Shown in pieces: positions 1 to 64,000 of a stretch of DNA of 64,000 nt. The notes under the pieces are model-generated. The model was not told where the DNA came from. It saw nothing but the letters and a program-made list of their open reading frames with translations, and did no database searches. Origin of the DNA: an uncultured Alphaproteobacteria bacterium (lineage in GTDB: Bacteria > Pseudomonadota > Alphaproteobacteria > Rhizobiales > Kaistiaceae); NCBI GenBank assembly GCA_963843565.1, contig CAWJKY010000002.1:84041-148040 (forward strand), written 5' to 3'. Each line of letters starts with the position of its first letter. The first letter of the stretch is position 1. Position numbers and translations under genes: made by a program.

Positions 1-1283
1 GCCTCTACCCGAAGATCAGCGCCGACGGGCGCTTCGTGGCGTTCTTTTCCGGCGCCGCCAACCTCGTCAGCAGCGACACCAACGGCAAGAACGATGTCTT
101 CGTCCGTGACCGGCAGACCGGCACGACGGAACTGGTGAGCGTCGCGACCGGCGGCGGTCAGGCAACCGACGACAGCCTCAACCCGGCGATCAGCGCCGAC
201 GGACGCTTCGTGGCGTTCTATTCCTACGCCAACAACCTTGTCAGCGGCGACTCCAACAGCTTTGCGGATATCTTCGTCCATGACCGGCAGACCGGCACGA
301 CGGCACGGGTGAGCGTCGTCACCGGCGGCAGCCAGGCGATCGGCGGCGGCAGCATCAGCCCGGCGATCAGCGCCGACGGTCGCTTCGTGGCGTTCGAGTC
401 CGACGCCGCCAATCTTTACGGCGGCGACACCAACAGTGCCAGCGACATCTTCGTCCATGACCGGCAGACCGGCACGACGGAATGGGTGAACTACGCGCCG
501 GGCAACGGCCAGGCAAACGGCGACAGCTACCTCGCGGCGATCAGCGCCGACGGGCGCTTCGTGGCATTTGAATCCTACGCCACCAACCTCGTCAGCGGCG
601 ACAGCAACGGTGCCTACGACATCTTCGTCCATGACCGGCAGACCGGCGCGACGGAACGGGCGAGCGTCACGACAGGCGGCGTCCAGGCGAACGACAGCGC
701 CTACTACGCGGCGATCAGCGCCGACGGGCACTTCGTGGCATTCGAATCCGTCGCCACCAACCTTGTCAGCGGCGACAGCAATGGCGACTCCGACATCTTC
801 GTCCGCGACCGCGGCACCAGCGGAGCCGCACCGCTGGCGCCGTTGGCTCTGAACGCAACCGACGTCGGCGACAGCGCCTTCAGCGCCAACTTCACCGGTC
901 AGGACGCGACCGCCGCCGGCTACCGCATCGACGTGGCGACGACCTCCACCTTCGCGAGCGTCGGCGCACCAGCCGAGAGACCCGCCGACTTTGTGCCGGG
1001 CTATCAGAGCAAGCTGATCCTGTGCGTCCCCAACCCATGCACGCCCGGCACGGTCAGCCAGGTGGTGAGCGACGTCCAGCCCGGCACCCAGGAGTATTTC
1101 TACCGGGTCCAGGCCTGGGGCCTCGGCGGAGACAGCCCCTACTCGGACACCGTCCTGGCGAACCCGATCCCGACGACCCCGCCGCCCAGCAGCAGCAGCG
1201 CCCTGAATCCGCTCGTCCTCGCCGGACTCGGCCTCGTCGCCGCTCTGGGGCTGCTTGGCAAGGCGCGGCGGCGCACCGCCTGA
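1..1283 (+). CDS. Secreted PD40/TolB-like beta-propeller repeat protein with FN3-like domain and C-terminal TM/Arg tail (paralog 1, 5' end cut by window edge)
   Basis: The frame is open from the window edge (codons from pos 3: LYPKISADGRFVAFFS...). Five blades are visible, with consensus ISADGRFVAFxSxAxNLVSGDTNxxxDIFVHDRQTGTTERVSVxTGG. Then comes an FN3-like segment (SANFTG..YRIDV..YFYRVQAWG), a Pro-rich linker, ALNPLVLAGLGLVAALGLLGKARRRTA and the stop. Confidence 0.85.
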   Translation, partial: LYPKISADGRFVAFFSGAANLVSSDTNGKNDVFVRDRQTGTTELVSVATGGGQATDDSLNPAISADGRFVAFYSYANNLVSGDSNSFADIFVHDRQTGTTARVSVVTGGSQAIGGGSISPAISADGRFVAFESDAANLYGGDTNSASDIFVHDRQTGTTEWVNYAPGNGQANGDSYLAAISADGRFVAFESYATNLVSGDSNGAYDIFVHDRQTGATERASVTTGGVQANDSAYYAAISADGHFVAFESVATNLVSGDSNGDSDIFVRDRGTSGAAPLAPLALNATDVGDSAFSANFTGQDATAAGYRIDVATTSTFASVGAPAERPADFVPGYQSKLILCVPNPCTPGTVSQVVSDVQPGTQEYFYRVQAWGLGGDSPYSDTVLANPIPTTPPPSSSSALNPLVLAGLGLVAALGLLGKARRRTA

Positions 1284-1290
1284 ACAGCTC

Positions 1291-1317
1291 GCGCCGGCTT
1301 GCGACGAAGGCCGGCGC
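1291..1317 (+). terminator. Post-stop GC hairpin after paralog 1 (no U-tract)
   Basis: GCGCCGGC (1291-1298) pairs with GCCGGCGC (1310-1317), 8 nt after the stop codon. It is homologous to the hairpin after paralog 2. Confidence 0.45.
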
Positions 1318-1424
1318 ATCGGCGGCGGCAGAACGCTGGGCGCGCGAAGAATGCGTCCTGGCTTCACCGATTGCGGCATTGTGATAACGTTCCCCCGCGG
1401 TCGAGGCGCACAGGAGGGATTTCG

Positions 1425-3194
1425 ATGCAGACGAGAACAGCGACACGCGCGGGCAAACTGTGCCACGCGGCGACGGCGATTGTTGCCGGAATCATCCTGG
1501 CCGCGTCGGCGGCAACCGCCCTCGCCCAGTCGACGGAACGGGTGAGCGTCGCGACCGGTGGCGGCCAGTCGAACAGCGCCAGCGACTCCCCGGTGACCAG
1601 CGCCGACGGGCGCTTCGTTGCGTTCGAATCGATCGCCAGCAACCTCGTCAGCGGCGACACCAACGGTCTCAACGACATTTTCGTCCATGACCGGCAGACC
1701 GGCGCGACGGAACGGGTGAGCGTCGCCACCGGCGGTACCGAAGCGAACGGCGTCAGCTACAGCGCGGCGATCAGCGCCGACGGGCGCTTCGTGGCGTTCT
1801 GGTCCAACGCCAGCAACCTCGTCAGCGGCGACACCAACGGTACGTCCGACATCTTCGTCCATGACCGGCAGACCGGCACGACGGAACGAGTGAGCGTCGC
1901 CACCGGCGGTGCCGAAGGGAACGGCTCCAGCACCATCCCGGCGATCAGCGCCGACGGGCGCTTCGTGGCGTTCGTTTCCTACGCCACCAATCTCGTCGCC
2001 GGCGACACCAACGGTTACGCCGACGTCTTCGTCCATGACCGGCAGACAGGCACGACGGAACGGGTGAGCGTCGCGACCGGCGGCACCCAAGGGGACAACG
2101 CCAGCAGCGACGCGACGATCAGCCCCGACGGGCGCCTCGTGGCGTTCGATTCTGTCGCCACCAACCTCGTTGGCAGCGACGGCAACAGCAAACGCGACGT
2201 CTTCGTCCACGACCGGCAGACCGGCGCGACGGAACGGGTCAGCGTCGCGACCGGCGGTGCTGAGGTGAACGACGACAGCTACGTCCCGGTGATGAGCGCT
2301 GACGGGCGCCTTGTGGCGTTCTATTCCCACGCCAGCAACCTGGTCAGCGGCGACACCAACAGCAAATACGACGTCTTCGTTCATGACCGGCAGACCGGCA
2401 CGACGGAACGGGTGAGCGTCGCGACCGGCGGTACCGAGGCGATCGGCGGCGACAGCTACGCCCCTTCGATCAGCGCCGACGGGCGCTTCGTGGCGTTCTA
2501 TTCCGACGCCACCAACCTCGTCAGCGGCGACACCAACGCTGCCTACGACGTCTTCGTCCGTGACCGGCAGGCCGGCACGACGGAACGGGTGAGCGTCGCG
2601 ACCGGCGGCGGCCAGGCGAACAGTGACAGCCTATACCTAGCCATCAGCGCCGACGGGCGTTTCGTGGCGTTCCGTTCCAACGCCAGCAACCTCGTCAGCG
2701 GCGACACCAACGCGGCCTACGACATCTTCGTCCGCGACCGCGGCACCAGCGGTGCCGCGCCGCTGGCGCCCCTGGCCCTGAACGCGACCGACGTCGGCGC
2801 CGACGCCTTCACCGCCAACTGGACCGGTCAGGACGCAAGCGCCGCCGGCTACCGCATCGACGTGGCGACGACCTCCTCCTTCAGCAGCGTCGGCGCAGGA
2901 GCCGAGGGGCCCGCCGACTTTGTGCCGGGCTACCAGAGCAAGCTGATCCTGTGCGTTCCCAATCCGTGCGTGCCCGGTACGGTCAGCCAGGTGGTGAGCG
3001 ACGTGCAACCGGGCACCCAGGCGTACTATTACCGCGTCCAGGCCTGGGGCCTCGGCGGCGACAGCGCATTCTCGGACCCGGTCCTTGCGAACCCGCCTCC
3101 CGCAGAGTCCAAGACCGCCATCGGACCGTTGGAGCTTCTGGCCTTATCGCTGGTGGCTTTCGCCGGGCTCGGATGGCGGTGGCGTCGGACCTGA
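1425..3194 (+). CDS. Secreted 7-bladed PD40/TolB-like propeller + FN3-like + C-terminal TM/Arg tail protein (paralog 2)
   Basis: ATG 1425 is preceded by AGGAGGG (1412-1418). The N-terminus looks like a signal peptide (AIVAGIILAASAATALA/QS). There are seven S/I-x-DGR-[FL]-VAF blades, an FN3-like segment (TANWTG..YRIDV..YYYRVQAWG) and the tail AIGPLELLALSLVAFAGLGWRWRRT. Confidence 0.9.
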   Translation: MQTRTATRAGKLCHAATAIVAGIILAASAATALAQSTERVSVATGGGQSNSASDSPVTSADGRFVAFESIASNLVSGDTNGLNDIFVHDRQTGATERVSVATGGTEANGVSYSAAISADGRFVAFWSNASNLVSGDTNGTSDIFVHDRQTGTTERVSVATGGAEGNGSSTIPAISADGRFVAFVSYATNLVAGDTNGYADVFVHDRQTGTTERVSVATGGTQGDNASSDATISPDGRLVAFDSVATNLVGSDGNSKRDVFVHDRQTGATERVSVATGGAEVNDDSYVPVMSADGRLVAFYSHASNLVSGDTNSKYDVFVHDRQTGTTERVSVATGGTEAIGGDSYAPSISADGRFVAFYSDATNLVSGDTNAAYDVFVRDRQAGTTERVSVATGGGQANSDSLYLAISADGRFVAFRSNASNLVSGDTNAAYDIFVRDRGTSGAAPLAPLALNATDVGADAFTANWTGQDASAAGYRIDVATTSSFSSVGAGAEGPADFVPGYQSKLILCVPNPCVPGTVSQVVSDVQPGTQAYYYRVQAWGLGGDSAFSDPVLANPPPAESKTAIGPLELLALSLVAFAGLGWRWRRT

Positions 3195-3201
3195 ACGGTT
3201 C

Positions 3202-3228
3202 GCGCCGGCCTTCGGCGAAGGCCGGCGC
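3202..3228 (+). terminator. Post-stop GC hairpin after paralog 2 (no U-tract)
   Basis: Perfect 11-bp stem GCGCCGGCCTT (3202-3212) / AAGGCCGGCGC (3218-3228) with a 5-nt loop. No T-run follows, so intrinsic-terminator function is uncertain. Confidence 0.45.
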
Positions 3229-3271
3229 ATCACCTATGCCGCGCTGCGCGCGCCTGAACACCTGCCGCCAG

Positions 3272-3296
3272 ATTCCACTTTCGCCGGTTGTGGAAC
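3272..3296 (+). promoter_or_regulatory. Conserved dyad upstream of paralog 3 (ATTCCAC-N11-GTGGAAC)
   Basis: Inverted repeat read directly from the sequence. It is followed by the conserved TGTGATCTTGAT and lies ~47 nt upstream of ATG 3343. Confidence 0.4.
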
Positions 3297-3342
3297 TGTG
3301 ATCTTGATCTGCGGTGGTTGAGGCGTACCCGAGGGCATCGCG

Positions 3343-5118
3343 ATGCGGACGAGACCAGCGACAGGCGTGGCACGGTGGCGCCGCGCGGCGACGGCGATTG
3401 CCGCCGCAATCATCCTGGCCGCGCCGGCCGCAACCGCCCTCGCCCAGTCGACGGAACGGGTGAGCGTCGCGACCAATGGCGGCCAGGCAAACGACGTCAG
3501 CTATCCCCAGGCGATCAGCGCCGACGGGCGCTTCGTGGCGTTCTATTCCACCGCCACCAACCTCGTTGGCGGCGACACCAACGCTGCCAGCGACGTCTTC
3601 CTCCGTGACCGGCAGACCGGCACGACGGAACGGGTGAGCGTCGCGACCGGCGGCGGCGAGGCGACCGGCGGCGGCAGCTACTTCCCAGCGATCAGCGCCG
3701 ACGGGCGCTTCGTGGTGTTCCAGTCCGGCGCCACCAACCTCGTCAGCGGCGACACCAACGGCACCAACGATATCTTCGTCCATGACCGGCAGACCGGCGC
3801 GACCGAACGGGTGAGCGTCGCGACGGGCGGCGGCCAGGCGACCGGCGCCAGCGCCTACCCGGCGATCAGCGCTGACGGGCGCTTCGTGGCGTTCTATTCC
3901 GCCGCCACCAACCTCGTCAGCGGCGACACCAACGCTGCCGACGACATCTTCGTCCATGACCGGCAGACCGGCACGACGGAGCGGGTGAGCGTCGCCACCG
4001 GCGGCGGCGAGGCGAACGGCAACAGCTCGGGCAATGCGATCAGCGCCGACGGGCGCTTCGTGGCGTTCCATTCCGACGCCACCAACCTCGTCAGCGGCGA
4101 CACCAACGGTTTCAACGACATCTTCGTCCATGACCGGCAGACCGGCGCGACCGAACGGGTGAGCGTCGCGACGGGCGGCGGCCAGGCGACCGGCGCCAGC
4201 GGCGGCGAGGCGATCGACGGCGACGGACGCTTCGTGGCATTCTATTCCACCGCCACCGACCTCGTCGGCGGCGACACCAACGGCTTCTCCGACGTCTTCG
4301 TCCATGACCGGCAGACCGGCACGACGGAACGGGTGAGCGTCGCGACCGGCGGCGGTCAGGCCGACAACGGAAGCTTCAACCTAGCGATCAGCATCGACGG
4401 GCGCTTCGTGGCATTTGAATCCTTCGCCACCAACCTGGTCAGCGGCGACACCAACGGTACCTACGACATCTTCGTCCACGACCGGCAGACCGGCACGACG
4501 GAACGGGTGAGCGTCACGACCGGCGGTACCGAAGCGACCGGCGGCAGCTACGGCCCGGCGATCGACGCCGACGGGCGCTTCGTGGCGTTCTATTCCGTCG
4601 CCACCAACCTCGTCAGCGGCGACACCAACGCTTTCAGCGACACATTCGTCCGTGACCGCGGCACCAGCGGGGCCGCGCCGCTGGCGCCCCTGGCCCTGAA
4701 CGCGACCAACGTCGGCGCCGACGCCTTCACCGCCAACTGGACCGGTCAGGACGCGAGCGCCGCCGGCTACCGCATCGACGTGGCGACACCCTCCACCTTC
4801 AGCAGCGTCGGCGCGGCAGGCGAGGGGCCCGCCGATTTCGTGCCCGGTTATCAGAGCAAGCTGATCCTGTGCGTCCCCAACCCGTGCACGCCCGGCACGG
4901 TCAGTCTCAACGTGAGCGACGTGCAGCCCGGCACCCAGGCATACTACTACCGCGTCCAGGCCTGGGGCCGCGGTGGCGACAGCGCCTTCTCGGACCCGGT
5001 CCTGGCGAACCCGCCGCCCCCCGAGTCCAAGACCGCGCTCAATCCGCTCGTCCTCGCCGGACTCGGCCTCGTCGCCGCTCTGGGGTTGCTTGGCAGGGCC
5101 CGCCGGCGCACGGCCTGA
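3343..5118 (+). CDS. Secreted 7-bladed PD40/TolB-like propeller + FN3-like + C-terminal TM/Arg tail protein (paralog 3)
   Basis: Same architecture as paralog 2. ATG sits in the conserved context GCATCGCGATG. Signal peptide AIAAAIILAAPAATALA/QS, 7 blades, tail ALNPLVLAGLGLVAALGLLGRARRRTA. Confidence 0.9.
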   Translation: MRTRPATGVARWRRAATAIAAAIILAAPAATALAQSTERVSVATNGGQANDVSYPQAISADGRFVAFYSTATNLVGGDTNAASDVFLRDRQTGTTERVSVATGGGEATGGGSYFPAISADGRFVVFQSGATNLVSGDTNGTNDIFVHDRQTGATERVSVATGGGQATGASAYPAISADGRFVAFYSAATNLVSGDTNAADDIFVHDRQTGTTERVSVATGGGEANGNSSGNAISADGRFVAFHSDATNLVSGDTNGFNDIFVHDRQTGATERVSVATGGGQATGASGGEAIDGDGRFVAFYSTATDLVGGDTNGFSDVFVHDRQTGTTERVSVATGGGQADNGSFNLAISIDGRFVAFESFATNLVSGDTNGTYDIFVHDRQTGTTERVSVTTGGTEATGGSYGPAIDADGRFVAFYSVATNLVSGDTNAFSDTFVRDRGTSGAAPLAPLALNATNVGADAFTANWTGQDASAAGYRIDVATPSTFSSVGAAGEGPADFVPGYQSKLILCVPNPCTPGTVSLNVSDVQPGTQAYYYRVQAWGRGGDSAFSDPVLANPPPPESKTALNPLVLAGLGLVAALGLLGRARRRTA

Positions 5119-5261
5119 ACGGCTCGCGCCGGCGTTCGGCGTCGATCGACGCGGAAGCCGTCGCCCGCCGGGCGTCAGAGCACGGCTAAAATCCATGCTT
5201 TCGTCGGTTGTGGGATTGTGGTTTCATCCGGCGGCGGTTGAGGCGCACCGGGGGGATCGCG

Positions 5262-7037
5262 ATGCCAGCGACAGCAGGGACAGGCGTGGGCAAATGGCGC
5301 CACGCGCCGATGGCGATTGCCGCCGGATTCATCCTGGCCGCATCGGCCGCAACCGCCCTGGCCCAGACGACGGAGCGGGCGAGCGTCGCGACCGGCGGCG
5401 GCCAAGGGGACAGCGACAGCCGCGCTGGGGCAATCAGCGCGGACGGACGCTTCGTGGCGTTCCATTCCTACGCCGCCAACCTCGTCGGCGGCGACACCAA
5501 CGGCAAATTCGACATCTTCGTCCATGACCGGCAGACCGGCACGACGGAACGGGTGAGTGTCGCGACCGGCGGCGGCCAGGCGGACGGCGACAGCGTAAAC
5601 CCGGCGATCAGCGCCGACGGACGCTTCGTGGCGTTCTATTCCAACGCCACCAATCTCGTCAGCGGCGACACCAACGGCAAGAACGACGTCTTCGTCCATG
5701 ACCGGCAGACCGGCACGACGGAACGCGTGAGCGTCGCGACCGGCGGCGGCCAGGCGACCGGCGGCGACAGCATCGACCCGGCGATCAGCGCCGACGGGCG
5801 CTTCGTGGCGTTCTGGTCCTTCGCCACCAACCTCGTGGGCGGCGACACCAACGGCAATTTCGACATCTTCGTCCATGACCGGCAGACCGGCACGACGGAA
5901 CGGGTAAGCATCGCGACCGGCGGTGCCCAAGCGACCGGCAACAGCAGCGTCCCGGCGATCAGCGCCGACGGGCGCTTCGTGGCGTTCCAGTCCTATGCCA
6001 CCAACCTCGTCGGCGGCGACACCAACGCTACCCCCGACACCTTTGTCCATGACCGGCAGACCGGCACGACGGAACGGGTCAGCATCGCGACCGGCGGTGC
6101 CCAAGCGACCGGCAACAGCATCAACCCGGCGATCAGCGCCGACGGGCGCTTCGTGACGTTCGATTCCGCCGCCAGCAATCTCGTCAGCGGCGACACCAAC
6201 GGTTTCGACGACATCTTCGTCCATGACCGGCAGACCGGCACGACGGAACGGGTGAGCGTCGCAACCGGCGGTGCCGAAGCGGACGGCGCCAGCAGCGACC
6301 CGGCGATCAGCGCCGACGGGCGCTTCGTGGCGTTCTGGTCCTTCGCCACCAACCTCGTCGCCGGCGACACCAACACTAACTCCGACGTCTTCGTCCATGA
6401 CCGGCAGACCGGCACGACGGAGCGGGTGAGCATCGCGACCAACGGCGGCCAGGCCGGCGGCGTCAGCTACTATCCGGCGATCAGCGCCGACGGGCGCTTC
6501 GTGGCATTCGAATCCCTCGCCGCCAACCTAGTCGGCGGCGACACCAACGCGGCCTACGACATCTTCGTCCGCGACCGCGGCACCAGCGGAGCCGCGCCGC
6601 TGGCGCCGTTGGCTCTGAACGCGACCGACGTCGGCGACAGCGCCTTCACCGCCAACTGGACCGGCCAGGACGCAACCGCCGCCGGCTACCGCCTCGACGT
6701 GGCGACGACCTCGTCCTTCAGCAGCGCCGGCGCGGCCGGGGGGCGGCCCGCCGGGTTCGTGCCGGGGTATCAGAGCAAGGTGATCCTGTGCGTCCCCAAC
6801 CCGTGCGTGCCCGGCACGGTGAGCGAGGCGGTGAGTGACGTGCAGCCAGCCAGCCAGGAATATTACTACCGGGTCCAGGCCTGGGGCCGCGGCGGCGACA
6901 GCCCCTTCTCGGACACGGTCCTGGCGAACCCGCCGCCCCCCGAGTCCAAGACCGCCCTCAATCCGCTCGTCCTCGCCGGGCTCGCCCTCGTTGCCGCTCT
7001 GGGGCTGCTTGGCAAGGCCAGGCGGCGCACCGCCTGA
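5262..7037 (+). CDS. Secreted 7-bladed PD40/TolB-like propeller + FN3-like + C-terminal TM/Arg tail protein (paralog 4)
   Basis: ATG 5262 lies in the context GGGGGGATCGCGATG, homologous to the other copies; the track ORF start at 5208 is probably too far upstream. Signal peptide, 7 blades, FN3-like segment, tail ALNPLVLAGLALVAALGLLGKARRRTA. Confidence 0.9.
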   Translation: MPATAGTGVGKWRHAPMAIAAGFILAASAATALAQTTERASVATGGGQGDSDSRAGAISADGRFVAFHSYAANLVGGDTNGKFDIFVHDRQTGTTERVSVATGGGQADGDSVNPAISADGRFVAFYSNATNLVSGDTNGKNDVFVHDRQTGTTERVSVATGGGQATGGDSIDPAISADGRFVAFWSFATNLVGGDTNGNFDIFVHDRQTGTTERVSIATGGAQATGNSSVPAISADGRFVAFQSYATNLVGGDTNATPDTFVHDRQTGTTERVSIATGGAQATGNSINPAISADGRFVTFDSAASNLVSGDTNGFDDIFVHDRQTGTTERVSVATGGAEADGASSDPAISADGRFVAFWSFATNLVAGDTNTNSDVFVHDRQTGTTERVSIATNGGQAGGVSYYPAISADGRFVAFESLAANLVGGDTNAAYDIFVRDRGTSGAAPLAPLALNATDVGDSAFTANWTGQDATAAGYRLDVATTSSFSSAGAAGGRPAGFVPGYQSKVILCVPNPCVPGTVSEAVSDVQPASQEYYYRVQAWGRGGDSPFSDTVLANPPPPESKTALNPLVLAGLALVAALGLLGKARRRTA

Positions 7038-7098
7038 CCGCCTGGCGCCGGCTTTCGGCAACGATCGACGCGGAAGCGATCGCCCGCCGTGTTGCGAG

Positions 7099-7123
7099 GT
7101 TCCACTTTCGCCGGTTGTGGAAC
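7099..7123 (+). promoter_or_regulatory. Conserved dyad upstream of paralog 5 (GTTCCAC-N11-GTGGAAC, perfect 7-bp arms)
   Basis: GTTCCAC 7099-7105, spacer TTTCGCCGGTT, GTGGAAC 7117-7123. The position relative to the ATG matches copy 3. Degenerate versions precede copies 2 and 4. Confidence 0.45.
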
Positions 7124-7167
7124 TGTGATCTTGATTTGCCGCGGTTAACGCGCCCGGGGGGATCGCG

Positions 7168-8967
7168 ATGCAGACGAAATCAGTGACAGGCGTGGCCACA
7201 TGGCGCCACGCCTCGACGGCGATTGCCGCCGCAATCATCCTGGCCGCGTCGGCCGCAACCGCCCTCGCCCAGACGACGGAACGGGCGAGCGTCGCGACCG
7301 GCGGCAGCCAGGCGACCAGCGACAGCTACAACCCGGCGATCAGCGCGGACGGGCACTTCGTGGCGTTCCAGTCCGCCGCCGCCGACCTCGTCGCCAGCGA
7401 CACCAACGGCAATTTCGACATCTTTGTCCATGACCGGCAGACCGGCACGACCGAACGGGTGAGCGTCGCGACCGGCGGCAGCCAGGCGACCGGCGGCAAC
7501 AGCAACAACGCGGCGATCAGCGCCGACGGGCGCTTCGTGGCGTTCGAATCCGACGCCACCGACCTCGTCAGCGGCGACACCAACAGTGCCAAAGACATCT
7601 TTGTCCATGACCGGCAGACCGGCACGACGGAACGGGTGAGCGTCGCGACCAACGGCACTCAAGAGACCGGCGCCAGCTCCGCCCCGGCGATCAGCGCCGA
7701 CGGGCGCTTCGTGGCGTTCGAATCCGACGCAATCGACCTGGTCAGCGGCGACACCAACGCTGCCACCGACATCTTCGTCCATGACCGGCAGACCGGCACG
7801 ACGGAACGGCTGAGCGTCGCGACCAACGGCACTCAAGCGACCGGCGCCAGCATCGCCGTGGCGATCAGCGCCGACGGGCGCTTCGTGGCGTTCGAATCCA
7901 CCGCCGCCGACCTCGTCAGCGGCGACACCAACAGTGCCAAAGACATCTTCGTTCATGACCGGCAGACCGGCACGACGGAACGGGTGAGCGTCGCGACCGG
8001 CGGCGTCCAGGTGCCCAGCCACAGCTTCGCGGCCGCGATCAGCGCCGACGGGCGCTTCGTGACGTTCTTTTCCGGCGACGCCAACCTGGTCAGCGGCGAC
8101 ACCAACAGCAAAGTCGATATCTTCGTCCATGACCGGCAGACCGGCACGACAGAACGGGTGAACGTCGCCACCGGCGGGACCCAGGCGGACGACAACAGCT
8201 ACAACTCGACGATCAGCGCTGACGGGCGCTTCGTGACGTTCCATTCCTACGCCACCAATCTCGTCAGCGGCGACGGCAACGGCTACGTCGATATCTTCGT
8301 CCATGACCGGCAGACCGGCACGACGGAACGGGTGAGCGTCGCGACCGGCGGGACCGAAGCGACCGCCGACAGTGTCCTCCCGGCGATCAACGCCGACGGG
8401 CGCTTCGTGGCGTTCTATTCCGGCGCCACCGACCTCGTCAGCGGCGACACCAACTCTGTCCCGGACATCTTCGTCCGCGACCGCGGCACCAGCGGAGCCA
8501 CGCTGGCGCCCCTGGCGCTGAACGCAACTGACGTCGGTACCGACGCCTTCACCGCCAACTGGACCGGCCAGGACGCAAGCGCCGTCGGCTACCGCATCGA
8601 CGTGGCGACGACCTCCTCCTTCGCGAGCGTCGGCGCGGCAGCCGAGGGGCCCGCCGACTTTGTACCGGGATATCAGAGCAAGCTGATCCTGTGCGTCCCC
8701 AACCCGTGCGTGCCCGGCACGGTCAGCCTCGCGGTAACCGGCGTGCAGCCAGGCACCCAGGCATACTACTACCGCGTCCAGGCCTGGGGCCTCGGCGGCG
8801 ACAGCGCCTACTCGGACGCGGTCCTGGCGAACCCGCCCCCCGCGACTCCGACCCCAACGCCCCCGCCCCCCGAGTCCAGCAGCGCCCTCAATCCGCTCGT
8901 CCTCGCCGGACTCGGCCTCGTCGCCGCTCTGGGGCTGCTTGGCAAGGCCCGACGGCGCACGGCCTGA
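7168..8967 (+). CDS. Secreted 7-bladed PD40/TolB-like propeller + FN3-like + C-terminal TM/Arg tail protein (paralog 5)
   Basis: ATG lies in the context GGGGGGATCGCGATG. Signal peptide AIAAAIILAASAATALA/QT, 7 blades, FN3-like segment. The Pro/Thr linker is longer (PPPATPTPTPPPPESSS). Tail ALNPLVLAGLGLVAALGLLGKARRRTA. Confidence 0.9.
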   Translation: MQTKSVTGVATWRHASTAIAAAIILAASAATALAQTTERASVATGGSQATSDSYNPAISADGHFVAFQSAAADLVASDTNGNFDIFVHDRQTGTTERVSVATGGSQATGGNSNNAAISADGRFVAFESDATDLVSGDTNSAKDIFVHDRQTGTTERVSVATNGTQETGASSAPAISADGRFVAFESDAIDLVSGDTNAATDIFVHDRQTGTTERLSVATNGTQATGASIAVAISADGRFVAFESTAADLVSGDTNSAKDIFVHDRQTGTTERVSVATGGVQVPSHSFAAAISADGRFVTFFSGDANLVSGDTNSKVDIFVHDRQTGTTERVNVATGGTQADDNSYNSTISADGRFVTFHSYATNLVSGDGNGYVDIFVHDRQTGTTERVSVATGGTEATADSVLPAINADGRFVAFYSGATDLVSGDTNSVPDIFVRDRGTSGATLAPLALNATDVGTDAFTANWTGQDASAVGYRIDVATTSSFASVGAAAEGPADFVPGYQSKLILCVPNPCVPGTVSLAVTGVQPGTQAYYYRVQAWGLGGDSAYSDAVLANPPPATPTPTPPPPESSSALNPLVLAGLGLVAALGLLGKARRRTA

Positions 8968-9009
8968 CCGAGAAGGATCTCGAGACCGGGATTGACATGG
9001 CGGCCACGT

Positions 9010-9035
9010 GAGCGCGCCCGCAACGTGGCGCGCTC
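9010..9035 (+). terminator. GC hairpin downstream of the last array gene
   Basis: GAGCGCGCC (9010-9018) - N8 - GGCGCGCTC (9027-9035), a perfect 9-bp stem. It lies between the array and the ATPase gene. Confidence 0.4.
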
Positions 9036-9118
9036 CGCCCGTCGTGCTAAAACGCGGCGGGCGGACAGCTGTTCTCTGCACACGAGGCGGGCGTGATCAT
9101 CGACGGCGTGATGCTGCT

Positions 9119-11632
9119 GTGGTTCGGTCCGGCGACACGCCGGTGGTGACCGGGCTGACCGACGCCGAGGCCGCCGCCCGGCGGGCGCGCGGCGAAGGCA
9201 ACGACGTCGAGATGGCCGCCAGCCGCGGCTACCTCGACATCGTCCGCTTCAACCTCTTCAACCTGTTCAACAACATCCTGTTCGTGATCGGCGCGGCGCT
9301 GATCGCGCTCGGCCGCACCTACGACGCCATGACCAGCGTCGGCCTGGCCCTGGTCAACGCCGTCATCAGCACCGTCCAGGAACTTTACGCCAAGCGGCAG
9401 CTCGACCAGATCGCGCTGCTCACCCGCCCGTCGGTGACGCTGGTGCGCGGCGGCAGCGAGCGCACCGCCGACCCGGCCGAGATCGTCAAGGGCGACACGC
9501 TGCGCCTCAAGGTCGGCGATCAGGTGGTGGTCGACGGAACGGTGACCGGCGAGGGAACGCTGGAGATCGACGAGGCGCTGCTCACCGGCGAATCGAACCC
9601 GGTCACCAAACGCGCCGGCGACCAGCTTCTGTCGGGCAGCTTCTGCATCGGCGGCAGCGGCGCCTACACCGCCGATCAGGTCGGCCGCGACAGCTACGCC
9701 AACAAGCTGACCGAGAGCGCCCGCCAGTTTCGCGTCGTGCTCACCCCGCTGCAGAAGCAGATCAACTACACGGTGCGCATCATCATGCTGGTGGTGGCGC
9801 TGATGAGCGGCATCATTTTGGTCGCGGCGATCCTCGAAAACGCCACGACGCTGCGCGTCGTCCAGCTCGCGGCGGTGCTCTCCGGGCAGGTTCCCTACGG
9901 CCTGTTCTTCATCATCGTCGTCGCCTACGCCTTCGGCGCCACCCAGAGCGCCCGCCGTGGCGCCCTCATCCAGCAGATCAACGCGGTCGAGTCGCTGAGC
10001 GACATCGACGTGCTGTGCAGCGACAAGACCGGAACGCTGACCACCAACCGGCTGACCGTCGCCGAGATCGTGCCGGCCGACGGCGGCAGCGCCGACCGCC
10101 TCGCGGCGCTGCTCGGGCGCTTCGCGCACGGCTCCGCCGACGGCGGCCCGACCATCGCGGCGCTGCGCAGCGCGATGCCGGCGGAGACCGCCGCGGTCGC
10201 CGGCGCCGTGCCGTTCTCCTCGGCGCGCCGCTGGAGCGCGGTGACGCTCTCCGGCGACAGCGACGCCGGAACGTATGTGCTCGGCGCCTGGGACGCGCTG
10301 GCGCCGGCGCTCGCCGACGGCAGCGAGATCCTGACCGACGCCCTCGCCCGCCTCACCGGCCGCGGCTTCCGCGTGCTGCTGTTCGCCCGCGCCGCCGACG
10401 GCGCCGCGCCCGGTGGCGAGGATCCGGCGCTGCCGCCGCTCGCCGCCCTCGGCCTCGTCGCGCTCGCCGACGAACTGCGGCCGCAGGCGGCGGAGATGCT
10501 GGCGGCCTTCGCCAGCATGGGCATCCGCCTGAAGATCATCTCCGGCGACGACCCGCGCACCGTCGCCGCGCTCGCCACCCAGGCGGGGCTTGCCGGCGAC
10601 ATCGTCACCGCGACCGGGCCGGAACTGGAAGATCTGGCCGACGACGCCTTCGCCGAGGCGGCGGAACGGGCGACCGTGCTCGGCCGCGTCTCGCCCGCCC
10701 AGAAGGAGCGCATCGTCGCGTCGCTGGTGGCGGGCGGTCACTACGTCGCCATGATCGGCGACGGCGTCAACGACGTGCTGGCGCTCAAGAAAGCCCAGCT
10801 GGGCATCGCCATGCAGAGCGGCAGCCCGGCGGCCCGCGCCATCGCCGACATCGTGCTGTCCGGCGACAGCTTCGCGCCGCTGCTGCCGGCCTTCGACGAG
10901 GGGCGCCGCATCATCGGCGGCATGATCACGGTGATGGCGCTGTTCCTGGCCCGCGTCTCGGCCTCGATCCTGACGATCATCGCGATCACCATGCTCGGTC
11001 TCTCGTTTCCCTTCGAACCGGCGCAGGTGGCGACCTCGCTGTTCACGGTCGGCGTCCCCGCGATGCTTCTGTCGCTGTGGGCCAGGCCGGTCACCCGGGT
11101 CGGCGACATCCTGCCCGACCTGGTGCGCTTCGTGATCCCCAGCGCCATCCTGTCGATGATCGTCGGCGCCGGCCTCTACACCCTCGAGTACCACCGCGTG
11201 GAGACCTCGGTGACCGGGATCGACATTCCGCAGCGCGTCATCGACATGTTTGAGCACGCCACCGGCGTCAAATACTCGGCGACCGACCAGTTCGCCGGAG
11301 CGGCGGCCACCATCGTCGCGCAGACGACGCTGTCGGTGTTCATCGCCTACTCGGCCTTCATCCTGATCCTGTTCGTCGAGCCGCCGCTGCGCTACTTCAC
11401 CGGCTGGCGCCGGCTGAGCACCGACCTTCGCCCGACCTGGATGATGATCGCGCTGTCGGTGGTCTTCTTCGTCATCGTGCAGAACGGGATGCTCGCCTCC
11501 TACTTCGCGCTGGTGCCGCTGCAGCCGCACATGCTGCTCGACGTCGCCATCGGACTGGTCATCTGGACGGTAGCACTGCGCGAGATGTGGCGTCGCGACT
11601 GGCTGGAGCGGTTCCTGGGACCGCGTGGATGA
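9119..11632 (+). CDS. Cation-translocating P-type ATPase (HAD-IC type), substrate unknown
   Basis: TGES actuator motif (LLTGESNPV), phosphorylation motif CSDKTGTLT (10022-10036), hinge motif GDGVNDVLALKKA, and about 10 predicted TM segments. The start is uncertain: in-frame GTGs occur at 9119, 9143 and 9146, and the track start at 9008 lies inside a hairpin. Confidence 0.9.
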   Translation: MVRSGDTPVVTGLTDAEAAARRARGEGNDVEMAASRGYLDIVRFNLFNLFNNILFVIGAALIALGRTYDAMTSVGLALVNAVISTVQELYAKRQLDQIALLTRPSVTLVRGGSERTADPAEIVKGDTLRLKVGDQVVVDGTVTGEGTLEIDEALLTGESNPVTKRAGDQLLSGSFCIGGSGAYTADQVGRDSYANKLTESARQFRVVLTPLQKQINYTVRIIMLVVALMSGIILVAAILENATTLRVVQLAAVLSGQVPYGLFFIIVVAYAFGATQSARRGALIQQINAVESLSDIDVLCSDKTGTLTTNRLTVAEIVPADGGSADRLAALLGRFAHGSADGGPTIAALRSAMPAETAAVAGAVPFSSARRWSAVTLSGDSDAGTYVLGAWDALAPALADGSEILTDALARLTGRGFRVLLFARAADGAAPGGEDPALPPLAALGLVALADELRPQAAEMLAAFASMGIRLKIISGDDPRTVAALATQAGLAGDIVTATGPELEDLADDAFAEAAERATVLGRVSPAQKERIVASLVAGGHYVAMIGDGVNDVLALKKAQLGIAMQSGSPAARAIADIVLSGDSFAPLLPAFDEGRRIIGGMITVMALFLARVSASILTIIAITMLGLSFPFEPAQVATSLFTVGVPAMLLSLWARPVTRVGDILPDLVRFVIPSAILSMIVGAGLYTLEYHRVETSVTGIDIPQRVIDMFEHATGVKYSATDQFAGAAATIVAQTTLSVFIAYSAFILILFVEPPLRYFTGWRRLSTDLRPTWMMIALSVVFFVIVQNGMLASYFALVPLQPHMLLDVAIGLVIWTVALREMWRRDWLERFLGPRG

Positions 11633-11651
11633 AAAAGGGAGGACCCGCACG

Positions 11652-11951
11652 ATGATCGTGGTCACCGGCGCGCTGCGCCTCGCCCCGGAAAGCGTCGCCG
11701 CGGCGCGGCCGCACATGCGCACCAACCTCGAAGCCACCCGCAAGGAAGATGGCTGCCTGCTCTACGCCTACGGCGAGGACGTGCTGGAACCGGGGCTGAT
11801 CCGCATCGTGGAGCGCTGGCGCGACTGGCAGGCGCTGGCCGCCCACGACCGCGCCGCGCACGTCGCCGCCTGGCGCGCGGCGCTGAAGGAGATCGGCGTG
11901 CTCGCCCGCGACCTGATCGCCTGCGAGGCGGGCGAGACGCGGCCGATCTGA
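11652..11951 (+). CDS. Antibiotic-biosynthesis-monooxygenase (ABM)-like small protein
   Basis: MIVVTGALRL...EDGCLLYAYGEDVLEPGLIRIVERWRDWQALAAHDRAAH matches the typical YgiN/ABM ferredoxin-like fold pattern. The internal ATG at 11652 is preferred. Confidence 0.65.
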   Translation: MIVVTGALRLAPESVAAARPHMRTNLEATRKEDGCLLYAYGEDVLEPGLIRIVERWRDWQALAAHDRAAHVAAWRAALKEIGVLARDLIACEAGETRPI

Positions 11952-11955
11952 GGAG

Positions 11956-12216
11956 TCACGACCTCAGCTTGGTGAGGACGTGGGCGGCGGCCACCTCGGC
12001 CCAGTCCTCGCCTTCCTCGACCTCTTCGATGAGCTCCGCGAGACGGCTCGCCTCGACGAACTCTCCGACCTTGCCGAGCACATAGGCGGCGTAGAAGCCC
12101 GCCCAGCTGGCGTCGACCACGCCCTTGAGGGCGACGCGCTCGTATTCGGCATGAACCGCGTCGGCGGCGATAAGCGCCGCACCGAGCGCGCCCGGCGATG
12201 GCAGATCGTGCGACAT
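11956..12216 (-). CDS. Hypothetical acidic small protein
   Basis: ORF in the coding-like frame. The internal Met start (MSHDLPSPGAL...) is preferred over the Arg-rich extension. No recognisable motif. Confidence 0.45.
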   Translation of the reverse strand: MSHDLPSPGALGAALIAADAVHAEYERVALKGVVDASWAGFYAAYVLGKVGEFVEASRLAELIEEVEEGEDWAEVAAAHVLTKLRS

Positions 12217-12303
12217 TGGTGTCGTGGCCCCTCGTGCGGGCGCCACCCTAGCGCATCCTTCGCCCAAGCGGAAAAATGCAGGTTGACGCCCCCGCACCGC
12301 ACC

Positions 12304-12337
12304 AAAAAAACGGGGCACCGCGAGGATGCCCCTTTTT
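12304..12337. terminator. Rho-independent terminator (bidirectional appearance)
   Basis: A7-run, stem GGGGCA (12312-12317) / TGCCCC (12327-12332), then T5-run. On the minus strand it reads stem followed by U7, downstream of the small Lys-rich gene. Confidence 0.65.
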
Positions 12338-12454
12338 ACCCTGCCCTCTACTCGGGCTCTTCCTCTTCCGTCCGCCGCACGGCCGCTCTTTCTTCGGATC
12401 GGCCGCGACGGCGGGGCGGAAGTGTGCGTCGCCGGCGAACCGGCGACCGCTACG

Positions 12455-12562
12455 CTACTTCCTCTTCGCAGGAGCCTTCTTGGCCGGAGCCTTCTTCTTC
12501 GCCGCCGGCTTCTTCGCGGCGGGTTTCTTCTTCGCAGGCTTGCGTACAGCTTTCTTAGCCAA
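12455..12562 (-). CDS. 35-aa Lys/Ala/Pro-rich histone-H1-like basic protein (absent from the ORF track)
   Basis: Minus strand: GAGGAG RBS, 7 nt, then TTG GCT AAG AAA ... AAG AGG AAG TAG. This translates to MAKKAVRKPAKKKPAAKKPAAKKKAPAKKAPAKRK. A terminator lies ~120 nt downstream. Confidence 0.6.
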   Translation of the reverse strand: MAKKAVRKPAKKKPAAKKPAAKKKAPAKKAPAKRK

Positions 12563-12740
12563 AGTGTATTCTCCTCTCAGCTTGAGCCGAATCGGCCCAC
12601 AATCATTTTAGTCCAACTTGCGCGTTAACAACGCGCTAATTCGTTTCATTGTGTCAACCCCGATTCAATTGAGTGACTTGCGCACGACACGCGCGCGCGA
12701 CACGTTCCCGCTCATCGTCTCGTCGTTACGGACAACATTC

Positions 12741-13529
12741 ATGGCGTCACGCTTCACCGCATTCGCGATGTCGATCTTCGTCGTCGCGTCGCTCTCGTGC
12801 GCGCACGCCGACGACACCATCGGCACCGCCACCGCGATCACAACGAGCGTCACCGGCAAGCTCGATCCGACCGACGCGGTCGGCCTCAACAAGGGCGACG
12901 GAGTCTTCCAGAACGAGACCATCGTCACCGACGACAAGGGCGTCGGACAGTTCGAATTCCGCGACAAGACGAAGCTCGCGATCGGCCCCAACTCGATCCT
13001 GGTACTCGATAATTTCGTATATGATTCAAAGAGTTCTAAGCAGAAGGTGGTCATCAACCTGACGCAAGGGGCGCTGCGCTTCGTCACCGGCAAGGCCAAC
13101 CACGACGCCTACGAGATCGTCACACCAGCCGCCGTCATCGGCGTGCGCGGCACGGTCTTCGACGTCTACGCCAAGCCTGACGGCGAGCTCGCGGTGGCGA
13201 TGATCGACGGCGCGGTGGAAGTCTGTCCGAAGCGCGCCGCGTGTCGCGTTCACAACGTCGTCGGCAAGTTCCTGACGATGACTCCGGCGGGCATCTTCAC
13301 CGTGCGCGACGCGTGGGACGGAACCTTTCTGAGCGGCATTTCGTTCACCGCGGCGCTGCCATTTCTGAGTAACCAGGCGATGTTGATTCCTGCCCTGCGT
13401 GGCAAGACAACAACAATCGGAAGCTACCTGACGGCGCTTCCCGACTCAGCGAAGAAGCGAATCAACCTTCCGGTAACCACGCCGTCGAAGGTCCTTCCGA
13501 AGCTCAAGGTGCCGAAACTCTTCAAGTGA
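12741..13529 (+). CDS. FecR-domain secreted protein
   Basis: Signal peptide MASRFTAFAMSIFVVASLSCAHA. FecR-like core: GDGVFQNETIVTDDKGVGQFEFRDKTKLAIGPNSILVLDNF...GALRFVTG...YEIVTPAAVIGVRGTVFDV. Confidence 0.75.
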   Translation: MASRFTAFAMSIFVVASLSCAHADDTIGTATAITTSVTGKLDPTDAVGLNKGDGVFQNETIVTDDKGVGQFEFRDKTKLAIGPNSILVLDNFVYDSKSSKQKVVINLTQGALRFVTGKANHDAYEIVTPAAVIGVRGTVFDVYAKPDGELAVAMIDGAVEVCPKRAACRVHNVVGKFLTMTPAGIFTVRDAWDGTFLSGISFTAALPFLSNQAMLIPALRGKTTTIGSYLTALPDSAKKRINLPVTTPSKVLPKLKVPKLFK

Positions 13530-13619
13530 GTCGGCGACGTGAGTCGCGCATCCGAGTCGGTCGCGACACGGGGATCGCGACCGACGCGCGACGCACGCCT
13601 GAAGACTCTCTTCGCCCCG

Positions 13620-13985
13620 TCAGTAGCCACTGCCGAACCCGAAGAAGAGATGCAGGCGCGGTCCGTAGGGGTACGGCGGCGGCGGCGGCGGATAGTAGGG
13701 CGGATCGTCGGGCGGCGCGTAGGGAGCGTAGGTGCTCAGGAAGCGCGACGACATCCAGCCGGCGCTGCCGCCGTAGCCGACCCAGCACCAGCCGGGCTGA
13801 CAGCCGCCGACCTCGACGGGCGAACCGGCGGGCAGCGCGAACAGCACCGGGTACGCGGTGCCGGGCCCTTGCCGCACATTGACGTTGTCGGTGGTCTCGG
13901 CCGGCCAGGCGAAGGCGGCGGTCGCGCCGGCGCCGGCCAGAACCAGACTGGCGATCGCGATCGCCAGCAGACGCGATGCACTCAT
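13620..13985 (-). CDS. Secreted SH3-like (SH3_3) domain protein with Pro/Tyr-rich tail
   Basis: Signal peptide, then TTDNVNVRQGPGTAYPVLFALPAGSPVEVGGCQPGWCWVGYGGSAGWMSSRFL, a bacterial SH3 pattern. The C-terminus is PPYYPPPPPPYPYG. Confidence 0.7.
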   Translation of the reverse strand: MSASRLLAIAIASLVLAGAGATAAFAWPAETTDNVNVRQGPGTAYPVLFALPAGSPVEVGGCQPGWCWVGYGGSAGWMSSRFLSTYAPYAPPDDPPYYPPPPPPYPYGPRLHLFFGFGSGY

Positions 13986-14363
13986 TCTTGTCTCCTCCTT
14001 CTTGCTCGGTTGCAGACACAGGGAACGCGAACGCGAAACGCGGGGGTGAGATACGGGCGGGCGACCGCGTATGAACTTATGTCGGCGAAACGGCGGCGGC
14101 CGTTTCCCGCCCGCCCGCGGCGGGCACCCGCCATTGCAATCCGCGGCACTCTGTCACATAAATTGTGGCACGATCGGGTATGGGCCGATCGAAGATGGAG
14201 AGCGCGACGGGCGCGAAGGCACCCGGAAAGCGGCGGGAAGTCGGATACCGCGGGCGACACCACATCATCCAACAGCAAAACGATCGTCGATATCGGACAG
14301 CCTGCCAACCCGGCCGGAGCGCGCACCAGTCGGGTGGGTGAAACGAACTGAAAAGGTAAGGCG

Positions 14364-14579
14364 ATGCGTCAGAACGGCACCGTGAAATTCTTCAATGCGT
14401 CGAAGGGCTACGGGTTCATTACCCCGGACGACGGCGGCAAGGACGTGTTCGTGCACGTTACCGCGGTCGAACGTTCGGGACTGGGATCATTGGCCGACGG
14501 CCAGCGGGTCTCCTTCGAGACCGAGCCCGACAAGCGCGGCAAGGGACCGAAGGCAGTGGAGCTTCAGCCAGCGACCTGA
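14364..14579 (+). CDS. cspA: Cold-shock protein, CspA family
   Basis: [35 protein letters not shown] contains the RNP1/RNP2 cold-shock motifs. Confidence 0.95.
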
Positions 14580-14628
14580 ACGAAGCAAGGCCGCGGCGAC
14601 AGCGGCCGACACGACGAGAATTCATCGA

Positions 14629-14657
14629 AGCCGCCGGCAACCCCGGCGGCTCTTTTG
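14629..14657 (+). terminator. Rho-independent terminator after csp
   Basis: AGCCGCCGG (14629-14637), loop CAACC, CCGGCGGCT (14643-14651), followed by CTTTTGT. Confidence 0.7.
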
Positions 14658-14672
14658 TGGGGGAAGACGATC

Positions 14673-15374
14673 ATGCGTTTGGCGTTGAAAGTTGCGGCGG
14701 CGGTCGCGCTGGTTCTCACCGGCGCAGCGCACGCGGCCGAACCGGTGAAGCGCATCGACATCTACGTCGAGCCCTACTACGCCGCCTCGCCCTCCCCCGA
14801 CCAGCCGCCGCGTGTCGCGGTTGGTGCGGCGTTCGAGACCCTGCTCGCCTCGACCAACCGCGACGACATCGTCGCGGCCCGCGACAAGGTTCTGGCCGAC
14901 CCCAGGCTGGTGACGCCGATGACCATGATGGTTCTGGCGATCCGCCTCTACGACATGGGGCTGCGCGACGACGCGGTCTTCTGGTTCTACGCCGCCAAGG
15001 ACCGCTACCGGACGCTCGCCGAGGTGCTCGATCTGAACGCGGGCGGCCTGCGCCAGGTGGAGGACACGATGCGCAGTTTCATGGCGCTGGCCGGGCCGGT
15101 GATCAACGGCTACGCCTTCTGCGACATCGCCAATCAGCAAGCCATCCGCGCCCGCGCCCTCGACTGGGTCGAGGCCAACCCCTATGGCGCGATTCAGATC
15201 GACAAGCTGCCGGCCGTGGTCGCCAACCGCGACGCCGGCATTGCCGCATCGGTCGCGCGCATCCGCATCGACGCCGCCAAGGAGACCGCCTACCTCGAGG
15301 ACGCCACCAACGTCGCAGCGTTCAAGGCGAAGCGCGCCGAGAACGAAATGGACGTGAGGTTCTGCTGGAAGTGA
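14673..15374 (+). CDS. Secreted hypothetical protein
   Basis: MRLALKVAAAVALVLTGAAHA signal peptide. Coding-like composition. No recognised motif. Confidence 0.6.
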   Translation: MRLALKVAAAVALVLTGAAHAAEPVKRIDIYVEPYYAASPSPDQPPRVAVGAAFETLLASTNRDDIVAARDKVLADPRLVTPMTMMVLAIRLYDMGLRDDAVFWFYAAKDRYRTLAEVLDLNAGGLRQVEDTMRSFMALAGPVINGYAFCDIANQQAIRARALDWVEANPYGAIQIDKLPAVVANRDAGIAASVARIRIDAAKETAYLEDATNVAAFKAKRAENEMDVRFCWK

Positions 15375-15387
15375 GGACGAGCGAGCC

Positions 15388-15873
15388 TCACCCGGCCGCG
15401 TGCGTGGCGCGCCGCAGCCGGTACTCGTGCCAGATCAGCCAGATGACGATGACGTCGAACACGGTCAGCGCCACCAGCCCCCACGAGAAGGCGAAGCTCA
15501 ACCGGTAGAGCTGATACGCGATGAAGGCGCCGAGCACCGCCAGCGACGCCGGATAGGCCCACGCCCGATTGCGCAGCAGCCCGACGACCAGGATGAGCTT
15601 CACCACGCCGTGGCTGATCAGGTAGTAGGCGGCGAACGTCTTGCCGCCGATGGAGAAGTGCTGGGCGGCGTTGAGCAGCGTGTTGGCGATCCAGTCGCGC
15701 GGGTCCTCCAAGAGTTCGTCGTGGACGAGCCAGTTGACCACGCCGACCAGCGTCTCGACGCTGGTGAAAAAGAGAACAATGCCCGAGACCAACTCGGCGA
15801 GCGCGTTCAGCCCCTTGAGGATGACGCCGATTTCGAACGCCTCATGGAGGCGTTTCTCGCTGACGACGGCCAC
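15388..15873 (-). CDS. DUF2127-like integral membrane protein
   Basis: Four hydrophobic segments. Pattern LHEAFEIGVILKGLNALAELVSG...YYLISHGVVKLILVVGLL...WAYP, recalled from the DUF2127 family. Confidence 0.65.
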   Translation of the reverse strand: MAVVSEKRLHEAFEIGVILKGLNALAELVSGIVLFFTSVETLVGVVNWLVHDELLEDPRDWIANTLLNAAQHFSIGGKTFAAYYLISHGVVKLILVVGLLRNRAWAYPASLAVLGAFIAYQLYRLSFAFSWGLVALTVFDVIVIWLIWHEYRLRRATHAAG

Positions 15874-15892
15874 GGCTGACGGCCGCCAGCGG

Positions 15893-16792
15893 CTAGCCGT
15901 TGGCGGCCATGGCGTGCGCCGCCGGCTGCACCGCGGCGCTGTAGTCTTCCATGAGCGTGCGGGCGATCTCGCCGACGGTGAACTTGTTGGGGCCGATCTC
16001 GGAGACCGGGGTCACTTCCGCCGCGGTTCCCGTCAGGAAGCACTGCTCAAAGGTCGCCAGTTCGTCCGGCATGATGGCGCGCTCGACCACCTCGTAGCCG
16101 CGCTTTTTGGCAAGCCCGATGACCGTGCGCCGCGTGATGCCGTCGAGGAAGCAGTCCGGCGTCGGCGTATGGATGACGCCGTCCTTGACGAAGAAGATGT
16201 TGGCGCCGGTCGCCTCGGCGACCCGGCCGCGCCAGTCGAGCATCATCGCGTCGGCGTAGCCCTTGCGCTCCGCCTCGTGCTTGGAGATCGTGCAGATCAT
16301 GTAGAGCCCGGTCGCCTTCGACTTCGACGGCGCCGTCATTGGGTCCGGCCGGCGATACTTGGCGATGTCGAGACGGATGCCCTTCAGTCGCTCCTCCGGC
16401 TTGAAGTAGGACGGCCACTCCCACACCGCGATGGACAGGTGAATGGTGTTCTGCTGGGCGGAGACGCCCATCATCTCGCTGCCCCGCCACGCAATCGGCC
16501 GGACGTAGGCGTCGGTGTGGCCCTGCTTGACCAGCAAGTCCTGCGAGACCTTGTTGATCTCCTCGACCGACCACGGAATCTCGAAGCCCAGGATCTCCGC
16601 GGACTGGTGCAGCCGGCGGGTGTGCTCGTCGAGATGGAAGATGACGCCGCCGTAGGCGCGCTCGCCCTCGAACACGCCGCTGCCATAGTGGAGGCCATGG
16701 GTGAGGACGTGGACCTTGGCGTCGGCCCACGGCACGTACTGGCCGTCCATCCAGATGACACCGGGACGATCATGATACGGTTGGGCAGCCAT
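15893..16792 (-). CDS. ilvE: Branched-chain amino acid aminotransferase
   Basis: MAAQPYHDRPGVIWMDGQYVPWADAKVHVLTHGLHYGSGVFEGERAY...FFVKDGVIHTPTPDCFLDGITR. ATG 16792 has a GGAGGAG RBS upstream. Confidence 0.92.
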   Translation of the reverse strand: MAAQPYHDRPGVIWMDGQYVPWADAKVHVLTHGLHYGSGVFEGERAYGGVIFHLDEHTRRLHQSAEILGFEIPWSVEEINKVSQDLLVKQGHTDAYVRPIAWRGSEMMGVSAQQNTIHLSIAVWEWPSYFKPEERLKGIRLDIAKYRRPDPMTAPSKSKATGLYMICTISKHEAERKGYADAMMLDWRGRVAEATGANIFFVKDGVIHTPTPDCFLDGITRRTVIGLAKKRGYEVVERAIMPDELATFEQCFLTGTAAEVTPVSEIGPNKFTVGEIARTLMEDYSAAVQPAAHAMAANG

Positions 16793-17016
16793 AGGACCAG
16801 TTCTCCTCCACACTTGCGACGCCGGGCGTTCGATGGTGCCCCTTGTTGTCGCCTCAAGCCAGCGCAGACGGCCTTTTGCGTCGCAATGCAATCGCCGATA
16901 ATGTGCCGCAGGCTTGCAGTTCCGTGGGATTCTGCGACCGGACGGCCCTTTCGGGTGCGTTCAATCGTTTCGCCGCATGCCCCGTTTCAGTAACAAACGA
17001 CCGAAAATATGTCAAC

Positions 17017-17553
17017 ATGGCTGACGTAAATTTCAAGGGCGGCGAACCGGCCGGGAATCGCGGCGGTGGCGGCGGCGCGCTGGCGACACCCCTGTCGATC
17101 GCCGAGCGACCCGAGATCGCCTACATCGAACTTCTCTTCTTTGCCTATCGCGACTTCATCTCCGACCCCGACGCAGCGCTGCTCAGCTACGGCTTCGGCC
17201 GCGCCCACCATCGCGTCGTTCATTTCGTCAACCGCCACCCCGGTATTCGCGTCGCCGACCTGCTCGACATCCTCAAGATCACCAAGCAGAGCCTCGGCCG
17301 CGTGCTGAAACAGCTCGTCGAGACCGGCTTCATCGAGCAGAAGCCCGGACCGGTCGACCGCCGCCAGCGCCTTCTCTACCCGACCGAGGCCGGCCGGGCG
17401 CTGGCGCTCCGCCTGATCGCGCTGCAGGCCCGCCGCGTCGGCGACGCGCTCGCCTCGCTGACCCCGGCCGAACGCGAGGGCGCCGAGAAGTTCCTGCGCC
17501 GCATGATCGATTCCGGCGAACGCGGCAAGGTCGCCGACCTGATCGAACGGTGA
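17017..17553 (+). CDS. MarR-family transcriptional regulator
   Basis: Winged-helix pattern ...RVADLLDILKITKQSLGRVLKQLVETGFIEQKPGPVDRRQRLLYPTEAG. Internal ATG 17017 is preferred. Confidence 0.8.
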   Translation: MADVNFKGGEPAGNRGGGGGALATPLSIAERPEIAYIELLFFAYRDFISDPDAALLSYGFGRAHHRVVHFVNRHPGIRVADLLDILKITKQSLGRVLKQLVETGFIEQKPGPVDRRQRLLYPTEAGRALALRLIALQARRVGDALASLTPAEREGAEKFLRRMIDSGERGKVADLIER

Positions 17554-17557
17554 GGTG

Positions 17558-18271
17558 ATGGCCGACCAGCCCGCCCCCCAGGTCCTCTCCGACGACGCCC
17601 CGCACCTGCTCATCATCGACGATGACAAGCGCATCCGCGTCCTGCTCTCGCGATATCTCGGCGACCACGGCTTCCGCGTCTCGATCGCGGCCGACTCGGC
17701 CGAAGCGCGCCAGCGCCTCGCCGGCCTCGCCTTCGACCTCCTGATTGTCGACGTGACCATGCCCGGCGAGGACGGCATCAGCCTGGTCAAGAGCCTGCGC
17801 GAGACGATGGCGGTGCCGGTGCTCATGCTGACGGCGCGCGCCGAGATCGAAAGCCGCATCGCCGGGCTGGAAGCCGGCGCCGACGACTACCTGCCGAAGC
17901 CGTTCGAGCCGCGCGAGCTGTTGCTGCGCATCAACAACATCCTGAAGCGCAGCAGCGGGCCGGAACGGCCGCTGATCGAGCAGATCACTTTCGGCCCCTT
18001 CACCTTCAACCGCGAGCGGCGCGAACTCAAGCGCGGCGGCGACCCGGTGCGGCTGACCGAGCGCGAGCGCCAGATCATGGCGATCTTCGCCGCCACCCCC
18101 GGCGAAACCGTGCCGCGCGACAAGCTGATCGTCGCCGAGGGGCCGAGCGGCGAGCGCACGGTCGACGTGCAGATCAACCGTTTGCGCCGCAAGATCGAGA
18201 ACGACCCGGGCAACCCGCTCTACCTGCAGACCGTGCGCGGCATCGGCTACCGCCTGGCGATCACGGTCTAG
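17558..18271 (+). CDS. OmpR-family two-component response regulator
   Basis: Receiver domain (LLIIDDD...DLLIVDVTMPGEDG...LMLTA) plus a winged-helix output domain (LTERERQIM...VDVQINRLRRKIE...LQTVRGIGYRL). Confidence 0.92.
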   Translation: MADQPAPQVLSDDAPHLLIIDDDKRIRVLLSRYLGDHGFRVSIAADSAEARQRLAGLAFDLLIVDVTMPGEDGISLVKSLRETMAVPVLMLTARAEIESRIAGLEAGADDYLPKPFEPRELLLRINNILKRSSGPERPLIEQITFGPFTFNRERRELKRGGDPVRLTERERQIMAIFAATPGETVPRDKLIVAEGPSGERTVDVQINRLRRKIENDPGNPLYLQTVRGIGYRLAITV

Positions 18272-18293
18272 GGCGAAGGAACAAGGCAGGGCG

Positions 18294-19709
18294 ATGGCCA
18301 CGACCATCGAGCGGAGCGAAAGCTCGAACGGCGCCGGCCCGGCACCGGCCGCCGCGGCGCGCCCGGGCCGCCTCCGCGCCGTATGGGACGGCTTCCTGCG
18401 GCGCCTTGCCGACGTGCTGCCCAAGGGGCTCTTCGCCCGCTCGATCCTCATCATCATCATGCCGGTGGTGCTGCTGCAGGCGCTGGTGGCGTTCGTGTTC
18501 ATGGAGCGCAACTGGGCGGCGGTCACCGAGCGGCTGTCGGCGGCCACCGTCGGCGACATCGCCGCATTGGTCGACATCATCGAGACCTACCCGCAGGACG
18601 CCAAGTTCGACGCCATCACCAAGCTCGCCGCCGACCGCTTCCGCCTCAACATCGCCGTCACGCCGCTCGAGCCCCTTCCCCCGGCGGGACCGAAGCCGTT
18701 CTTCTCGCCGCTCGACCGGGTGCTGTCCGAGGAGATCACCCGCCAGGTCGGCAAGCCGTTCTGGATCGACACGGTCGGGCGTTCCAACCTGGTCGAGATC
18801 CGCATCCAGTTGGAACACAACATCCTGCGCATCTTCGCCCCGCGCAGCCAGACCTACGCCTCCAACTCGCTGATCTTCGTGTCGTGGATGGTGGCGACCT
18901 CGGTGGTGTTGCTTGCCATCGCCATCGTCTTCCTGCGCAACCAGATCCGCCCGATCCTGAGATTGACCGCCGCCGTCGACGCCTTCGGCAAGGGCCGCAC
19001 CGTGGAAGCCTTCGAGCCGCGCGGCGCCCGCGAGGTGCGTCAGGCGACCACCGCCTTCCACGAGATGACCAAGCGCGTCGAGCGGCAGATCGAGCAGCGC
19101 ACGGCGATGCTCGCCGGCGTCAGCCACGACCTGAGGACGGTGCTGACCCGGCTGTCGCTGCAGCTGGCGCTGATCGAGCAGAGCGCCGACGTCGAGGAGA
19201 TGCAGGCCGACATCGAGGCCATGAACCGCATGCTGGAGGGCTATCTCGCCTTCGCGCGCGGCGACAGCGGCGAGGATTCGGTGCCCACCGACATCGCCGC
19301 GCTCATCGACGCCATCGGCCAGGAGGCGCGCCTGACCGGCGCCGAGGTCAACGTTTCCTTCGACGGCGAGCCAGAGGTCGAGGTGCGCCCGCAAAGCTTC
19401 AAGCGTTGCATCGACAACCTCGTGAACAACGCCGCCCGCCACGCCGACAACGTCGTGGTGCGCGGCACCCATGCCGGTGGCCTGCTCACCATCACGGTCG
19501 ATGACGACGGCCCGGGGATTCCCTTCGAGGAACGCGAGGCGGTGTTCAAGCCGTTCTACCGGCTGGCCGAGGCCCGCGACATCGACCAGAGCGGCACCGG
19601 GCTGGGGTTGCCGATCGCGCGCGACATCGCCCGCAATCACGGCGGCGACATCGCGCTTTCGGAAAGCCCGCTCGGCGGATTGCGGGTGACGGTGACGGTT
19701 CCGGCGTGA
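18294..19709 (+). CDS. EnvZ-like sensor histidine kinase
   Basis: Two TM segments, a HAMP-like region, H-box AGVSHDLRTVLTRL, and N/G boxes (NLVNNAARHA, DDDGPGIP, GTGLGLPIAR). Confidence 0.9.
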   Translation: MATTIERSESSNGAGPAPAAAARPGRLRAVWDGFLRRLADVLPKGLFARSILIIIMPVVLLQALVAFVFMERNWAAVTERLSAATVGDIAALVDIIETYPQDAKFDAITKLAADRFRLNIAVTPLEPLPPAGPKPFFSPLDRVLSEEITRQVGKPFWIDTVGRSNLVEIRIQLEHNILRIFAPRSQTYASNSLIFVSWMVATSVVLLAIAIVFLRNQIRPILRLTAAVDAFGKGRTVEAFEPRGAREVRQATTAFHEMTKRVERQIEQRTAMLAGVSHDLRTVLTRLSLQLALIEQSADVEEMQADIEAMNRMLEGYLAFARGDSGEDSVPTDIAALIDAIGQEARLTGAEVNVSFDGEPEVEVRPQSFKRCIDNLVNNAARHADNVVVRGTHAGGLLTITVDDDGPGIPFEEREAVFKPFYRLAEARDIDQSGTGLGLPIARDIARNHGGDIALSESPLGGLRVTVTVPA

Positions 19710-19721
19710 GGCCGGGGCGCG

Positions 19722-19928
19722 TCAGCCGCGCTGCCTCGCGGTGATTGCCGAAACGACCCGGGTGCGTTTCCAGGCGAACGGCGCAACCGCCACCGGCGGC
19801 GTGTAGGGCGTCACGATGGCGCCGGCGAACTGCGGCTCGTAGCCGCAAACGGCCGGCTGCGCTGGCTCGCTGTCTTCAGCCGGGAGGGCGACCGGGGCCC
19901 TGGCGCTGGCGTTGGAGCTGTCTGGCAT
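19722..19928 (-). CDS. Small hypothetical protein (weak)
   Basis: 68-codon ORF with a GGGGGA RBS-like string 6 nt upstream of the ATG. No motif. Confidence 0.3.
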   Translation of the reverse strand: MPDSSNASARAPVALPAEDSEPAQPAVCGYEPQFAGAIVTPYTPPVAVAPFAWKRTRVVSAITARQRG

Positions 19929-20001
19929 CGCGAATCCCCCGGGGTTCTGACAGGGGAAAATCGTGGACGCGCAGGGTTAACCGGAGACTAACGGGAGCCG
20001 C

Positions 20002-20358
20002 TCAGTAGAGGCGACCGCCGTTGGGCACGCCGGAAGTGGGCGTCAACAGCATCACCTCGCCGTCCGCGTCCGGGACGCCGAGAGTGAGCACCTCCGACAT
20101 CAACGGGCCGATCTGGCGCGGCGGAAAGTTGACCACCGCCACCACCTGGCGGCCAACCAGCTCGTCGAGGCGGTAGTTGCGGGTGATCTGCGCCGACGAC
20201 TTCTTCACGCCGATCGCCGGGCCGAAGTCGATGCGCAGCTTGTAGGCCGGCTTGCGCGCCTCCGGGAAAGCTTCGGCGGCGACGATCGTGCCGACGCGCA
20301 CGTCGACCTTGAGGAAGTCGTCAAAGGCGATGGGCGGCGTGGGTGCGGCGTCGGCCAT
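20002..20358 (-). CDS. csaA: tRNA-binding domain protein (CsaA-like)
   Basis: FDDFLKVDVRVGTIVAAEAFPEARKPAYKLRIDFG...GRQVVAVVNFPPRQIGPLMSEVLTLG shows the EMAP/CsaA OB-fold pattern. Confidence 0.85.
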   Translation of the reverse strand: MADAAPTPPIAFDDFLKVDVRVGTIVAAEAFPEARKPAYKLRIDFGPAIGVKKSSAQITRNYRLDELVGRQVVAVVNFPPRQIGPLMSEVLTLGVPDADGEVMLLTPTSGVPNGGRLY

Positions 20359-20496
20359 GGGAACTCCGGCAATGTCAGGCGCGCCCGGTAACATACGAGT
20401 CGCGCCTCCCGCAACGCGCCAGCAGTCTCAACAGAACTACCCCATTGGGTTATATGCCATCATGTTGTTCACGGTGGTGCGACCAGGAGATAGGTC

Positions 20497-20808
20497 ATGC
20501 CGGCAAGGAAGAAGAAGACCCTCGGCGACGAACTCATCCAGTCGATGGAGGAGGCGCTCGCCCACGCACGCGGCGAGAAGGTCGCCGCGCGGGTGACGAA
20601 AGTCGAGCGCCCCGAGGTTCAGGTGAAGCGCATTCGTCAGAAGGTCGGGCTGACCCAGAACGCCTTCGCGACGGTGCTCGGCGTCAGCGTTTCGGGCTTG
20701 AGGAAGTGGGAACAGGGACAGCGGGAGCCCCACGGAGCCGCGCTGACTCTCCTGCGCGTAATGGACCGCGAGCCCGAGGCCGTGATCCGCGCGATCAGGG
20801 TCGCCTGA
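20497..20808 (+). CDS. XRE-family HTH protein resembling HigA/MqsA-type antitoxins
   Basis: IRQKVGLTQNAFATVLGVSVSGLRKWEQGQREPHGAALTLLRVMDREPEAV, an HTH followed by the WEQG..P.G.A..LL signature. Confidence 0.75.
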   Translation: MPARKKKTLGDELIQSMEEALAHARGEKVAARVTKVERPEVQVKRIRQKVGLTQNAFATVLGVSVSGLRKWEQGQREPHGAALTLLRVMDREPEAVIRAIRVA

Positions 20809-20811
20809 ACT

Positions 20812-21372
20812 TCACAGCGGCGGGGCCTTGCGCCGCGGCAGCAGGAACAGCCCGAGGACCGCGCCGAGAAGCACCGGCGGCCCATGAATGTCGCGGGCCA
20901 CGACGAGGGCGACGGCGCCGGCCAGCACAACGACCGGCCCGACCTTTGCGAAGGCGGGAAGCGGCGCGCCGGGCAGCAGCGACCACGCGGCAACCGCGCC
21001 GAACTGGCCGGCAACCGCGACCGAGCACCCGGCGCCCGCCGGCTGCCAGGCGAGCGCGATCATCTGGCCGAAGAGGCCGGGCACGAGGAACAGGACGAAC
21101 CAGCGCCACGAGCCGAACTGGCCCTCGCCGACGATCCCCAGCACCACCACGCCGACGACGACGCTGGCAACCTGAACGACGCCGTCGTCGTAGGCGACGA
21201 GCGCCGTCACCACCCGCCACCATTCGTCCGGGCTGGCGGCAAGCCCGTCGCGGGCAAGCGCCGCATACCAGCCAGGGACGAGCGCCTGCGCCGCCGCGGC
21301 CGCCAGAACCACGACGACCAGGAAGACCGTGACAGGCGGGACGCGGGAGATGGACGGGGCGGCGGCCGCCAC
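20812..21372 (-). CDS. Rhomboid-family intramembrane protease-like protein (divergent motifs)
   Basis: Six hydrophobic segments. EWWRVVTA aligns with the rhomboid E-W-W-R-L-x-T motif, G-C-S-V-A-V-A-G with GxSGxxxG, and DIHGPPVLLGAVLG with AHxGGxxxG. The GTG start lies 5 nt after the proC stop. Confidence 0.55.
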   Translation of the reverse strand: MAAAAPSISRVPPVTVFLVVVVLAAAAAQALVPGWYAALARDGLAASPDEWWRVVTALVAYDDGVVQVASVVVGVVVLGIVGEGQFGSWRWFVLFLVPGLFGQMIALAWQPAGAGCSVAVAGQFGAVAAWSLLPGAPLPAFAKVGPVVVLAGAVALVVARDIHGPPVLLGAVLGLFLLPRRKAPPL

Positions 21373-21377
21373 CGGTC

Positions 21378-22214
21378 TCAGCCCGCCAGTTCGCGCGAGC
21401 GCTTGCGCGCCGCGGCGACGGCTTTCTTCATCAACGCGGTGAGACCGCCCTTGCCCATCAGGATCTTCAGGGCCGCGGCGGTGGTGCCTTTCGGCGAGGT
21501 GACGTTTTCGCGGAGCGTCCCGGCGGTGAGGTCGGAGCGATGCAGGAGTTCGCCGGCACCGACCACCGTGCCGCGCGCCAGCCGCTCCGCCGCCGCGGCA
21601 TCGAAGCCGACCGAGCGGGCGGCGGCAGCGAGCGCCTCGACGGTGTGGAAGACGTAGGCCGGGCCGGAGCCGGAAACCGCGGTCGCCGAATCGATCAGCC
21701 CCTCCCGGTCGACCCAGATGACATCGCCAACGGCAGAGAGCAGATCGGCGGCGAGCGCCTTGCCGGCGTCGCTGACCCTTCCGTTTGCAATGGCGACGGT
21801 GACGCCGCGGCCGACCTGCGCCGGCGTGTTGGGGATCGAGCGCACGATGGCAATGTCGCCTAGGCCGGCCTTCAGCGCCTTCAACGTGGTGCCGGCGGCG
21901 ATCGACAGCGCCAGCGTGTCGGCGCCAACGAGCGGGCGAAGCTTCGGCATGACGTCGGCGATGATCTGCGGCTTGACCGCCAGAACGATCAGCCGCGCGG
22001 TCACGCCGGGCGGCGGCGCGGCGACAACCTTGAGCCCCGCGTCGGCGAGCATCGCGACGCTGTCAGGGGCCGGCGCCGGGTCGATGACCACGACCGCCTT
22101 CGACTTCAGGCCGCCGGCGAGCCAGCCGGCGAGCAGCGCACTCCCCATCTTGCCGGCGCCGACCAGAACCAGCGGGGCACGGGGGGTGAAGGAAGAAGAA
22201 AGGGACATGATCAT
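21378..22214 (-). CDS. proC: Pyrroline-5-carboxylate reductase
   Basis: LVLVGAGKMGSALLAGW (Rossmann motif)...VRSIPNTPAQVGRG...SGSGPAYVF...VTSPKGTTAAAL. The start is uncertain (22244, 22214 or 22208). Confidence 0.9.
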   Translation of the reverse strand: MIMSLSSSFTPRAPLVLVGAGKMGSALLAGWLAGGLKSKAVVVIDPAPAPDSVAMLADAGLKVVAAPPPGVTARLIVLAVKPQIIADVMPKLRPLVGADTLALSIAAGTTLKALKAGLGDIAIVRSIPNTPAQVGRGVTVAIANGRVSDAGKALAADLLSAVGDVIWVDREGLIDSATAVSGSGPAYVFHTVEALAAAARSVGFDAAAAERLARGTVVGAGELLHRSDLTAGTLRENVTSPKGTTAAALKILMGKGGLTALMKKAVAAARKRSRELAG

Positions 22215-22416
22215 GTCGATAGCGCGCCCGGCTGCCGTTGTCATGCCCGCCCATCCGTCAGCCGCACATTCCCGCGAAAGCGGGAATCCAGGGCGTGACG
22301 AGGTGGCGCGGCGTTCCGGCGACCTCGTCCCTTTCTGCGCTCCCTGGGGCCCTGCATTCGCGGGGACGAGCGGAGGGTGGACCGATCAGTGCAGTGGAAA
22401 ATGCGTCGGAGCAGCC

Positions 22417-22917
22417 CTACGCCTGTCCGACCGTCTCGAAAAGGACGGTTTCGAGCGCCTCGGGGGCGGTCTTGCCGGCCCACACCACGAACTGGAACGC
22501 CTGGAAATAGCGTTCGCAGGCATCGACCGCGGAGGTCAGCAGCTTCTCGACCTGGGCGCTGGTCGGCTCGACCCCGCCCGACAACAGCAGCGCCTGGCGA
22601 TAGAGGATGACACCCTCTTTCTGCCAGAGATCGAAATGGCCGATCCACAGCTGCTCGTTGACGCCCGACAAGAGCCGCACCACCTCGAGCTTGCGCTGGT
22701 CCGGCACCTTGAGATCGAACGCGCAGGCGAGATGGACCGCCTCCTTGTCTTCCATCCACGAGAAGGAAACGTGGTAGTCGCACCACCCGCCGACGATCGC
22801 GATGTTGATCTCATCGTCGGTGGCGCGATCGAAGCTCCAGTCGTTCAGGGCGGCGATCTGCTCGATGACGTCGACCGGGTTCGACTGACGCTCCGGTTCG
22901 ATATTGATCAGGCGCAT
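22417..22917 (-). CDS. YbjN-domain protein
   Basis: MRLINIEPERQSNPVDVIEQIAALNDWSFDR...WCDYHVSFSWMEDKEAVHLACAFDLKVP. The pattern and the position next to proC are as recalled for alphaproteobacteria. Confidence 0.7.
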   Translation of the reverse strand: MRLINIEPERQSNPVDVIEQIAALNDWSFDRATDDEINIAIVGGWCDYHVSFSWMEDKEAVHLACAFDLKVPDQRKLEVVRLLSGVNEQLWIGHFDLWQKEGVILYRQALLLSGGVEPTSAQVEKLLTSAVDACERYFQAFQFVVWAGKTAPEALETVLFETVGQA

Positions 22918-23128
22918 GACCACTCGCGGCTGGAATGCTGATGACCCGGTCGCGACGCGACGGGCCCGACGTACACGGCCGAAGGGCAAGCACGCGAACA
23001 GCGCCCACAGCGAATCTCGTCTGCGATTCAGTATATAGCCGGCGAGTCAGCACCAAGCACAAATCGTTGTGGATCAAGTGATTCGTTCACAAGCGAAAAG
23101 CAATTCGAGAGTCGCTTCGCGCCGACGA

Positions 23129-23386
23129 TCACGACTTGGCGGCGAGCTTCGCTTCGAGCTCGGCGATCTTCGCCTTGAGCGCTTCGTTGTCGGTGCGCGC
23201 CTGCGACGCCATCTCCTTGACGACGTCGAACTCCTCGCGCTTGACGAGGTCGAGGTCGGCGACCATGCGCTCCATCTGCGTGCGCCACACCGTCTCCGCC
23301 TCGCGCTTCACGCCTTGCGCGACGCTCGCCGCATCGCCCATCAGCCGCGCCATCTCGTCGAACATGCGGTTGCTGGTCTGGGTCAT
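23129..23386 (-). CDS. ubiK: UbiK/BMFP-family accessory factor (coiled coil)
   Basis: MTQTSNRMFDEMARLMGDAASVAQGVKREAETVWRTQMERMVADLDLVKREEFDVVKEMA...LKAKIAELEAKL. Only the last 85 codons of track ORF 23129..24142 are credible. Confidence 0.75.
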   Translation of the reverse strand: MTQTSNRMFDEMARLMGDAASVAQGVKREAETVWRTQMERMVADLDLVKREEFDVVKEMASQARTDNEALKAKIAELEAKLAAKS

Positions 23387-23500
23387 GGGTCGGGTCTCCG
23401 GGACGGCGCAAAGCGGGTGTCGAGTACTATGGGGCCGCCGTGGCGCCCCTTCAAGGCGCCGGGCGCGCTTGACCGCACCCGCCCGCGGCGCACATAAGGC

Positions 23501-24361
23501 GTGGATTCTCAACGGGAGTTCCTGTTGCCACTCCTGGCGCTGCCCTTTCCGGCCATCGACCCGGTACTGATCCAGCTCGGGCCGTTCGCGATCCGCTGGT
23601 ATGCGATCGCCTACATCGCCGGCATCTTCGTCGCGTGGTGGTATGCGCGCCGTCTGGTCGCCAACCCGGCGCTTTGGGGCGCGCCCGGCGCGCCTTTGCA
23701 GCCGGGCGACCTCGACGATTTCGTCGTGTGGGCGGCGGTCGGCGTCGTGGCCGGCGGACGCACCGGCTACGTGCTCTTCTACGACCTGCCCCACTACCTC
23801 GCCCAGCCGGCTGACATCTTCCAGGTCTGGCACGGCGGCATGTCGTTTCACGGCGGCTTCCTCGGGGTGATGCTGGCGATGGGTCTGTTCGCGCGGAGCC
23901 GCGCCATCCCCTTCTGGTCGATGGTCGACACGATCGCGCCGGCGGTGCCCTTCGGCCTCTTCTTCGGGCGCCTCGCCAACTTCATCAACGGCGAGCTCTA
24001 CGGCCGCGTCACCGACGTGCCGTGGGCGATCGTGTTTCCCGGCGGCGGCGACCTGCCCCGCCACCCGAGCCAGCTCTACGAGGCGGCACTGGAAGGCGTC
24101 GTGCTGTTCCTGGTGATGCGCTTCGCCACACATCGCGCCCACAAGCTCGCCACGCGTGCCTTCGTCTCCGGCGTCTTCTGCACAGGCTACGGGCTGGCGC
24201 GCACCTTCGTGGAGTTCTTTCGCCAGCCCGACATCCAGATCGGCTACCTCGCCGGCGGATTGACCATGGGCATGCTGCTGTCGATCCCGATGATCCTGTT
24301 CGGCATCGGCCTGATGATCTGGGCGGCGCGCCGTCCGCTGGCCGAGACCCGCGGCGCGTGA
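23501..24361 (+). CDS. lgt: Prolipoprotein diacylglyceryl transferase
   Basis: [24 protein letters not shown]...[10 protein letters not shown]...[11 protein letters not shown]...[16 protein letters not shown]...RHPSQLYEA. Confidence 0.93.
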
Positions 24362-25431
24362 CCCCGCTCGCCGAAAAGATCGCCGCGCAGATTCGCGACA
24401 GCGGGCCGATCACGGTCGCCGACTTCATGGCGATCTGCCTCGCCGACCCCGAACACGGCTACTACATGCGCCAGGAGCCGTTCGGCAAAGCCGGCGACTT
24501 CGTCACCGCGCCCGAGGTGAGCCAGATGTTCGGCGAACTGGTCGGCCTGTGGGCGGTCGCCACCTGGGAGATGATGGGCGGCCCGCGCCCCTTCGTGCTC
24601 GCCGAACTCGGACCGGGGCGCGGCACGCTGATGGCCGACATCGTGCGTACGGCGGTGATCAAGCCGGCGTTCCTGCGCGCCGCCGACATTCATCTGGTCG
24701 AGATCAGCCCGCGCCTCAGGGAAGTACAGCAGGCGACGCTTGCCGCAACCGGCCTCGCTTTCCACTGGCATACCCGCCTCGACAACCTGCCGCGAGCGCC
24801 CGCGATCATCATCGCCAACGAGTTCTTCGACGCGCTGCCGGTGCGCCAGTTCCAGTGGCGCGACAGCCGCTGGAGCGAGCGCGTCGTGGGCCTGACAGCG
24901 GCCGGCGACCTCGGCTTCGGCCTGGCGCCGGTCGAGCAGCGGCCGCTGGCGATGCCGTTGCCGGAAAACGCGGTGATCGAATCCTCGCCGGCCGGCAAGG
25001 CGGCGATCACCACCATCTCCGGGCGGCTGAAGGCCGACGGCGGCGCCGCGCTGGTCATCGACTACGGCAGCGCCGACCCCGGCACCGGCGACACGCTGCA
25101 GGCGGTCAAGGCGCACAAATATGTCGACCCGCTCGCCGACCCCGGCGAGGCCGACCTTACCGCCCACGTCGATTTTGCCGCGCTGGCCCGCGCCGCCGAA
25201 GCCGCCGGCGCCCTGCCGCGCCCGGTCATGCGCCAAGGCGAGTTCCTCATCCGCATGGGGCTGGTCGAGCGCGCCAACGTGCTTGGCCGCGGCAAGGACA
25301 CCAAGGTCCGCGACGCGCTCGCCGCCGCCATGGAACGCCTCGCCGGACCCAAGGCCATGGGCGACCTGTTCAAGGTTCTGGCGATCTCGGCGCCCAAGCT
25401 GAAGCTGCCGATCTTCGACAAGATCACGTAA
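24358..25431 (+). CDS. Class I SAM-dependent methyltransferase (DUF185 / NDUFAF7-like)
   Basis: The GTG start overlaps the lgt stop (GTGA). [44 protein letters not shown]...[15 protein letters not shown]. Confidence 0.8.
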
Positions 25432-25689
25432 GGGAATCGTTTTCCGAACGCCCTGTGAAATCCCGCGCCGCTGATCCGACAACTGTGTTTCGCTCAGGCT
25501 CGGATCGAACGACATGAACGGGTCAGAGCGCGAGATGGTTCGGTCTTGTGATCGCTTTCACGCGAGCGGACATCGCGCGCCGCGCGATTGCCGGCGTCAT
25601 CGCGTGGCCGCTGTTCCAAACTGATCGTGATCATGCCGTGCCGATGTCTCTGATCCTGCAAACCCTGGTGAACAGAGTGGAAGGCCTGC

Positions 25690-25717
25690 TTGACATACCC
25701 GCCCAAAATGATAAGTG
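25690..25717 (+). promoter_or_regulatory. Sigma70-like promoter of the membrane-protein/HTH cassette
   Basis: TTGACA (25690-25695), 16-nt spacer, TG-n-TAAGTG (25712-25717). Confidence 0.45.
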
Positions 25718-25719
25718 TA

Positions 25720-25736
25720 CTTGACATTATGTCAAG
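25720..25736. promoter_or_regulatory. Perfect palindrome CTTGACAT-T-ATGTCAAG (candidate operator)
   Basis: 8-bp arms read directly from the sequence, immediately downstream of the putative -10. The TTGACAT half-site also occurs at 25690-25696. Confidence 0.5.
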
Positions 25737-25762
25737 GATAGTTGTCATAGAAGGAGGATCAA

Positions 25763-26200
25763 ATGGTCAATCGCTCCTTATTGAGATGGGGGTATATCGG
25801 CGCCGGTGCGGTCGGCGCAGTGGCCATCGTCCTCGTACCGATGTCAATCTTCGGTCCACCCGTCTACGGGGATCCTGTGCGATTGGTGGTCATGTCGCTC
25901 GCAGCCGCACTCGCCACGGCCTGGAACGTCGCGTTCCTGGTGCTGGCGTTTCGCGCGCAGGACGAATTTGGTCAGAATGCAAGCAAGTTCGCCTGGTATT
26001 GGGGCGGATCGATTGGGCTCGCTGCATCGCTTCCTATCTTCGCTTTTGCCGCCTGGGGCGGATTCCACTGGCTCGCGCCGAACGTTCCGGCGGGAACCAA
26101 CATTCTTCGTGCCCTCATGGTCGGCTACTTGCTTCCCGTCTTCGCTCAGGCCATCGGCTTCCTAGTCGCCCGGGCTTACTGGCGCGCGTCCAAGCAGTGA
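25763..26200 (+). CDS. Hypothetical 4-TM membrane protein
   Basis: GAAGGAGG RBS upstream. Four hydrophobic segments. The stop overlaps the start of the downstream HTH gene. Confidence 0.7.
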   Translation: MVNRSLLRWGYIGAGAVGAVAIVLVPMSIFGPPVYGDPVRLVVMSLAAALATAWNVAFLVLAFRAQDEFGQNASKFAWYWGGSIGLAASLPIFAFAAWGGFHWLAPNVPAGTNILRALMVGYLLPVFAQAIGFLVARAYWRASKQ

Positions 26201-26391
26201 GGAACCGCCTGAAAGTACTGCGAGCTGAGCGCGATTGGAGTCAGGCCGACCTCGCCGAGCGGCTCGGCGTCTCTCGTCAAAGCGTCAACGCCATCGAGAG
26301 CGGCAAGTACGATCCCAGTCTGCCACTTGCCTTTAGGATCGCGCGCCTGTTCGCTCAACCGATCGAATCGATCTTCTTTGACGCCGAGTAG
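26197..26391 (+). CDS. Small XRE/Cro-type HTH regulator (y4mF-like)
   Basis: GTG 26197 overlaps TGA 26198-26200. VRNRLKVLRAERDWSQADLAERLGVSRQSVNAIESGKYDPSLPLAFRIARLF. Confidence 0.8.
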   Translation: MRNRLKVLRAERDWSQADLAERLGVSRQSVNAIESGKYDPSLPLAFRIARLFAQPIESIFFDAE

Positions 26392-26409
26392 TCCAAACCA
26401 AACAGACCG

Positions 26410-27180
26410 ATGATCCCCTTCCTCACCCACGACCGGCTCGCTCTCCCCGGCATCCGCCACGGCTTCTTCACCCGCGCCGGCGGCGTCTCCACCGGCGTCT
26501 ACGAGAGCCTCAACTGCGGCATCGGCTCCCGGGACGCGCGCGACAGCGTGCGCGAGAACCGGGCGCGGGTCGCCGCCGCCCTCGGCGTGGCGCCGGACAA
26601 GCTCGCGACGCCCTATCAGGTGCACGGCAACGACACGATCGCCGTCGACGAAGTCTGGGCGCCCGGCATGGGCCCCAAGGCCGACGCGGTGGTCACCGAC
26701 CGGCCCGGCATCGCGGTTGCCATCGGCACCGCCGACTGCGGGCCGATCCTCTTCGCCGACGCCGAGGCGCGGGTGGTGGCGGCCGCCCATGCCGGCTGGC
26801 GCGGCACGCTCGCCGGCATCGCCGAGGCGACGATCGAAGCCATGGTCGCGAAGGGCGCTCAGCGCAAGCGCATCGTCGCGGTCCTCGGGCCGACCATCAG
26901 CCAGGCGAACTACGAGGTCGGCGTCGACGTGCATGAACGCTTCGTCGCCGACGACCCGCACACCGCACGTCTGTTCAAGCCCTCCGGCCAGCCTGGCCAC
27001 TTCCTCTTCGACCTGCCCGCGGCGATCGTCGCGCGGCTGACCAGGGCCGGAATCGCGGCCAGCAAGCTGGATCTGTGCACCTACGGCGAACCGCAACGCT
27101 TCTTCTCCTACCGCCGCTCCGTCCACCGGAACGAGCGGGACTACGGGCGGATGATCTCCGCCATCGCGCTGGCGACCTAG
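26410..27180 (+). CDS. pgeF: Peptidoglycan editing factor PgeF (YfiH/DUF152 family)
   Basis: GIRHGFFTRAGGVSTGVYESLNCG...QVHG...DAVVTDRPGIAVAIGTADCGPILF...AAAHAGWRG...CTY...FFSYRR. Confidence 0.88.
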   Translation: MIPFLTHDRLALPGIRHGFFTRAGGVSTGVYESLNCGIGSRDARDSVRENRARVAAALGVAPDKLATPYQVHGNDTIAVDEVWAPGMGPKADAVVTDRPGIAVAIGTADCGPILFADAEARVVAAAHAGWRGTLAGIAEATIEAMVAKGAQRKRIVAVLGPTISQANYEVGVDVHERFVADDPHTARLFKPSGQPGHFLFDLPAAIVARLTRAGIAASKLDLCTYGEPQRFFSYRRSVHRNERDYGRMISAIALAT

Positions 27181-27182
27181 CG

Positions 27183-27701
27183 ATGCGCGGCGGCACGAAC
27201 ACCATGCGTCTCGTCGTTCTCCTGCTCGCGGTGGTGCTCGCCGGCTGCACGCGGGCGGCCGGGCCGCTTCCGGCGGCGACCGTGGCCGCCCCCGCCGATC
27301 CGGCCGCGGCCGAGGCGATCCAGCCGGTCGTCGTCGCCTTCGCGCCGGTAACCGGGGTGCCCCCGGACGTCCGCTTCGGGCTGGAGAGCCTGCTCAAGGC
27401 CTACGCCGGGTCCCGCAACATCACCGTGGTCGCCGAAGACGACCCCGCCGCGCAGTACCATCTCAAGGGCCGCTTCAACGCCGTCGCCACCACGGTCAAC
27501 GCCACGCTTGTCTATGTCTGGGATGTCTTCGACGCCAACGGCCGCCGAGTCACCCGATTCGCCGGCCAGGAACAGGGGAGCGGGACAACCGGCGACCCGT
27601 GGACGCAGGTCGCCGGCCAGATCGGCCCGGCCGCCCGCGAGACCATCGACGCGCTTGCCGACTGGCTGCGCACCCAGCCTGCCCGGAAGCCGTTGCCATG
27701 A
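27183..27701 (+). CDS. Lipoprotein, function unknown
   Basis: MRLVVLLLAVVLAGC contains the lipobox LAGC. The start is 27183 or 27204. Confidence 0.65.
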   Translation: MRGGTNTMRLVVLLLAVVLAGCTRAAGPLPAATVAAPADPAAAEAIQPVVVAFAPVTGVPPDVRFGLESLLKAYAGSRNITVVAEDDPAAQYHLKGRFNAVATTVNATLVYVWDVFDANGRRVTRFAGQEQGSGTTGDPWTQVAGQIGPAARETIDALADWLRTQPARKPLP

Positions 27702-27782
27702 CGGCCCCCACGTTGCTAGAAGCAGCCGGCAGTTAGCCGGATCAACGGCGCCCGCCAGACGGCGCCCCAAAGCGGGCGAGGC

Positions 27783-28718
27783 ATGAAACTTGTAGCCGGG
27801 AATTCCAACCGCGTCCTCGCCGAGGCCATTGCGGCCTACCTCGAGATGCCGCTCGCCAAGTGCTCGGTGCGGCGCTTCGCCGACCAGGAAGTCTTCGTCG
27901 AGATTCAGGAAAACGTCCGCGGCGAGGACCTCTTCATCATCCAGTCGACGAGCTATCCGGCCAACGACAACCTGATGGAGCTGCTGATCATCACCGACGC
28001 GGCGCGGCGTTCCTCGGCGCGCCGCATCACCGCGGTGATTCCCTATTTCGGCTATGCCCGCCAGGACCGCCGCGCCACCGGCCGCACGCCGATTTCGGCC
28101 AAGCTGGTCGCCAACCTGATCACCCACGCCGGCGCCAACCGGGTGCTGACCCTCGACCTCCACGCCGGACAGATCCAGGGCTTCTTCGACATCCCCACCG
28201 ACAACCTGTTCTCGGTGCCGGTGATGTCGCGCGACATCAAGGCCCACCACCCGGACATTTCCAACGCCATGGTGGTGTCGCCCGACGTCGGCGGCGTGGT
28301 GCGCGCCCGCGCGCTCGCCAAGCGCATCGACGCGCCGCTCGCCATCGTCGACAAGCGCCGCGAGCGGCCGGGCGAGGCCGAGGTCATGAACATCATCGGC
28401 GACGTCCGCGGCCGCCGCTGCATCCTCTTCGACGACATCGTCGATTCCGGCGGCACGCTGGTCAACGCCGCCGAAGCCCTGATGGACAAGGGCGCCGAGT
28501 CGGTGCTGGCCTACATCACCCACGGCGTGCTGTCCGGTGGCGCCGTGGCGCGCATCGTCGCTTCGCGCATCGATGAACTGGTGGTCACCAACTCGATCCA
28601 GCCGACCGCGGCGGTGCTCGCCGCCCGCAACATCCGCGTCTGCCCGGTCGCCCCCCTGATCGGCGAGGCCATCGCCCGCACCGCCCACGAGAAGTCGGTG
28701 TCGAGCCTGTTCGACTAG
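27783..28718 (+). CDS. prs: Ribose-phosphate pyrophosphokinase
   Basis: [24 protein letters not shown]...[11 protein letters not shown]...[14 protein letters not shown]...[11 protein letters not shown]...[12 protein letters not shown]. Confidence 0.95.
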
Positions 28719-28728
28719 GGGAAAAGCG

Positions 28729-29085
28729 GTGCGCGCACTCAACTTCGCGGCGGCGGCGGCGATCGTCGCGGCGGTGTTCGCGGCCGGCGCGGCCCGGGCC
28801 GACGACTACGACAACGCGCTGCGCTGCATGATCTACATCGAGCTGGCCAAGGAGAATTACACCGCGGCCAACGTCGACGCGCTCCGCGCCGCCGGCGACA
28901 AGATGGTCGAATGGACGGACAGCGCGCGGCCGGCGGACCTCACCGACCAGCAGAAACTCGACCGCTGGAGCGCGGCCCTGGCCGGCGTCCAGCAGGAAGG
29001 CGGGCTGTCGTCGCCCGCAGGGCGGCAGGCGACGATCGAGTGCGCCGGGTACTTCGACATCGAGCTGACCCTCCCGGAAGGCTAG
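28729..29085 (+). CDS. Secreted hypothetical protein
   Basis: GTG start. Signal peptide MRALNFAAAAAIVAAVFAAGAARA. Two Cys residues. No motif. Confidence 0.55.
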   Translation: MRALNFAAAAAIVAAVFAAGAARADDYDNALRCMIYIELAKENYTAANVDALRAAGDKMVEWTDSARPADLTDQQKLDRWSAALAGVQQEGGLSSPAGRQATIECAGYFDIELTLPEG

Positions 29086-29110
29086 GCCGCCCGCCGCTTT
29101 CCGGCCCTGC

Positions 29111-29139
29111 TTGCCCTTTTTCGGCCCCTCCCCTATAAG
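29111..29139 (+). promoter_or_regulatory. Sigma70-like promoter upstream of rplY
   Basis: TTGCCC (29111-29116), 17-nt spacer, TATAAG (29134-29139), ~55 nt upstream of the ATG. Confidence 0.4.
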
Positions 29140-29194
29140 CCCGCCAGCCGCGCCGACACCCTTGGAGGCACGCGGCATTTCAAGGAGTTGACCG

Positions 29195-29947
29195 ATGGGC
29201 CAGACCTACGAGCTCTCGGCGACGGTACGCGAGAAGGTGGGCAAGGGGGCCGCCCGATCTGTACGTCGTCAAGGCATGGTACCCGCTGTGATCTACGGCG
29301 GCAGCCAACCCCCCCTTTCCATCAATCTCGGCGCACACGAGATCACCCAGCGCATCCACGGCGGCGGCTTCTACACGACCGTCGCGCTGATCGACCTGGG
29401 CAGCGAGAAGGTGCGCGTCCTGCCGCGCGACTACCAGATCAACCCGCTCGACGAGCGGCCGATGCACGTCGACTTCATGCGTGTCGCGCCGGGCGCCAAG
29501 GTCACCATCGAGGTGCCGGTGCAATTCATCAACGAGAGCCAGTCGCCGGGCATTCGCCGCGGCGGCGTGCTCAACGTGGTGCGCCACCGCATCGAGGTGA
29601 TCGCGCCGGTCGACAGCATTCCGGAGAGGATCGTCGCCGACCTGACCGGCCTCGACATCACCAACTCGCTGCATATTTCCGCAATCACGATGCCCGAAGG
29701 CATTACCCCGACGATCAAGCGCGACTTCACCGTCGCCACCGTTGCGGCACCGGCGGGCGTCAAGGAAGAGATGCGCGCCGCTGCCGAGGCGGCGGCGGCC
29801 GCGAAGGCTGCGGCTGCGGCTGCGGCCGAAGCCGGGGTGGAAGGCGCGCCGGCGGCGGGCGCCGAGGGCGCCCCTGCGGAAGGCGCCGCACCTGCGGACG
29901 CCAAGGCGGCGGCTCCGGGCGGCGACGCCAAGGGCGGCAAGAAGTAA
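29195..29947 (+). CDS. rplY: 50S ribosomal protein L25 / general stress protein Ctc
   Basis: YELSATVREKVGKGAARSVRRQGMVPAVIYGG...MHVDFMRV, with an Ala/Lys-rich C-terminal tail. Confidence 0.92.
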   Translation: MGQTYELSATVREKVGKGAARSVRRQGMVPAVIYGGSQPPLSINLGAHEITQRIHGGGFYTTVALIDLGSEKVRVLPRDYQINPLDERPMHVDFMRVAPGAKVTIEVPVQFINESQSPGIRRGGVLNVVRHRIEVIAPVDSIPERIVADLTGLDITNSLHISAITMPEGITPTIKRDFTVATVAAPAGVKEEMRAAAEAAAAAKAAAAAAAEAGVEGAPAAGAEGAPAEGAAPADAKAAAPGGDAKGGKK

Positions 29948-29998
29948 GGTCGGGGCAACGGGAGGGGTCCCGCCCCTCCCGCTGGAGGCCTGCCTCTG

Positions 29999-30718
29999 AT
30001 GCTGATCATCGTCGGCCTCGGCAACCCGGGGCCGGAATACCGGCTGCACCGCCACAACGTCGGCTTCATGGCCGTCGACGCGATCCATCGCCGGCATGGC
30101 TTCGGCCCGTGGCGGAAGCGCTTTCAGGCGGAGGTCTCGGAAGGCACGCTCGCCGGCGAGAAGGTGCTGCTCGTCAAGCCGCAGACCTACATGAACGAGT
30201 CGGGCCGCGCCGTGCAGCAGGCGGCGCGCTTCTACAAGGCGACGCCCGCCGACGTCATGGTGATCCACGACGAGGTCGACCTCGACCCGGGCAAGACGCG
30301 GGTCAAGACCGGCGGCGGCGCCGCCGGCCACAACGGGCTGCGCTCCATCGACGCCGAATTCGGCAACGCCTACCGGCGCCTCCGCGTCGGCATCGGCCAC
30401 CCGGGCGTCAAGGACGCCGTACCCCACTACGTGCTCCACGATTTTCACAAATCGGACGGGCCGTGGATCAACCCGCTCCTCGACGCCATCGCCGAGAACG
30501 CGCCGCTGCTTGCCGAGGGCAAGGACGCGACCTTCGCCAACCGGCTGCATGCGGCCACCCAGCCCGAGACAAAGGGCAAGGGCGGCAAGGGGATGAACGC
30601 AGCTGCGGACTCAAAATCTGAGGACGCAGCGAAATCCGGCAACGCCGCCGCGAAGGCCGAACCGCCGAAGCCCGAAGGCCCGCTGGCGAAAGGCCTGAAG
30701 AAGCTGCTCGGGTTCTAG
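29999..30718 (+). CDS. pth: Peptidyl-tRNA hydrolase (with basic C-terminal extension)
   Basis: [27 protein letters not shown]...[13 protein letters not shown]...[29 protein letters not shown]. Confidence 0.93.
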
Positions 30719-30770
30719 GCGGCCTTCAGACGTCAGGTCGCACCTTCCCGCGTGTCGCCGCCCCGGAAGT

Positions 30771-31406
30771 TCACTGCTTCGGCAGGGCCTGGATCGTCGT
30801 CGGTTCGAGGCCCGGGGTGGCGCCAGTCATCTCGCACGTCAGTTCCCCGGTCGCGGTCGCCACGAAGCAGACGAAGTTGTTCTCCGCCCGCGTGACGCGG
30901 ATATCGGTCATCAGGTCGACGCAGGTGCGATAGAGCGCCCTGACATCGACGATCCCCTGCGCCGGGTCGCCGACCTCGAAATCCTGGATTTCGGCCGTTG
31001 ACCACATCCTCGGGTCACCGACCGCGACGCGGTCGACGGCAACCGTCGTTGGCGATTGCGACTGGCTGAGGGAGACGACCAGGGCGCCGCGCACCGCCTG
31101 TTCGAGTTCTGACGCGCCGGCTCCCGCATCGGACTGGAAGCACGCGTTCTGCACGACCGCCGGGCCTGGACAGGGGATCGCCTGGAGCTGGTCGGGCCGG
31201 AACGACTGGCCGGTCCCGGAAGGAAGACGAAGGTCGCGGACCATGAACTGGCCCGCCACGTTGCTGGGTCCGAGGACGACGGACGGCTTGCCGCCGTTGG
31301 TGGTGACGACGCAATCGCCGGCGGCAAACTGGGCATATGCCGACGACGCGAACCCGACGAGAAGTATGGCGATCAGCGCCGCAAGAGACGACCGCAGGGA
31401 TTTCAT
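30771..31406 (-). CDS. Secreted Cys-containing hypothetical protein
   Basis: MKSLRSSLAALIAILLVGFASSAYA signal peptide. Six Cys residues. Only the part of track ORF 30771..31712 downstream of this Met is credible. Confidence 0.6.
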   Translation of the reverse strand: MKSLRSSLAALIAILLVGFASSAYAQFAAGDCVVTTNGGKPSVVLGPSNVAGQFMVRDLRLPSGTGQSFRPDQLQAIPCPGPAVVQNACFQSDAGAGASELEQAVRGALVVSLSQSQSPTTVAVDRVAVGDPRMWSTAEIQDFEVGDPAQGIVDVRALYRTCVDLMTDIRVTRAENNFVCFVATATGELTCEMTGATPGLEPTTIQALPKQ

Positions 31407-31519
31407 GTTTCGCTCCGGAAGGACGGTGGGCGCGGTTTGCCCGGCGCGAAATCTGCGCCCGGCGACCCACGTCAGGCAAGGGCAACCGGACGACATCGAT
31501 CCCCCTCGCCCGCCGACAC

Positions 31520-32347
31520 CTAAGCGGCGCGGACGGCGTCCGCTCGCGCTCCTCGCTCCGCCAAACCCGGGCCCGCTTCGCCCGGAAGGGCGACTGTCGC
31601 GGCCCAGGCCGCCAGCATGTCGGCCAGACGCTCCGGTTCCGACAACATCGGCCAGTGGCCCGTGGGCAGCTCCTGGAGCGTCCAGTCGGGGCCGCCCATC
31701 GGCGCGAACCACGGATTCTTCGACGCGATCGCCGAGGTAACGGCAGCAAGCGGCATCGTGCAGAGGATCGCCAGGCGCGGCCGGCCGGCGGGAAACCTGC
31801 GGCCGGCGAGGCGCACCGGGTCGATGGCAACATGCAGCGGCTGGTCGGCGGCTTGGGCGCGGAAGCGGGCCCGCGTCGCGTCGTCGAGGCCGACGAGGCT
31901 TGCCGGCGCCATCTCTTCCCAGGCGGGCAGCGGGACGCGCCAGCCCTCCCCGACCTTCGCCGCGACCCGCACCAGATCGCCGCGCCCATTCGGGCCGGAG
32001 AAATCGGCGATCGACGCGCCGTCCGGAACCGGCCCCGAATCGACGAACACAAGGCCGGCGACGCGATCCGGCACGCGCGCCGAGGCGGCGTTGACGATCG
32101 CCCCGCCACCACTGTGCCCGACCAGAACCACGTCGTGGAGATCATTGACGGCGAGGAAGCGCTCGACGTCGCGAATGTGGGTTTCCAGCGTCACATGACA
32201 GCCGCCGTCGGCGCGCCGCCGGCCGAGACCGGTGAGATCGAGCGACAACGGCTGGTGACCGTCCGCCGCCAGACGCCGCGCCACATCGGCCCACGCCCAG
32301 GCACCGATCCAGAAACCGCCGACAAGAACGAATGTGGTCATGTGCAT
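31520..32347 (-). CDS. Alpha/beta-fold hydrolase
   Basis: TFVLVGGFWIGAWAW...VVLVGHSGGG (nucleophile elbow GxSxG)...FVDSG...TGHWPMLSEP. Confidence 0.8.
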   Translation of the reverse strand: MHMTTFVLVGGFWIGAWAWADVARRLAADGHQPLSLDLTGLGRRRADGGCHVTLETHIRDVERFLAVNDLHDVVLVGHSGGGAIVNAASARVPDRVAGLVFVDSGPVPDGASIADFSGPNGRGDLVRVAAKVGEGWRVPLPAWEEMAPASLVGLDDATRARFRAQAADQPLHVAIDPVRLAGRRFPAGRPRLAILCTMPLAAVTSAIASKNPWFAPMGGPDWTLQELPTGHWPMLSEPERLADMLAAWAATVALPGEAGPGLAERGARADAVRAA

Positions 32348-32484
32348 ACCTCCCTCGTCACTGCACCTTGCAGCGGCCTTGTGACAAATCGTGTCAGCAG
32401 GCCGCGCGCCTTGCCCTCCGCCCGCCGCCTCACTAGAAAGCGGCGCGCCTTCCCGCCCGGTCCTGGCTGAATTCGAGGAATTTC

Positions 32485-33582
32485 ATGGGTTTTCGCTGCG
32501 GCATCGTCGGCCTGCCCAACGTCGGCAAGTCGACGCTTTTCAACGCGCTGACCCGCACGGCCCTCGCCCAGGCCGCGAACTACCCCTTTTGCACGATCGA
32601 GCCGAACACCGGCGAGGTCGCCGTGCCCGACCCGCGCCTCGACGCGCTGGCGGCGATCGCCAAGCCCGCCGAGATCGTGCCGACGCGGATTTCCTTCGTC
32701 GACATCGCCGGGCTGGTGCGCGGCGCCTCCAAGGGCGAAGGGTTGGGCAACCAGTTCCTCGCCAACATCCGCGAGGTCGACGCCATCATCCACGTGCTGC
32801 GCTGCTTCGAGGGCGGCGAGGTGACCCACGTCGAGGGGCGCATCGACCCGGTCGCCGACGCCGAGACGGTCAACACCGAGCTGATGCTCGCCGACCTCGC
32901 CAGCCTCGAGCGGCGGGTCAATCCGCTGCGCAAACGGGCGCAATCGGGCGACAAGGACGCCAAGATCGAGGTGACGCTGATGGACGCGGCCATCGCGTTG
33001 CTCTCCGACGGCAAGCCGGCGCGCCTGACCGAGGTGCCGCACGGCGAGGAAGCGCTGTTCCGCTCCTTCAACCTGCTGACCAGCAAGCCGGTTCTCTACG
33101 TCGCCAACGTCGAGGAAGCCGCAGCGGCGACCGGCAACCGTCACGCCGAGGCGGTGGCGGCGATGGCCGAAGCCGAGGGCGCCGGCTGCGTCGTCATTTC
33201 GGCCGAGATCGAGGCGGAGGTCGCCCAGCTGTCAGACGCCGAGGAGCACGAGTTCCTCGAGACCATGGGGCTGCATGAGCCCGGCCTCGACCGGCTGATC
33301 CGCGCCGGCTACGAGTTGCTCGGCCTCATCACCTACTTCACCGCGGGGCCGAAGGAAGTCCGCGCCTGGACGATCCCCAAGGGCACACACGCGCCGGCCG
33401 CGGCCGGCGTCATCCACACCGATTTCGAGAAGGGCTTCATCCGCGCCCAGACTATCGCCTACGACGATTACGTCGGCCTCGGCGGCGAGCACGCCGCCAA
33501 GGAAGCCGGCAAGGCGCGCGAGGAAGGCAAGGACTACGTCGTCCAGGACGGCGACGTGATGCACTTCCGGTTCAACGTGTAA
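32485..33582 (+). CDS. ychF: Redox-regulated ATPase YchF
   Basis: GIVGLPNVGKSTLFNALT...ANYPFCTIEPN...VDIAGLVRGASKGEGLGNQFL...TYFTAGPKEVRAWT...GDVMHFRFNV. Confidence 0.95.
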   Translation: MGFRCGIVGLPNVGKSTLFNALTRTALAQAANYPFCTIEPNTGEVAVPDPRLDALAAIAKPAEIVPTRISFVDIAGLVRGASKGEGLGNQFLANIREVDAIIHVLRCFEGGEVTHVEGRIDPVADAETVNTELMLADLASLERRVNPLRKRAQSGDKDAKIEVTLMDAAIALLSDGKPARLTEVPHGEEALFRSFNLLTSKPVLYVANVEEAAAATGNRHAEAVAAMAEAEGAGCVVISAEIEAEVAQLSDAEEHEFLETMGLHEPGLDRLIRAGYELLGLITYFTAGPKEVRAWTIPKGTHAPAAAGVIHTDFEKGFIRAQTIAYDDYVGLGGEHAAKEAGKAREEGKDYVVQDGDVMHFRFNV

Positions 33583-33607
33583 TTGCACATCAACGACCCT
33601 TTCGTGT

Positions 33608-34414
33608 ATGAGACTCCGCGCCATGCCGCCGGCAGAACCCTCGACCAGTTTCAGCTTCGTCGATTTTGTGCTGTCCCCAAGCGGTGCGACCATCGCCTGG
33701 CTCGCCGCGCTGGCGTCCCTGCTCTTGGCACTTGTCCCGCTCGCCTTAGGTCTGGCCAATAGAAAGCGGGATGCGGCTGTCAAAGAGATACTCGACAAAT
33801 TCAACGCTAGCGAACAAATCGCAGTCGAGGCCAAAACTCTCGAAGAGAAGAAGCAAAGCGCTCAAGAAGAATTTAGAGACATCGAGAAACAAATATCCGC
33901 GTTTCAAAGCGACATAAAGGTACAGCTCCCAAAAGAGGCAAGAAAGGCTTTCTATTCGACATCCATTCCGCTGATCGATGAACAGCTTCAAGAATTAATC
34001 GACCGCCGGGCGCGAATGGTCGATGGGCTCCTCAAGCTCGGAGAACCCACTTTGGGCTTGAAAGCAACGGAGGAAATACTCGCGGAAGAGATAAGGACAA
34101 GATTGCTTGCAAGGAAAGAGCTGGAGAGAAATCAGACTTTCTTGTCGATCGCGACCGCGATGTCCGCCTCGGCCCTGTATGTGACTCCCTTCCCGTTCAA
34201 CAGAGCATTGGCTGGACTCTTCGCGATCATAATCGCGTTCATTGTCGCAAACCTGATAGCAAATTCGATCAACGTGTATCCCGAAGCAAAGCTTTCGAAA
34301 GTTCTTATGTCGCGATACTTTCGCCTGGGTGTGATTGGTTTCGCTGCGCTCTTGCTCCTTGGCGTCGTCACGGTCACCGCACTGATATTGCTGAACACAT
34401 ACTCTTATCGCTAG
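33608..34414 (+). CDS. AT-rich orphan gene: membrane protein with N-terminal TM, central coiled-coil-like segment and C-terminal TM bundle
   Basis: Clearly AT-richer than its flanks, with abundant AAA, GAA, ATA and TTA codons. WLAALASLLLALVPLALGLA TM segment, then a Lys/Glu-rich helical stretch (EEKKQSAQEEFRDIEKQISAFQSDIK...), then 3 hydrophobic segments. Confidence 0.65.
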   Translation: MRLRAMPPAEPSTSFSFVDFVLSPSGATIAWLAALASLLLALVPLALGLANRKRDAAVKEILDKFNASEQIAVEAKTLEEKKQSAQEEFRDIEKQISAFQSDIKVQLPKEARKAFYSTSIPLIDEQLQELIDRRARMVDGLLKLGEPTLGLKATEEILAEEIRTRLLARKELERNQTFLSIATAMSASALYVTPFPFNRALAGLFAIIIAFIVANLIANSINVYPEAKLSKVLMSRYFRLGVIGFAALLLLGVVTVTALILLNTYSYR

Positions 34415-34445
34415 TCAGCTGATTCGAGCGGAGTGATCCGGGTCT

Positions 34446-34889
34446 ATGCGCGCCTTCGAGGATTTCACAGTCGGCGAGGTGATCGAGCACGGCAGCCGGT
34501 CGTTGTCGCACGACGACATCGTTGAATTTGCAGCCGAGTTCGACCCGCAGCCCTTCCATCTCGACGAGAAGGCGCCGCAGACGATGTTCCTCGGCGGGCT
34601 GATCGCGTCGGGCTGGCACGTGGCAGCGATCTTCATGCGCCTGATGACCAACTCATTCCTGCAAAACTCCACCTGCCTCGGCTCGCCGGGCGTCGACACG
34701 CTGAAATGGGCAAAGCCGGTGAAGCCCGGCGACACCCTCACCGGCCGTTCGACGGTCACCGCCATGCGCGGCTCCGAGAGCCGGCCCGACCGAGGGATCG
34801 TCACCTTCCGCCACGAGGTCACCAACCAGGCGGGCGAGACGGTCATGTGGCTGGACAACCCGGTGTTCTTCGGAAAGCGCCAACGATGA
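34446..34889 (+). CDS. MaoC-like (hotdog fold) dehydratase subunit
   Basis: FEDFTVGEVIEHGSRSLSHDDIVEFAAEFDPQPFHLDE...GLIASGWH...KWAKPVKPGDTLTG. Confidence 0.8.
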   Translation: MRAFEDFTVGEVIEHGSRSLSHDDIVEFAAEFDPQPFHLDEKAPQTMFLGGLIASGWHVAAIFMRLMTNSFLQNSTCLGSPGVDTLKWAKPVKPGDTLTGRSTVTAMRGSESRPDRGIVTFRHEVTNQAGETVMWLDNPVFFGKRQR

Positions 34890-35329
34890 GCGGCTACGAC
34901 GATTTCGCGGTCGGCGACCGGGCCGAGTTCGGCACTTACGAATTCACCGCCGAACGCATTCGGGAATTCGCCGGGAAGTGGGACCCGCAGTTCTTCCACG
35001 TCGACGAGGAGGCGGCGCGCGACGGTCCGTTCGGGCGCCTGTCGGCGAGCGGCTGGCACACCGCCGCGGTGATGATGCGCCTCCAGGTGGATTATTTCCT
35101 GAGCCTTCCCAGCCCGCCGCGCTTCGGCCCCTCGCCCGGCTTCGACGACTTGAAGTGGCTGAAGCCGGTCTACGCCGGCGACCGCATCACCTACACCGGC
35201 GAGATCGTCGCCAAGCGGCTGTCGCGCTCACGCCCCGGCATCGGCATCGTCTCGTCACGCACCACCGGCACCAATCAGGACGGCGCGCGCGTGTACCAGC
35301 TGACCGCGCACGTCTTCATGATGGTGTGA
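34886..35329 (+). CDS. MaoC-like (hotdog fold) dehydratase subunit, paralog
   Basis: ATGA overlap with the upstream gene. YDDFAVGDRAEFGTYEFTAERIREFAGKWDPQFFHVDE...SASGWH...KWLKPVYAGDRITY. Confidence 0.8.
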   Translation: MSGYDDFAVGDRAEFGTYEFTAERIREFAGKWDPQFFHVDEEAARDGPFGRLSASGWHTAAVMMRLQVDYFLSLPSPPRFGPSPGFDDLKWLKPVYAGDRITYTGEIVAKRLSRSRPGIGIVSSRTTGTNQDGARVYQLTAHVFMMV

Positions 35330-35424
35330 AAAGGAAAGCGCAGTCATCGTCCGGTGACCGCGCGCTGGACGAAAGGGCAACGCGCTGGCCGGGAGTGGCC
35401 TGATGGCCCCCATTTGGCGTCGAG

Positions 35425-36120
35425 GTGAACCCGATGGTTTTCTGGATAGCGAATGCGATGGGGTTTGCGATCGCTTATCTCATCGGCTCCTTGCCCACCG
35501 GCTATCTCGCCGGAAGACTGCTCAAGGGCATCGATATCCGCGAGCACGGCTCGAAATCCACCGGCGCAACGAACGTATTGCGAACCGTCGGGAAATGGCC
35601 GGCGCTGGCAGTGCTGCTGGTGGACCTGCTGAAAGGTGTGGCGGCGATCGTCTTTGCCCGATGGTACTATTCCGGGCTCTCGACATTGCCGGCTGTCCCG
35701 CCGCGATCGGCGTTTGCTCTGCAAACCTGGGCGCCCTGGTCTGTTTCCGTGGCTGGCTTCGCCGTCCTGCTGGGGCATAGCCGTTCCATCTGGCTAAGGT
35801 TCGCCGGCGGCAAGTCCGCCGCGGCAGGGCTGGGCGTCTTGTTCGCGATGTCCTGGCCGGTAGGTCTTGGCGCTTCGATCGCTTTTGGCGTTGTGCTGGC
35901 CGCGTTTCGGATCGTTTCCCTCGCGTCAATGCTGGCGGCGTTGACCGCGATCGCCCTCATTTTCGGATTGGAGCATCCGTTGCCCTATCGGCTGCTGGTC
36001 GTGGTGGGCGGCCTCTACGTGATCTGGCGCCATCGCGCCAACATCCAGCGGCTATTGGCCGGGACGGAAGCCCGCCTGGGGCAGAAGAGCCCGGCAGCGA
36101 ACATGGGTTCGCAGACCTAG
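35425..36120 (+). CDS. plsY: Glycerol-3-phosphate acyltransferase PlsY
   Basis: AYLIGSLPTGYLAGRLLKGIDIREHGSKSTGATNVLRTVGKWPALAVLLVDLLKG...LLGHSRSIWLRFAGGKSAAAGLG. GTG 35425 or ATG 35434. Confidence 0.88.
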   Translation: MNPMVFWIANAMGFAIAYLIGSLPTGYLAGRLLKGIDIREHGSKSTGATNVLRTVGKWPALAVLLVDLLKGVAAIVFARWYYSGLSTLPAVPPRSAFALQTWAPWSVSVAGFAVLLGHSRSIWLRFAGGKSAAAGLGVLFAMSWPVGLGASIAFGVVLAAFRIVSLASMLAALTAIALIFGLEHPLPYRLLVVVGGLYVIWRHRANIQRLLAGTEARLGQKSPAANMGSQT

Positions 36121-36150
36121 CAAGCGCATTCCGGGACCGTTTGAGATGGG

Positions 36151-36179
36151 CCGCTCCCCGGCCGCGCACCGGGGAGCGG
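36151..36179. terminator. GC hairpin between convergent plsY and phosphatase genes
   Basis: CCGCTCCCCGG (36151-36161), 7-nt loop, CCGGGGAGCGG (36169-36179). No clear U-tract. Confidence 0.5.
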
Positions 36180-36191
36180 GAATGACTAGGC

Positions 36192-37055
36192 TTACTGCGG
36201 CGCGCCGGCCCACGTCGGCAGCGCGTCGATCTTCATCTGGCGGCGCTGATCGGGCGACTTCTTGTAGTCGCTCATGAACGGCGCCGACTCGAACGAGCCG
36301 TATTCGGGGTTGGAGATGAAAATCCAGTCGTGGCCGATGTGGGCGGCGTTCGACTGGAACGAGGCGAGACGATCGGCCTCCGAGCCGCCGTAGGCGTCGG
36401 AGAAGTCGCCGTAGTTGTCGCCGAGCAGCAGCAGGATACGATAGTTCTGGGCGACGAAGGCGCGGCGCGTGCCCTTCTTCGAGGTCCAGTCCTTCTGTTC
36501 GCCGCTCATGAGGAAGGTGTCGACGTCGCCGCCCATCGGAAAGCCGAGGGCCTGCATGTTCTTGCGGGTCGCCTCTTCCTGATCGGCGCTGCGGTTGGTG
36601 ACGTAGAACACCTTGACGCCCTTGGAGTCGGCGTACTTGGTGAAGTCGACGGCGCCGGGCACCGCCTTGGCTTCCGCCGATGCGACCCACGCCGCCCAGG
36701 TCTTGCCGCTGTAGTCCTGGCCGGTCTTGATCAGCCACGATTCATAGGCGCCGTTGTCGATGACCGTCTCGTCGGCATCGAGGATGATGGCCGGCGGCAG
36801 GTTCTGGTAGTCGCCGGTCTGCTCGGTGGCGGCGGTCCAGCTCTTGTCGGCGAGCGCCTCGTCGAGGCGGATGCGGGCGAGCGCGTAAGCTTCCTCCGCG
36901 GTCGCCTTGAACTCGACCGAATTGGTCACCCAGAGCGTGGCGTTGAGAAGATCGTTCTGGGGCACCGCCATATCGTCGGCGAACGCGCCGGCGAACGGCG
37001 CCACGACGAACGCCGCGCCGAGGGCCAGCGGCAGCAAACACCTGCTACGGATCAT
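36192..37055 (-). CDS. Secreted HAD-superfamily acid phosphatase (class C / e(P4)-like)
   Basis: Signal peptide MIRSRCLLPLALGAAFVVAPFAGAFA. DxDET motif (ILDADETVIDN). VFYVTNR and GDNYGDF motifs. Confidence 0.72.
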   Translation of the reverse strand: MIRSRCLLPLALGAAFVVAPFAGAFADDMAVPQNDLLNATLWVTNSVEFKATAEEAYALARIRLDEALADKSWTAATEQTGDYQNLPPAIILDADETVIDNGAYESWLIKTGQDYSGKTWAAWVASAEAKAVPGAVDFTKYADSKGVKVFYVTNRSADQEEATRKNMQALGFPMGGDVDTFLMSGEQKDWTSKKGTRRAFVAQNYRILLLLGDNYGDFSDAYGGSEADRLASFQSNAAHIGHDWIFISNPEYGSFESAPFMSDYKKSPDQRRQMKIDALPTWAGAPQ

Positions 37056-37316
37056 GGGACTGAGCCTCTCTGTTGAAGTTGGTTCTGAAAGCAAAGATAA
37101 GCCGGCGCACCAAATCGGCGGCGCCAGAACAAGGACATCAACGGCCCGCAAAGTCAGGGAAGCGGCCACCTAACGGCGATCCCCGGCCGGCGGGAGAAAC
37201 CCAGAGTAGCGCGGGTTTGCGACAGGATCATCACCGAAAACACATGGCCGGCATTTCGAGATCGCAGGTGCAAACGCCGCCCTGCCCGCCTAAATCAAAA
37301 CCGTCAGGAGCGACAG

Positions 37317-38606
37317 ATGGAAGCGACGACCAGCGCCCCGACCGGCAAGCACCGCGTGGTCATCATCGGCGGCGGCTTCGGCGGCCTTGCGGCGATCCAG
37401 AACCTCGCCAAGGCCGACGTGGCGATCACCATCATCGACCGCCGCAACCATCACCTGTTCCAGCCCCTGCTCTATCAGGTCGCCACCACCGCGCTCAGCC
37501 CCTCCGAGATCGCCTGGCCGATCCGCATGCTCGTCCGCCGCCACCCGGAGACGACGACGCTGATGGCGACGGTTGCCGGCATCGACGCCGAAGTCCGCCA
37601 GGTGCAGCTCGCCGACGGCGGCACCGTGCCCTACGACACGCTGGTCATCGCGACCGGCGCCCGCCACGCCTATTTCGGCCACGACGACTGGGAACCCTTC
37701 GCGCCGGGGCTGAAGACCCTCGAGGACGCCACCGCGATCCGCCGCAAGCTGCTCGCCGCCTTCGAGGCCGCCGAACGCGAGAGCGATCCGGACAGGCGCC
37801 GGGCGCTGCTGACCTTCGTCATCGTCGGCGGCGGCGCTACCGGCGTGGAACTTGCCGGCGCCATCATCGAACTGGCGCGGGTAACGCTGCGCGGCGATTT
37901 CCGCGCCATCCATCCGGAGGAGGCCCGCGTCGTGCTGATCGAGGCGGGGCCGCGGGTGCTCGCCAACTTCAGGGAGAACCTGTCCGCCTATGCCCGGCAG
38001 GCGCTCGAGAAGCTCGGCGTCGAGGTGGTGCTCGGCAAGAGCGTCACCGCGGTCGACGGCGATGGCGTCGTGGTCGACGGCAGCCGCCTCGCCGCGGCGA
38101 CGGTGTTGTGGGCGGCGGGCGTGCAGGCCTCGCCAGCCGCCGCCTGGCTCGGCGCCGAGGCGGACCGCTCCGGCCGCATCAAGGTGGGGCCCGACCTGAC
38201 CGTGCCCGGCCACCCGGAAATCTTCGCGATCGGCGACACGGTGACCGTGACCATGCCAGACGGCAAGCCGGTGCCCGGCATCGGCGACGCCGCCAAGCAG
38301 GAGGGCAAGTACGTCGCCGCAACGATCGCGGCGCGGCTTGGTGGACGCCCGGCCTCAGCGCCGTTTCGCTATCGCCACCTCGGCGACATCGCCACCATCG
38401 GGCGCAGCGCGGCGGTGATCGACTTCGGCTGGCTGCAACTGAAGGGCTGGGTCGGCTGGTGGGCGTGGGGCCTCGCCCACATCTACTTCCTGATCGGACT
38501 CAAGAACCGCATCTCGGTGGCGCTGAGCTGGCTGTGGATCTACCTCACCGGCCACCGCGGCGCGCGGTTGATCACCTACGGCGAGGCCGGCGCTCCGCGA
38601 AAGTGA
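37317..38606 (+). CDS. ndh: Type II NADH dehydrogenase (NDH-2)
   Basis: HRVVIIGGGFGGLAA...RRNHHLFQPLLYQVAT...FVIVGGGATGVELAGA...IFAIGD. Confidence 0.88.
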   Translation: MEATTSAPTGKHRVVIIGGGFGGLAAIQNLAKADVAITIIDRRNHHLFQPLLYQVATTALSPSEIAWPIRMLVRRHPETTTLMATVAGIDAEVRQVQLADGGTVPYDTLVIATGARHAYFGHDDWEPFAPGLKTLEDATAIRRKLLAAFEAAERESDPDRRRALLTFVIVGGGATGVELAGAIIELARVTLRGDFRAIHPEEARVVLIEAGPRVLANFRENLSAYARQALEKLGVEVVLGKSVTAVDGDGVVVDGSRLAAATVLWAAGVQASPAAAWLGAEADRSGRIKVGPDLTVPGHPEIFAIGDTVTVTMPDGKPVPGIGDAAKQEGKYVAATIAARLGGRPASAPFRYRHLGDIATIGRSAAVIDFGWLQLKGWVGWWAWGLAHIYFLIGLKNRISVALSWLWIYLTGHRGARLITYGEAGAPRK

Positions 38607-38622
38607 CGGGCGTGGCCGCCAG

Positions 38623-39288
38623 CTACGGCGTCGGCGCCTCGGGTGGCGCATCGGCGCGGGCGCGCTCCTCCCACAGGCGGAAATCCGGGTCGGCAAGCAC
38701 GGCGTCCATGTACGCCGCGCCGGTAGTGCCAAGTTTGACGCCGTAGGTGCGGAAGCGCGTTACCACCGGCGCGTACATGGCGTCGGCGATGGTCCAGTTG
38801 CCGAACAGGAACGGCCCGCCGGCCGCCCGGCCCCACGTCTCGCGGCACGCCCGCCACATCTTCTCGATGCGGGCGACGTCGGCGTTGGCCTGCGGATTGT
38901 TGGGGTTGGGCAGGCGCTCCAGCAGCGCCATCGACAGATATTCGCGCAGCGGCCGGAAGCCCGAGTGCATCTCCGCCGCGATGGCGCGGGCGTGGGCGCG
39001 CGCCGCCGGATCCTGCGGCCACAGGTGGCGATCCGGGAAGGTCTCGGCGAGGTATTCGCCGATCGCCAGCGAATCCCACACCTTGATCTCCTGGCCGCCG
39101 GTCCGGTGGATCAGCAGCGGCACCTTGGCGGTCGGCGACAGGCGGGTGAGTTCCGCCTTGCCGTCGCGGGTGCGGTAGCGCAGCAGCGTCTCCTCGAACG
39201 GCACGCCCGCCTTCTGCATCGGCAGCCAGCCGCGCATCGACCACGACGAAATCGTGCGGTAGCCGACGTAGATGTGGAAATCAGCCAT
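38623..39288 (-). CDS. Glutathione S-transferase family protein
   Basis: The thioredoxin-like N-terminus (ISSWSMRGWLPMQKAGVPFEE...KVPLL...WDSLAIGEYLAE) fits a GST N-domain. Confidence 0.7.
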   Translation of the reverse strand: MADFHIYVGYRTISSWSMRGWLPMQKAGVPFEETLLRYRTRDGKAELTRLSPTAKVPLLIHRTGGQEIKVWDSLAIGEYLAETFPDRHLWPQDPAARAHARAIAAEMHSGFRPLREYLSMALLERLPNPNNPQANADVARIEKMWRACRETWGRAAGGPFLFGNWTIADAMYAPVVTRFRTYGVKLGTTGAAYMDAVLADPDFRLWEERARADAPPEAPTP

Positions 39289-39297
39289 GAACGGACC

Positions 39298-39843
39298 TCA
39301 GTGCCCCTCGAAGGCGATGACGGTGTGAACGGCGACGCCCTTGGCGGCGACGCGCGCCGCGCCGCCGAGATCGGGCAGGTCTATCAGGAACGCGGCGGCC
39401 ACCGCCTCACCGCCGAGGCGGCGGATCAGTTCGATGGCCGCGTCGGCGCTGCCGCCGGTCGCGATGAGATCGTCGATGAGCAGCACGCGCGCGCCGCTAG
39501 CCAGAGCATCGGCGTGCATCTCGATGCGGTCGTCGCCGTACTCGAGGCTGTACTCCTGCGCGACCACGCGCCAAGGCAGCTTGCCCTTCTTGCGGATCGG
39601 CACGAAGCCGCAGCCGAGCGCCACCGCCACCGCACCGCCCAGAATGAAGCCGCGCGCCTCGATGCCGGCGACCGCGTCGATGCCGGCGCCGACATAGGGC
39701 GCGGCGAGCGCATCGACGGCGGCGCTAAGGCCCGCGGCGTTGCCGATCAGCGTGGTGATGTCGCGGAACATGATCCCCGGCTTGGGATGGTCGGGAATCG
39801 AACGGATCAGGGACTTCAGGTCGATGGAACTGCCGGCGGTCAC
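39298..39843 (-). CDS. apt: Adenine phosphoribosyltransferase
   Basis: LKSLIRSIPDHPKPGIMFRDITTL...GIEARGFILGGAVA...VLLIDDLIATGGS (PRPP motif). GTG 39843 has a GGGAAGGGAAG RBS region upstream. Confidence 0.92.
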   Translation of the reverse strand: MTAGSSIDLKSLIRSIPDHPKPGIMFRDITTLIGNAAGLSAAVDALAAPYVGAGIDAVAGIEARGFILGGAVAVALGCGFVPIRKKGKLPWRVVAQEYSLEYGDDRIEMHADALASGARVLLIDDLIATGGSADAAIELIRRLGGEAVAAAFLIDLPDLGGAARVAAKGVAVHTVIAFEGH

Positions 39844-39957
39844 GCTTCTTCCCTTCCCAAACCGCACGCCGCGACGCGGCCGGGCAACTGGCAGGCTTAG
39901 CAAACCGAAGGGTCTGAGACCACAACGGTCAGAGGGGACGAACTGCCTCAGGTGCCC

Positions 39958-39986
39958 TTGACCCCACCCCACCCCACCCCTATCAT
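39958..39986 (+). promoter_or_regulatory. Sigma70-like promoter whose 17-nt spacer is a CCCCA pentanucleotide repeat
   Basis: TTGACC (39958-39963), spacer CCACCCCACCCCACCCC, TATCAT (39981-39986), 25 nt upstream of ATG 40011. Confidence 0.45.
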
Positions 39987-40010
39987 CGTTAGGCTTGAAG
40001 AAGGATCGTC

Positions 40011-40361
40011 ATGGCAACCGTCAGGATCAACGACGACGCGGTCTGGGTGAAGAGCGTCGAGGGCAGCCCCGAGCTTCAGACGAGGATCAAGTCGCTCAAG
40101 GCGGGCGAAGTCCTCGACCTCGAAGTCGATGGCATTGTCGGCAAGTGGGAGCGTATGCGCGACGGCCGCGACGGCCGGCCAACCTTCGGCATCAGGCCGA
40201 TCGGCGAGATGCGTCAGGTCTGGGCGCGGCTCCGCAAGGCGAGCCGCACGACAGTCCCCGTGCGCGAAGTGATCGTCGCCGACACGTACCTCGCCAGCCT
40301 CGCTCCCACGCTCAACGAATGGGATTCGGGAGAAGACGCCGAAGCCTACCGTGATCTGTGA
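40011..40361 (+). CDS. Candidate antitoxin partner of the PemK/MazF-like toxin (non-canonical N-terminal domain)
   Basis: 116 aa, overlapping the downstream toxin gene by 11 nt. The acidic C-terminal tail is LNEWDSGEDAEAYRDL. No SpoVT/AbrB, RHH or HTH motif is recognisable by eye. Confidence 0.5.
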   Translation: MATVRINDDAVWVKSVEGSPELQTRIKSLKAGEVLDLEVDGIVGKWERMRDGRDGRPTFGIRPIGEMRQVWARLRKASRTTVPVREVIVADTYLASLAPTLNEWDSGEDAEAYRDL

Positions 40362-40683
40362 CTTCGCCGATGTCGTGGCCGTGCCCTTCCCGTTCGTCGA
40401 CCGGCCGATTGTGAAGGTGCGCCCGGCGCTGGTCTTCTCCGGCACGACATTCAACGCGGAGAACGGTCAGTCAGTGCTCGCAATGATTACCACCGGCGCC
40501 GGCTCGTCGTGGCCCAGCGACATCGCCATAACCGACGGTGCCAAGGCGGGCATCCTTCACCCTTCGGTCATCCGCTGGAAGACGTTCACCCTTCCCAACC
40601 AGACCATACTGCGCCGGCTCGGAACGCTCGGCGCCCGCGACCGCACCGCGGTGAAACGCGCGCTCCGGGAGATTTTCGGCTGA
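40351..40683 (+). CDS. PemK/MazF-family toxin-like protein
   Basis: FADVVAVPFPFVDRPIVKVRPALVFS...SVLAMITTGAGSSWPSDIAI...SVIRWKTFTLPNQTILRRLGTL follows the PemK pattern (D-[IV]-V-x-V-x-F-P..., RPALV, ITS/T). GTG start. Confidence 0.7.
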   Translation: MICDFADVVAVPFPFVDRPIVKVRPALVFSGTTFNAENGQSVLAMITTGAGSSWPSDIAITDGAKAGILHPSVIRWKTFTLPNQTILRRLGTLGARDRTAVKRALREIFG

Positions 40684-40703
40684 ATGGGTAGCGTGGCGCG
40701 CCG

Positions 40704-41558
40704 TCAGTGGGCGACCTTTGACCAGATCTGGCGCTTGGTGAGCAGCATCAGGCCCGCGAAGACCAGCAGGAAGACGACCACCTCGAAGCCCATGCGCTTG
40801 CGCGCCACCAGATGGGGCTCGGCCGCCCACATCAGGAACGCCGCCACGTCGCGGGCGTACTGGTCGACGGTCTGCGGCGTACCGTCGGTGTAGGTCACCT
40901 GATCGTCGGCCAGCGGCGGCGGCATCTTCAGCGACACCGCGGTCATGAAGTACGGGTTGTAGTAGGTGCCGTCGGGCACCGTCACGCCCTTGGGCGGATC
41001 GGTGAAGCCGGTGAGCAGCGCGTGGATATAGTCCGGGCCGCCTTCCTGGTACTGGGTGAAGAAGTCGACGATCGCCCAGAACACGCCGCGTTCGGCGCCA
41101 CGCGCCTTGGCCATCAGCGACAAGTCGGGCGGCGCGGCCCCGCCGTTGGAGGCGGCGGCGGCCTCGGGGTTCGGGAACGGCGACGGGAAGTGGTCGGACG
41201 GCTTGCCCGGCCGCTGGAACATGTCGCCGGAATCGTTCGGCCCGTCGGTGATCTGGAAGCTCGCCGCCAGCGCCTTGACCTCGTCCACGCTGAAGCCCGG
41301 CCCGTCCTCCGCCTCGAGGTTGCGGAACGCGACGTACTTCATCGAATGGCAGTTGGAGCAGACTTCCTTGTAGACCTGATAGCCGCGCTGCAACTGCGCC
41401 CGGTCGAACTTGCCGAACGGACCGGCGAACGACCACGACAGGAGCGGTGGCGTCTTCTGCGGGAACGAGGTCGGCTGGGTGCCGCCCTCCTGCGCGAGGA
41501 CGGTGGCCGCGGAAAACGCGACGACGGCGGCGGCGACGAGGGCGAGAGCGCGCTTCAT
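40704..41558 (-). CDS. petC: Cytochrome c1
   Basis: Signal peptide. Haem motif CSNCHS. GPDLS...YNPYF...M.PPL pattern. C-terminal TM anchor. Confidence 0.92.
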   Translation of the reverse strand: MKRALALVAAAVVAFSAATVLAQEGGTQPTSFPQKTPPLLSWSFAGPFGKFDRAQLQRGYQVYKEVCSNCHSMKYVAFRNLEAEDGPGFSVDEVKALAASFQITDGPNDSGDMFQRPGKPSDHFPSPFPNPEAAAASNGGAAPPDLSLMAKARGAERGVFWAIVDFFTQYQEGGPDYIHALLTGFTDPPKGVTVPDGTYYNPYFMTAVSLKMPPPLADDQVTYTDGTPQTVDQYARDVAAFLMWAAEPHLVARKRMGFEVVVFLLVFAGLMLLTKRQIWSKVAH

Positions 41559-41559
41559 G

Positions 41560-42813
41560 TCAGGCCTTCGCCCCGGAGGTCTTGGAGAGCACCGCCTCGG
41601 TGATACTGGTCGGCAGCGGCTTGGGCTTCTCGAGCAGGCCGACGACCGGCAGCACGATGAGGAAGTGGGCGAAGTAGTAGACGGTCAGGATGCGCGCCGC
41701 GATCACGAAGCCGCCTTCCGGGGGCTGCGATCCGAGGTAGCCGAGGCCGAGGCCGGTGGCGACGAAGATCCAGAAGAACTGGCGGTAGATCGGCCGAAAG
41801 GTCGACGAGCGCACCCGCGCGGTATCGAGCCACGGCAGGAAGACCAAGACGGCGATCGAGCTGAACAGCGCGATGACCCCGAACAGCTTGTTCGGGATGG
41901 CGCGCAGGATCGCGTAGAACGGCAGCAGGTACCATTCCGGAACGATGTGCGCCGGCGTCTGCAGCGGGTTGGCGGCGATGTAGTTGTCCGGCTCGCCGAG
42001 ATAGTTGGGCACGTAGAAGACCAGCCACGCGAACAGGATCAGGAACACCGACAGACCGAAAGTGTCCTTGATCGTGTAGTACGGGTGGAAGGGCACCGTG
42101 TCCTGGCTGCTCTTGACGTCGACGCCGGCCGGATTGCCGTTGCCGGGAACGTGCAGCGCCCAGAGGTGCAGGATGACCACGCCGGCGATCATGAACGGCA
42201 GCAGGTAGTGCAGCGAGAAGAAGCGGTTGAGGGTCGCGTTGTCGACCGAGAAGCCACCCCACAGCCACGTCGTGATGGTGTTGCCGACCACGGGAATCGC
42301 CGAGAACAGGTTGGTGATGACGGTGGCGCCCCAGAACGACATCTGGCCCCACGGCAGCACGTAGCCGAAGAAGGCCGTCATGATCATCAGCAGGAAGATG
42401 ATGACGCCCAGAATCCAGAGGATCTCGCGCGGCGCCTTGTAGGAGCCGTAGTACATGCCCCGCAGCATGTGGATGTAGACGGCGAAGAAGAACAGCGAGG
42501 CGCCGTTTGAGTGCAGGTAGCGGATCAGCCAGCCGTAGTTGACGTCGCGCATGATGCCCTCGACCGAGCTCATGGCGAGGGTGGCGTTCGGCGTGTAGTG
42601 CATGGCGAGCACGATGCCGGTGACGATCTGCGCGGCCAGCATGAACAGCAGGATGGCGCCGAAGTTCCACCAGTAGTTCAGGTTGCGCGGCGTCGGGAAG
42701 ACGACGAACGAGGAGCGGATGAAGCCGAACATCGGCAGCCGCACCTCGATCCACTTGATCACCCGGTTGGTCGGCGCCCAATCCGCCCCGTGTGCTTCGC
42801 CGTGTTCGGCCAT
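41560..42813 (-). CDS. petB: Cytochrome b
   Basis: [30 protein letters not shown]...[12 protein letters not shown]...[18 protein letters not shown]. Confidence 0.96.
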
Positions 42814-42835
42814 ATTGATTTCGCCCGCCCGCCTG

Positions 42836-43405
42836 TCAGCCGATCATGATCGTGGTGTCGGAAGTGAAGTTGTACTTCGGAATAGCCATATTCTCCGGCG
42901 CCGGCCCCTGGCGGATGCGCCCGGCCGGATCGTATTGCGACCCGTGGCACGGACAGAACCAGCCGTCGTAGGCGCCCTGCTGGCCAAGCGGCACACACCC
43001 GAGATGCGTGCAGATCTCGATCATGATGAGCCAGGCTTCCTTGCCGGGCGCGGAGCGATTGGCGTCGGTCGCCGGCGCGTCGGCCGGGAGGTTGGCGTTG
43101 CGCGCCAGACCATCGCGCAGCTGCGAGATGTCGACCGCCTTGGCATCGGCGATCTCCTTCTCGGTGCGCTGGCGAATGACGACGGGCTTGCCGCGCCACT
43201 TGACGATGAGCGACTGGCCGACCTCGACCGCGGAGATGTCGACCTCGACCGAGGCCAGCGCCAGGGCGGCAGCGTCCGGGTTCATCTGGTCGACCAGCGG
43301 CCACGCAACCAGCGCCGTGCCGACGCCGGCGACCGCCCCCGTGGCAATGTAGAGAAAGTCCCGCCGTGTCGGTTCCGGATGATCAGCCGCGTCGGTGCTT
43401 GACAA
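42836..43405 (-). CDS. petA: Ubiquinol-cytochrome c reductase Rieske iron-sulfur subunit
   Basis: TTG start gives [19 protein letters not shown] (Tat-like RR motif). Rieske boxes CTHLGC and CPCHGS. Confidence 0.93.
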
Positions 43406-43690
43406 ATCGGTCCCCTGAAAGCCCTGCCAGAACGCCTCGCCCCACCGCCGGCAGAATCCCCCGCCTGAGGCCGGCAAGGTTTAGCGAGCGACCTTAGGAC
43501 TTGTCCAGAGTAGCCCTGAGAAATGCGCACATTGTCGCGGGGATGGCGGGTTTTGGGGCGTCGCGCCCCCCAAAAGGCGCGACCGGGACCGGAACGCAGG
43601 AAACCCGGGGCGTTTGACCCACCTCAAGGCGGTCCGGTGCGGCTCTGCTAGGGCCCTTGCTGAGGTTTCGGAACCGGATTGGAGGCGGCT

Positions 43691-44602
43691 ATGCGCGTGC
43701 TCGTCAGCTGGGGATCGAAGCAGGGCGGAACCGAGGGGATCGCCCACACCATCGCAGAAGAACTGCATCGCGACGGGCTGGAGGTCGACCTCCAGCCGGC
43801 CTGGGCGCTGCACGGCATCAAGGGCTACGACGCGGCGGTGATCGGCGGGGCGGTCTACGCCAACCGCTGGCACCGGGCCGCGTATCGGTTCGTGACCCGC
43901 AACGCCGCCGCGCTGCAACGCATTCCGGTCTGGCTGTTCTCGAGCGGGCCGCTCGACGACTCCGCCGACCGCAAGCAGATCGCGCCGGCGCGCGAGGTCA
44001 GCGTGCTCATGGATCGGATCGGCGCGCTCGGCCACGCCACCTTCGGCGGACGCCTGCCGGCCGACGCCAAGGGCTTCCCGGCCGAAGCGATGGCCAAGAC
44101 CCGCGCCGGCGACTGGCGCAATCCGGAACGCATCCGCGCCTGGGCCGACGAGGTCGCCGAGGCGATCCCGACCGCCCGGCCCGGCATCGCCGTCGACCCG
44201 GCGGCGCGCTCGCCCTGGCGCCTGCTCGCCTATGGCGCCGCCGGATGGGCGCTCTGCGCGGTGCTGATGGCGGCGCTGATGGCAACGGTGTCGATCGGCG
44301 CCGCACTCGCCATCCACGCCGTCGCGGCGCCGCTGATCTTCGCCGCCGTCGCCTACGGCTACTTCCGGGCGCGTGGGGCGCGCGACCCGCTGCCCACCGC
44401 CCTCGTCTTCACGGCGATCGTGGCGGCGCTGGACGCGGTGGTCGTCGCCTGGCTCGTCCAGGGCAGCTTCGCGATGTTCGCCAGCGCCTGGGGCACCTGG
44501 GTGCCGTTCGCGCTGATTTTCGCGGCGACGTGGATCACCGGCTTCATCGTGTCGATGATCCCGTCACGCGCGCAGCTTGCGGAATGGAAAGAGGCGGCGT
44601 GA
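43691..44602 (+). CDS. Flavodoxin-like (HemG/Flavodoxin_5-type) domain fused to a C-terminal 4-TM domain
   Basis: GGAGG RBS 5 nt upstream of ATG 43691. MRVLVSWGSKQGGTEGIAHTIAEEL...AAVIGGAVYANRWH...VWLFSSGP, then hydrophobic segments from ~residue 185. Confidence 0.7.
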   Translation: MRVLVSWGSKQGGTEGIAHTIAEELHRDGLEVDLQPAWALHGIKGYDAAVIGGAVYANRWHRAAYRFVTRNAAALQRIPVWLFSSGPLDDSADRKQIAPAREVSVLMDRIGALGHATFGGRLPADAKGFPAEAMAKTRAGDWRNPERIRAWADEVAEAIPTARPGIAVDPAARSPWRLLAYGAAGWALCAVLMAALMATVSIGAALAIHAVAAPLIFAAVAYGYFRARGARDPLPTALVFTAIVAALDAVVVAWLVQGSFAMFASAWGTWVPFALIFAATWITGFIVSMIPSRAQLAEWKEAA

Positions 44603-44609
44603 GCGACCC

Positions 44610-46502
44610 CTACTCCGCCGCTTGCGAGCCGGTCTCGACGCTGGGCTCCAACACCGCGTCCGGGACCGGCCGTTCCGCATCGAGGAAGCCGCCTGACTGG
44701 CGGTTCCACAGCGACGCATAAAGGCCGCCGCGCTTGATGAGATCGGCGTGGGTGCCCATCTCGACGATCTGTCCCTTGTCGAGCACCACCAGCCGGTCCA
44801 TCGCCGCGATGGTCGACAGGCGGTGCGCGATGGCGATCACCGTCTTGCCCCTCATCAGCTTGGTGAAGCTCTCCTGAATGGCGGCCTCGACCTCCGAATC
44901 GAGCGCCGAGGTCGCCTCGTCGAGGACCAGGATCGGCGCGTCCTTGAGCAGCACCCGCGCGATGGCGACGCGCTGGCGCTGGCCGCCGGACAGCTTGGCG
45001 CCGCGCTCGCCGACGTGGGCATCGAAGCCCCGCCGGCCGTGGTAGTCGGACAGGTCCGGGACAAACTGCTCGGCGTGCGCCTGACGCAGCGCGCCGCGCA
45101 TGGCGTCCTCGCCCGCCTCGGGCCGGCCGTAGAGCACGTTCTCGCGGATCGAGCGATGCAGCAGCGAAGTATCCTGGGTGATGAGGCCGATCTGCTTGCG
45201 GAGCGAATCCTGCGACACCTGGGCGATGTCCTGCCCGTCGATGACGATGCGCCCGCCCTCCACGTCGTAGAAGCGCAGTAGCAGATTGGCGATGGTCGAC
45301 TTGCCGGCACCCGAGCGGCCGACCAGCCCGACCTTCTCGCCGGCCGCGATGTTGAGCGACAGGTTCTCGATGATGCCGCTCTTGCGGCCGTAGTGGAACG
45401 TGACGTTCTCGAAGCGAATCTCGCCTTTCGGCACCTTCAGCTCCATGGCGTCGGGCACGTCGACGAGGTCCTGCGGGCGCGCGATGGTCTCCATGCCCTC
45501 CTGCACGGCGCCGACGTTGTCGAAGATGCCGATCGAGGTCCACATGATCCACCCGGACATCGTCGCGATGCGGAAGGCGAGGCCCGCCGCGATGGTCAGC
45601 GCGCCGAGGCTGAGATTGCCGTTCGCCCACAACGTGACCGCAAGCGCCGCCGTCCCGCCGATCAGGAGGCCGTTCATGATCGCCACGGTAGACGACATGG
45701 CGGTGACCATGCGGGTCGACTTGTTGAACTTCTGCTGGTGATCGTTGACGGCGTCGCGCGCGTAATCGTCCTCGCGCGACGTATGCGCGAAGAGCTTCAC
45801 GGTCTGGATGTTGGTGTAGCTGTCGACAATCCGCCCGGTCAGCATCGAGCGGGCCTCCGACACGGTCACCGAGCGCCTGCGGATGCGCGGCACGAAGTAA
45901 TAGAGGGTCAGCACGAAGCCCGCGATCCACAGACCAAGCGGCGCCATCAGCCACACATCGAGCTGGCTGAACAGGATCATCGAACTGATCGAGTAGATGG
46001 TGACGAACCACAGCGCGTCGCAGACCTGCACCACCGACTCACGCAGTGCCGGGCCGGTCTGGATGATCTTGGAGGCGATGCGGCCGGCGAAATCGTTGGT
46101 GAAGAAGCCGACCGTCTGGCGCAGCACGTAGCGGTGCGTCTGCCAGCGCACCAGGTTGGTGAACGATGGCGCCAGCGACTGCTGCACCAGCAGGTCGTGC
46201 AGGATGTTGAAGAACGGGCGCGCGACGATGACGACGAACGCCATCCACGCAAACGTCCAGCCGTAGTCGGCGAGCATGCGCTCCGGCGTGGTCGCCTTGA
46301 GCATGTCGACGAGGTTGCCGGCGTAGCGGAAGATCGAGACCTCGATCAGCGACACGAAGAAGCCGACGAACATCAGCGCCACAAGCACCGGCCACACCTG
46401 CTTGGTGTAGTGCCAGTAGAAGCCGCCAAGCGTCGGCGGCGGCATCGACGGATCGTGCGCCCGGAAGGGGTCAATCAGCCTTTCGAAGAAGCGGAAGATC
46501 AT
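44610..46502 (-). CDS. ABC exporter, fused permease-ATPase (paralog A)
   Basis: Six-TM domain, Walker A GRSGAGKST, signature LSGGQRQR, Walker B ILVLDEATSALD. Confidence 0.92.
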   Translation of the reverse strand: MIFRFFERLIDPFRAHDPSMPPPTLGGFYWHYTKQVWPVLVALMFVGFFVSLIEVSIFRYAGNLVDMLKATTPERMLADYGWTFAWMAFVVIVARPFFNILHDLLVQQSLAPSFTNLVRWQTHRYVLRQTVGFFTNDFAGRIASKIIQTGPALRESVVQVCDALWFVTIYSISSMILFSQLDVWLMAPLGLWIAGFVLTLYYFVPRIRRRSVTVSEARSMLTGRIVDSYTNIQTVKLFAHTSREDDYARDAVNDHQQKFNKSTRMVTAMSSTVAIMNGLLIGGTAALAVTLWANGNLSLGALTIAAGLAFRIATMSGWIMWTSIGIFDNVGAVQEGMETIARPQDLVDVPDAMELKVPKGEIRFENVTFHYGRKSGIIENLSLNIAAGEKVGLVGRSGAGKSTIANLLLRFYDVEGGRIVIDGQDIAQVSQDSLRKQIGLITQDTSLLHRSIRENVLYGRPEAGEDAMRGALRQAHAEQFVPDLSDYHGRRGFDAHVGERGAKLSGGQRQRVAIARVLLKDAPILVLDEATSALDSEVEAAIQESFTKLMRGKTVIAIAHRLSTIAAMDRLVVLDKGQIVEMGTHADLIKRGGLYASLWNRQSGGFLDAERPVPDAVLEPSVETGSQAAE

Positions 46503-46514
46503 CTTGCGCCGTTC

Positions 46515-48368
46515 CTATTCCGCCGCCTGGTTCACCGGTTCGACATCGAGGAAGCCGCCCGACTGACGGCTCCACAGCGCCGCGTAGAGGCCGTCATGAC
46601 GGATCAGCTCCTCATGGCTGCCGACCTCGACGATGCGGCCCTGATCGAGCACCACGAGACGATCCATCGCGGCGATGGTCGACAGGCGGTGCGCGATGGC
46701 GATGACCGTCTTGCCGGCCATCAGGCCGTAGAGGGTCTCCTGGATCGCCGCCTCGATCTCCGAATCGAGCGCCGAGGTCGCCTCGTCGAGCACCAGGATC
46801 GGCGCATCCTTCAGGAAGATGCGCGCAATCGCGATGCGCTGGCGCTGGCCGCCGGACAGCTTGATGCCGCGCTCGCCGACGTGGGCGTCGTAGGCGGTGC
46901 GGCCCTTGGGGTCGGCAAGCTCGCGGATGAAGGTGTCGGCATAGGCGAGCTCGGCGGCGCGCGCGACATCGGCTTCCGTGGCGTCGGGACGGCCGTAGAG
47001 GATGTTGTCGCGCACCGAGCGGTGCAGCAGCGAGGTGTCCTGGGTGACCATGCCGATCTGGCGGCGGAGCGATTCCTGCGTGACGGCGGCGATGTCCTGC
47101 CCGTCGATCAGGATACGCCCGCCTTCCAGATCGTAGAAGCGCAGGAGCAGGTTGACGACGGTCGACTTGCCGGCGCCCGAGCGGCCGACCAGCCCGACCT
47201 TCTCGCCCGGGCGGATGGTCAGGTTGAAGTCGTCGAGGACCTTGCCGGCGCCGCGCCCGTAGTGGAAGCGGACGTGATCGAAGCGAATCTCGCCGTTGGG
47301 CACGGTCAGCGCCGCAGCGTCGGGCCGGTCCTTCACCGTGATCGGCCGCGACAGCATGGTGATGCCGTCGCGCACCGTGCCGATGCTCTCGAAGAGCTGG
47401 GCGACCTCCCACATGATCCACTGCGACATGGTGCGCAGCCGCATGACGAGGCCAAGCGCAACGGTGATCGCCCCGACGCTCATCAGCGAGCGCGTCCACG
47501 CGTAGATGGCAATCGCCGCGACCAGCACCAGAACCACCGAGTTCAGCACGTTCAGCAGTAGCGACAGCGACGTGAACATGCGCGCCTGCTGGTTCACCGT
47601 GCCCAGGAACGAACTCATCGCCGAGCGGGCGTAATCGTGCTCGCGGGTGGTGTGGGCGAACAGCTTGACGGTCTGGATGTTGGTGTAGCTGTCGACGACG
47701 CGGCCGGTCATCTCGGCGCGCGCATCGGCCTGCAGCTCGCCGACCGCGCCAAGGCGCGGCACGAACCAGGCGAGCAGCGCCACATAGGCCGCAAGCCACA
47801 CGATGAGCGTCGCCACCAGCCACACGTCGCTTTGCCCGAGCAGCCACAGCGTGCCGATGAAATAGACGACGATGTACACGCCGACGTCGAGGATGCGCGT
47901 GATGCTGTCGCGCACCGCGAGCGCCGTCTGCATCACCTTCTGCGAGACGCGGCCGGCGAACTCGTCGTTGAAGAAGGCGAGGCTCTGGCCGAGCATGAAG
48001 CGGTGCGCCTTCCAGCGGACCAGCATCGGATAGGCACCGAAGGTGGTCTGGAACTGGAGCAGGCTGCCGCCGAGGCCAAGCAGCGGGAAGACGATCGCCA
48101 CCACCACTGCCATGGCCAGAAGCGGCGCCCAGTAGCTGGCAAGGAACGCCGCGCGATCGCCGTGGGCGAGCCAGTCGACCAGGCTGCCGGTGAACTGCAG
48201 AAACACGATCTCGACCACCGACATGGTGGCAGTGAGGAGCCCCATGAGGACGAGCCAGGGCAGCACCGGGCGCGAGTAATAATAGAGGAACGCGAACAGG
48301 CGGCCGGGCGGAGTCCGGCCGTCGTCGGGCGGGAAGGGATCGACAAGACGTTCGAAGAAGCGGAACAC
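46515..48368 (-). CDS. ABC exporter, fused permease-ATPase (paralog B)
   Basis: Same architecture as paralog A. N-terminus MFRFFERLVDPF is parallel to paralog A MIFRFFERLIDPF. 12-nt gap to paralog A. Confidence 0.92.
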   Translation of the reverse strand: MFRFFERLVDPFPPDDGRTPPGRLFAFLYYYSRPVLPWLVLMGLLTATMSVVEIVFLQFTGSLVDWLAHGDRAAFLASYWAPLLAMAVVVAIVFPLLGLGGSLLQFQTTFGAYPMLVRWKAHRFMLGQSLAFFNDEFAGRVSQKVMQTALAVRDSITRILDVGVYIVVYFIGTLWLLGQSDVWLVATLIVWLAAYVALLAWFVPRLGAVGELQADARAEMTGRVVDSYTNIQTVKLFAHTTREHDYARSAMSSFLGTVNQQARMFTSLSLLLNVLNSVVLVLVAAIAIYAWTRSLMSVGAITVALGLVMRLRTMSQWIMWEVAQLFESIGTVRDGITMLSRPITVKDRPDAAALTVPNGEIRFDHVRFHYGRGAGKVLDDFNLTIRPGEKVGLVGRSGAGKSTVVNLLLRFYDLEGGRILIDGQDIAAVTQESLRRQIGMVTQDTSLLHRSVRDNILYGRPDATEADVARAAELAYADTFIRELADPKGRTAYDAHVGERGIKLSGGQRQRIAIARIFLKDAPILVLDEATSALDSEIEAAIQETLYGLMAGKTVIAIAHRLSTIAAMDRLVVLDQGRIVEVGSHEELIRHDGLYAALWSRQSGGFLDVEPVNQAAE

Positions 48369-48720
48369 GAGTGGATAGCTCCGAAGATGTCTGGGCGCGC
48401 TCCGGCGGGAGCAGCGGGAAAAAGCGGGTGGCAGGTTCGGCCCGGAGCGCGAAGCGCCCGGGCTTACCTCCGATCCGGCGAGAAAGCGTCGTTCAGTTCT
48501 GGACGGTCAGACCCAACCTGAAGACGATGCCGGCGCGGCGGCTTGAACGAACAAGCTGCATCGACTCCATCGGCATCTCCTCTCGGGTTGGCGAAGCGCA
48601 AGCGCCTCCGGCCGGCGAACCCGGGGGCGTGAACTTCAAATGACTCGTGACGGCGCCTTGAATAGGCCGGTTTGGGCCGCATGCCTAGAGGTTGGGCAAC
48701 GGATGGCGACATACGCTTGA

Positions 48721-48742
48721 CCTGTGGCCGCAGGGCCACAGG
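48721..48742 (-). terminator. Hairpin immediately after ABC paralog C stop
   Basis: CCTGTGGCC (48721-48729), 4-nt loop, GGCCACAGG (48734-48742), 9 nt from the stop at 48751-48753. No U-tract. Confidence 0.45.
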
Positions 48743-48750
48743 CGGGCCCC

Positions 48751-50610
48751 CTACTCCGCGGCCTGGCGGGGCGTGACGTCGACACCGAGGAAACCGCCCG
48801 ACTGACGGCGCCAGAGCGCCGCGTAGAGGCCGTCGCGGGCGAGCAGCTCCTGGTGGGTGCCCTCCTCCACGATGCGGCCGGCATCCATGACCACCAGCCG
48901 GTCTAGAACGGCGATGGTCGAGAGGCGGTGGGCGATGGCGATGACGGTGCGCCCTTCCATGAGGCCGTAGAGCTGCTCCTGGATGGTTGCCTCGACCTCG
49001 GAGTCGAGCGCCGAGGTTGCCTCGTCGAGGACGAGGATCGGCGCATCCTTGAGGATCAGCCGGGCGATCGCGACCCTCTGGCGCTGGCCGCCGGACAACT
49101 TCACGCCGCGCTCGCCGACGAAGGCGTCGTAGCCCGTGCGGTCGCGCATGTCGTGAAGGCCGGCGATGAACTCGTCGGCCTCGGCGCGCTCGGCCGCCGT
49201 CTCGATCTCCGCCTGGCTCGCCTCGGGGCGGCCGTAGCGGATGTTGTCGCGGATCGAGCGATGGAGCAGGGAGGTATCCTGCGTGACCACGCCGATCCTG
49301 GCGCGCAGCGTCTCCTGGGTGACGTGGGCGATATCCTGCTGGTCGATGGCGATGCGGCCGCCTTCCACGTCGTAGAAACGCAACAGCAGATTGACCAGCG
49401 TCGACTTGCCGGCGCCCGAGCGGCCGACGAGGCCGACCTTCTCGCCGGGCTTCACGGTCAGCGACAGATGATCGATCACCCCGCCCGGCCGGCCGTAGTG
49501 GAAGGAGACGTCGTCGAATCTGATCTCGCCGCGCGAGACGGCCAGTGGCCTGGCGTCCGGCGCATCGAGCAGCGAATAGGGCTGGCTGATCATCTGCATG
49601 CCGTTCTGGACCGTGCCGACGCTCTCGAACAGCGAGGTGATCATGCGCAGGATCCAGCCCGACATCTGGTTGAGGCGGATGACCAGCGAAGTCGCCAGCG
49701 CGATCGCGCCGACGCTGATGTTGCCGACCGACCACAGATAGAGCGCCAGCCCGCCGACCGAGAAGATCAGCAGCGAGTTGATGACGGTGAGCGTCACGGT
49801 CAGGTTGGCGACCGTGAACGCGAAGCGGCGATAGGCGTCGAGGTGGTTGCGGAAGCCTTCGTAGGCAAAGGCGTCCTCGCGCTCGGCGTGGGCGAACAGC
49901 TTCACCGACTGGATGTTGGTGTAGCCGTCGACAATGCGGCCGGAGAGCTGGGAATTGGCCTCCGACACGGCGGCCGAGCGGGCCCGCACCGGAGGCACGC
50001 GGGTGAAGATCACGATGACGTAGGCGATCGTCCACAGCGCGATCGGCGCGATCAGCCATTTGTCGATGGTGACGAACAGCCAGACGGTTCCGCCGAGATA
50101 GATGACCAGCGTCCAGATGCCGTCGACGACACCCGACACCGTGTCGCGGAGCGCCGGTCCGGTCTGCATGACCTTCTGGGCGATGCGGCCGGCAAAGTCG
50201 TTCTGGAAGAACGACAGGCTCTGGCGCAGAACGTAGCGGTAGCTCTGCCAGCGCACCGAGAAGGTCAGCGCCGGCATCAGGCCGAGCTGGCCGAAGGTGC
50301 GCGACAGGAACGCGTTGACCGGGCGCAGCAACACGATGACCAGCGCCATGCCGGTGAGCTCCGGCCAGTAGCGCGGGAAGAACAGCTCCTTCGGCGTGGT
50401 GGTCGCCTGATCGACGATCCAGCCGAGAAAGACGAACAGGCCCATCTCGGTGACCGCCGAGACCAGCGAGATGACCAGCACGGCCAGGATGGTGCCCTTC
50501 ACGGGCACGATGAAATGCCGGTAGAAGGCGGCGAGCGTGTCGGGCGGGCGCACGACCGGCGCATCGACCAGCGGCGCGATCAGGCGCTCGAACCAGCCTT
50601 TCATCTTCAT
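48751..50610 (-). CDS. ABC exporter, fused permease-ATPase (paralog C)
   Basis: MKMKGWFERLIAPL aligns with the N-termini of paralogs A and B. GRSGAGKST, LSGGQRQR, ILVLDEATSALD. The start is 50610 or 50604; the track ORF start at 50811 is too long. Confidence 0.9.
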   Translation of the reverse strand: MKMKGWFERLIAPLVDAPVVRPPDTLAAFYRHFIVPVKGTILAVLVISLVSAVTEMGLFVFLGWIVDQATTTPKELFFPRYWPELTGMALVIVLLRPVNAFLSRTFGQLGLMPALTFSVRWQSYRYVLRQSLSFFQNDFAGRIAQKVMQTGPALRDTVSGVVDGIWTLVIYLGGTVWLFVTIDKWLIAPIALWTIAYVIVIFTRVPPVRARSAAVSEANSQLSGRIVDGYTNIQSVKLFAHAEREDAFAYEGFRNHLDAYRRFAFTVANLTVTLTVINSLLIFSVGGLALYLWSVGNISVGAIALATSLVIRLNQMSGWILRMITSLFESVGTVQNGMQMISQPYSLLDAPDARPLAVSRGEIRFDDVSFHYGRPGGVIDHLSLTVKPGEKVGLVGRSGAGKSTLVNLLLRFYDVEGGRIAIDQQDIAHVTQETLRARIGVVTQDTSLLHRSIRDNIRYGRPEASQAEIETAAERAEADEFIAGLHDMRDRTGYDAFVGERGVKLSGGQRQRVAIARLILKDAPILVLDEATSALDSEVEATIQEQLYGLMEGRTVIAIAHRLSTIAVLDRLVVMDAGRIVEEGTHQELLARDGLYAALWRRQSGGFLGVDVTPRQAAE

Positions 50611-50631
50611 CGCGCAGGAACCCCGGGCACC

Positions 50632-51099
50632 ATGATTTCCCTGGCCCTCTTTCAGCCTGACATACCCCAGAACGCCGGGACCATCATGCGCCTCGGCGCC
50701 TGCCTCGCGGTGCCGGTCCATGTGATCGAGCCGGCCGGCTTCGACGTTTCCGACCGGGCCCTGAAGCGGGCGGGCATGGACTATCTGGCGCAGGTGACCC
50801 TGATCCGCCATGCCGGATGGGACGATTTCGCACTATGGCACCGAAATAACGGTGGGCGACTCATCCTCCTGACAACCCGTGGCAGCATTGCGTACACCGG
50901 TTTCGCCTTCGCCGACGGCGACATGCTGATGGTCGGCCGCGAAAGCGCCGGGGTCCCGGAGACGGTTCACGAGGCGGCGAACGCGCGGCTCGTGGTTCCG
51001 ATGGCGCCAGACCGGCGTTCGCTCAACGTGGCGACGGCAGCCGCGATGGTCCTCGGCGAGGCGCTCCGGCAGACCGGCGGGTTTCCCGCGTCACGGTAG
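50632..51099 (+). CDS. trmL: tRNA (cytidine/uridine-2'-O-)-methyltransferase TrmL (SpoU family)
   Basis: MISLALFQPDIPQNAGTIMRLGACL...LLTTRG...MLMVGRESAGVP...RSLNVATAAAMVLGEALRQ. It is the 3' part of track ORF 48928..51099. Confidence 0.88.
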   Translation: MISLALFQPDIPQNAGTIMRLGACLAVPVHVIEPAGFDVSDRALKRAGMDYLAQVTLIRHAGWDDFALWHRNNGGRLILLTTRGSIAYTGFAFADGDMLMVGRESAGVPETVHEAANARLVVPMAPDRRSLNVATAAAMVLGEALRQTGGFPASR

Positions 51100-51927
51100 C
51101 GGCCGGTCATAAGCGAGGTCGGTGACCTCCAGCTCGATGTAGGTGAAGTTGCCGTCCGGCCGCTTGTAATAAGCCGAGCCGGCGAGCGGCACACGCACGC
51201 CTTCGCGCGCCTCCCAGCCCACGAACGGCGTCTCCCACGTTTCGATCTTCCCGGATTGGGTATTGAAGCGCGGCGCGCTGAAGAGCGTGAGCTTGCCTTC
51301 GGCGTCGACCGTGAAGGTCGCGGTCGCGGACAGACCGCGGTCGGACATCGTCGCGGTGAAGGTGTTGTCGTCGACGGCCGCGAAGGTGACGTTGCCGGCG
51401 AGGTAGGCGGCCGGGAACCACACGATCTCGTTGAAGTAGCGCATGAGGCCGGCGGTCAGGAGGGTATCGCCGCCCTCCGAGGCCACCGGATAGACGCCGA
51501 GCATCTTGATGAGGATGCTGCCCTGGCCGCCGAGATATTCGTCGCGGCCGAAGGCGATGGGAAACGACTTGCCGGGCAGCCACGTCCGCCAGACGAAGGC
51601 GGGCGGACTGGTCGAGTAGACCTCCACCGCCTCGAAGGTCATCCAGTCGGCGTCCTCGCTGGAGCGGATGCGCCCTTTCTGGGTCAGGCGAACGACGCCG
51701 GGGATCGGCTCGCCGACGACGCCGGCATAGCGAAAATAGCGCTGGGCGGGCGGTGGCAGGGACGCCAGCATGTCGGCGGTGACGATCCGGCCCGGTGGGC
51801 CGGCGTTCGCGGCAAGGCGGGCAACATCTCGGTCGATGGAGCCGGAGAAGCGGGCATACTGCCAGCCGACGAAGGCGCCGACCACGACGACAACGCCCAG
51901 CAGCAGCCAGAAGATTGCCTTCAACAT
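51091..51927 (-). CDS. Membrane-anchored hypothetical protein
   Basis: [23 protein letters not shown]-terminal anchor followed by a ~250-aa soluble domain. Only this part of track ORF 51091..52812 is credible. Confidence 0.6.
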
Positions 51928-52044
51928 CGCGGCTTCCCCGATCGGACGGGATGTCGCAGACCTATGCCCCCGGTTGACCCGCGGCGCCTTGAGGCCGATC
52001 AAGCCGCACCAATCGGGCGACCCCAGACACGGGCGGCAGATCAG

Positions 52045-52941
52045 ATGGCGACGACCTCCCCGACCAGCGTCGAAGAGATGAAGAAGCAGGCCGCGGCCTG
52101 GTTTGCCGAGCTGCGCGACCGGCTCTGCGCCGCCTTCGAGGCGATCGAGGACGCGGTGCCGGCCGACGGGCCGCTGGCCGGCGAACCGGCCGGCCGTTTC
52201 GCACGCACGCCGTGGAAGCGCAGCGACCATACCGGCGCCGACGGCGGCGGCGGGGTGATGGCGGTGATGAAGGGCCGCGTCTTCGAGAAGGTCGGTGTTC
52301 ACGTCTCGACCGTGGTCGGCGAGTTCTCGCCCGAGTTCCGCAAGGAGATCCCCGGCGCCGAGGAGGACCCGCGCTTCTTCGCCACCGGCGTCTCGCTGAT
52401 CGCCCATCCGCAGAACCCGCATGTGCCCGCCGCCCACATGAACACACGCATGGTGGCGACCAGCCGCGACTGGTTCGGTGGTGGCGGCGACCTGACCCCG
52501 GTGCTGGATGCGCGGCGCACCCAGGACGACCCGGACTCGCGGGATTTCCATGCCGCCATGAAGGCGGCGTGCGAGAAACACGGCGCCGACTACGCCCGCT
52601 ACAAGAAGTGGTGCGACGAGTACTTCTTCCTGAAGCACCGCAACGAGCCGCGCGGCATCGGCGGCATCTTCTTCGACTGGCTGAACTCCGGCGACCGCGA
52701 CGCCGACTTCGCCTTCGTCAAGGACGTCGGCCTCGCCTTCCTCGACGTCTATCCGAAACTGGTACGGCGGAACTTCCTGACGCCGTGGAGCGAAGCGGAG
52801 CGCGACGAGCAACTCGTCCGGCGCGGACGCTACGTCGAGTTCAACTTGATCTACGACCGCGGCACGATCTTCGGCCTGAAGACCGGCGGCAATGTCAACT
52901 CGATCCTGTCGTCCATGCCGCCGGTGGTGAAGTGGCCGTAG
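52045..52941 (+). CDS. hemF: Oxygen-dependent coproporphyrinogen-III oxidase
   Basis: [24 protein letters not shown]...[19 protein letters not shown]...[10 protein letters not shown]...[13 protein letters not shown]...[19 protein letters not shown]. Confidence 0.93.
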
Positions 52942-53087
52942 GCCCCGTTGGCCAAACGGCCTTGGCCTTGCCGTTCGTCATGAGTTGGCAGCCAACGTCC
53001 TGACGTGTATCCCCAAGTGCGGTCGCTCCAGATCGCGCCGCGCGATTTCGCACGGGCGATGTTCGGATTCTGCGTGGGGGATAATCG

Positions 53088-53819
53088 GTGGGATGGGAGG
53101 CACTCTCTCTGTGGGGTGAAGACGTCCGCCGCATCGAAGCTCTCTCTGGCGGTGTGGCCAACGATGTCTGGAGCGTACGTGTCCGGGGGCACCTCGCGGT
53201 AGCGCGGCTTGGCACCAGGAGCGACGCCGATCTCGACTGGGAGACCAGACTCCTGCAACACCTCGACCGCGAAGGCCTGACCGTGCCGGCACCGATCCCG
53301 ACGACGGACGGCCGGCTGTTTGCAGACGGTCTCGTGGTGATGACCTACGTGGAAGGCGGACCGCCCGAGACAGAGGCCGACTGGCGTCGCGTGGCCGAGA
53401 CACTCCGCCGCCTGCATGGGTTGACCGAGGGCTGGCCGCAGCGCCCGGGCTGGCGATCGTCGATCGACCTCCTCAGCGCCGAGACCGGGACGAAGGTCGA
53501 TCTCGGTGCGATGCCGCCGGAGGGCGTTGCACGATGCCGCGCCGCGTGGGCGCGGCTTGTCGGGCGCCAGACCCGCGTCGTCCACGGTGATCCCAACCCG
53601 CGCAACATCCGCATGACCGCGGATCGGGTCGCGATGATCGACTGGGACGAGGCGCACGTCGACGTGCCCGACCTCGATCTGGCGCTCCCCCATAACGCCG
53701 CCGGCCTCGACGAGCGCGCCTATGACATCGCCGCGCAAGCGTCTGCCGCGTGGGAGGCCGCCGTCTGCTGGGACGACGCGTACTCAAAGAAGCGACTCGC
53801 CGAAGTTCGCGCGGTCTGA
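53088..53819 (+). CDS. Phosphotransferase-family (APH/choline-kinase-like) protein
   Basis: Brenner-type motif VVHGDPNPRNI and downstream IDWDEAHV. Confidence 0.75.
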   Translation: MGWEALSLWGEDVRRIEALSGGVANDVWSVRVRGHLAVARLGTRSDADLDWETRLLQHLDREGLTVPAPIPTTDGRLFADGLVVMTYVEGGPPETEADWRRVAETLRRLHGLTEGWPQRPGWRSSIDLLSAETGTKVDLGAMPPEGVARCRAAWARLVGRQTRVVHGDPNPRNIRMTADRVAMIDWDEAHVDVPDLDLALPHNAAGLDERAYDIAAQASAAWEAAVCWDDAYSKKRLAEVRAV

Positions 53820-53868
53820 ACGGCGCCAGGGGCGCGATCTTCATTCGCCGCGGAGTGACCCCAGGCCG

Positions 53869-54300
53869 CTACTTGAACGTGAGATCGGCGGGCGAGAACA
53901 GCACCGAATATGTCTCGCACCAGATGACCACGCTGGAATAGTCGGCGAGGTTGGTGCCGGCGGGAACCGGATAGCTCTGGCCGCCGTTTGGCGACTTCAG
54001 GACGCCGAGGTTGAGGCGCTTGGCGTCAAGCACGTCCTGCGACGTGCGTACTTTCGGGTTGGCGACCAGATAGACCTGAAGATCGGGACCGGGCGTGACC
54101 TTGAAGTCGGACTCCAGAGTGACGGCGTCGTCGCGGACGCTGACTGAGCCCTCGCCGCCGTCCGGGTTGCCCGGCTCGGGGTAGATGAAGGTGCCGGTGG
54201 CAACCACCTTCGACGCGGCGTCAGCCGCGGGCAACGCGACGCCCACGCCGAGCGCGCCCGCGACGAGCACCATCGCCAGTCCCCGCAACAAGTTGCGCAT
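53869..54300 (-). CDS. Secreted DM13-domain protein
   Basis: Signal peptide. GPDLQVYLV...LGVLKSPNGGQSYPVP...YSSVVIWCETYSVLFSPADL, the pattern recalled for DM13 domains. Confidence 0.7.
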   Translation of the reverse strand: MRNLLRGLAMVLVAGALGVGVALPAADAASKVVATGTFIYPEPGNPDGGEGSVSVRDDAVTLESDFKVTPGPDLQVYLVANPKVRTSQDVLDAKRLNLGVLKSPNGGQSYPVPAGTNLADYSSVVIWCETYSVLFSPADLTFK

Positions 54301-54389
54301 CGCTGTTCCTCTCCGTTGGGACGCTCCCGACGGGCACCACTTCAGCAACCGGGGCGCGATGGCGCAACGCAACTCGCCGTGACCCGGCG

Positions 54390-55622
54390 TTACTGCGCGC
54401 TTCCCTGCATCTGCTGGAGGCGGGCACGGAGCGCCGCGGCGTCGGGGGCGAAGTCTTCGTCGATCCACCACGCCTCGATGGCGCGGAGCGCCTCCCCGAT
54501 CGCAGCCCCCGACAGCCCTTGCGCGATGGCTTCGCGGCCGCCGAGCGGGAACGTCGGCGCGGTCCAGCGGTCCGGCAACGTCGCGGCCTCGCGCCAGGTG
54601 CGGTCGTCGGGCTCGGCGCCGCTCCACGCCCATGCGCAGAGCGCCGCGTCACGATAGACCTCGGGGCCGAGACGATAGAGAAGCCCGCGGGCGCTACGCG
54701 GCGATGGCGCCACGTTGAACGACGGCGCGGCGGCGAGGATCGCGCGGACGCGGTCGCGGGTCGCGTTGGCGAGGCGCAGGCGCTCGCTGACGCGGAGCGC
54801 GTCCTCGTCGACCCGGCAGGCGAGCACCGCCAGCGAACGCGGAACGCTCGGCGCTTCATCGAGCGCCATCAGGCGTGCGAACGCGCCGAGACAGGCGATG
54901 CCGCCGAGGACGATCGTCAGGATGCCCGCCTCCTGCATCAGCGAGACAGTCTCCGGCGCGCGCCGGGCGACGACCAGCCGGCGCATTTCCTGACCGATGC
55001 GTTCGGCTGACAGATCGCGCAGGCCGTCGCGACCGCGGATCGCGGCCGCGACGCCATCCGCATCGATCACCCCCACCCCGTATTCCGCATGGAAGCGGAA
55101 GAGGCGCAGGATGCGCAGGCGGTCCTCGGCGATCCGCTGGTCGGGGTCGCCGATGAAACGGATGCGGCGCGCGACGACGTCCGCGTAGCCGCCGACCGGA
55201 TCGTGCACCGTGCCGGCCGCATCGATGGAGAGCGCGTTGACGGTGAAATCACGACGGCGGGCATCGGCGAGCCAGTCGTCGCCGTAGCGCACCACCGCGT
55301 GGCGCCCGTCAGTCTCGATGTCTTCGCGGAGCGTCGTCACCTCGAAGCCGCGCCCGCCGACGACCAACGTCACCGTGCCGTGGTCGAAGCCGGTGGGGAC
55401 CGCCTTGAGGCCGGCCGCCGCCGCGGCCTTCATCACCGCATCGGGACGCGCGGTGGTGCCGAAATCAACCTCGGCGACGGGGGCGCCCATGAACGCATTG
55501 CGGACCGCGCCGCCGACCACGCGCGCCTCCGCCCCGGCGCCTTCGAGCACGGCAAAGACCCTGCGGACCGCGGAATCGGTCAGCCAGTCGGCATTGGCGA
55601 GGCTCGGCAGTTGGGCGGTCAT
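54390..55622 (-). CDS. cca: CCA-adding tRNA nucleotidyltransferase
   Basis: ARVVGGAVRNAFMGAPVAEVDFGTTARP...RRDFTVNALS...RFIGDPDQRIAEDRLRILR. Confidence 0.88.
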   Translation of the reverse strand: MTAQLPSLANADWLTDSAVRRVFAVLEGAGAEARVVGGAVRNAFMGAPVAEVDFGTTARPDAVMKAAAAAGLKAVPTGFDHGTVTLVVGGRGFEVTTLREDIETDGRHAVVRYGDDWLADARRRDFTVNALSIDAAGTVHDPVGGYADVVARRIRFIGDPDQRIAEDRLRILRLFRFHAEYGVGVIDADGVAAAIRGRDGLRDLSAERIGQEMRRLVVARRAPETVSLMQEAGILTIVLGGIACLGAFARLMALDEAPSVPRSLAVLACRVDEDALRVSERLRLANATRDRVRAILAAAPSFNVAPSPRSARGLLYRLGPEVYRDAALCAWAWSGAEPDDRTWREAATLPDRWTAPTFPLGGREAIAQGLSGAAIGEALRAIEAWWIDEDFAPDAAALRARLQQMQGSAQ

Positions 55623-55681
55623 CGGACTCCGCTGGGCCGGGGTTCCTTGGTATGATCACATCCATCCAATAAGGATTCTTT

Positions 55682-57445
55682 ATGCCCGAGGCACCCATTA
55701 CGACCCGGCGGCTTGCGGCCATTCTGGCGGCCGATGTGGTCGGCTATTCCCGCATGATGGGCGCCGACGAGGCCGGCACGCTGACCGCCCTCAAGCGCCA
55801 CCGGGAGGAACTCTTCGACCCGACGGTGGCGGCCAACAGCGGCCGGATCGTCAAGCTGATCGGCGACGGCACGCTGGTCGAGTTCGCCAGCGTCGTCGAC
55901 GCGGTGAAGTGCGCGCTTGCGATCCAGAGCCGGGCCGCCTCCGACGCCGCGGCACCGAGCATCACGCTGAGGATCGGCATCAACCTCGGCGACATCATCA
56001 TCGACGGCGACGACATCTACGGCGACGGCGTCAACGTCGCGGCGCGGCTGGAGCCGCTCGCCGAGCCGGGCGGCGTCTGTGTCTCCTCGATCGTCAACGA
56101 GAGCGTCGGCAGCCGCGTCGAGGTTTCCTTCAAGGACGGCGGCGAGGTGCAGGTCAAGAACATCGCCCGACCCATCCGCATCTGGAAGTGGCACCCGGGC
56201 GCCGCTCCTGCACCGGCGGCGAAAGCGATGGCGCAGGCGCCGGCAGCGCCCATCAAGCCGTCGATCGCGGTCCTGCCCTTCACCAACATGTCGGGCGACC
56301 CGGAGCAGGAGTACTTCTCCGACGGCATCAGCGAGGACATCATCACCGACCTGTCGAAGATCGGCGGGTTGACCGTCATCGCCCGCAACTCGAGCTTCAT
56401 CTACAAGGGCAAGGCGGTCGACATCCGCGCGGTCGGACGCGACCTCGGCGTCAAGGCGGTGCTGGAAGGCTCGATCCGCAAGGCGGGCAATCGCGTCCGC
56501 ATCACCGCCCAGCTGATCGAGGCGGAGAGCGGCTCGCACCTGTGGGCGGAGCGCTACGACCGCGACCTCACCGACATCTTCGAGGTCCAGGACGAAGTGA
56601 CCCGAACGATCGTCAACGCGCTGAAGGTGACGCTCACGGCCAGCGAGGCGGCGCGCCTTAAGGACGACGGTGGCACCGAAAGCGTCGAGGCCCACGACCT
56701 CTACCTGCGTGCCCGCGAGCTGCTCGGCGGCCTCCACAAGACCCGCGAGAAGTTCGAGCAGGCGCGGGGACTGCTCGAACGCGCGATCCGGATCGACCCG
56801 AACTACGGCGAGGCCTACGCCGCCCTCGGCCTCGCCTACGGCCTCGCCTACAACAACGCCTGGGTCGACGATCTCCCCGGTGCATTGCGCCACGCCGACG
56901 AGCTTGCCACGAAAGCCGTCGCCCTCGCCCCCGACAATGGATACAGCCACTACATCATGTCGATGACGGCAGGCTTCAGCCGCGACTACGACCGGTCGAG
57001 AGCGGCCGTCGACAGGGCTCTGGTCCTTGCTCCCAACGCTTCCGACGCCGTCAGCTCGCGCGGCGTCATCGAGATCTTCGCAGGCAATCCGATTGACGGC
57101 ATTCCCTACCTCGAGCGCGGCGTGCGCCTCGACCCGGTGACGGGAACCCAGTACCTCCACTTCCTTGGCCTCGCTTACCTGATGTCCGGCAACTATGAGA
57201 CCGCGGTGGCTCATTTTCGCGAGCGCGTCCTGCTGGTCCCGGAGACCGACCTGACGCGCTGTTTCCTCGCGTCCGCCCTCGGCCATCTCGGCGAGGTCGA
57301 GGAAGCGCGCTCGGTGTGGCACGACCTCATGCGGATCAATCCGCAATATTCGGTCAAGGTCCATATGGACCGGCTGCCGTTCCGCGACCCGGCCGGCTGT
57401 CAGCACATCATCGCTGGCCTCGCAAAAGCGGGCCTGCCGGACTAA
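55682..57445 (+). CDS. Class III adenylate/guanylate cyclase with TolB-N-like and TPR-like C-terminal regions (paralog 1)
   Basis: RRLAAILAADVVGYSRMMGADE...IVKLIGDGTLVEFAS...LRIGINLGDII...GDGVNVAARLE, then IAVLPFTNMSGDPEQEYFSDGISEDIITDLSK, then TPR-like helices. Confidence 0.88.
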   Translation: MPEAPITTRRLAAILAADVVGYSRMMGADEAGTLTALKRHREELFDPTVAANSGRIVKLIGDGTLVEFASVVDAVKCALAIQSRAASDAAAPSITLRIGINLGDIIIDGDDIYGDGVNVAARLEPLAEPGGVCVSSIVNESVGSRVEVSFKDGGEVQVKNIARPIRIWKWHPGAAPAPAAKAMAQAPAAPIKPSIAVLPFTNMSGDPEQEYFSDGISEDIITDLSKIGGLTVIARNSSFIYKGKAVDIRAVGRDLGVKAVLEGSIRKAGNRVRITAQLIEAESGSHLWAERYDRDLTDIFEVQDEVTRTIVNALKVTLTASEAARLKDDGGTESVEAHDLYLRARELLGGLHKTREKFEQARGLLERAIRIDPNYGEAYAALGLAYGLAYNNAWVDDLPGALRHADELATKAVALAPDNGYSHYIMSMTAGFSRDYDRSRAAVDRALVLAPNASDAVSSRGVIEIFAGNPIDGIPYLERGVRLDPVTGTQYLHFLGLAYLMSGNYETAVAHFRERVLLVPETDLTRCFLASALGHLGEVEEARSVWHDLMRINPQYSVKVHMDRLPFRDPAGCQHIIAGLAKAGLPD

Positions 57446-57498
57446 GCGGCGACCGGCGTGCTGGCGCAGCCCGCGAAATTCCAATACGAGTTGCAGTC

Positions 57499-59256
57499 AT
57501 GACGGAGGCGCGCACCAACTCCACCCGGCGTCTCGCGGCCATTCTGGCCGCCGATGTCGTGGGTTACTCCCGCATGATGGGGGCCGACGAGGCCGGCACG
57601 CTCGCGGCTCTCAAGCGGCACCGGGAGGAACTGTTCGACCCGGCTGTCGCCGCCAACGCGGGCCGCATCGTCAAGCTGATCGGCGACGGCACGCTGGTCG
57701 AATTCGCCAGCGTTGTCGATGCCGTCAAGTGCGCGCTCGCCATCCAGATGGCCGCCGCGACCTCGGAAGGGGCGCCGTCGATCACGCTTCGCATCGGCAT
57801 CAACCTCGGTGACATCATTATCGACGGCGACGACATCTATGGCGACGGCGTCAATGTCGCCGCGCGGCTGGAACCGCTCGCCGAGCCCGGCGGCGTCTGC
57901 GTGTCGTCGATCGTCAACGAAAGCGTCGGCACCCGCGTCGAAGTGACGTTCACCGACGGCGGCGAGGTTCACGTCAAGAACATCGACCGGCCGATCCGCG
58001 TCTGGAAGTGGCATCCCGGCAGCGCGCCAGGGGCGAAGGCAGCCGCCACCGCCGAGCCCAAGGCGGAACTCCCCTCGATCGCCGTGCTGCCGTTCGACAA
58101 CATGTCCGGCGATCCCGAACAGGAATACTTCTCCGACGGCATCAGCGAAGACATCATCACCGACCTGTCAAAGGTCGCGGGCCTGCTGGTCATCGCGCGC
58201 AATTCGAGCTTCGCCTACAAGGGCAAGTCGCCCGACATCCGTGCGGTGGGTCGCGAGCTTGGGGTCGGGGTGGTTCTCGAAGGGTCGATCCGGCGGGCCG
58301 GCAATCGGGTCAGGATCACCGCCCAGCTCATCGATGCGACCGACGGCACCCACCTGTGGGCCGAGCGCTACGACCGCGATCTTACGGACATTTTCGAAGT
58401 TCAGGACGAGGTCACCCGCACCATCGTCGACGCCCTCAAGATCAAGCTGACGCCGAGCGAAGCGGCGCGCCTCGCCGAAACTCCGACGACCAGCGTCAAG
58501 GCACACGACCTCTTCCTGCGCGCCCGCGAACTGATCCTGTCGCCGACGCTGACCCGCGAGAAGTGCGAACAGGGGATCGCGCTTGCCGAGCAGGCGATCG
58601 CCGCCGACCCGACCTATTCGCAGCCCTACGCCGGCTTCGCCGCGGCGCTCCTGTTCGCGTACGGCAACGCCTGGACCGACGACCTCAAGGCGACCCTCAA
58701 GCGAGCGGAAGAACTCGCGACCAAGGCCATCGCGCTTGATCCGAACGACCCGTTCAGCCATTGGGCGTACTCGATCAGCGCGCTGTTTCTCGGCGACGAC
58801 CAGGGCGCCTGGGACGCGACCGAGCGCGCCCTTGCCCTCAACCCGAACTTTCCGGGCGCCCTCAACGGCCGCGGCGTGCTCTGCCTCTACGCCGGACATC
58901 CCGAGGACGGCATCCCCGACATCGAGCGCGCCATGCGCCTCGATCCCGGCTTCAGCCAGCAGTATCTGCATTTCCTCGGCCTATCCCACTTCATGCTCGG
59001 CCACGACGAGACCGCCGCGACCATGTTCCGCGAGCGCATCCTGCTGGCGCCCAATACCGACATGAGCCGCAGCGCACTGGCGAGCGCCCTCGGTCAGCTC
59101 GGCGAAGCCGAGGAGGCGCGCAAGGTCTGGGCCGAACTCAAGGCGATCAATCCGGCTTACGATTTCGAGGAGCACATGGCCCGGATGCCGTTCCGCCGGC
59201 CAGAGGACGTGCAACGGCTGCGCGAGGGCCTCGCGAAGGCGGGCCTGTCCGGCTAA
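57499..59256 (+). CDS. Class III adenylate/guanylate cyclase with TolB-N-like and TPR-like C-terminal regions (paralog 2)
   Basis: ATG 57499 (MTEARTNSTRRLAAILAADVVGYSRMMGADE). Near-identical catalytic domain to paralog 1. Confidence 0.88.
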   Translation: MTEARTNSTRRLAAILAADVVGYSRMMGADEAGTLAALKRHREELFDPAVAANAGRIVKLIGDGTLVEFASVVDAVKCALAIQMAAATSEGAPSITLRIGINLGDIIIDGDDIYGDGVNVAARLEPLAEPGGVCVSSIVNESVGTRVEVTFTDGGEVHVKNIDRPIRVWKWHPGSAPGAKAAATAEPKAELPSIAVLPFDNMSGDPEQEYFSDGISEDIITDLSKVAGLLVIARNSSFAYKGKSPDIRAVGRELGVGVVLEGSIRRAGNRVRITAQLIDATDGTHLWAERYDRDLTDIFEVQDEVTRTIVDALKIKLTPSEAARLAETPTTSVKAHDLFLRARELILSPTLTREKCEQGIALAEQAIAADPTYSQPYAGFAAALLFAYGNAWTDDLKATLKRAEELATKAIALDPNDPFSHWAYSISALFLGDDQGAWDATERALALNPNFPGALNGRGVLCLYAGHPEDGIPDIERAMRLDPGFSQQYLHFLGLSHFMLGHDETAATMFRERILLAPNTDMSRSALASALGQLGEAEEARKVWAELKAINPAYDFEEHMARMPFRRPEDVQRLREGLAKAGLSG

Positions 59257-59546
59257 CCGCCGTTCGGCGGGCTCGCGGGCGGCTCCACGATCTGGCCCGG
59301 GACGATGACCCCGTTTTCGATGTGGGCGGGGACGTACTTGCCCCCCGGCGGCTCGCGGTCGAAGTGGATGAAGATCAGGATCGACCCGATCATCAGGACG
59401 GCGCCGATGATGCACAGCGTCGCCACCGTGCGCACCTCCCACTCCGAGACGCCGCCAATGCGCTGTCGCGTCGCCATCAGCCACAGGCCGTAGGCGAGGA
59501 ACGGCAGCAGGAAGAAGACGGCATCGACGGTCAGGAACCGCAGCAT
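59253..59546 (-). CDS. Small 2-TM membrane protein
   Basis: MLRFLTVDAVFFLLPFLAYGLWLM... The ATG overlaps the Nudix gene stop (ATGA). Confidence 0.6.
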   Translation of the reverse strand: MLRFLTVDAVFFLLPFLAYGLWLMATRQRIGGVSEWEVRTVATLCIIGAVLMIGSILIFIHFDREPPGGKYVPAHIENGVIVPGQIVEPPASPPNGG

Positions 59547-60184
59547 CAGATAAATACCTGCTCGTAGAGCTCGCGGATGATCCCCGCGGTCACGCCCCAA
59601 ATATAGCGATCCCCGAACGGCATCTCATAGAAATACCGTGTACGCCCCTCAAAGTGCCTTTCCGCCTTGTGGTGATTGGCGGGATTCATCAGGAAAGCGG
59701 CCGGCACCTCGAAGGCATCGACCACCTCGTCCGGGTTGACGGTCAGGGCGTGGCCGGGCTCCACCCGACCGACCACCGGCTGGATGCGGAAGCCGGTGCG
59801 GGTGAGGTAAGGATCGAGATAGCCGACCACCGAAACGAACCGGGACGCGAGGCCAATCTCCTCGTCCGCCTCGCGCAAGGCCGCAGCGGCGGGGCTTGCG
59901 TCGCCCGCGTCGATCTTGCCGCCTGGAAACGCGATCTGGCCGGCGTGGGCGGAAAGGTGCGCCGTGCGGCGTGTCAGAATGAGGGTGACGCCCTCCGGGC
60001 GGGCAACCGCCGGGATCAGCACCGCGGCGTCCGTATAAGCCGCCACGCCCTTGAGGAAATCGGGGTTGAGGCGATGGTCGCCCGGCACTTCGGAGCCCGC
60101 CGCGGGAAGCTCCGCATGCAGGCGCCGGGCGGCCGCGGCAAAGAAGCGGCCCGGCGCGAAGCCCTCGTCGGAAGCCTCCGCCAT
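59546..60184 (-). CDS. Nudix hydrolase, CoA pyrophosphatase-like
   Basis: Nudix box GGKIDAGDASPAAAALREADEEIGL, preceded by the HAGQIAFPGG pattern. Confidence 0.82.
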   Translation of the reverse strand: MAEASDEGFAPGRFFAAAARRLHAELPAAGSEVPGDHRLNPDFLKGVAAYTDAAVLIPAVARPEGVTLILTRRTAHLSAHAGQIAFPGGKIDAGDASPAAAALREADEEIGLASRFVSVVGYLDPYLTRTGFRIQPVVGRVEPGHALTVNPDEVVDAFEVPAAFLMNPANHHKAERHFEGRTRYFYEMPFGDRYIWGVTAGIIRELYEQVFI

Positions 60185-60381
60185 CAGCGCCGCTCCATCA
60201 CATTGCGGTGAAGGTTAATCGAATTCCGCCGCCGCGACGGCGGAACCGGTCGCCCGGCCACGCTTTCGCCTCGCTTGCTGCCCGTTATCGCGCTGTCGCA
60301 TCGCACCCCTCTCCCCTATTGCGCCGCGGGTGCGCGTGCAACAATCGCCGCCACAGCCGAATCCCGGAGCGCCGAGGCACC

Positions 60382-61395
<1,014 letters not shown>

Positions 61396-61402
61396 GCCGG
61401 AG

Positions 61403-62320
61403 ATGGAGCGGTCCGCCATTTCGCGGGGCGCGCTGACCGAGGCGAAGATCATCGCCGAGGCGATGCCCGATATGCTCATCGAGGCACGCCGGGTCGCCGC
61501 CACCGTAATCGCCGGCTGGCATGGCCGCCGCACCAGCGGGCGCGGTGAGACCTTCTGGCAGTTCCGTCCGTTCGTGCCCGGCGAGGCCGCCGCCTCGATC
61601 GACTGGCGGCGCTCGGCGCGCGACGAGCATCTGTTCGTGCGCGAGAAGGAATGGGAAGCCGCCCACACCATGTGGATGTGGGTCGACCTGTCGCCGTCCA
61701 TGGACTTCCGCTCGCGCCTTGCAACGGTCTCCAAGCAGAACCGCGCGATCGTGCTCACCCTGGCGCTTGCCGACCTGCTCGCCACCGCCGGCGAACGCAT
61801 CGGACTGCTCGGCGCCACCGATCCGATCCTCGCCCGCAACGGCGCCGAACGACTGGCCGCCGCGCTGCCGCTGGCCGCCCGCGACCCGCAAGCACCCAAC
61901 ACCCGGTCGCTCCGCCGCTTCGCCGACGTCATCATGATCGGCGATTTCCTCGACCCGTGGGAAGAGACCGAAAAGACGCTCACCGCCATTCTCGGCGCCG
62001 GCGCCCATGCCCATCTCGTTCAGGTCGTCGACCCGATCGAGGAGACCTTCCCCTACGCCGGGCGCACCGAGTTTCACGATCCCGAAACCGGCGCCCGCCA
62101 TCTCGTTACCCGCGCCGAGCGCTACCGCGACGAATATCACGACCGGCTGGCCGCGCTCCGCGACCGCCTCGCCGAGATCTGCCGGCGGCTCGACTGGACG
62201 TTCCTCATCCACCGCACCGACCGGCCGGCGACCGAGCCGCTTCTGGCGCTGCACGCACGCCTCGCCGACCGCCATTCCAGCCACGCGGCGCACGCCTTCC
62301 ACGGCGGGCGGGCGGCGTGA
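61403..62320 (+). CDS. DUF58 (vWA-like) protein
   Basis: GETFWQFRPFVPGEAAASIDWRRSARDEHLFVREKEWE...MWMWVDLSPSM, the typical DUF58 signature following MoxR. Confidence 0.82.
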   Translation: MERSAISRGALTEAKIIAEAMPDMLIEARRVAATVIAGWHGRRTSGRGETFWQFRPFVPGEAAASIDWRRSARDEHLFVREKEWEAAHTMWMWVDLSPSMDFRSRLATVSKQNRAIVLTLALADLLATAGERIGLLGATDPILARNGAERLAAALPLAARDPQAPNTRSLRRFADVIMIGDFLDPWEETEKTLTAILGAGAHAHLVQVVDPIEETFPYAGRTEFHDPETGARHLVTRAERYRDEYHDRLAALRDRLAEICRRLDWTFLIHRTDRPATEPLLALHARLADRHSSHAAHAFHGGRAA

Positions 62321-64000
62321 TGGGCGCCTTCGCGTTCGCTAACGCCGGGATGCTGGCGGCGCTGATCGCGCTGCCGGCGATCTGGTATTTCCTCCGCCTG
62401 ATGCCGCCCAAGCCGCGGCTGGAGCGCTTTCCCCCGACCCGGCTGCTGCTCGAGATCACCCGCAAGGAAGAGCAGCCGTCGCGGAGCCCGTGGTGGCTGA
62501 CGGCGATCCGCCTCGGCCTCGCCGCCGCGGTGATTTTCGCGCTCGCCGGCCCGGTCTTCAAACCGACCGGCGAAGTGGCGCCCGGTTCCGGGCCGCTGCT
62601 GATGGTGGTGGACAACGGCTGGACGGCCGCCCCGACCTGGGAGGCGACCATGGCGACCGCCCACCGCATCGTGGCGCTCGCCGCCGAGGAGAGCCGGCCG
62701 ATCGCGCTCATCGCCACCGCCGAACCGGCGAGCCAGTCGCTCGCGCCGACCGACCCCGGCGAAATCGACCGCCGGCTCGACGCGCTGGCGCCGCGCCCAT
62801 GGACGGCGGATGCCGCCGCGCTGGTGCCGCCCCTGACGACTGCGGCGCGGGCGACCGCCTTCGGCGGCGTCGCGTGGCTCTCCGACGGGGTCGGCGGCCC
62901 CGGCATCGACGCCCTCGGCAAGGCGCTGACGGCGGCGGTCAGCGGCCCGCTCCTCGTCTACACCGACACCACCACCGACCTCGCCGGCCTGAAGCCGCCG
63001 GTCGGCACCGCCGACGCGCTGAAGGTGCCGGTCGTGCGCCGCGCCGCGTCGGCGCCGGCCGCCGGGCTGGTCCGGGCGATCGACAGCAAGGGCCGCGTCA
63101 TCGGCGAGGTGCCGTACAGCTTCTCAGGCGACGAAACCGAAACGAGCGCGTCGTTCACGCTGCCGGTCGAACTTCGCAACGACATCGCGCGCGTCGAGAT
63201 CGCCGGCAGCCAGACGGCCGGCGCCGTCCAGCTTCTCGACGACCGCTGGCGGCGGCGGCGGGTCGGGCTTCTGTCAGGCACCTCGGCGGAAGCCGCGCAG
63301 CCCCTGCTGTCGCCGCTCTACTACATCTCGCGCGCCCTGCAGCCCTTCGCCGACATCCAGGAACCGCGCGACGCCAACGCCGCCAAATCGGTGCCCGAAC
63401 TCATCGATGGCGGCGCCTCGGTGATCGTCATGGCCGACATCGGCAAGCTCACCGCCGACACCGAACAGGCGGTTTCCAAATGGGTACAGAACGGCGGCGT
63501 GCTGGTCCGCTTTGCCGGCCCTCGTCTGGCGGCGGCGACCGACACGCTGATCCCGGTGCTCCTGCGCCAGGGAGACCGCGTGCTCGGCGGCAGCCTGTCG
63601 TGGCAGACGCCGCAACCGCTGGCGAGCTTCAACGACAAGAGCCCGTTCGCCGGACTGACCGTGCCAGGCGACGTGCTGGTCAAGCGCCAGGTGCTCGCCG
63701 AGCCCGACGCCACCCTCAGCGACCACACCTGGGCGGCGCTTGCCGACGGCACGCCGCTGGTCACCGCCGCCCAATCCGGCAAGGGCTGGCTGGTCCTCTT
63801 TCACGTGACCGCCGATACCAGCTGGTCGAACCTGCCGCTCTCCGGCACATTCGTCGAGATGCTCCGCCGAATCGTGGATTTTTCCAGCGGCACCGGCGCG
63901 GCCGACGCGACCAGCCAGCCGGTGGCGCCCTACAAGCTCCTCGACGGCTACGGCCGCTTCACGACGCCGACCGCCGACGCCGAGGCGATCGCCGGCAAGA
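62320..64000 (+). CDS. BatA-N-terminal double-TM / DUF4159-like protein (3' end beyond window)
   Basis: ATGA overlap with the DUF58 stop. MGAFAFANAGMLAALIALPAIWYFLRLMPPKPRLERFPPTRLLL...WWLTAIRLGLAAAVIFALAG. I translated this frame at its 5' end (62320 to ~62570) and over 63841-64000 (…WSNLPLSGTFVEMLRRIV…); both stretches look coding and contain no stop. The stretch between them is assumed open because no stop-terminated + ORF is listed there. The gene is absent from the ORF track because it has no stop. Confidence 0.8.
   Translation, partial: MGAFAFANAGMLAALIALPAIWYFLRLMPPKPRLERFPPTRLLLEITRKEEQPSRSPWWLTAIRLGLAAAVIFALAGPVFKPTGEVAPGSGPLLMVVDNGWTAAPTWEATMATAHRIVALAAEESRPIALIATAEPASQSLAPTDPGEIDRRLDALAPRPWTADAAALVPPLTTAARATAFGGVAWLSDGVGGPGIDALGKALTAAVSGPLLVYTDTTTDLAGLKPPVGTADALKVPVVRRAASAPAAGLVRAIDSKGRVIGEVPYSFSGDETETSASFTLPVELRNDIARVEIAGSQTAGAVQLLDDRWRRRRVGLLSGTSAEAAQPLLSPLYYISRALQPFADIQEPRDANAAKSVPELIDGGASVIVMADIGKLTADTEQAVSKWVQNGGVLVRFAGPRLAAATDTLIPVLLRQGDRVLGGSLSWQTPQPLASFNDKSPFAGLTVPGDVLVKRQVLAEPDATLSDHTWAALADGTPLVTAAQSGKGWLVLFHVTADTSWSNLPLSGTFVEMLRRIVDFSSGTGAADATSQPVAPYKLLDGYGRFTTPTADAEAIAGK

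Follow-up and report, generated by a model that had tools for sequence, protein, structure and literature searches.

The window analyzed here, a stretch of 64,000 nucleotides from a 265-kb contig, begins with an array of five paralogous genes (positions 1 to 8967), all of which were called on the same (+) strand. The host is an uncultured soil alphaproteobacterium whose nearest named relatives are Bauldia sp. (81 to 82% identity in YchF). Consecutive start codons lie 1918, 1919 and 1906 nt apart, exactly as stated in the original prediction, and the reading frames of all four complete ORFs are intact, each with exactly seven blades. Gene-like codon composition was confined to the + strand frames (GC3 of 0.85 to 0.89 and GC2 of 0.54 to 0.57), and by this measure the long antisense ORFs were rejected as genes and attributed to the GC-rich repeat. 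The architecture that had been proposed was borne out part by part: an N-terminal signal-like segment, Sec-type as read from its residues and ending in ALAQ(S/T), is followed by a propeller, an FN3 domain, a Pro-rich linker, a hydrophobic helix and an Arg cluster. The first gene is cut by the window edge; its full protein, P0071 (579 amino acids as annotated), is complete on the source contig, from which the protein search retrieved only five full-length members. The suggestion that the array might be larger applies to a sister genome, in which the syntenic array has at least one further copy leftward.

When all units were aligned, they showed 82 to 86% pairwise identity over ca. 1.75 kb. The spacers are 74 to 81% identical, except for spacers 1 and 4, which gave no alignment (6 columns only). 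Because coding regions and spacers alike are homologous, whole units were duplicated head to tail, as had been claimed. A strong GC hairpin lies directly 3' of the stop codon in two of the four spacers; that of spacer 1 has a folding energy of -23.7 kcal/mol, yet a z score of just -0.98. Every spacer carries a Shine-Dalgarno-like run and a core motif, TTG[TC]GG[ACG]A[CT]TGTG, which occurs four times in the 64 kb, exclusively in these spacers and 53 to 55 nt 5' of the ATG, and which is also kept upstream of copies on two other contigs. The array seems to be a chromosomal tandem set of paralogues, each probably transcribed from its own promoter.

TABLE 1 Features of the array and of a tail-bearing family in the sister genome (locus L005)
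Feature	Position	Strand	Description
g1	..1283	+	Blades 3-7, FN3, type-1 tail ALNPLVLAGLGLVAALGLLGKARRRTA; 5' end beyond window edge
Spacer 1	1284-1424	+	GC hairpin 1291-1317, core motif 1371-1383, SD-like GAGGGA before ATG at 1425
g2	1425-3194	+	589 aa; type-2 tail AIGPLELLALSLVAFAGLGWRWRRT, sole such copy in window
Spacer 2	3195-3342	+	GC hairpin 3202-3228 (z = -3.67), core motif 3288-3300, SD-like run
g3	3343-5118	+	591 aa, reference copy; domains from Pfam, AF2 models and Foldseek
g3 signal peptide (putative)	3343-3447	+	aa 1-35
g3 seven-bladed propeller	3448-4653	+	aa 36-437
g3 FN3	4654-5013	+	aa 438-557
g3 linker and tripartite tail	5014-5115	+	aa 558-591
Spacer 3	5119-5261	+	Degenerate hairpin, core motif 5208-5220, SD GGGGGGAT
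g4	5262-7037	+	591 aa, type-1 tail; equals P0047 except for annotated start
Spacer 4	7038-7167	+	Core motif 7115-7127, SD GGGGGGAT
g5	7168-8967	+	599 aa, last copy; longer Pro/Thr linker, type-1 tail
Family with unrelated N-terminal domain, tail-bearing	L005 2577-4661 and 4824-6638		
Shorter ORFs of the same family	L005 7688-8533 and 10001-10483		Possibly fragments

The original prediction needed correction on the blades. Their period is 58 to 59 amino acids rather than ca. 44, and the window holds 33 of them rather than ca. 35, with an identity of about 72% in amino acids (means of 71 to 74%) and 83% in nucleotides, so that they are not near-identical. The count of seven was right, with seven DGRFV anchors in each complete gene, and so was the PD40 assignment (Pfam PF07676), with 46.8 bits for g3 and 65.1 bits for g5 against a cutoff of 20.9. 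An AF2 model of g3 gave 28 strands (7 x 4) with a pLDDT of ca. 90 and a pTM of 0.70, and Foldseek matched its propeller to those of S9 peptidases and TolB (E values of ca. 1e-13, probability of 1.0), while by sequence the array propeller found no match in the PDB. Each 58-amino-acid repeat would correspond to one four-stranded blade of a closed seven-bladed PD40-type propeller, in which, to judge from the strand count of the model, the last blade most likely takes up the N-terminal TERVSV strand and so closes the ring. To call this an unusual investment was an overstatement, as the blade type is common to more than 8000 proteins and highly repetitive propellers, those of the DPPIV/S9 families among them, are already on record as arising continually by blade amplification in many lineages (PMC9218822). 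The definition used there is a median pairwise blade identity of >60%, below the means of the array blades. Blades are interchangeable among genes and positions, and a search for a gene-specific blade signature was negative (10 positions against 9.8 expected, P = 0.52).

The C-terminal part of the original architecture also held. The LCVPNPC motif is invariant in the five copies, and the FN3 fold is supported by an AF2 core of seven strands (pLDDT of 80 to 92) and by Foldseek, in which the top 50 matches were all FN3 (TMt up to 0.79). The Pfam model PF00041 scored below its cutoff (22.5 and 19.1 bits against 25) because the domain, which aligns with canonical bacterial FN3, has two insertions relative to its canonical relatives, one of them containing LCVPNPC. 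An FN3 profile retrieved multi-FN3 proteins with E values down to 2e-96, and the best fibronectin chain in the PDB had an E value of 0.002. The module formed by FN3 plus tail was found on only four public contigs. The propeller would be carried on a stalk made of the FN3 domain and the Pro-rich linker.

The tail consists of (K/T)TA[IL]xP[LF]x[LF], a transmembrane (TM) helix and RxRR, and is present in every intact copy of the window and the sister loci. Sorting domains have been described as having a "standard tripartite architecture" (bioRxiv 10.1101/2023.06.07.544157), which this order of motif, TM helix and Arg matches. Two further kinds of protein in the sister genome terminate in this tail, namely an S8 peptidase and the members of a tandem family that combine FN3 with an unrelated N-terminal domain of ca. 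480 amino acids; their helices are near-identical to those of the propeller proteins. Sharing of one tail by unrelated passengers is what marks a modular domain for sorting or anchoring, and in layout and sharing the tail fits a generic tripartite C-terminal sorting domain in the sense of Haft. Three flavors of tail occur side by side, and the exchange of one of them into g2 is the sole significant mosaic tract. None of the curated sorting-signal models passed its cutoff, and their matches were chiefly to the TM and Arg part (LPXTG_anchor, MYXO-CTERM, JDVT-CTERM and PEP-CTERM). The PEP-CTERM model TIGR02595 gave 9.0 to 13.3 bits (cutoff of 16), with LNP, IGP, LDP or LHP in place of PEP, and the LPXTG model TIGR01167 gave 16.8 to 17.1 bits over model positions 11 to 33 only, i.e., helix and Arg cluster with no LPXTG motif. 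MYXO-CTERM reached 10 to 16 bits (cutoff of 20) and JDVT-CTERM 12.8 to 13.6 (cutoff of 27); both need an invariant Cys in the signature motif (bioRxiv 10.1101/2023.06.07.544157), and the tail has no Cys. Six tails had no match at E <= 10 to the IPTL-CTERM model TIGR04174; P0303, used as a positive control, aligned with it over its full length with 19.5 bits (cutoff of 20.5). As for enzymes, the 64-kb window and ca. 100 kb of sister-genome sequence (five loci) yielded no exosortase, sortase or rhombosortase. A single CPBP/Rce1-like protease, a weak lead, lies at a distance of 6 kb from the L005 cluster and scored far under the myxosortase-family cutoffs, and an EPS locus beside one pair of copies was below the XrtA/PEP-CTERM-specific cutoffs (TIGR03013, TIGR03027, TIGR03007 and TIGR02917).

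The sister genome offered a comparison of the array with its surroundings. At the same locus, on an independently assembled contig of 2.74 Mb, it has at least six copies in a collinear array, and a third contig and three other loci hold further arrays. The flanks of the two genomes are 97 to 99% identical (dS of 0.037 to 0.063 and dN of 0.001 to 0.014), whereas positional counterparts within the array are 80 to 89% identical (dS of 0.18 and dN of 0.20 in the g5 propeller), a comparison on which in-frame chimeric joins between paralogues, possible in either metagenome assembly, would have a bearing. The excess over the flanks is about fourfold at synonymous sites and 14- to 200-fold at nonsynonymous sites. 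Identity rises from 0.83 to 0.86 in g5 through 0.90 in a mixed block (8708 to 9206) to 0.99 from position 9207 on, placing the right-hand edge of the hypervariable region directly after the g5 stop codon. The positional counterpart was the best match for only 2 of the 33 blades. The repertoire would appear to turn over far more quickly than the surrounding chromosome. Several sister copies are frameshifted, in an assembly with many frameshifts. The name of the sister contig, contig_18800, presumably follows Flye-style naming, and if the assembly was made from long reads these frameshifts could be sequencing errors.

Within each blade, ca. 9 to 16 sites are variable, and all of them fall in the B-C and D-A loops (positions 7, 9, 21, 22, 47, 49 and 51 to 53, plus neighbors); the tight turns DG and RQTG do not vary. 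Strand order and topology suggest that these loops form the "top" face of the propeller. Scaffold sites had a dN of 0.064 and a dS of 0.18 (dN/dS of ca. 0.35), and the FN3 domain had a dN/dS of 0.29 between paralogues, from which we conclude that the proteins are under purifying selection. At the variable sites dN was 0.67 and dS 0.37, although these sites were picked post hoc by their variability, so that the values are no independent test of selection. Selection is a candidate driver of the diversity.

From what the analysis shows of gene structure, folds, tail modularity, the place of the variable sites within a repeat and the difference between the array and its flanks, we arrive at a lineage-specific, fast-diversifying repertoire of exported propeller binding proteins, sorted or anchored by their tails at the envelope or surface, a reading to which we assign a probability of about 0.6. 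Each product would be exported through its Sec-type signal peptide, judged as such by its residues, and held in the membrane by the C-terminal tripartite domain. From there, either the tail stays as a type-I inner-membrane anchor with the protein facing the periplasm or, somewhat more likely, a dedicated sorting protease releases the protein to the surface or exopolysaccharide layer, by analogy with the action of exosortase on PEP-CTERM proteins. Since a catalytic domain is absent, binding is the most likely role of the propeller, and because the variation is found nearly all in the B-C and D-A loops, on the canonical ligand-binding face, each paralogue should bind differently and the array would be a repertoire. 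The surface-protein repertoire of the original prediction is thus plausible, favored by a tail that is modular across unrelated passengers together with variable residues in the top-face loops. As had been supposed, the searches turned up neither a described function nor a named system for these proteins, and g2 and g3 matched none of the PADLOC families of known antiphage defense systems.

The alternative that survives best is that of plain periplasmic type-I bitopic PD40 proteins with TolB-like envelope housekeeping, in which the helix is an uncleaved stop-transfer anchor and the protein never reaches the surface. A signal peptide, a C-terminal TM helix and a positive cluster are indeed textbook type-I topology, TolB ranks with the closest matches in structure, the scanned loci gave no sorting enzyme and no curated sorting-signal model passed. 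However, a simple anchor needs neither a conserved motif before the helix nor near-identical helices in an S8 peptidase and an unrelated family. Moreover, TolB is single-copy and conserved, with only 14 to 16% identity to the array proteins, whereas here at least five hypervariable tandem copies differ between close relatives. We consider housekeeping unlikely, if still worth serious attention. A more remote candidate is an evolutionary by-product, i.e., a neutrally duplicated repetitive propeller gene whose copies drift under relaxed constraint with no repertoire role. The continual blade amplification known from many lineages (PMC9218822), a whole-propeller dN/dS of 0.85 among paralogues and ca. 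1.1 among positional counterparts, and the frameshifted sister copies would all fit. Yet the four complete ORFs of the window are intact with seven blades each, scaffold and FN3 are under purifying selection, and the variation is limited to particular loop positions instead of being evenly spread, which makes mere drift quite improbable. An assembly artefact, with collapsed or chimeric repeats, might be suspected in a metagenome-derived contig with six exact repeats of at least 55 nt (the longest of 82 nt) that might confuse a short-k assembler, but the copies, 14 to 18% different and with all frames intact, are too diverged for a collapse or a spurious duplication, and the independently assembled collinear array and the additional arrays elsewhere make it very improbable. 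Finally, targeted hypermutation of the diversity-generating retroelement type would account for variation concentrated at few codons of a rigid scaffold but can hardly be credited, with no reverse transcriptase in the window or the fetched sister loci, variable positions that include E, W, Q and K, which to our knowledge AAY-templated adenine mutagenesis cannot yield, and a synonymous divergence of scaffold codons also ca. fourfold above the flanks, i.e., an excess not confined to the variable codons.

Returning to the repertoire of binding proteins, it might be taken further, to a new class of sorting signal ("TA(I/L)xPL-CTERM") with a dedicated protease in a little-sampled lineage of soil alphaproteobacteria, and to arrays that act as a hypervariable surface-receptor repertoire with continually reshuffled top-face loops. 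We put this forward as a tentative extension, doubtful on balance, in which reshuffling would proceed by short interblade conversion or reflect balancing selection on old alleles. Even strains whose flanks are 98 to 99% identical would then display entirely different sets, the bacterial equivalent, on a propeller scaffold, of variable-receptor families. If the main reading is true, a candidate sorting signal, and hence an undiscovered sorting enzyme, would join the few C-terminal sorting systems so far catalogued in prokaryotes. Engineers of propeller or FN3 binders would have a natural rigid seven-bladed scaffold with ca. 60 to 110 diversified loop positions per protein, and the divergence would be the pattern expected of genes that interact with phages, predators, hosts or kin. 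If it fails, the array only adds to the lineage-specific expansions of a PD40 repeat protein that is very common. With its sharp boundaries, distinguishable paralogues and two related genomes at hand, the array is well suited to testing. New in this analysis are the tail outside the curated models, the loop-limited variation, the interchangeability of blades and the contrast between array and flanks.

Among known systems, the highly repetitive propellers of Pereira and Lupas (2022, PMC9218822) share with the array a blade identity of >60%, the PD40/DPPIV/S9 lineage and close relatives without blade-by-blade orthology. They differ in that their DPPIV-like class has a median of 13 blades against seven here, and in lacking the fusion to FN3 and tripartite tail and the tandem gene arrays. 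The signature of independent amplification described for the WRAP propellers (PMC9218822) is not seen in the array, since blades have no gene-specific signature. The PEP-CTERM, LPXTG, GlyGly-CTERM, MYXO-CTERM, JDVT-CTERM and IPTL-CTERM systems have the layout of the array tail (Pro motif, TM helix and Arg at the extreme C terminus), and tripartite signals likewise follow a Pro/Ser/Thr-rich linker and occur on several unrelated proteins per genome. The helix of the array tail, LAGLGLxxxLGLL, resembles PEP-CTERM in composition, but without Cys, LPXTG or PEP the signature fits no curated model. TolB itself is six-bladed and binds Pal and TolA through an N-terminal domain. Propellers of TolB and S9 enzymes (PDB 4r40, 8wt1 and 5yzn) have the fold class and Pfam repeat in common with the array proteins, with an identity of just 14 to 16%. 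S9 enzymes have a catalytic alpha/beta-hydrolase domain, which the array proteins lack. In general design, the array can also be compared to the Listeria internalin family, which is not homologous, is built on an LRR solenoid and is anchored by LPXTG and sortase to the wall of a Gram-positive cell. Internalins, like the array proteins, have a signal peptide, an Ig-like stalk, a C-terminal sorting signal and a binding domain that is made of repeats and varies in its surface residues, and their paralogues are found partly in tandem clusters.

The left end of the window carries five consecutive propeller genes on the same strand (g1 to g5, separated by spacers s1 to s4) between positions 1 and 8967, with ATG-to-ATG distances (1918, 1919, and 1906 nt) exactly as in the original prediction. 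Gene-like codon statistics were limited to the plus-strand frames of the array (GC3 of 0.85 to 0.89). Every pair of genes shared 82 to 86% coding identity in a star-like pattern, with 84 to 90% between copies in the C-terminal third, and the spacers were 74 to 81% identical pairwise except for s1 and s4, which did not align. The long antisense ORFs opposite the array genes (407 to 633 aa) failed the GC3/GC2 filter, with a codon composition that is not gene-like, and appear to be artefacts of the GC-rich repeat that automatic annotation could miscall as genes.

Coordinates of the array genes and of other features in the window and at related loci (L003, L005, L006, and L007, sister genome, ENA ERZ25039549 contig_18800; L004, ENA ERZ25039495 contig_79054)
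Feature	Sequence	Position	Strand	Remark
g1	window	..1283	+	cut by window edge
g2	window	1425-3194	+	ORF call
g3	window	3343-5118	+	ORF call
g4	window	5262-7037	+	ORF call
g5	window	7168-8967	+	ORF call
Antisense ORF	window	2983-4305	-	
Antisense ORF	window	5175-6398	-	
Antisense ORF	window	7180-9081	-	
Sister insertion, ~2 kb	window; L007	~12256-12293; 13113-15075		absent from window
Three fused ABC exporter genes in a row, paralogous	window	44610-50811	-	ABC_membrane + ABC_tran; 630, 617, 686 aa
Two adjacent paralogues, adenylate/guanylate-cyclase domain + TPR repeats	window	55682-59256	+	
MoxR-type AAA_3 ATPase, then DUF58 protein	window	60208-62320	+	
S8 peptidase, then two LuxR/GerE-type regulators	L003	3514-7968		peptidase subtilisin-like, Ig-like domain, tail ALDPLTLFGL
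Two family copies in apparent integrative element	L004	1-21908		
Tandem family	L005	2577-4661, 4824-6638		~480-aa unrelated N-terminal domain + canonical FN3 + tail
Shorter ORFs	L005	7688-8533, 10001-10483		may be fragments of the tandem family
Two-copy array	L006	9490-20612		frameshifted in assembly; abuts exopolysaccharide locus and ECF sigma factor

The core motif TTG[TC]GG[ACG]A[CT]TGTG occurs four times in the 64-kb window, always in spacers and 53 to 55 nt 5' of each ATG; it is followed there by a Shine-Dalgarno-like run (GGAGGG/GGGGGG) and is conserved ahead of family members on two further contigs. Immediately 3' of the stop codon lies a GC-rich hairpin, which is strong in the first two spacers and degenerate in the last two. 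Such hairpins were clearly stable in two of the four spacers, with a U-tract in none, and are at most terminator-like. Each array gene probably forms its own transcription unit. Scans for sigma-70 promoters and intrinsic terminators gave nothing relevant within the array, no Rfam family or tRNA was detected in the window, and to read the upstream motif as ECF-type (GGAAC ... GGTT, varying to GGCAT and GGGAT) would be a guess.

The proteins begin with a signal peptide (basic n-region, Ala/Ile/Leu-rich core, ALA-Q(S/T)) that lacks a lipobox Cys. The blades, originally put at about 44 aa, have an actual period of 58 to 59 aa, with seven repeats per complete gene and the consensus DGRFVAFxSxAxNLVSGDTNxxxDIFVHDRQTGTTERVSVATGGxQAxGxSxxPAISA, and they pass the Pfam PD40 threshold. 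In the AlphaFold2 model the propeller has 28 strands, four per repeat (pLDDT of ~90); because the first of them (residues 36 to 39, TERV) lies ahead of the first complete repeat and the final one contributes three strands only, the ring would most likely be closed by the N-terminal strand. Foldseek matched it to S9-peptidase and TolB propellers (E ~1e-13, 14 to 16% identity). A sequence search of the PDB gave no chain matching an array protein, and NCBIfam models run on the whole proteins gave nothing above cutoffs. The FN3 domain scored slightly under the Pfam threshold and, compared to canonical bacterial FN3 proteins, contains two insertions, one holding the invariant LCVPNPC. Modeled separately, it showed a seven-stranded core (pLDDT of 80 to 92) whose best 50 Foldseek matches were all FN3 domains. 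The array proteins fall in the PD40 repeat family and carry a true FN3 domain, which a Pro/Ser/Thr-rich linker joins to the tail. We favor, with a probability of about 0.6, a lineage-specific repertoire of binding proteins that are exported and either anchored in the membrane or sorted to the surface. In this reading, they combine a rigid seven-bladed scaffold with ligand-facing loops that diversify quickly and with a tail acting as a modular sorting or anchoring domain that current models do not recognize.

The tail comprises the motif (K/T)TA[IL]xP[LF]x[LF], a transmembrane helix, and RxRR. Four window copies end in ..(S/T)ALNPLVLAGLGLVAALGLLGKARRRTA and g2 alone in ..TAIGPLELLALSLVAFAGLGWRWRRT, and a third flavor, ALDPLTLFGLGSLAAVGWRFRKR, was found in relatives. 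Known sorting signals are defined by a short tripartite C-terminal domain on proteins without other homology (bioRxiv 10.1101/2023.06.07.544157). In the sister genome, the tail ends three otherwise unrelated kinds of protein: the S8 peptidase, the L005 tandem family, and the propeller family. The tail can be read as a sorting-type module because its tripartite layout is common to proteins that share nothing else. The L005 family (ORFs of 694 and 604 aa, possible fragments of 281 and 160 aa) has a signal peptide, sometimes an Ig-like domain, and the tail TAIGP(L/F)EL; its N-terminal domain had no Pfam match. This cluster (L005 2577-10483) lies directly downstream of a propeller-family copy. P0105, a relative on a 3.16-Mb contig, has an extra Ig-like domain of ~75 aa (CTLTADPT...CQASVRV) between FN3 and tail, homologous to those of the S8 peptidase and the 694-aa L005 protein, which is further evidence for domain shuffling among tail-bearing proteins.

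General design is common to the tail and to PEP-CTERM, LPXTG, MYXO-CTERM, JDVT-CTERM, and IPTL-CTERM signals, although membership tests placed it in none of them. The NCBIfam models (LPXTG_anchor positions 11 to 33, MYXO-CTERM, JDVT-CTERM, and PEP-CTERM) aligned mainly to the helix and Arg part, and no NCBIfam sorting-domain model matched the motif. A positive control for the IPTL-CTERM model scored 19.5 bits (cutoff of 20.5) in an alignment spanning the full model. No sorting enzyme was identified in the 64-kb window, where the genes are ordinary chromosomal ones (P-type ATPase, two-component system, proC, lgt, prs-rplY-pth-ychF, bc1 complex, and ABC transporters), or at the sister-genome loci examined. 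The exopolysaccharide genes at L006 are generic (Wzy_C, WcaJ-type priming transferase, GT4, Poly_export, and a Wzz-type chain-length/tyrosine-kinase protein), and a PEP-CTERM-associated locus was ruled out there, as XrtA/PEP-CTERM-specific NCBIfam models were not passed. At a distance of 6 kb from a different sister-genome cluster, a CPBP/Rce1-like gene showed weak, generic similarity to myxosortases, and a link to the tail was not retained on that homology. That the proteins are plain type I periplasmic anchors with an envelope role is possible but considerably less probable than the sorted repertoire.

Among the 33 blades of the window, the majority of positions are invariant or nearly so. 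Variation is concentrated at positions 7, 9, 21, 22, 47, 49, and 51 to 53, and to a lesser degree at 11, 15, 20, 44, 45, and 48, with 5 to 11 different residues each, rich in Tyr, Asn, Asp, Gly, Ser, and Ala. If the strands are labeled A (PAISA), B (RFVAF), C (DIFVHD), and D (TERVSV), strand A is joined to B by the invariant DG turn and C to D by the invariant RQTG turn, and the variable residues occupy the two long loops, B-C and D-A, together with the ends of the neighboring strands. By convention, the side of a propeller that bears these loops is its top, ligand-binding face, and strand topology, rather than coordinates, would place the variable residues there. By the Nei-Gojobori method, scaffold sites had a dN of 0.064 and a dS of 0.18 (dN/dS of ~0.35), and variable sites a dN of 0.67 and a dS of 0.37 (~1.8), a ratio that describes a pattern and is no selection test, as the sites were picked by their variability. 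The ratio was 0.85 for the whole propeller and 0.29 for FN3. That a propeller amplified recently has been drifting neutrally seems to us an improbable explanation of the array.

Blades of the same index in different genes shared 71.4% amino acid identity, those of different index 72.2%, and those of the same gene 74.2%; at the nucleotide level, identity was 83.2% within genes versus 82.5% between them. Independent blade amplification in each gene was ruled out, as gene-specific positions did not exceed the permutation expectation (10 observed against 9.8 expected, P = 0.52).

In the sister genome (a 2.74-Mb contig, with a YchF 99% identical to that of the window), the syntenic locus was located through the shared P-type ATPase; the array there is collinear, lies upstream of that gene, and has at least six copies, including one left of g1. 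The flanks of the two genomes are 97 to 99% identical (dS of 0.037 to 0.063, dN of 0.001 to 0.014) and the arrays 80 to 89%, the level of paralogues within one genome. Identity along the array edge passes from 0.83 to 0.86 in g5 through a mixed block (8708 to 9206, 0.90) to 0.99 from 9207, and the g5 propeller differs from its counterpart by a dS of 0.18 and a dN of 0.20. The positional counterpart was the best match for only 2 of the 33 window blades. Since the arrays have diverged so far beyond their flanks and positional best matches are so few, the propeller repertoire has been renewed almost entirely between two genomes otherwise 1 to 3% different, and there is no orthology at the blade, gene, or strain level. 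The sister assembly carries many frameshifts, and metagenome assemblies may contain in-frame chimeric joins. A sister insertion between an ABM gene and a FecR-domain gene encodes a 568-aa VWA_2 protein.

Whole-blade cassette shuffling between the genomes was ruled out, as no window blade matched any of the 80 sister blades at >92.5%. In a run test of the four complete paralogues, the g2 tail swap was the sole significant mosaic tract, and no long gene conversion tracts were found in the propeller. There, all three 2+2 site partitions are common (30:23:16) and marginally clustered (P = 0.058), a pattern that fits many short interblade conversions, recurrent selected substitution, or old alleles under balancing selection while the flanks recombine. 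An assembly artefact is very improbable, a collapse being excluded because the copies are so diverged, with a longest exact repeat within the array of 82 nt. Least probable of all is targeted hypermutation of the DGR type, given that the window and the sister loci examined yielded no reverse transcriptase, that E, W, Q, and K occur at variable positions, and that scaffold dS is raised as well.

The blade type is very common (>8,000 proteins in many phyla at 50 to 64% identity, generally with roughly double the number of blades, named "Tol biopolymer transport system component" at JGI), and a literature search found no functional study of such proteins and no characterized function among blade-type relatives. 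The full architecture is rare. Full-length relatives (74 to 78% identity) were found on four contigs only, namely the 265-kb source contig, the 3.16-Mb contig (at least 7 copies), the sister contig (four loci, with at least 12 copies or fragments in total), and a 39.9-kb contig with two copies inside a mobile-element and defence island. An FN3-plus-tail profile run against 185,579 species-representative genomes and 241 million JGI metagenome records gave only weak unrelated FN3 matches and nothing comparable. A word-indexed search returned fragments from the same contigs only, and an exhaustive search of 1.84 billion proteins yielded one family representative spanning FN3 and tail (P0085), a fragment (P0393), and ordinary multi-FN3 proteins. 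The host is an uncultured soil alphaproteobacterium, a placement based only on named YchF matches (closest, Bauldia sp., 81 to 82% identity). The L004 element carries serine recombinases, a ParB-methylase, and an AAA_25 protein and adjoins a defence-type cluster (AIPR, Z1, DUF4420, HATPase_c_3, and DNA methylase); since two copies lie inside it, family genes can travel on mobile DNA. A defence-system identity of the array proteins themselves was ruled out, as g2 and g3 matched no PADLOC family.

The L003 regulators (398 and 400 aa) are tandem paralogues immediately upstream of a three-copy propeller array that holds, between copies 2 and 3, a partial duplicate of nadC and the upstream intergenic region. 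The two cyclase/TPR ORFs of the window overlap by ~130 nt as called, and the second probably starts further downstream. The MoxR/DUF58 pair matched weakly to bpMoxR, the MoxR domain of MoxR-vWA-beta-propeller ternary systems.

The array family falls within the "highly repetitive propellers" as published (PMC9218822). The array is not a new principle, and its three testable novelties are an uncatalogued sorting-type tail, a propeller scaffold hypervariable on its top face, and a sharply bounded locus evolving much faster than its surroundings. In the internalin family of Listeria, whose members are in part clustered in tandem, a binding domain built of repeats is joined to an Ig-like stalk and a sorting signal, and by analogy the design logic of the array proteins would resemble theirs.

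Follow-up and report, generated by a model that had tools for sequence, protein, structure and literature searches.

A portable tripartite C-terminal tail with the layout of a protein-sorting signal in an uncultured alphaproteobacterial lineage

Five tandem paralogs in a 64-kb stretch of DNA (64,000 nucleotides; here, the window) end in the same kind of tail, which consists of a short signature (A-[IL]-x-P), a transmembrane (TM) helix, and a basic cluster at the extreme C terminus. The tail is modular, recurs on otherwise unrelated proteins in many copies per genome, is under purifying selection, and is claimed by no curated sorting-domain model. We favor, with evenly balanced confidence, the reading that it is a lineage-restricted, PEP-CTERM-like tripartite sorting signal that would be read by a putative membrane enzyme.

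C-terminal sorting tags determine which proteins are displayed on the bacterial surface or in the matrix, and the definition of each new tag has led to a membrane enzyme dedicated to it (sortase, exosortase, rhombosortase, or myxosortase). The tail described here has the bioinformatic properties that stood behind such tags: it is tripartite, portable, present many times per genome, and paired with a signal peptide, and it falls outside the curated models. It would let annotators spot, in an uncultured soil lineage of alphaproteobacteria, a surface proteome that consists of a hypervariable propeller array together with a subtilase and adhesin-like proteins, and it offers a precise query for phylogenetic profiling toward the enzyme. 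If that enzyme is an ordinary exosortase, the tail would define a new PEP-CTERM subclass with an HMM of its own, a useful but incremental gain; the status of a new mechanism has not yet been reached.

Five tandem paralogs and their C-terminal tail

The window is a stretch of housekeeping alphaproteobacterial chromosome, with genes for a P-type ATPase, lgt, prs-ctc-pth-ychF, plsY, petABC, ABC exporters, hemF, and MoxR/DUF58. The best named relatives of its YchF are from Bauldia sp. (81 to 82% identity), and gene content is alphaproteobacterial; on these two grounds the host is a diderm, probably Hyphomicrobiales-like, with a genome of ~2.7 to 3.2 Mb at 68% G+C. Positions 3 to 8967 are occupied by five head-to-tail paralogs on the plus strand (Table 1), all with a common build that runs from signal peptide through seven-bladed PD40 propeller, fn3-like domain, and Pro-rich spacer to the tail.

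Table 1. Positions of the paralogs, their tails, and other features of the window (nucleotides, unless given as residues)
Feature	Position	Strand	Description
Paralog 1	3..1283	+	Truncated by window start; PD40 propeller, fn3-like domain, spacer, type A tail
Paralog 1 tail + stop	1200-1283	+	Type A
Paralog 2	1425..3194	+	Likely start ATG 1425; first in-frame start 1299; type B tail AIGPLELLALSLVAFAGLGWRWRRT
Paralog 2 tail + stop	3117-3194	+	Type B
Paralog 3	3343..5118	+	Type A tail, R replacing K
Paralog 3 tail + stop	5035-5118	+	Type A
Paralog 4	5262..7037	+	Type A tail, GLA variant
Paralog 4 tail + stop	6954-7037	+	Type A
Paralog 5	7168..8967	+	599 aa; full domain set and tail
Paralog 5 signal peptide	Residues 1-35		..ATALA/QT
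Paralog 5 propeller	Residues 36-438		Seven-bladed
Paralog 5 fn3-like domain	Residues ~446-553		Beta-sandwich
Paralog 5 spacer	Residues 554-572		Pro/Thr
Paralog 5 tail	Residues 573-599		
Paralog 5 tail + stop	8884..8967	+	A-L-N-P signature, 16-residue hydrophobic helix LVLAGLGLVAALGLLG, KARRRTA, stop
Rhomboid-like membrane protein	20812-21372	minus	186 aa; atypical; PF01694, 33.4 bits
Cytochrome c1	40704-41558		C-terminal TM helix, then basic residues

The N termini of the paralogs are Sec-type signal peptides (..AASAATALA/Q[TS]TER). Pfam matched the PD40 repeats with an E value of 4.6e-18 and fn3 only weakly; in paralog 2, the PD40 match had an E value of 3.5e-15, again with a weak fn3 match. 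The Pro/Thr spacer ahead of the tail differs in length between paralogs. AlphaFold predicted, for paralog 5, a confident seven-bladed propeller at residues 36 to 438 (pLDDT ~90), a beta-sandwich at residues 453 to 540 with low confidence, no secondary structure at residues 541 to 575, and a helix at residues 576 to 598 whose first residue is the invariant Pro of the tail. Each paralog also has its own conserved GC-rich inverted repeat downstream and its own conserved upstream element.

Translation, six-frame scans, and the open reading frame (ORF) listing bore out the first-pass annotation, which had described five paralogs with equivalent C-terminal tails, each tripartite (short motif, TM helix, basic cluster) and each at the very end of its protein. 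Positions 8872 to 8967, the end of paralog 5, translate to ESSSALNPLVLAGLGLVAALGLLGKARRRTA and a stop. The type A tail, ALNPLVLAGL[GA]LVAALGLLG[KR]ARRRTA, is carried by four of the five paralogs (ends at 1283, 5118, 7037, and 8967), and the diverged type B form, AIGPLELLALSLVAFAGLGWRWRRT, by paralog 2 only (end at 3194). The residues just upstream of the type A tail had been given as ES[KS][TS]; paralog 1 instead reads SSSS-ALNPL. The ALNPL tail itself stands in all four copies. The earlier statement that the motif is none of PEP, GG, and LPXTG also held, the signature being A-[IL]-x-P.

A generic test for a hydrophobic run followed by a basic cluster at ORF ends was unspecific, since it also flagged cytochrome c1 and a DUF2127 protein in the window. 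The signature A-[IL]-x-P-L..L..L...A..G, on the other hand, was specific, and a tail HMM run on the window retrieved the five paralogs only (E < 1e-13; next match, E = 0.19). Because the five copies are paralogs, the similarity of their tails to one another is a matter of descent, and evidence beyond descent has to come from the same tail on unrelated proteins elsewhere.

We scanned the full proteins and the isolated tails against NCBIfam (June 2026) and Pfam, and no sorting-domain model passed its cutoff in a meaningful way. For the full proteins, the only C-terminal sorting model reported was JDVT-CTERM, below threshold, on one related protein (P0147; 14.5 bits versus a cutoff of 27). The subthreshold matches of isolated tails were limited to the helix half and the basic half of the models: PEP_CTERM at 13.0 to 15.7 bits (cutoff, 16; related tails, aligned from model position 3 to 6 onward), JDVT-CTERM at 13.7 to 22.6 bits (cutoff, 27) and MYXO-CTERM at 11.8 to 18.4 bits (cutoff, 20), both in the helix half only, IPTL_CTERM (TIGR04174) at 13.2 bits for one tail (cutoff, 20.5; model positions 11 to 27 only), and GlyGly_CTERM (TIGR03501) at 9.7 bits at best (cutoff, 15.5). 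LPXTG_anchor (TIGR01167) nominally passed when type A tails were scanned in isolation (17.2 and 16.6 bits; cutoff, 15.9); the match took in only model positions 11 to 33 or 13 to 33, without the LPXTG, and was absent on the full proteins. No window tail of either type was reported by TIGR02595 or PF07589, and a search for genuine PEP-CTERM tails, which would have hinted indirectly at an exosortase, found none in the tail loci of a sister genome.

Measured against what defines PEP-CTERM, the tail has the TM helix and basic cluster at the extreme C terminus as well as the N-terminal signal peptide, and it recurs within a genome on proteins that are otherwise unrelated, but it has neither the Pro-Glu-Pro signature nor a score of at least 16 bits. 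Its signature contains no Pro-Glu-Pro, GG, LPXTG, IPTL, or Cys, and it falls outside the membership of GlyGly-CTERM, LPXTG, MYXO/JDVT (Cys), and IPTL-CTERM as well. The description of the tail as a sorting signal of unknown class survived in its first part, the tripartite sorting-type layout, and went too far in its second: with scores of 13 to 15.7 bits against 16, the tail looks like a degenerate PEP-CTERM-type domain. Judged by its sequence, the tail appears to resemble sorting domains in the way it would work, and it is a member of no curated model.

Occurrence of the tail on other proteins and in other genomes

A 32-column profile of the tail, searched with HMMER against 1.84 billion representative proteins (E ≤ 1e-3), gave 12 matches, 11 of them genuine and 1 a low-complexity false positive. 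In all 11, the alignment ended no more than 3 residues from the C terminus. Pfam and all-against-all BLAST distinguished five architectures that bear the tail, with four distinct N-terminal modules: PD40 with an fn3-like domain (the window paralogs), PD40 with an Ig-like domain (P0108 and P0086), Inhibitor_I9 with Peptidase_S8 and an Ig-like domain (P0146), FG-GAP with Big_3_5 and fn3 (P0141), and an unknown N-terminal domain of ~450 amino acids with fn3 (P0142, P0144, and P0147). Between the S8 peptidase and the PD40 proteins, the tail was the sole BLAST similarity, and all full-length tail carriers had signal-peptide-like N termini. The first-pass annotation would have dropped the sorting-signal reading for a tail restricted to one family; its presence on at least four further architectures, including an S8 peptidase, strengthens that reading instead. 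Subtilases and adhesin-like repeat proteins are typical cargo of C-terminal sorting systems (PMC1569441, PMC3237569).

A sister genome (ENA ERZ25039549 contig_18800; 2.74 Mb), whose YchF is 99% identical to that of the window, has three loci with at least 12 tail genes between them. One locus (L029), with six tails, shows synteny with the window array, including the P-type ATPase at which both end; the others have four tails, including that of a subtilase (L001), and two tails (L007). Further tails (L005 and L006) are embedded in islands, together with integrase, terminase, DUF927, recombinase, AIPR/Z1, and methylase genes. The tail is missing from PD40 homologues of other phyla and thus behaves as a suffix. 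Suffix behavior together with variable spacers is known for GlyGly-CTERM (PMC3237569), and suffix behavior also for PEP-CTERM. Within L001, adjacent genes have identical tail variants, and the tail of the subtilase is that of the neighboring PD40 genes, which demonstrates local copying.

The tail is restricted to very few assemblies. Among GTDB representative genomes, peptide patterns taken from paralog 5 (its fn3-like region and tail) hit three unrelated loci and no relative with this region. Among JGI metagenomes, a protein-pattern scan gave no confirmed match, and a DNA pattern for TAIGPLELL (type B) gave 21 matches, all by chance and with 0 C-terminal tails; DNA patterns for type A and type B tails had 0 matches in IMG/VR. 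A search of 5.8e9 proteins with a 46-amino-acid tail alignment, which was swamped by low-complexity words, returned only P0138, one real PEP-CTERM protein, and one MYXO-CTERM fragment. Given this narrow distribution, much of the spread could be due to shared descent combined with shuffled fn3+tail or Ig+tail cassettes.

In a comparison of 20 tails, six positions, numbered from the Pro, were invariant: A-3, P0, L+3, L+6, A+10 (Gly once), and G+13. Spaced 3-3-3-4-3, they fall on a single face of a helix. Ahead of the invariant Pro, the residue varied among N, D, H, G, and E (-EP- occurs in P0144 alone), which makes the signature weaker than the PEP, LPXTG, or Cys motifs.

Explanations for the tail and the search for an enzyme

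We compared ~50 ORFs of the window with Pfam and checked the hydropathy of those left unassigned. In agreement with the first-pass annotation, no exosortase or sortase was found, nor did Pfam find a CPBP protease gene among these ~50 ORFs of the 64-kb window. Precomputed Pfam annotations of the other five loci (L001, L005, L006, L007, and L029; ~100 kb) likewise held no exosortase, sortase, CPBP protease, or rhomboid.

In the sorting-signal reading, the N-terminal Sec signal peptide would export the protein, and the C-terminal helix with its cytoplasmic Arg/Lys residues would arrest it in the inner membrane, with T-A-[IL]-x-P-L on the periplasmic side. The next step would fall to a dedicated polytopic membrane enzyme whose gene would lie elsewhere in the genome; in an alphaproteobacterium, the likeliest candidate is an exosortase-type transpeptidase. 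Such an enzyme may recognize the signature and the one conserved helix face and cleave the anchor off, after which the cargo (propellers, a subtilisin-like protease, and FG-GAP/Ig/fn3 proteins) would be handed on for surface or matrix display. Several observations argue for this sequence of events, namely, the tripartite layout, the modularity and copy number of the tail, its suffix behavior, the signal peptides of its carriers, the conserved helix face with its low pN/pS, and the near-threshold HMM scores. In addition, the inner membrane would be a strange permanent location for a subtilase and adhesin-like proteins. It is important to note that four observations count against the sorting-signal reading: the window and the flanks of the five other loci contain no enzyme, the distribution is narrow, there has been local copying, and the signature is weak.

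The same four observations bear on the main alternative, namely, that the tail is a plain C-terminal stop-transfer anchor, a permanent (type I) inner-membrane tether facing the periplasm that was spread by duplication and shuffling of domain+tail cassettes, with a helix face conserved for helix-helix packing or oligomerization. We lean somewhat against this explanation, while taking it seriously. It would fit the lack of an enzyme near any of the six loci, the very narrow distribution, the identical tails of neighboring genes, and the variable position ahead of the Pro. In almost every case, the domain ahead of the tail is either fn3-like or Ig-like, and anchors made of a TM helix and basic residues do exist in the window, as in cytochrome c1. 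However, a plain anchor accounts poorly for five architectures (four N-terminal modules) and at least 12 copies in a 2.7-Mb genome. The extramembrane TA[IL]xPL and the near-invariant small residues on the helix face exceed what hydrophobic anchoring needs, and surface display suits a secreted-type subtilase with an I9 propeptide, and adhesin-like repeats combined with Pro-rich spacers, better than a periplasmic tether does.

A variant of the sorting-signal reading, which seems unlikely to us, is that the TA[IL]xPL tail is the target of an enzyme other than an exosortase, rhombosortase, sortase, or myxosortase. The two would then form a new signal-enzyme pair, found only in the uncultured Hyphomicrobiales-like lineage and borne in part on mobile islands (L005 and L006).

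The first-pass annotation had pointed to a rhomboid-family gene as the only membrane-protease-like ORF in the window; as the processing enzyme, it is a poor candidate. That the atypical protein (Table 1) is a new rhombosortase-type intramembrane protease that cleaves the tails is, in our judgment, very improbable. It is indeed the sole membrane-protease-like ORF, its 186 amino acids come near the 204 of the Shewanella rhombosortase SO_2504, and it retains WRxxT along with residues that may serve as the catalytic Ser (in GCSVAVAG) and His (in IHGPP). Yet it matched neither the rhombosortase model TIGR03902 nor any other NCBIfam model at E ≤ 0.1 and had no detectable sequence similarity to solved rhomboids. 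Where rhombosortases have SGMLH (TM4) and AHxxGxxxG (TM6), it reads GCSVAVAG and IHGPPVLLG, and it lacks both the stacking His of SGMLH and the His/Asn of TM2. The gene lies between proC and an HTH gene, among housekeeping genes 12 kb from the array, and has no rhomboid counterpart in the flanks of the other five loci. The tails themselves have no Gly/Ser-rich motif, and their GlyGly_CTERM score is low (9.7 bits versus 15.5). We found no link between this ORF and the tails and rejected it as a processing enzyme for want of support.

Among the window paralogs, the nonsynonymous difference of the tail (0.04) was the lowest of any 27-codon block (elsewhere, 0.09 to 0.53), while its synonymous difference (0.16) was ordinary (elsewhere, 0.06 to 0.23). 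Nei-Gojobori counts over the window and the related loci gave, for type A tails, a pS of 0.13 and a pN of 0.03 (pN/pS, 0.24) and, for type B tails, a pS of 0.49 and a pN of 0.08 (pN/pS, 0.17). A pN/pS of ~0.2 is in line with that of the folded fn3-like domain (0.11 to 0.47), and the tail is under purifying selection. It is hardly credible that the tails resemble one another only because of recent tandem duplication and gene conversion and that they do nothing beyond what the parent gene did: the window tails do share even rare codons (AAT, GCT, CTT, and GGA), type A pS is low, and the intergenic units have been duplicated too, but type B tails hold their low pN at a pS that excludes recent gene conversion as the only cause of conservation, the tail matches the remainder of the gene in synonymous divergence and has the lowest nonsynonymous divergence in the protein, and nonhomologous proteins encoded at further loci and in further genomes bear the tail too. 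These synonymous and nonsynonymous counts led us to reject gene conversion as the only reason for tail identity, and the by-product reading is largely refuted.

Comparison with known tails and sorting systems

The anchor of cytochrome c1 is built along similar lines: the protein has a signal peptide and an extracytoplasmic domain, and basic residues come after its C-terminal helix. The anchor differs in being specific to its family and in having no shared signature, whereas the present tail is portable and found in at least five architectures. GlyGly-CTERM/rhombosortase systems share with the tail the tripartite design, S8 peptidase cargo, variable spacers, and a many-to-one logic (PMC3237569). 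Their motif is Gly/Ser rich, unlike the signature seen here, and the score of the present tail lies far under the cutoff of the GlyGly model.

MYXO-CTERM and JDVT-CTERM, the signals of myxosortases (CPBP proteases), are likewise tripartite and, like the present tail, have conserved residues inside the helix, a trait that suggests recognition by an intramembrane enzyme. Relative to their cutoffs, these two models gave the best HMM scores (18.4 versus 20 and 22.6 versus 27 bits), in the helix half only. Myxosortase-type signals differ from the tail by an invariant Cys in the signature and, for JDVT, by a DP inside the helix; the present tail has neither. JDVT-CTERM genes usually adjoin the gene of their protease, whereas no PF02517 gene adjoins any tail gene.

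The system nearest to the sorting-signal reading is PEP-CTERM/exosortase (XrtA, EpsH). Exosortases form the EpsH family, with eight TM segments and Cys, Arg, and His residues. The PEP-CTERM domain opens with a nearly invariant Pro-Glu-Pro, whereas in the present tail Ile or Leu takes the place of the first Pro, the position of the Glu is variable (N/D/H/G/E), and the helix begins directly after the remaining Pro. Both occur in diderm hosts, in many copies per genome, and on otherwise unrelated proteins. Both also combine a signal peptide with a Pro-containing motif, a Leu/Gly/Ala helix of ~16 residues, and an Arg cluster, and the helix of a genuine PEP-CTERM tail, IPEPTTLVLAGLGCVAAAGLRRRRR (P0268), nearly matches that of type A.

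Sequence divergence and spacing of the tandem paralogs

Comparison of the five tandem paralogs showed that their propellers differed mainly by amino acid changes, and these changes were clustered at loop positions (paralog 5 propeller and the equivalent parts of the other four). Across the five paralogs, pN/pS was 0.88 for the whole propeller versus 0.35 for the fn3-like domain, and 87 of the 414 propeller columns were hypervariable, with a pN of 0.55 there versus an overall pS of 0.20. While blade-to-blade recombination may be an alternative source of the propeller variation, the concentration of amino acid change in loops, together with the high propeller pN/pS, suggests a tandem array of putative binding surfaces under diversifying selection.

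The four spacers between the paralogs were also conserved (mean column identity, 76%). Each contains a GC-rich inverted repeat directly 3' of the stop codon (GCGCCGGC..TTCGGCG..GCCGGCGC); 5' of the start codon lies a conserved element, TTTCGCCGGTTGTGGAAnTGTGAT. No sigma-70 consensus site was seen in these spacers. This conservation, with a repeat and an upstream element in every spacer, indicates that terminator-like and promoter- or operator-like sequences were duplicated along with each paralog copy. Long antisense open reading frames (ORFs) overlap the paralogs; because third-position G+C marks the plus-strand frames as coding, we rejected these ORFs as high-G+C artefacts.

Features of the window and of two related loci
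Feature	Sequence	Coordinates	Strand	Remarks
Inter-paralog spacers	Window	1284-1424, 3195-3342, 5119-5261, 7038-7167
Propeller part of paralog 5	Window	7273-8484
Antisense ORFs over paralogs	Window	7180-9081, 2983-4305, 5175-6398	-	400-630 aa
DUF2127 protein	Window	15388-15873	-
MqsA-like HTH gene	Window	20497-20808
Rhomboid-like protein	Window	20812-21372	-	Short, atypical
PemK/MazF toxin and small upstream partner ORF	Window	40011-40683	+
Cytochrome c1	Window	40704-41558	-
Two tandem adenylate/guanylate cyclase-TPR paralogs	Window	55682-59256	+
Genes with third tail variant (subtilase, two PD40 genes)	L001	3514-5403, 9890-11785, 12825-14648
PD40 array	L029	6578-17975

Other genes in the window

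A hydrophobic stretch with basic residues also forms the C-terminal end of cytochrome c1 and of the DUF2127 protein, so a helix and basic residues by themselves are not diagnostic of the tail. The rhomboid-like protein retains WRxxT, GCS, and IH and is without the TM2 His/Asn pair; its gene adjoins the MqsA-like gene and proC. A toxin gene pair and a tandem pair of cyclase paralogs were also present (see table).

Tail genes in related loci

At L001, a locus of the sister genome, the tail takes a third form, ALDPLTLFGLGSLAAVGWRFR[KR]R, in a subtilase and two neighboring PD40 genes. This sharing implies that the tail segment was exchanged between these non-homologous neighbors. Between these genes lie two LuxR/GerE-type regulators of ∼400 amino acids each. 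The sister-genome PD40 array (L029) is syntenic with window positions 1-9000 and is split into many short gene calls (65 to 241 amino acids), with tails in several frames, reflecting either long-read frameshift errors or true pseudogenization.

Two further tail-bearing loci, L005 (ERZ25039495 contig_87111) and L006 (contig_79054), carry their tail genes within mobile or defense-type islands. The former includes a phage integrase, a terminase small subunit, DUF927, and a resolvase; the latter includes serine recombinases, a ParB-methylase, an AIPR/Z1/DUF4420/HATPase cluster, and a DNA methylase. Cargo-and-tail genes may move horizontally.

Alternative endings on PD40 homologues

Among the 120 best PD40 homologues, 13 (P0006, P0013, P0014, P0025, P0035, P0047, P0048, P0063, P0082, P0084, P0091, P0092, and P0104) carry a short, recurring phi-L-P-phi-phi-phi-[RK] motif at the C terminus or at most 4 residues from it (for instance, YLPVVVR, ALPLVVR, FLPLIVR, and YLPMTMK). 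No TM helix is present, and this ending may be a C-terminal signal of a different kind. A loose pattern for another conserved C-terminal module, ..YYRDP..FCP.P.GSTFN[IV]SNA.A..W, was matched by 23 of the 120 (P0005, P0010, P0012, P0017, and P0024 among others), and this module is a further C-terminal module swap on the same propeller family.
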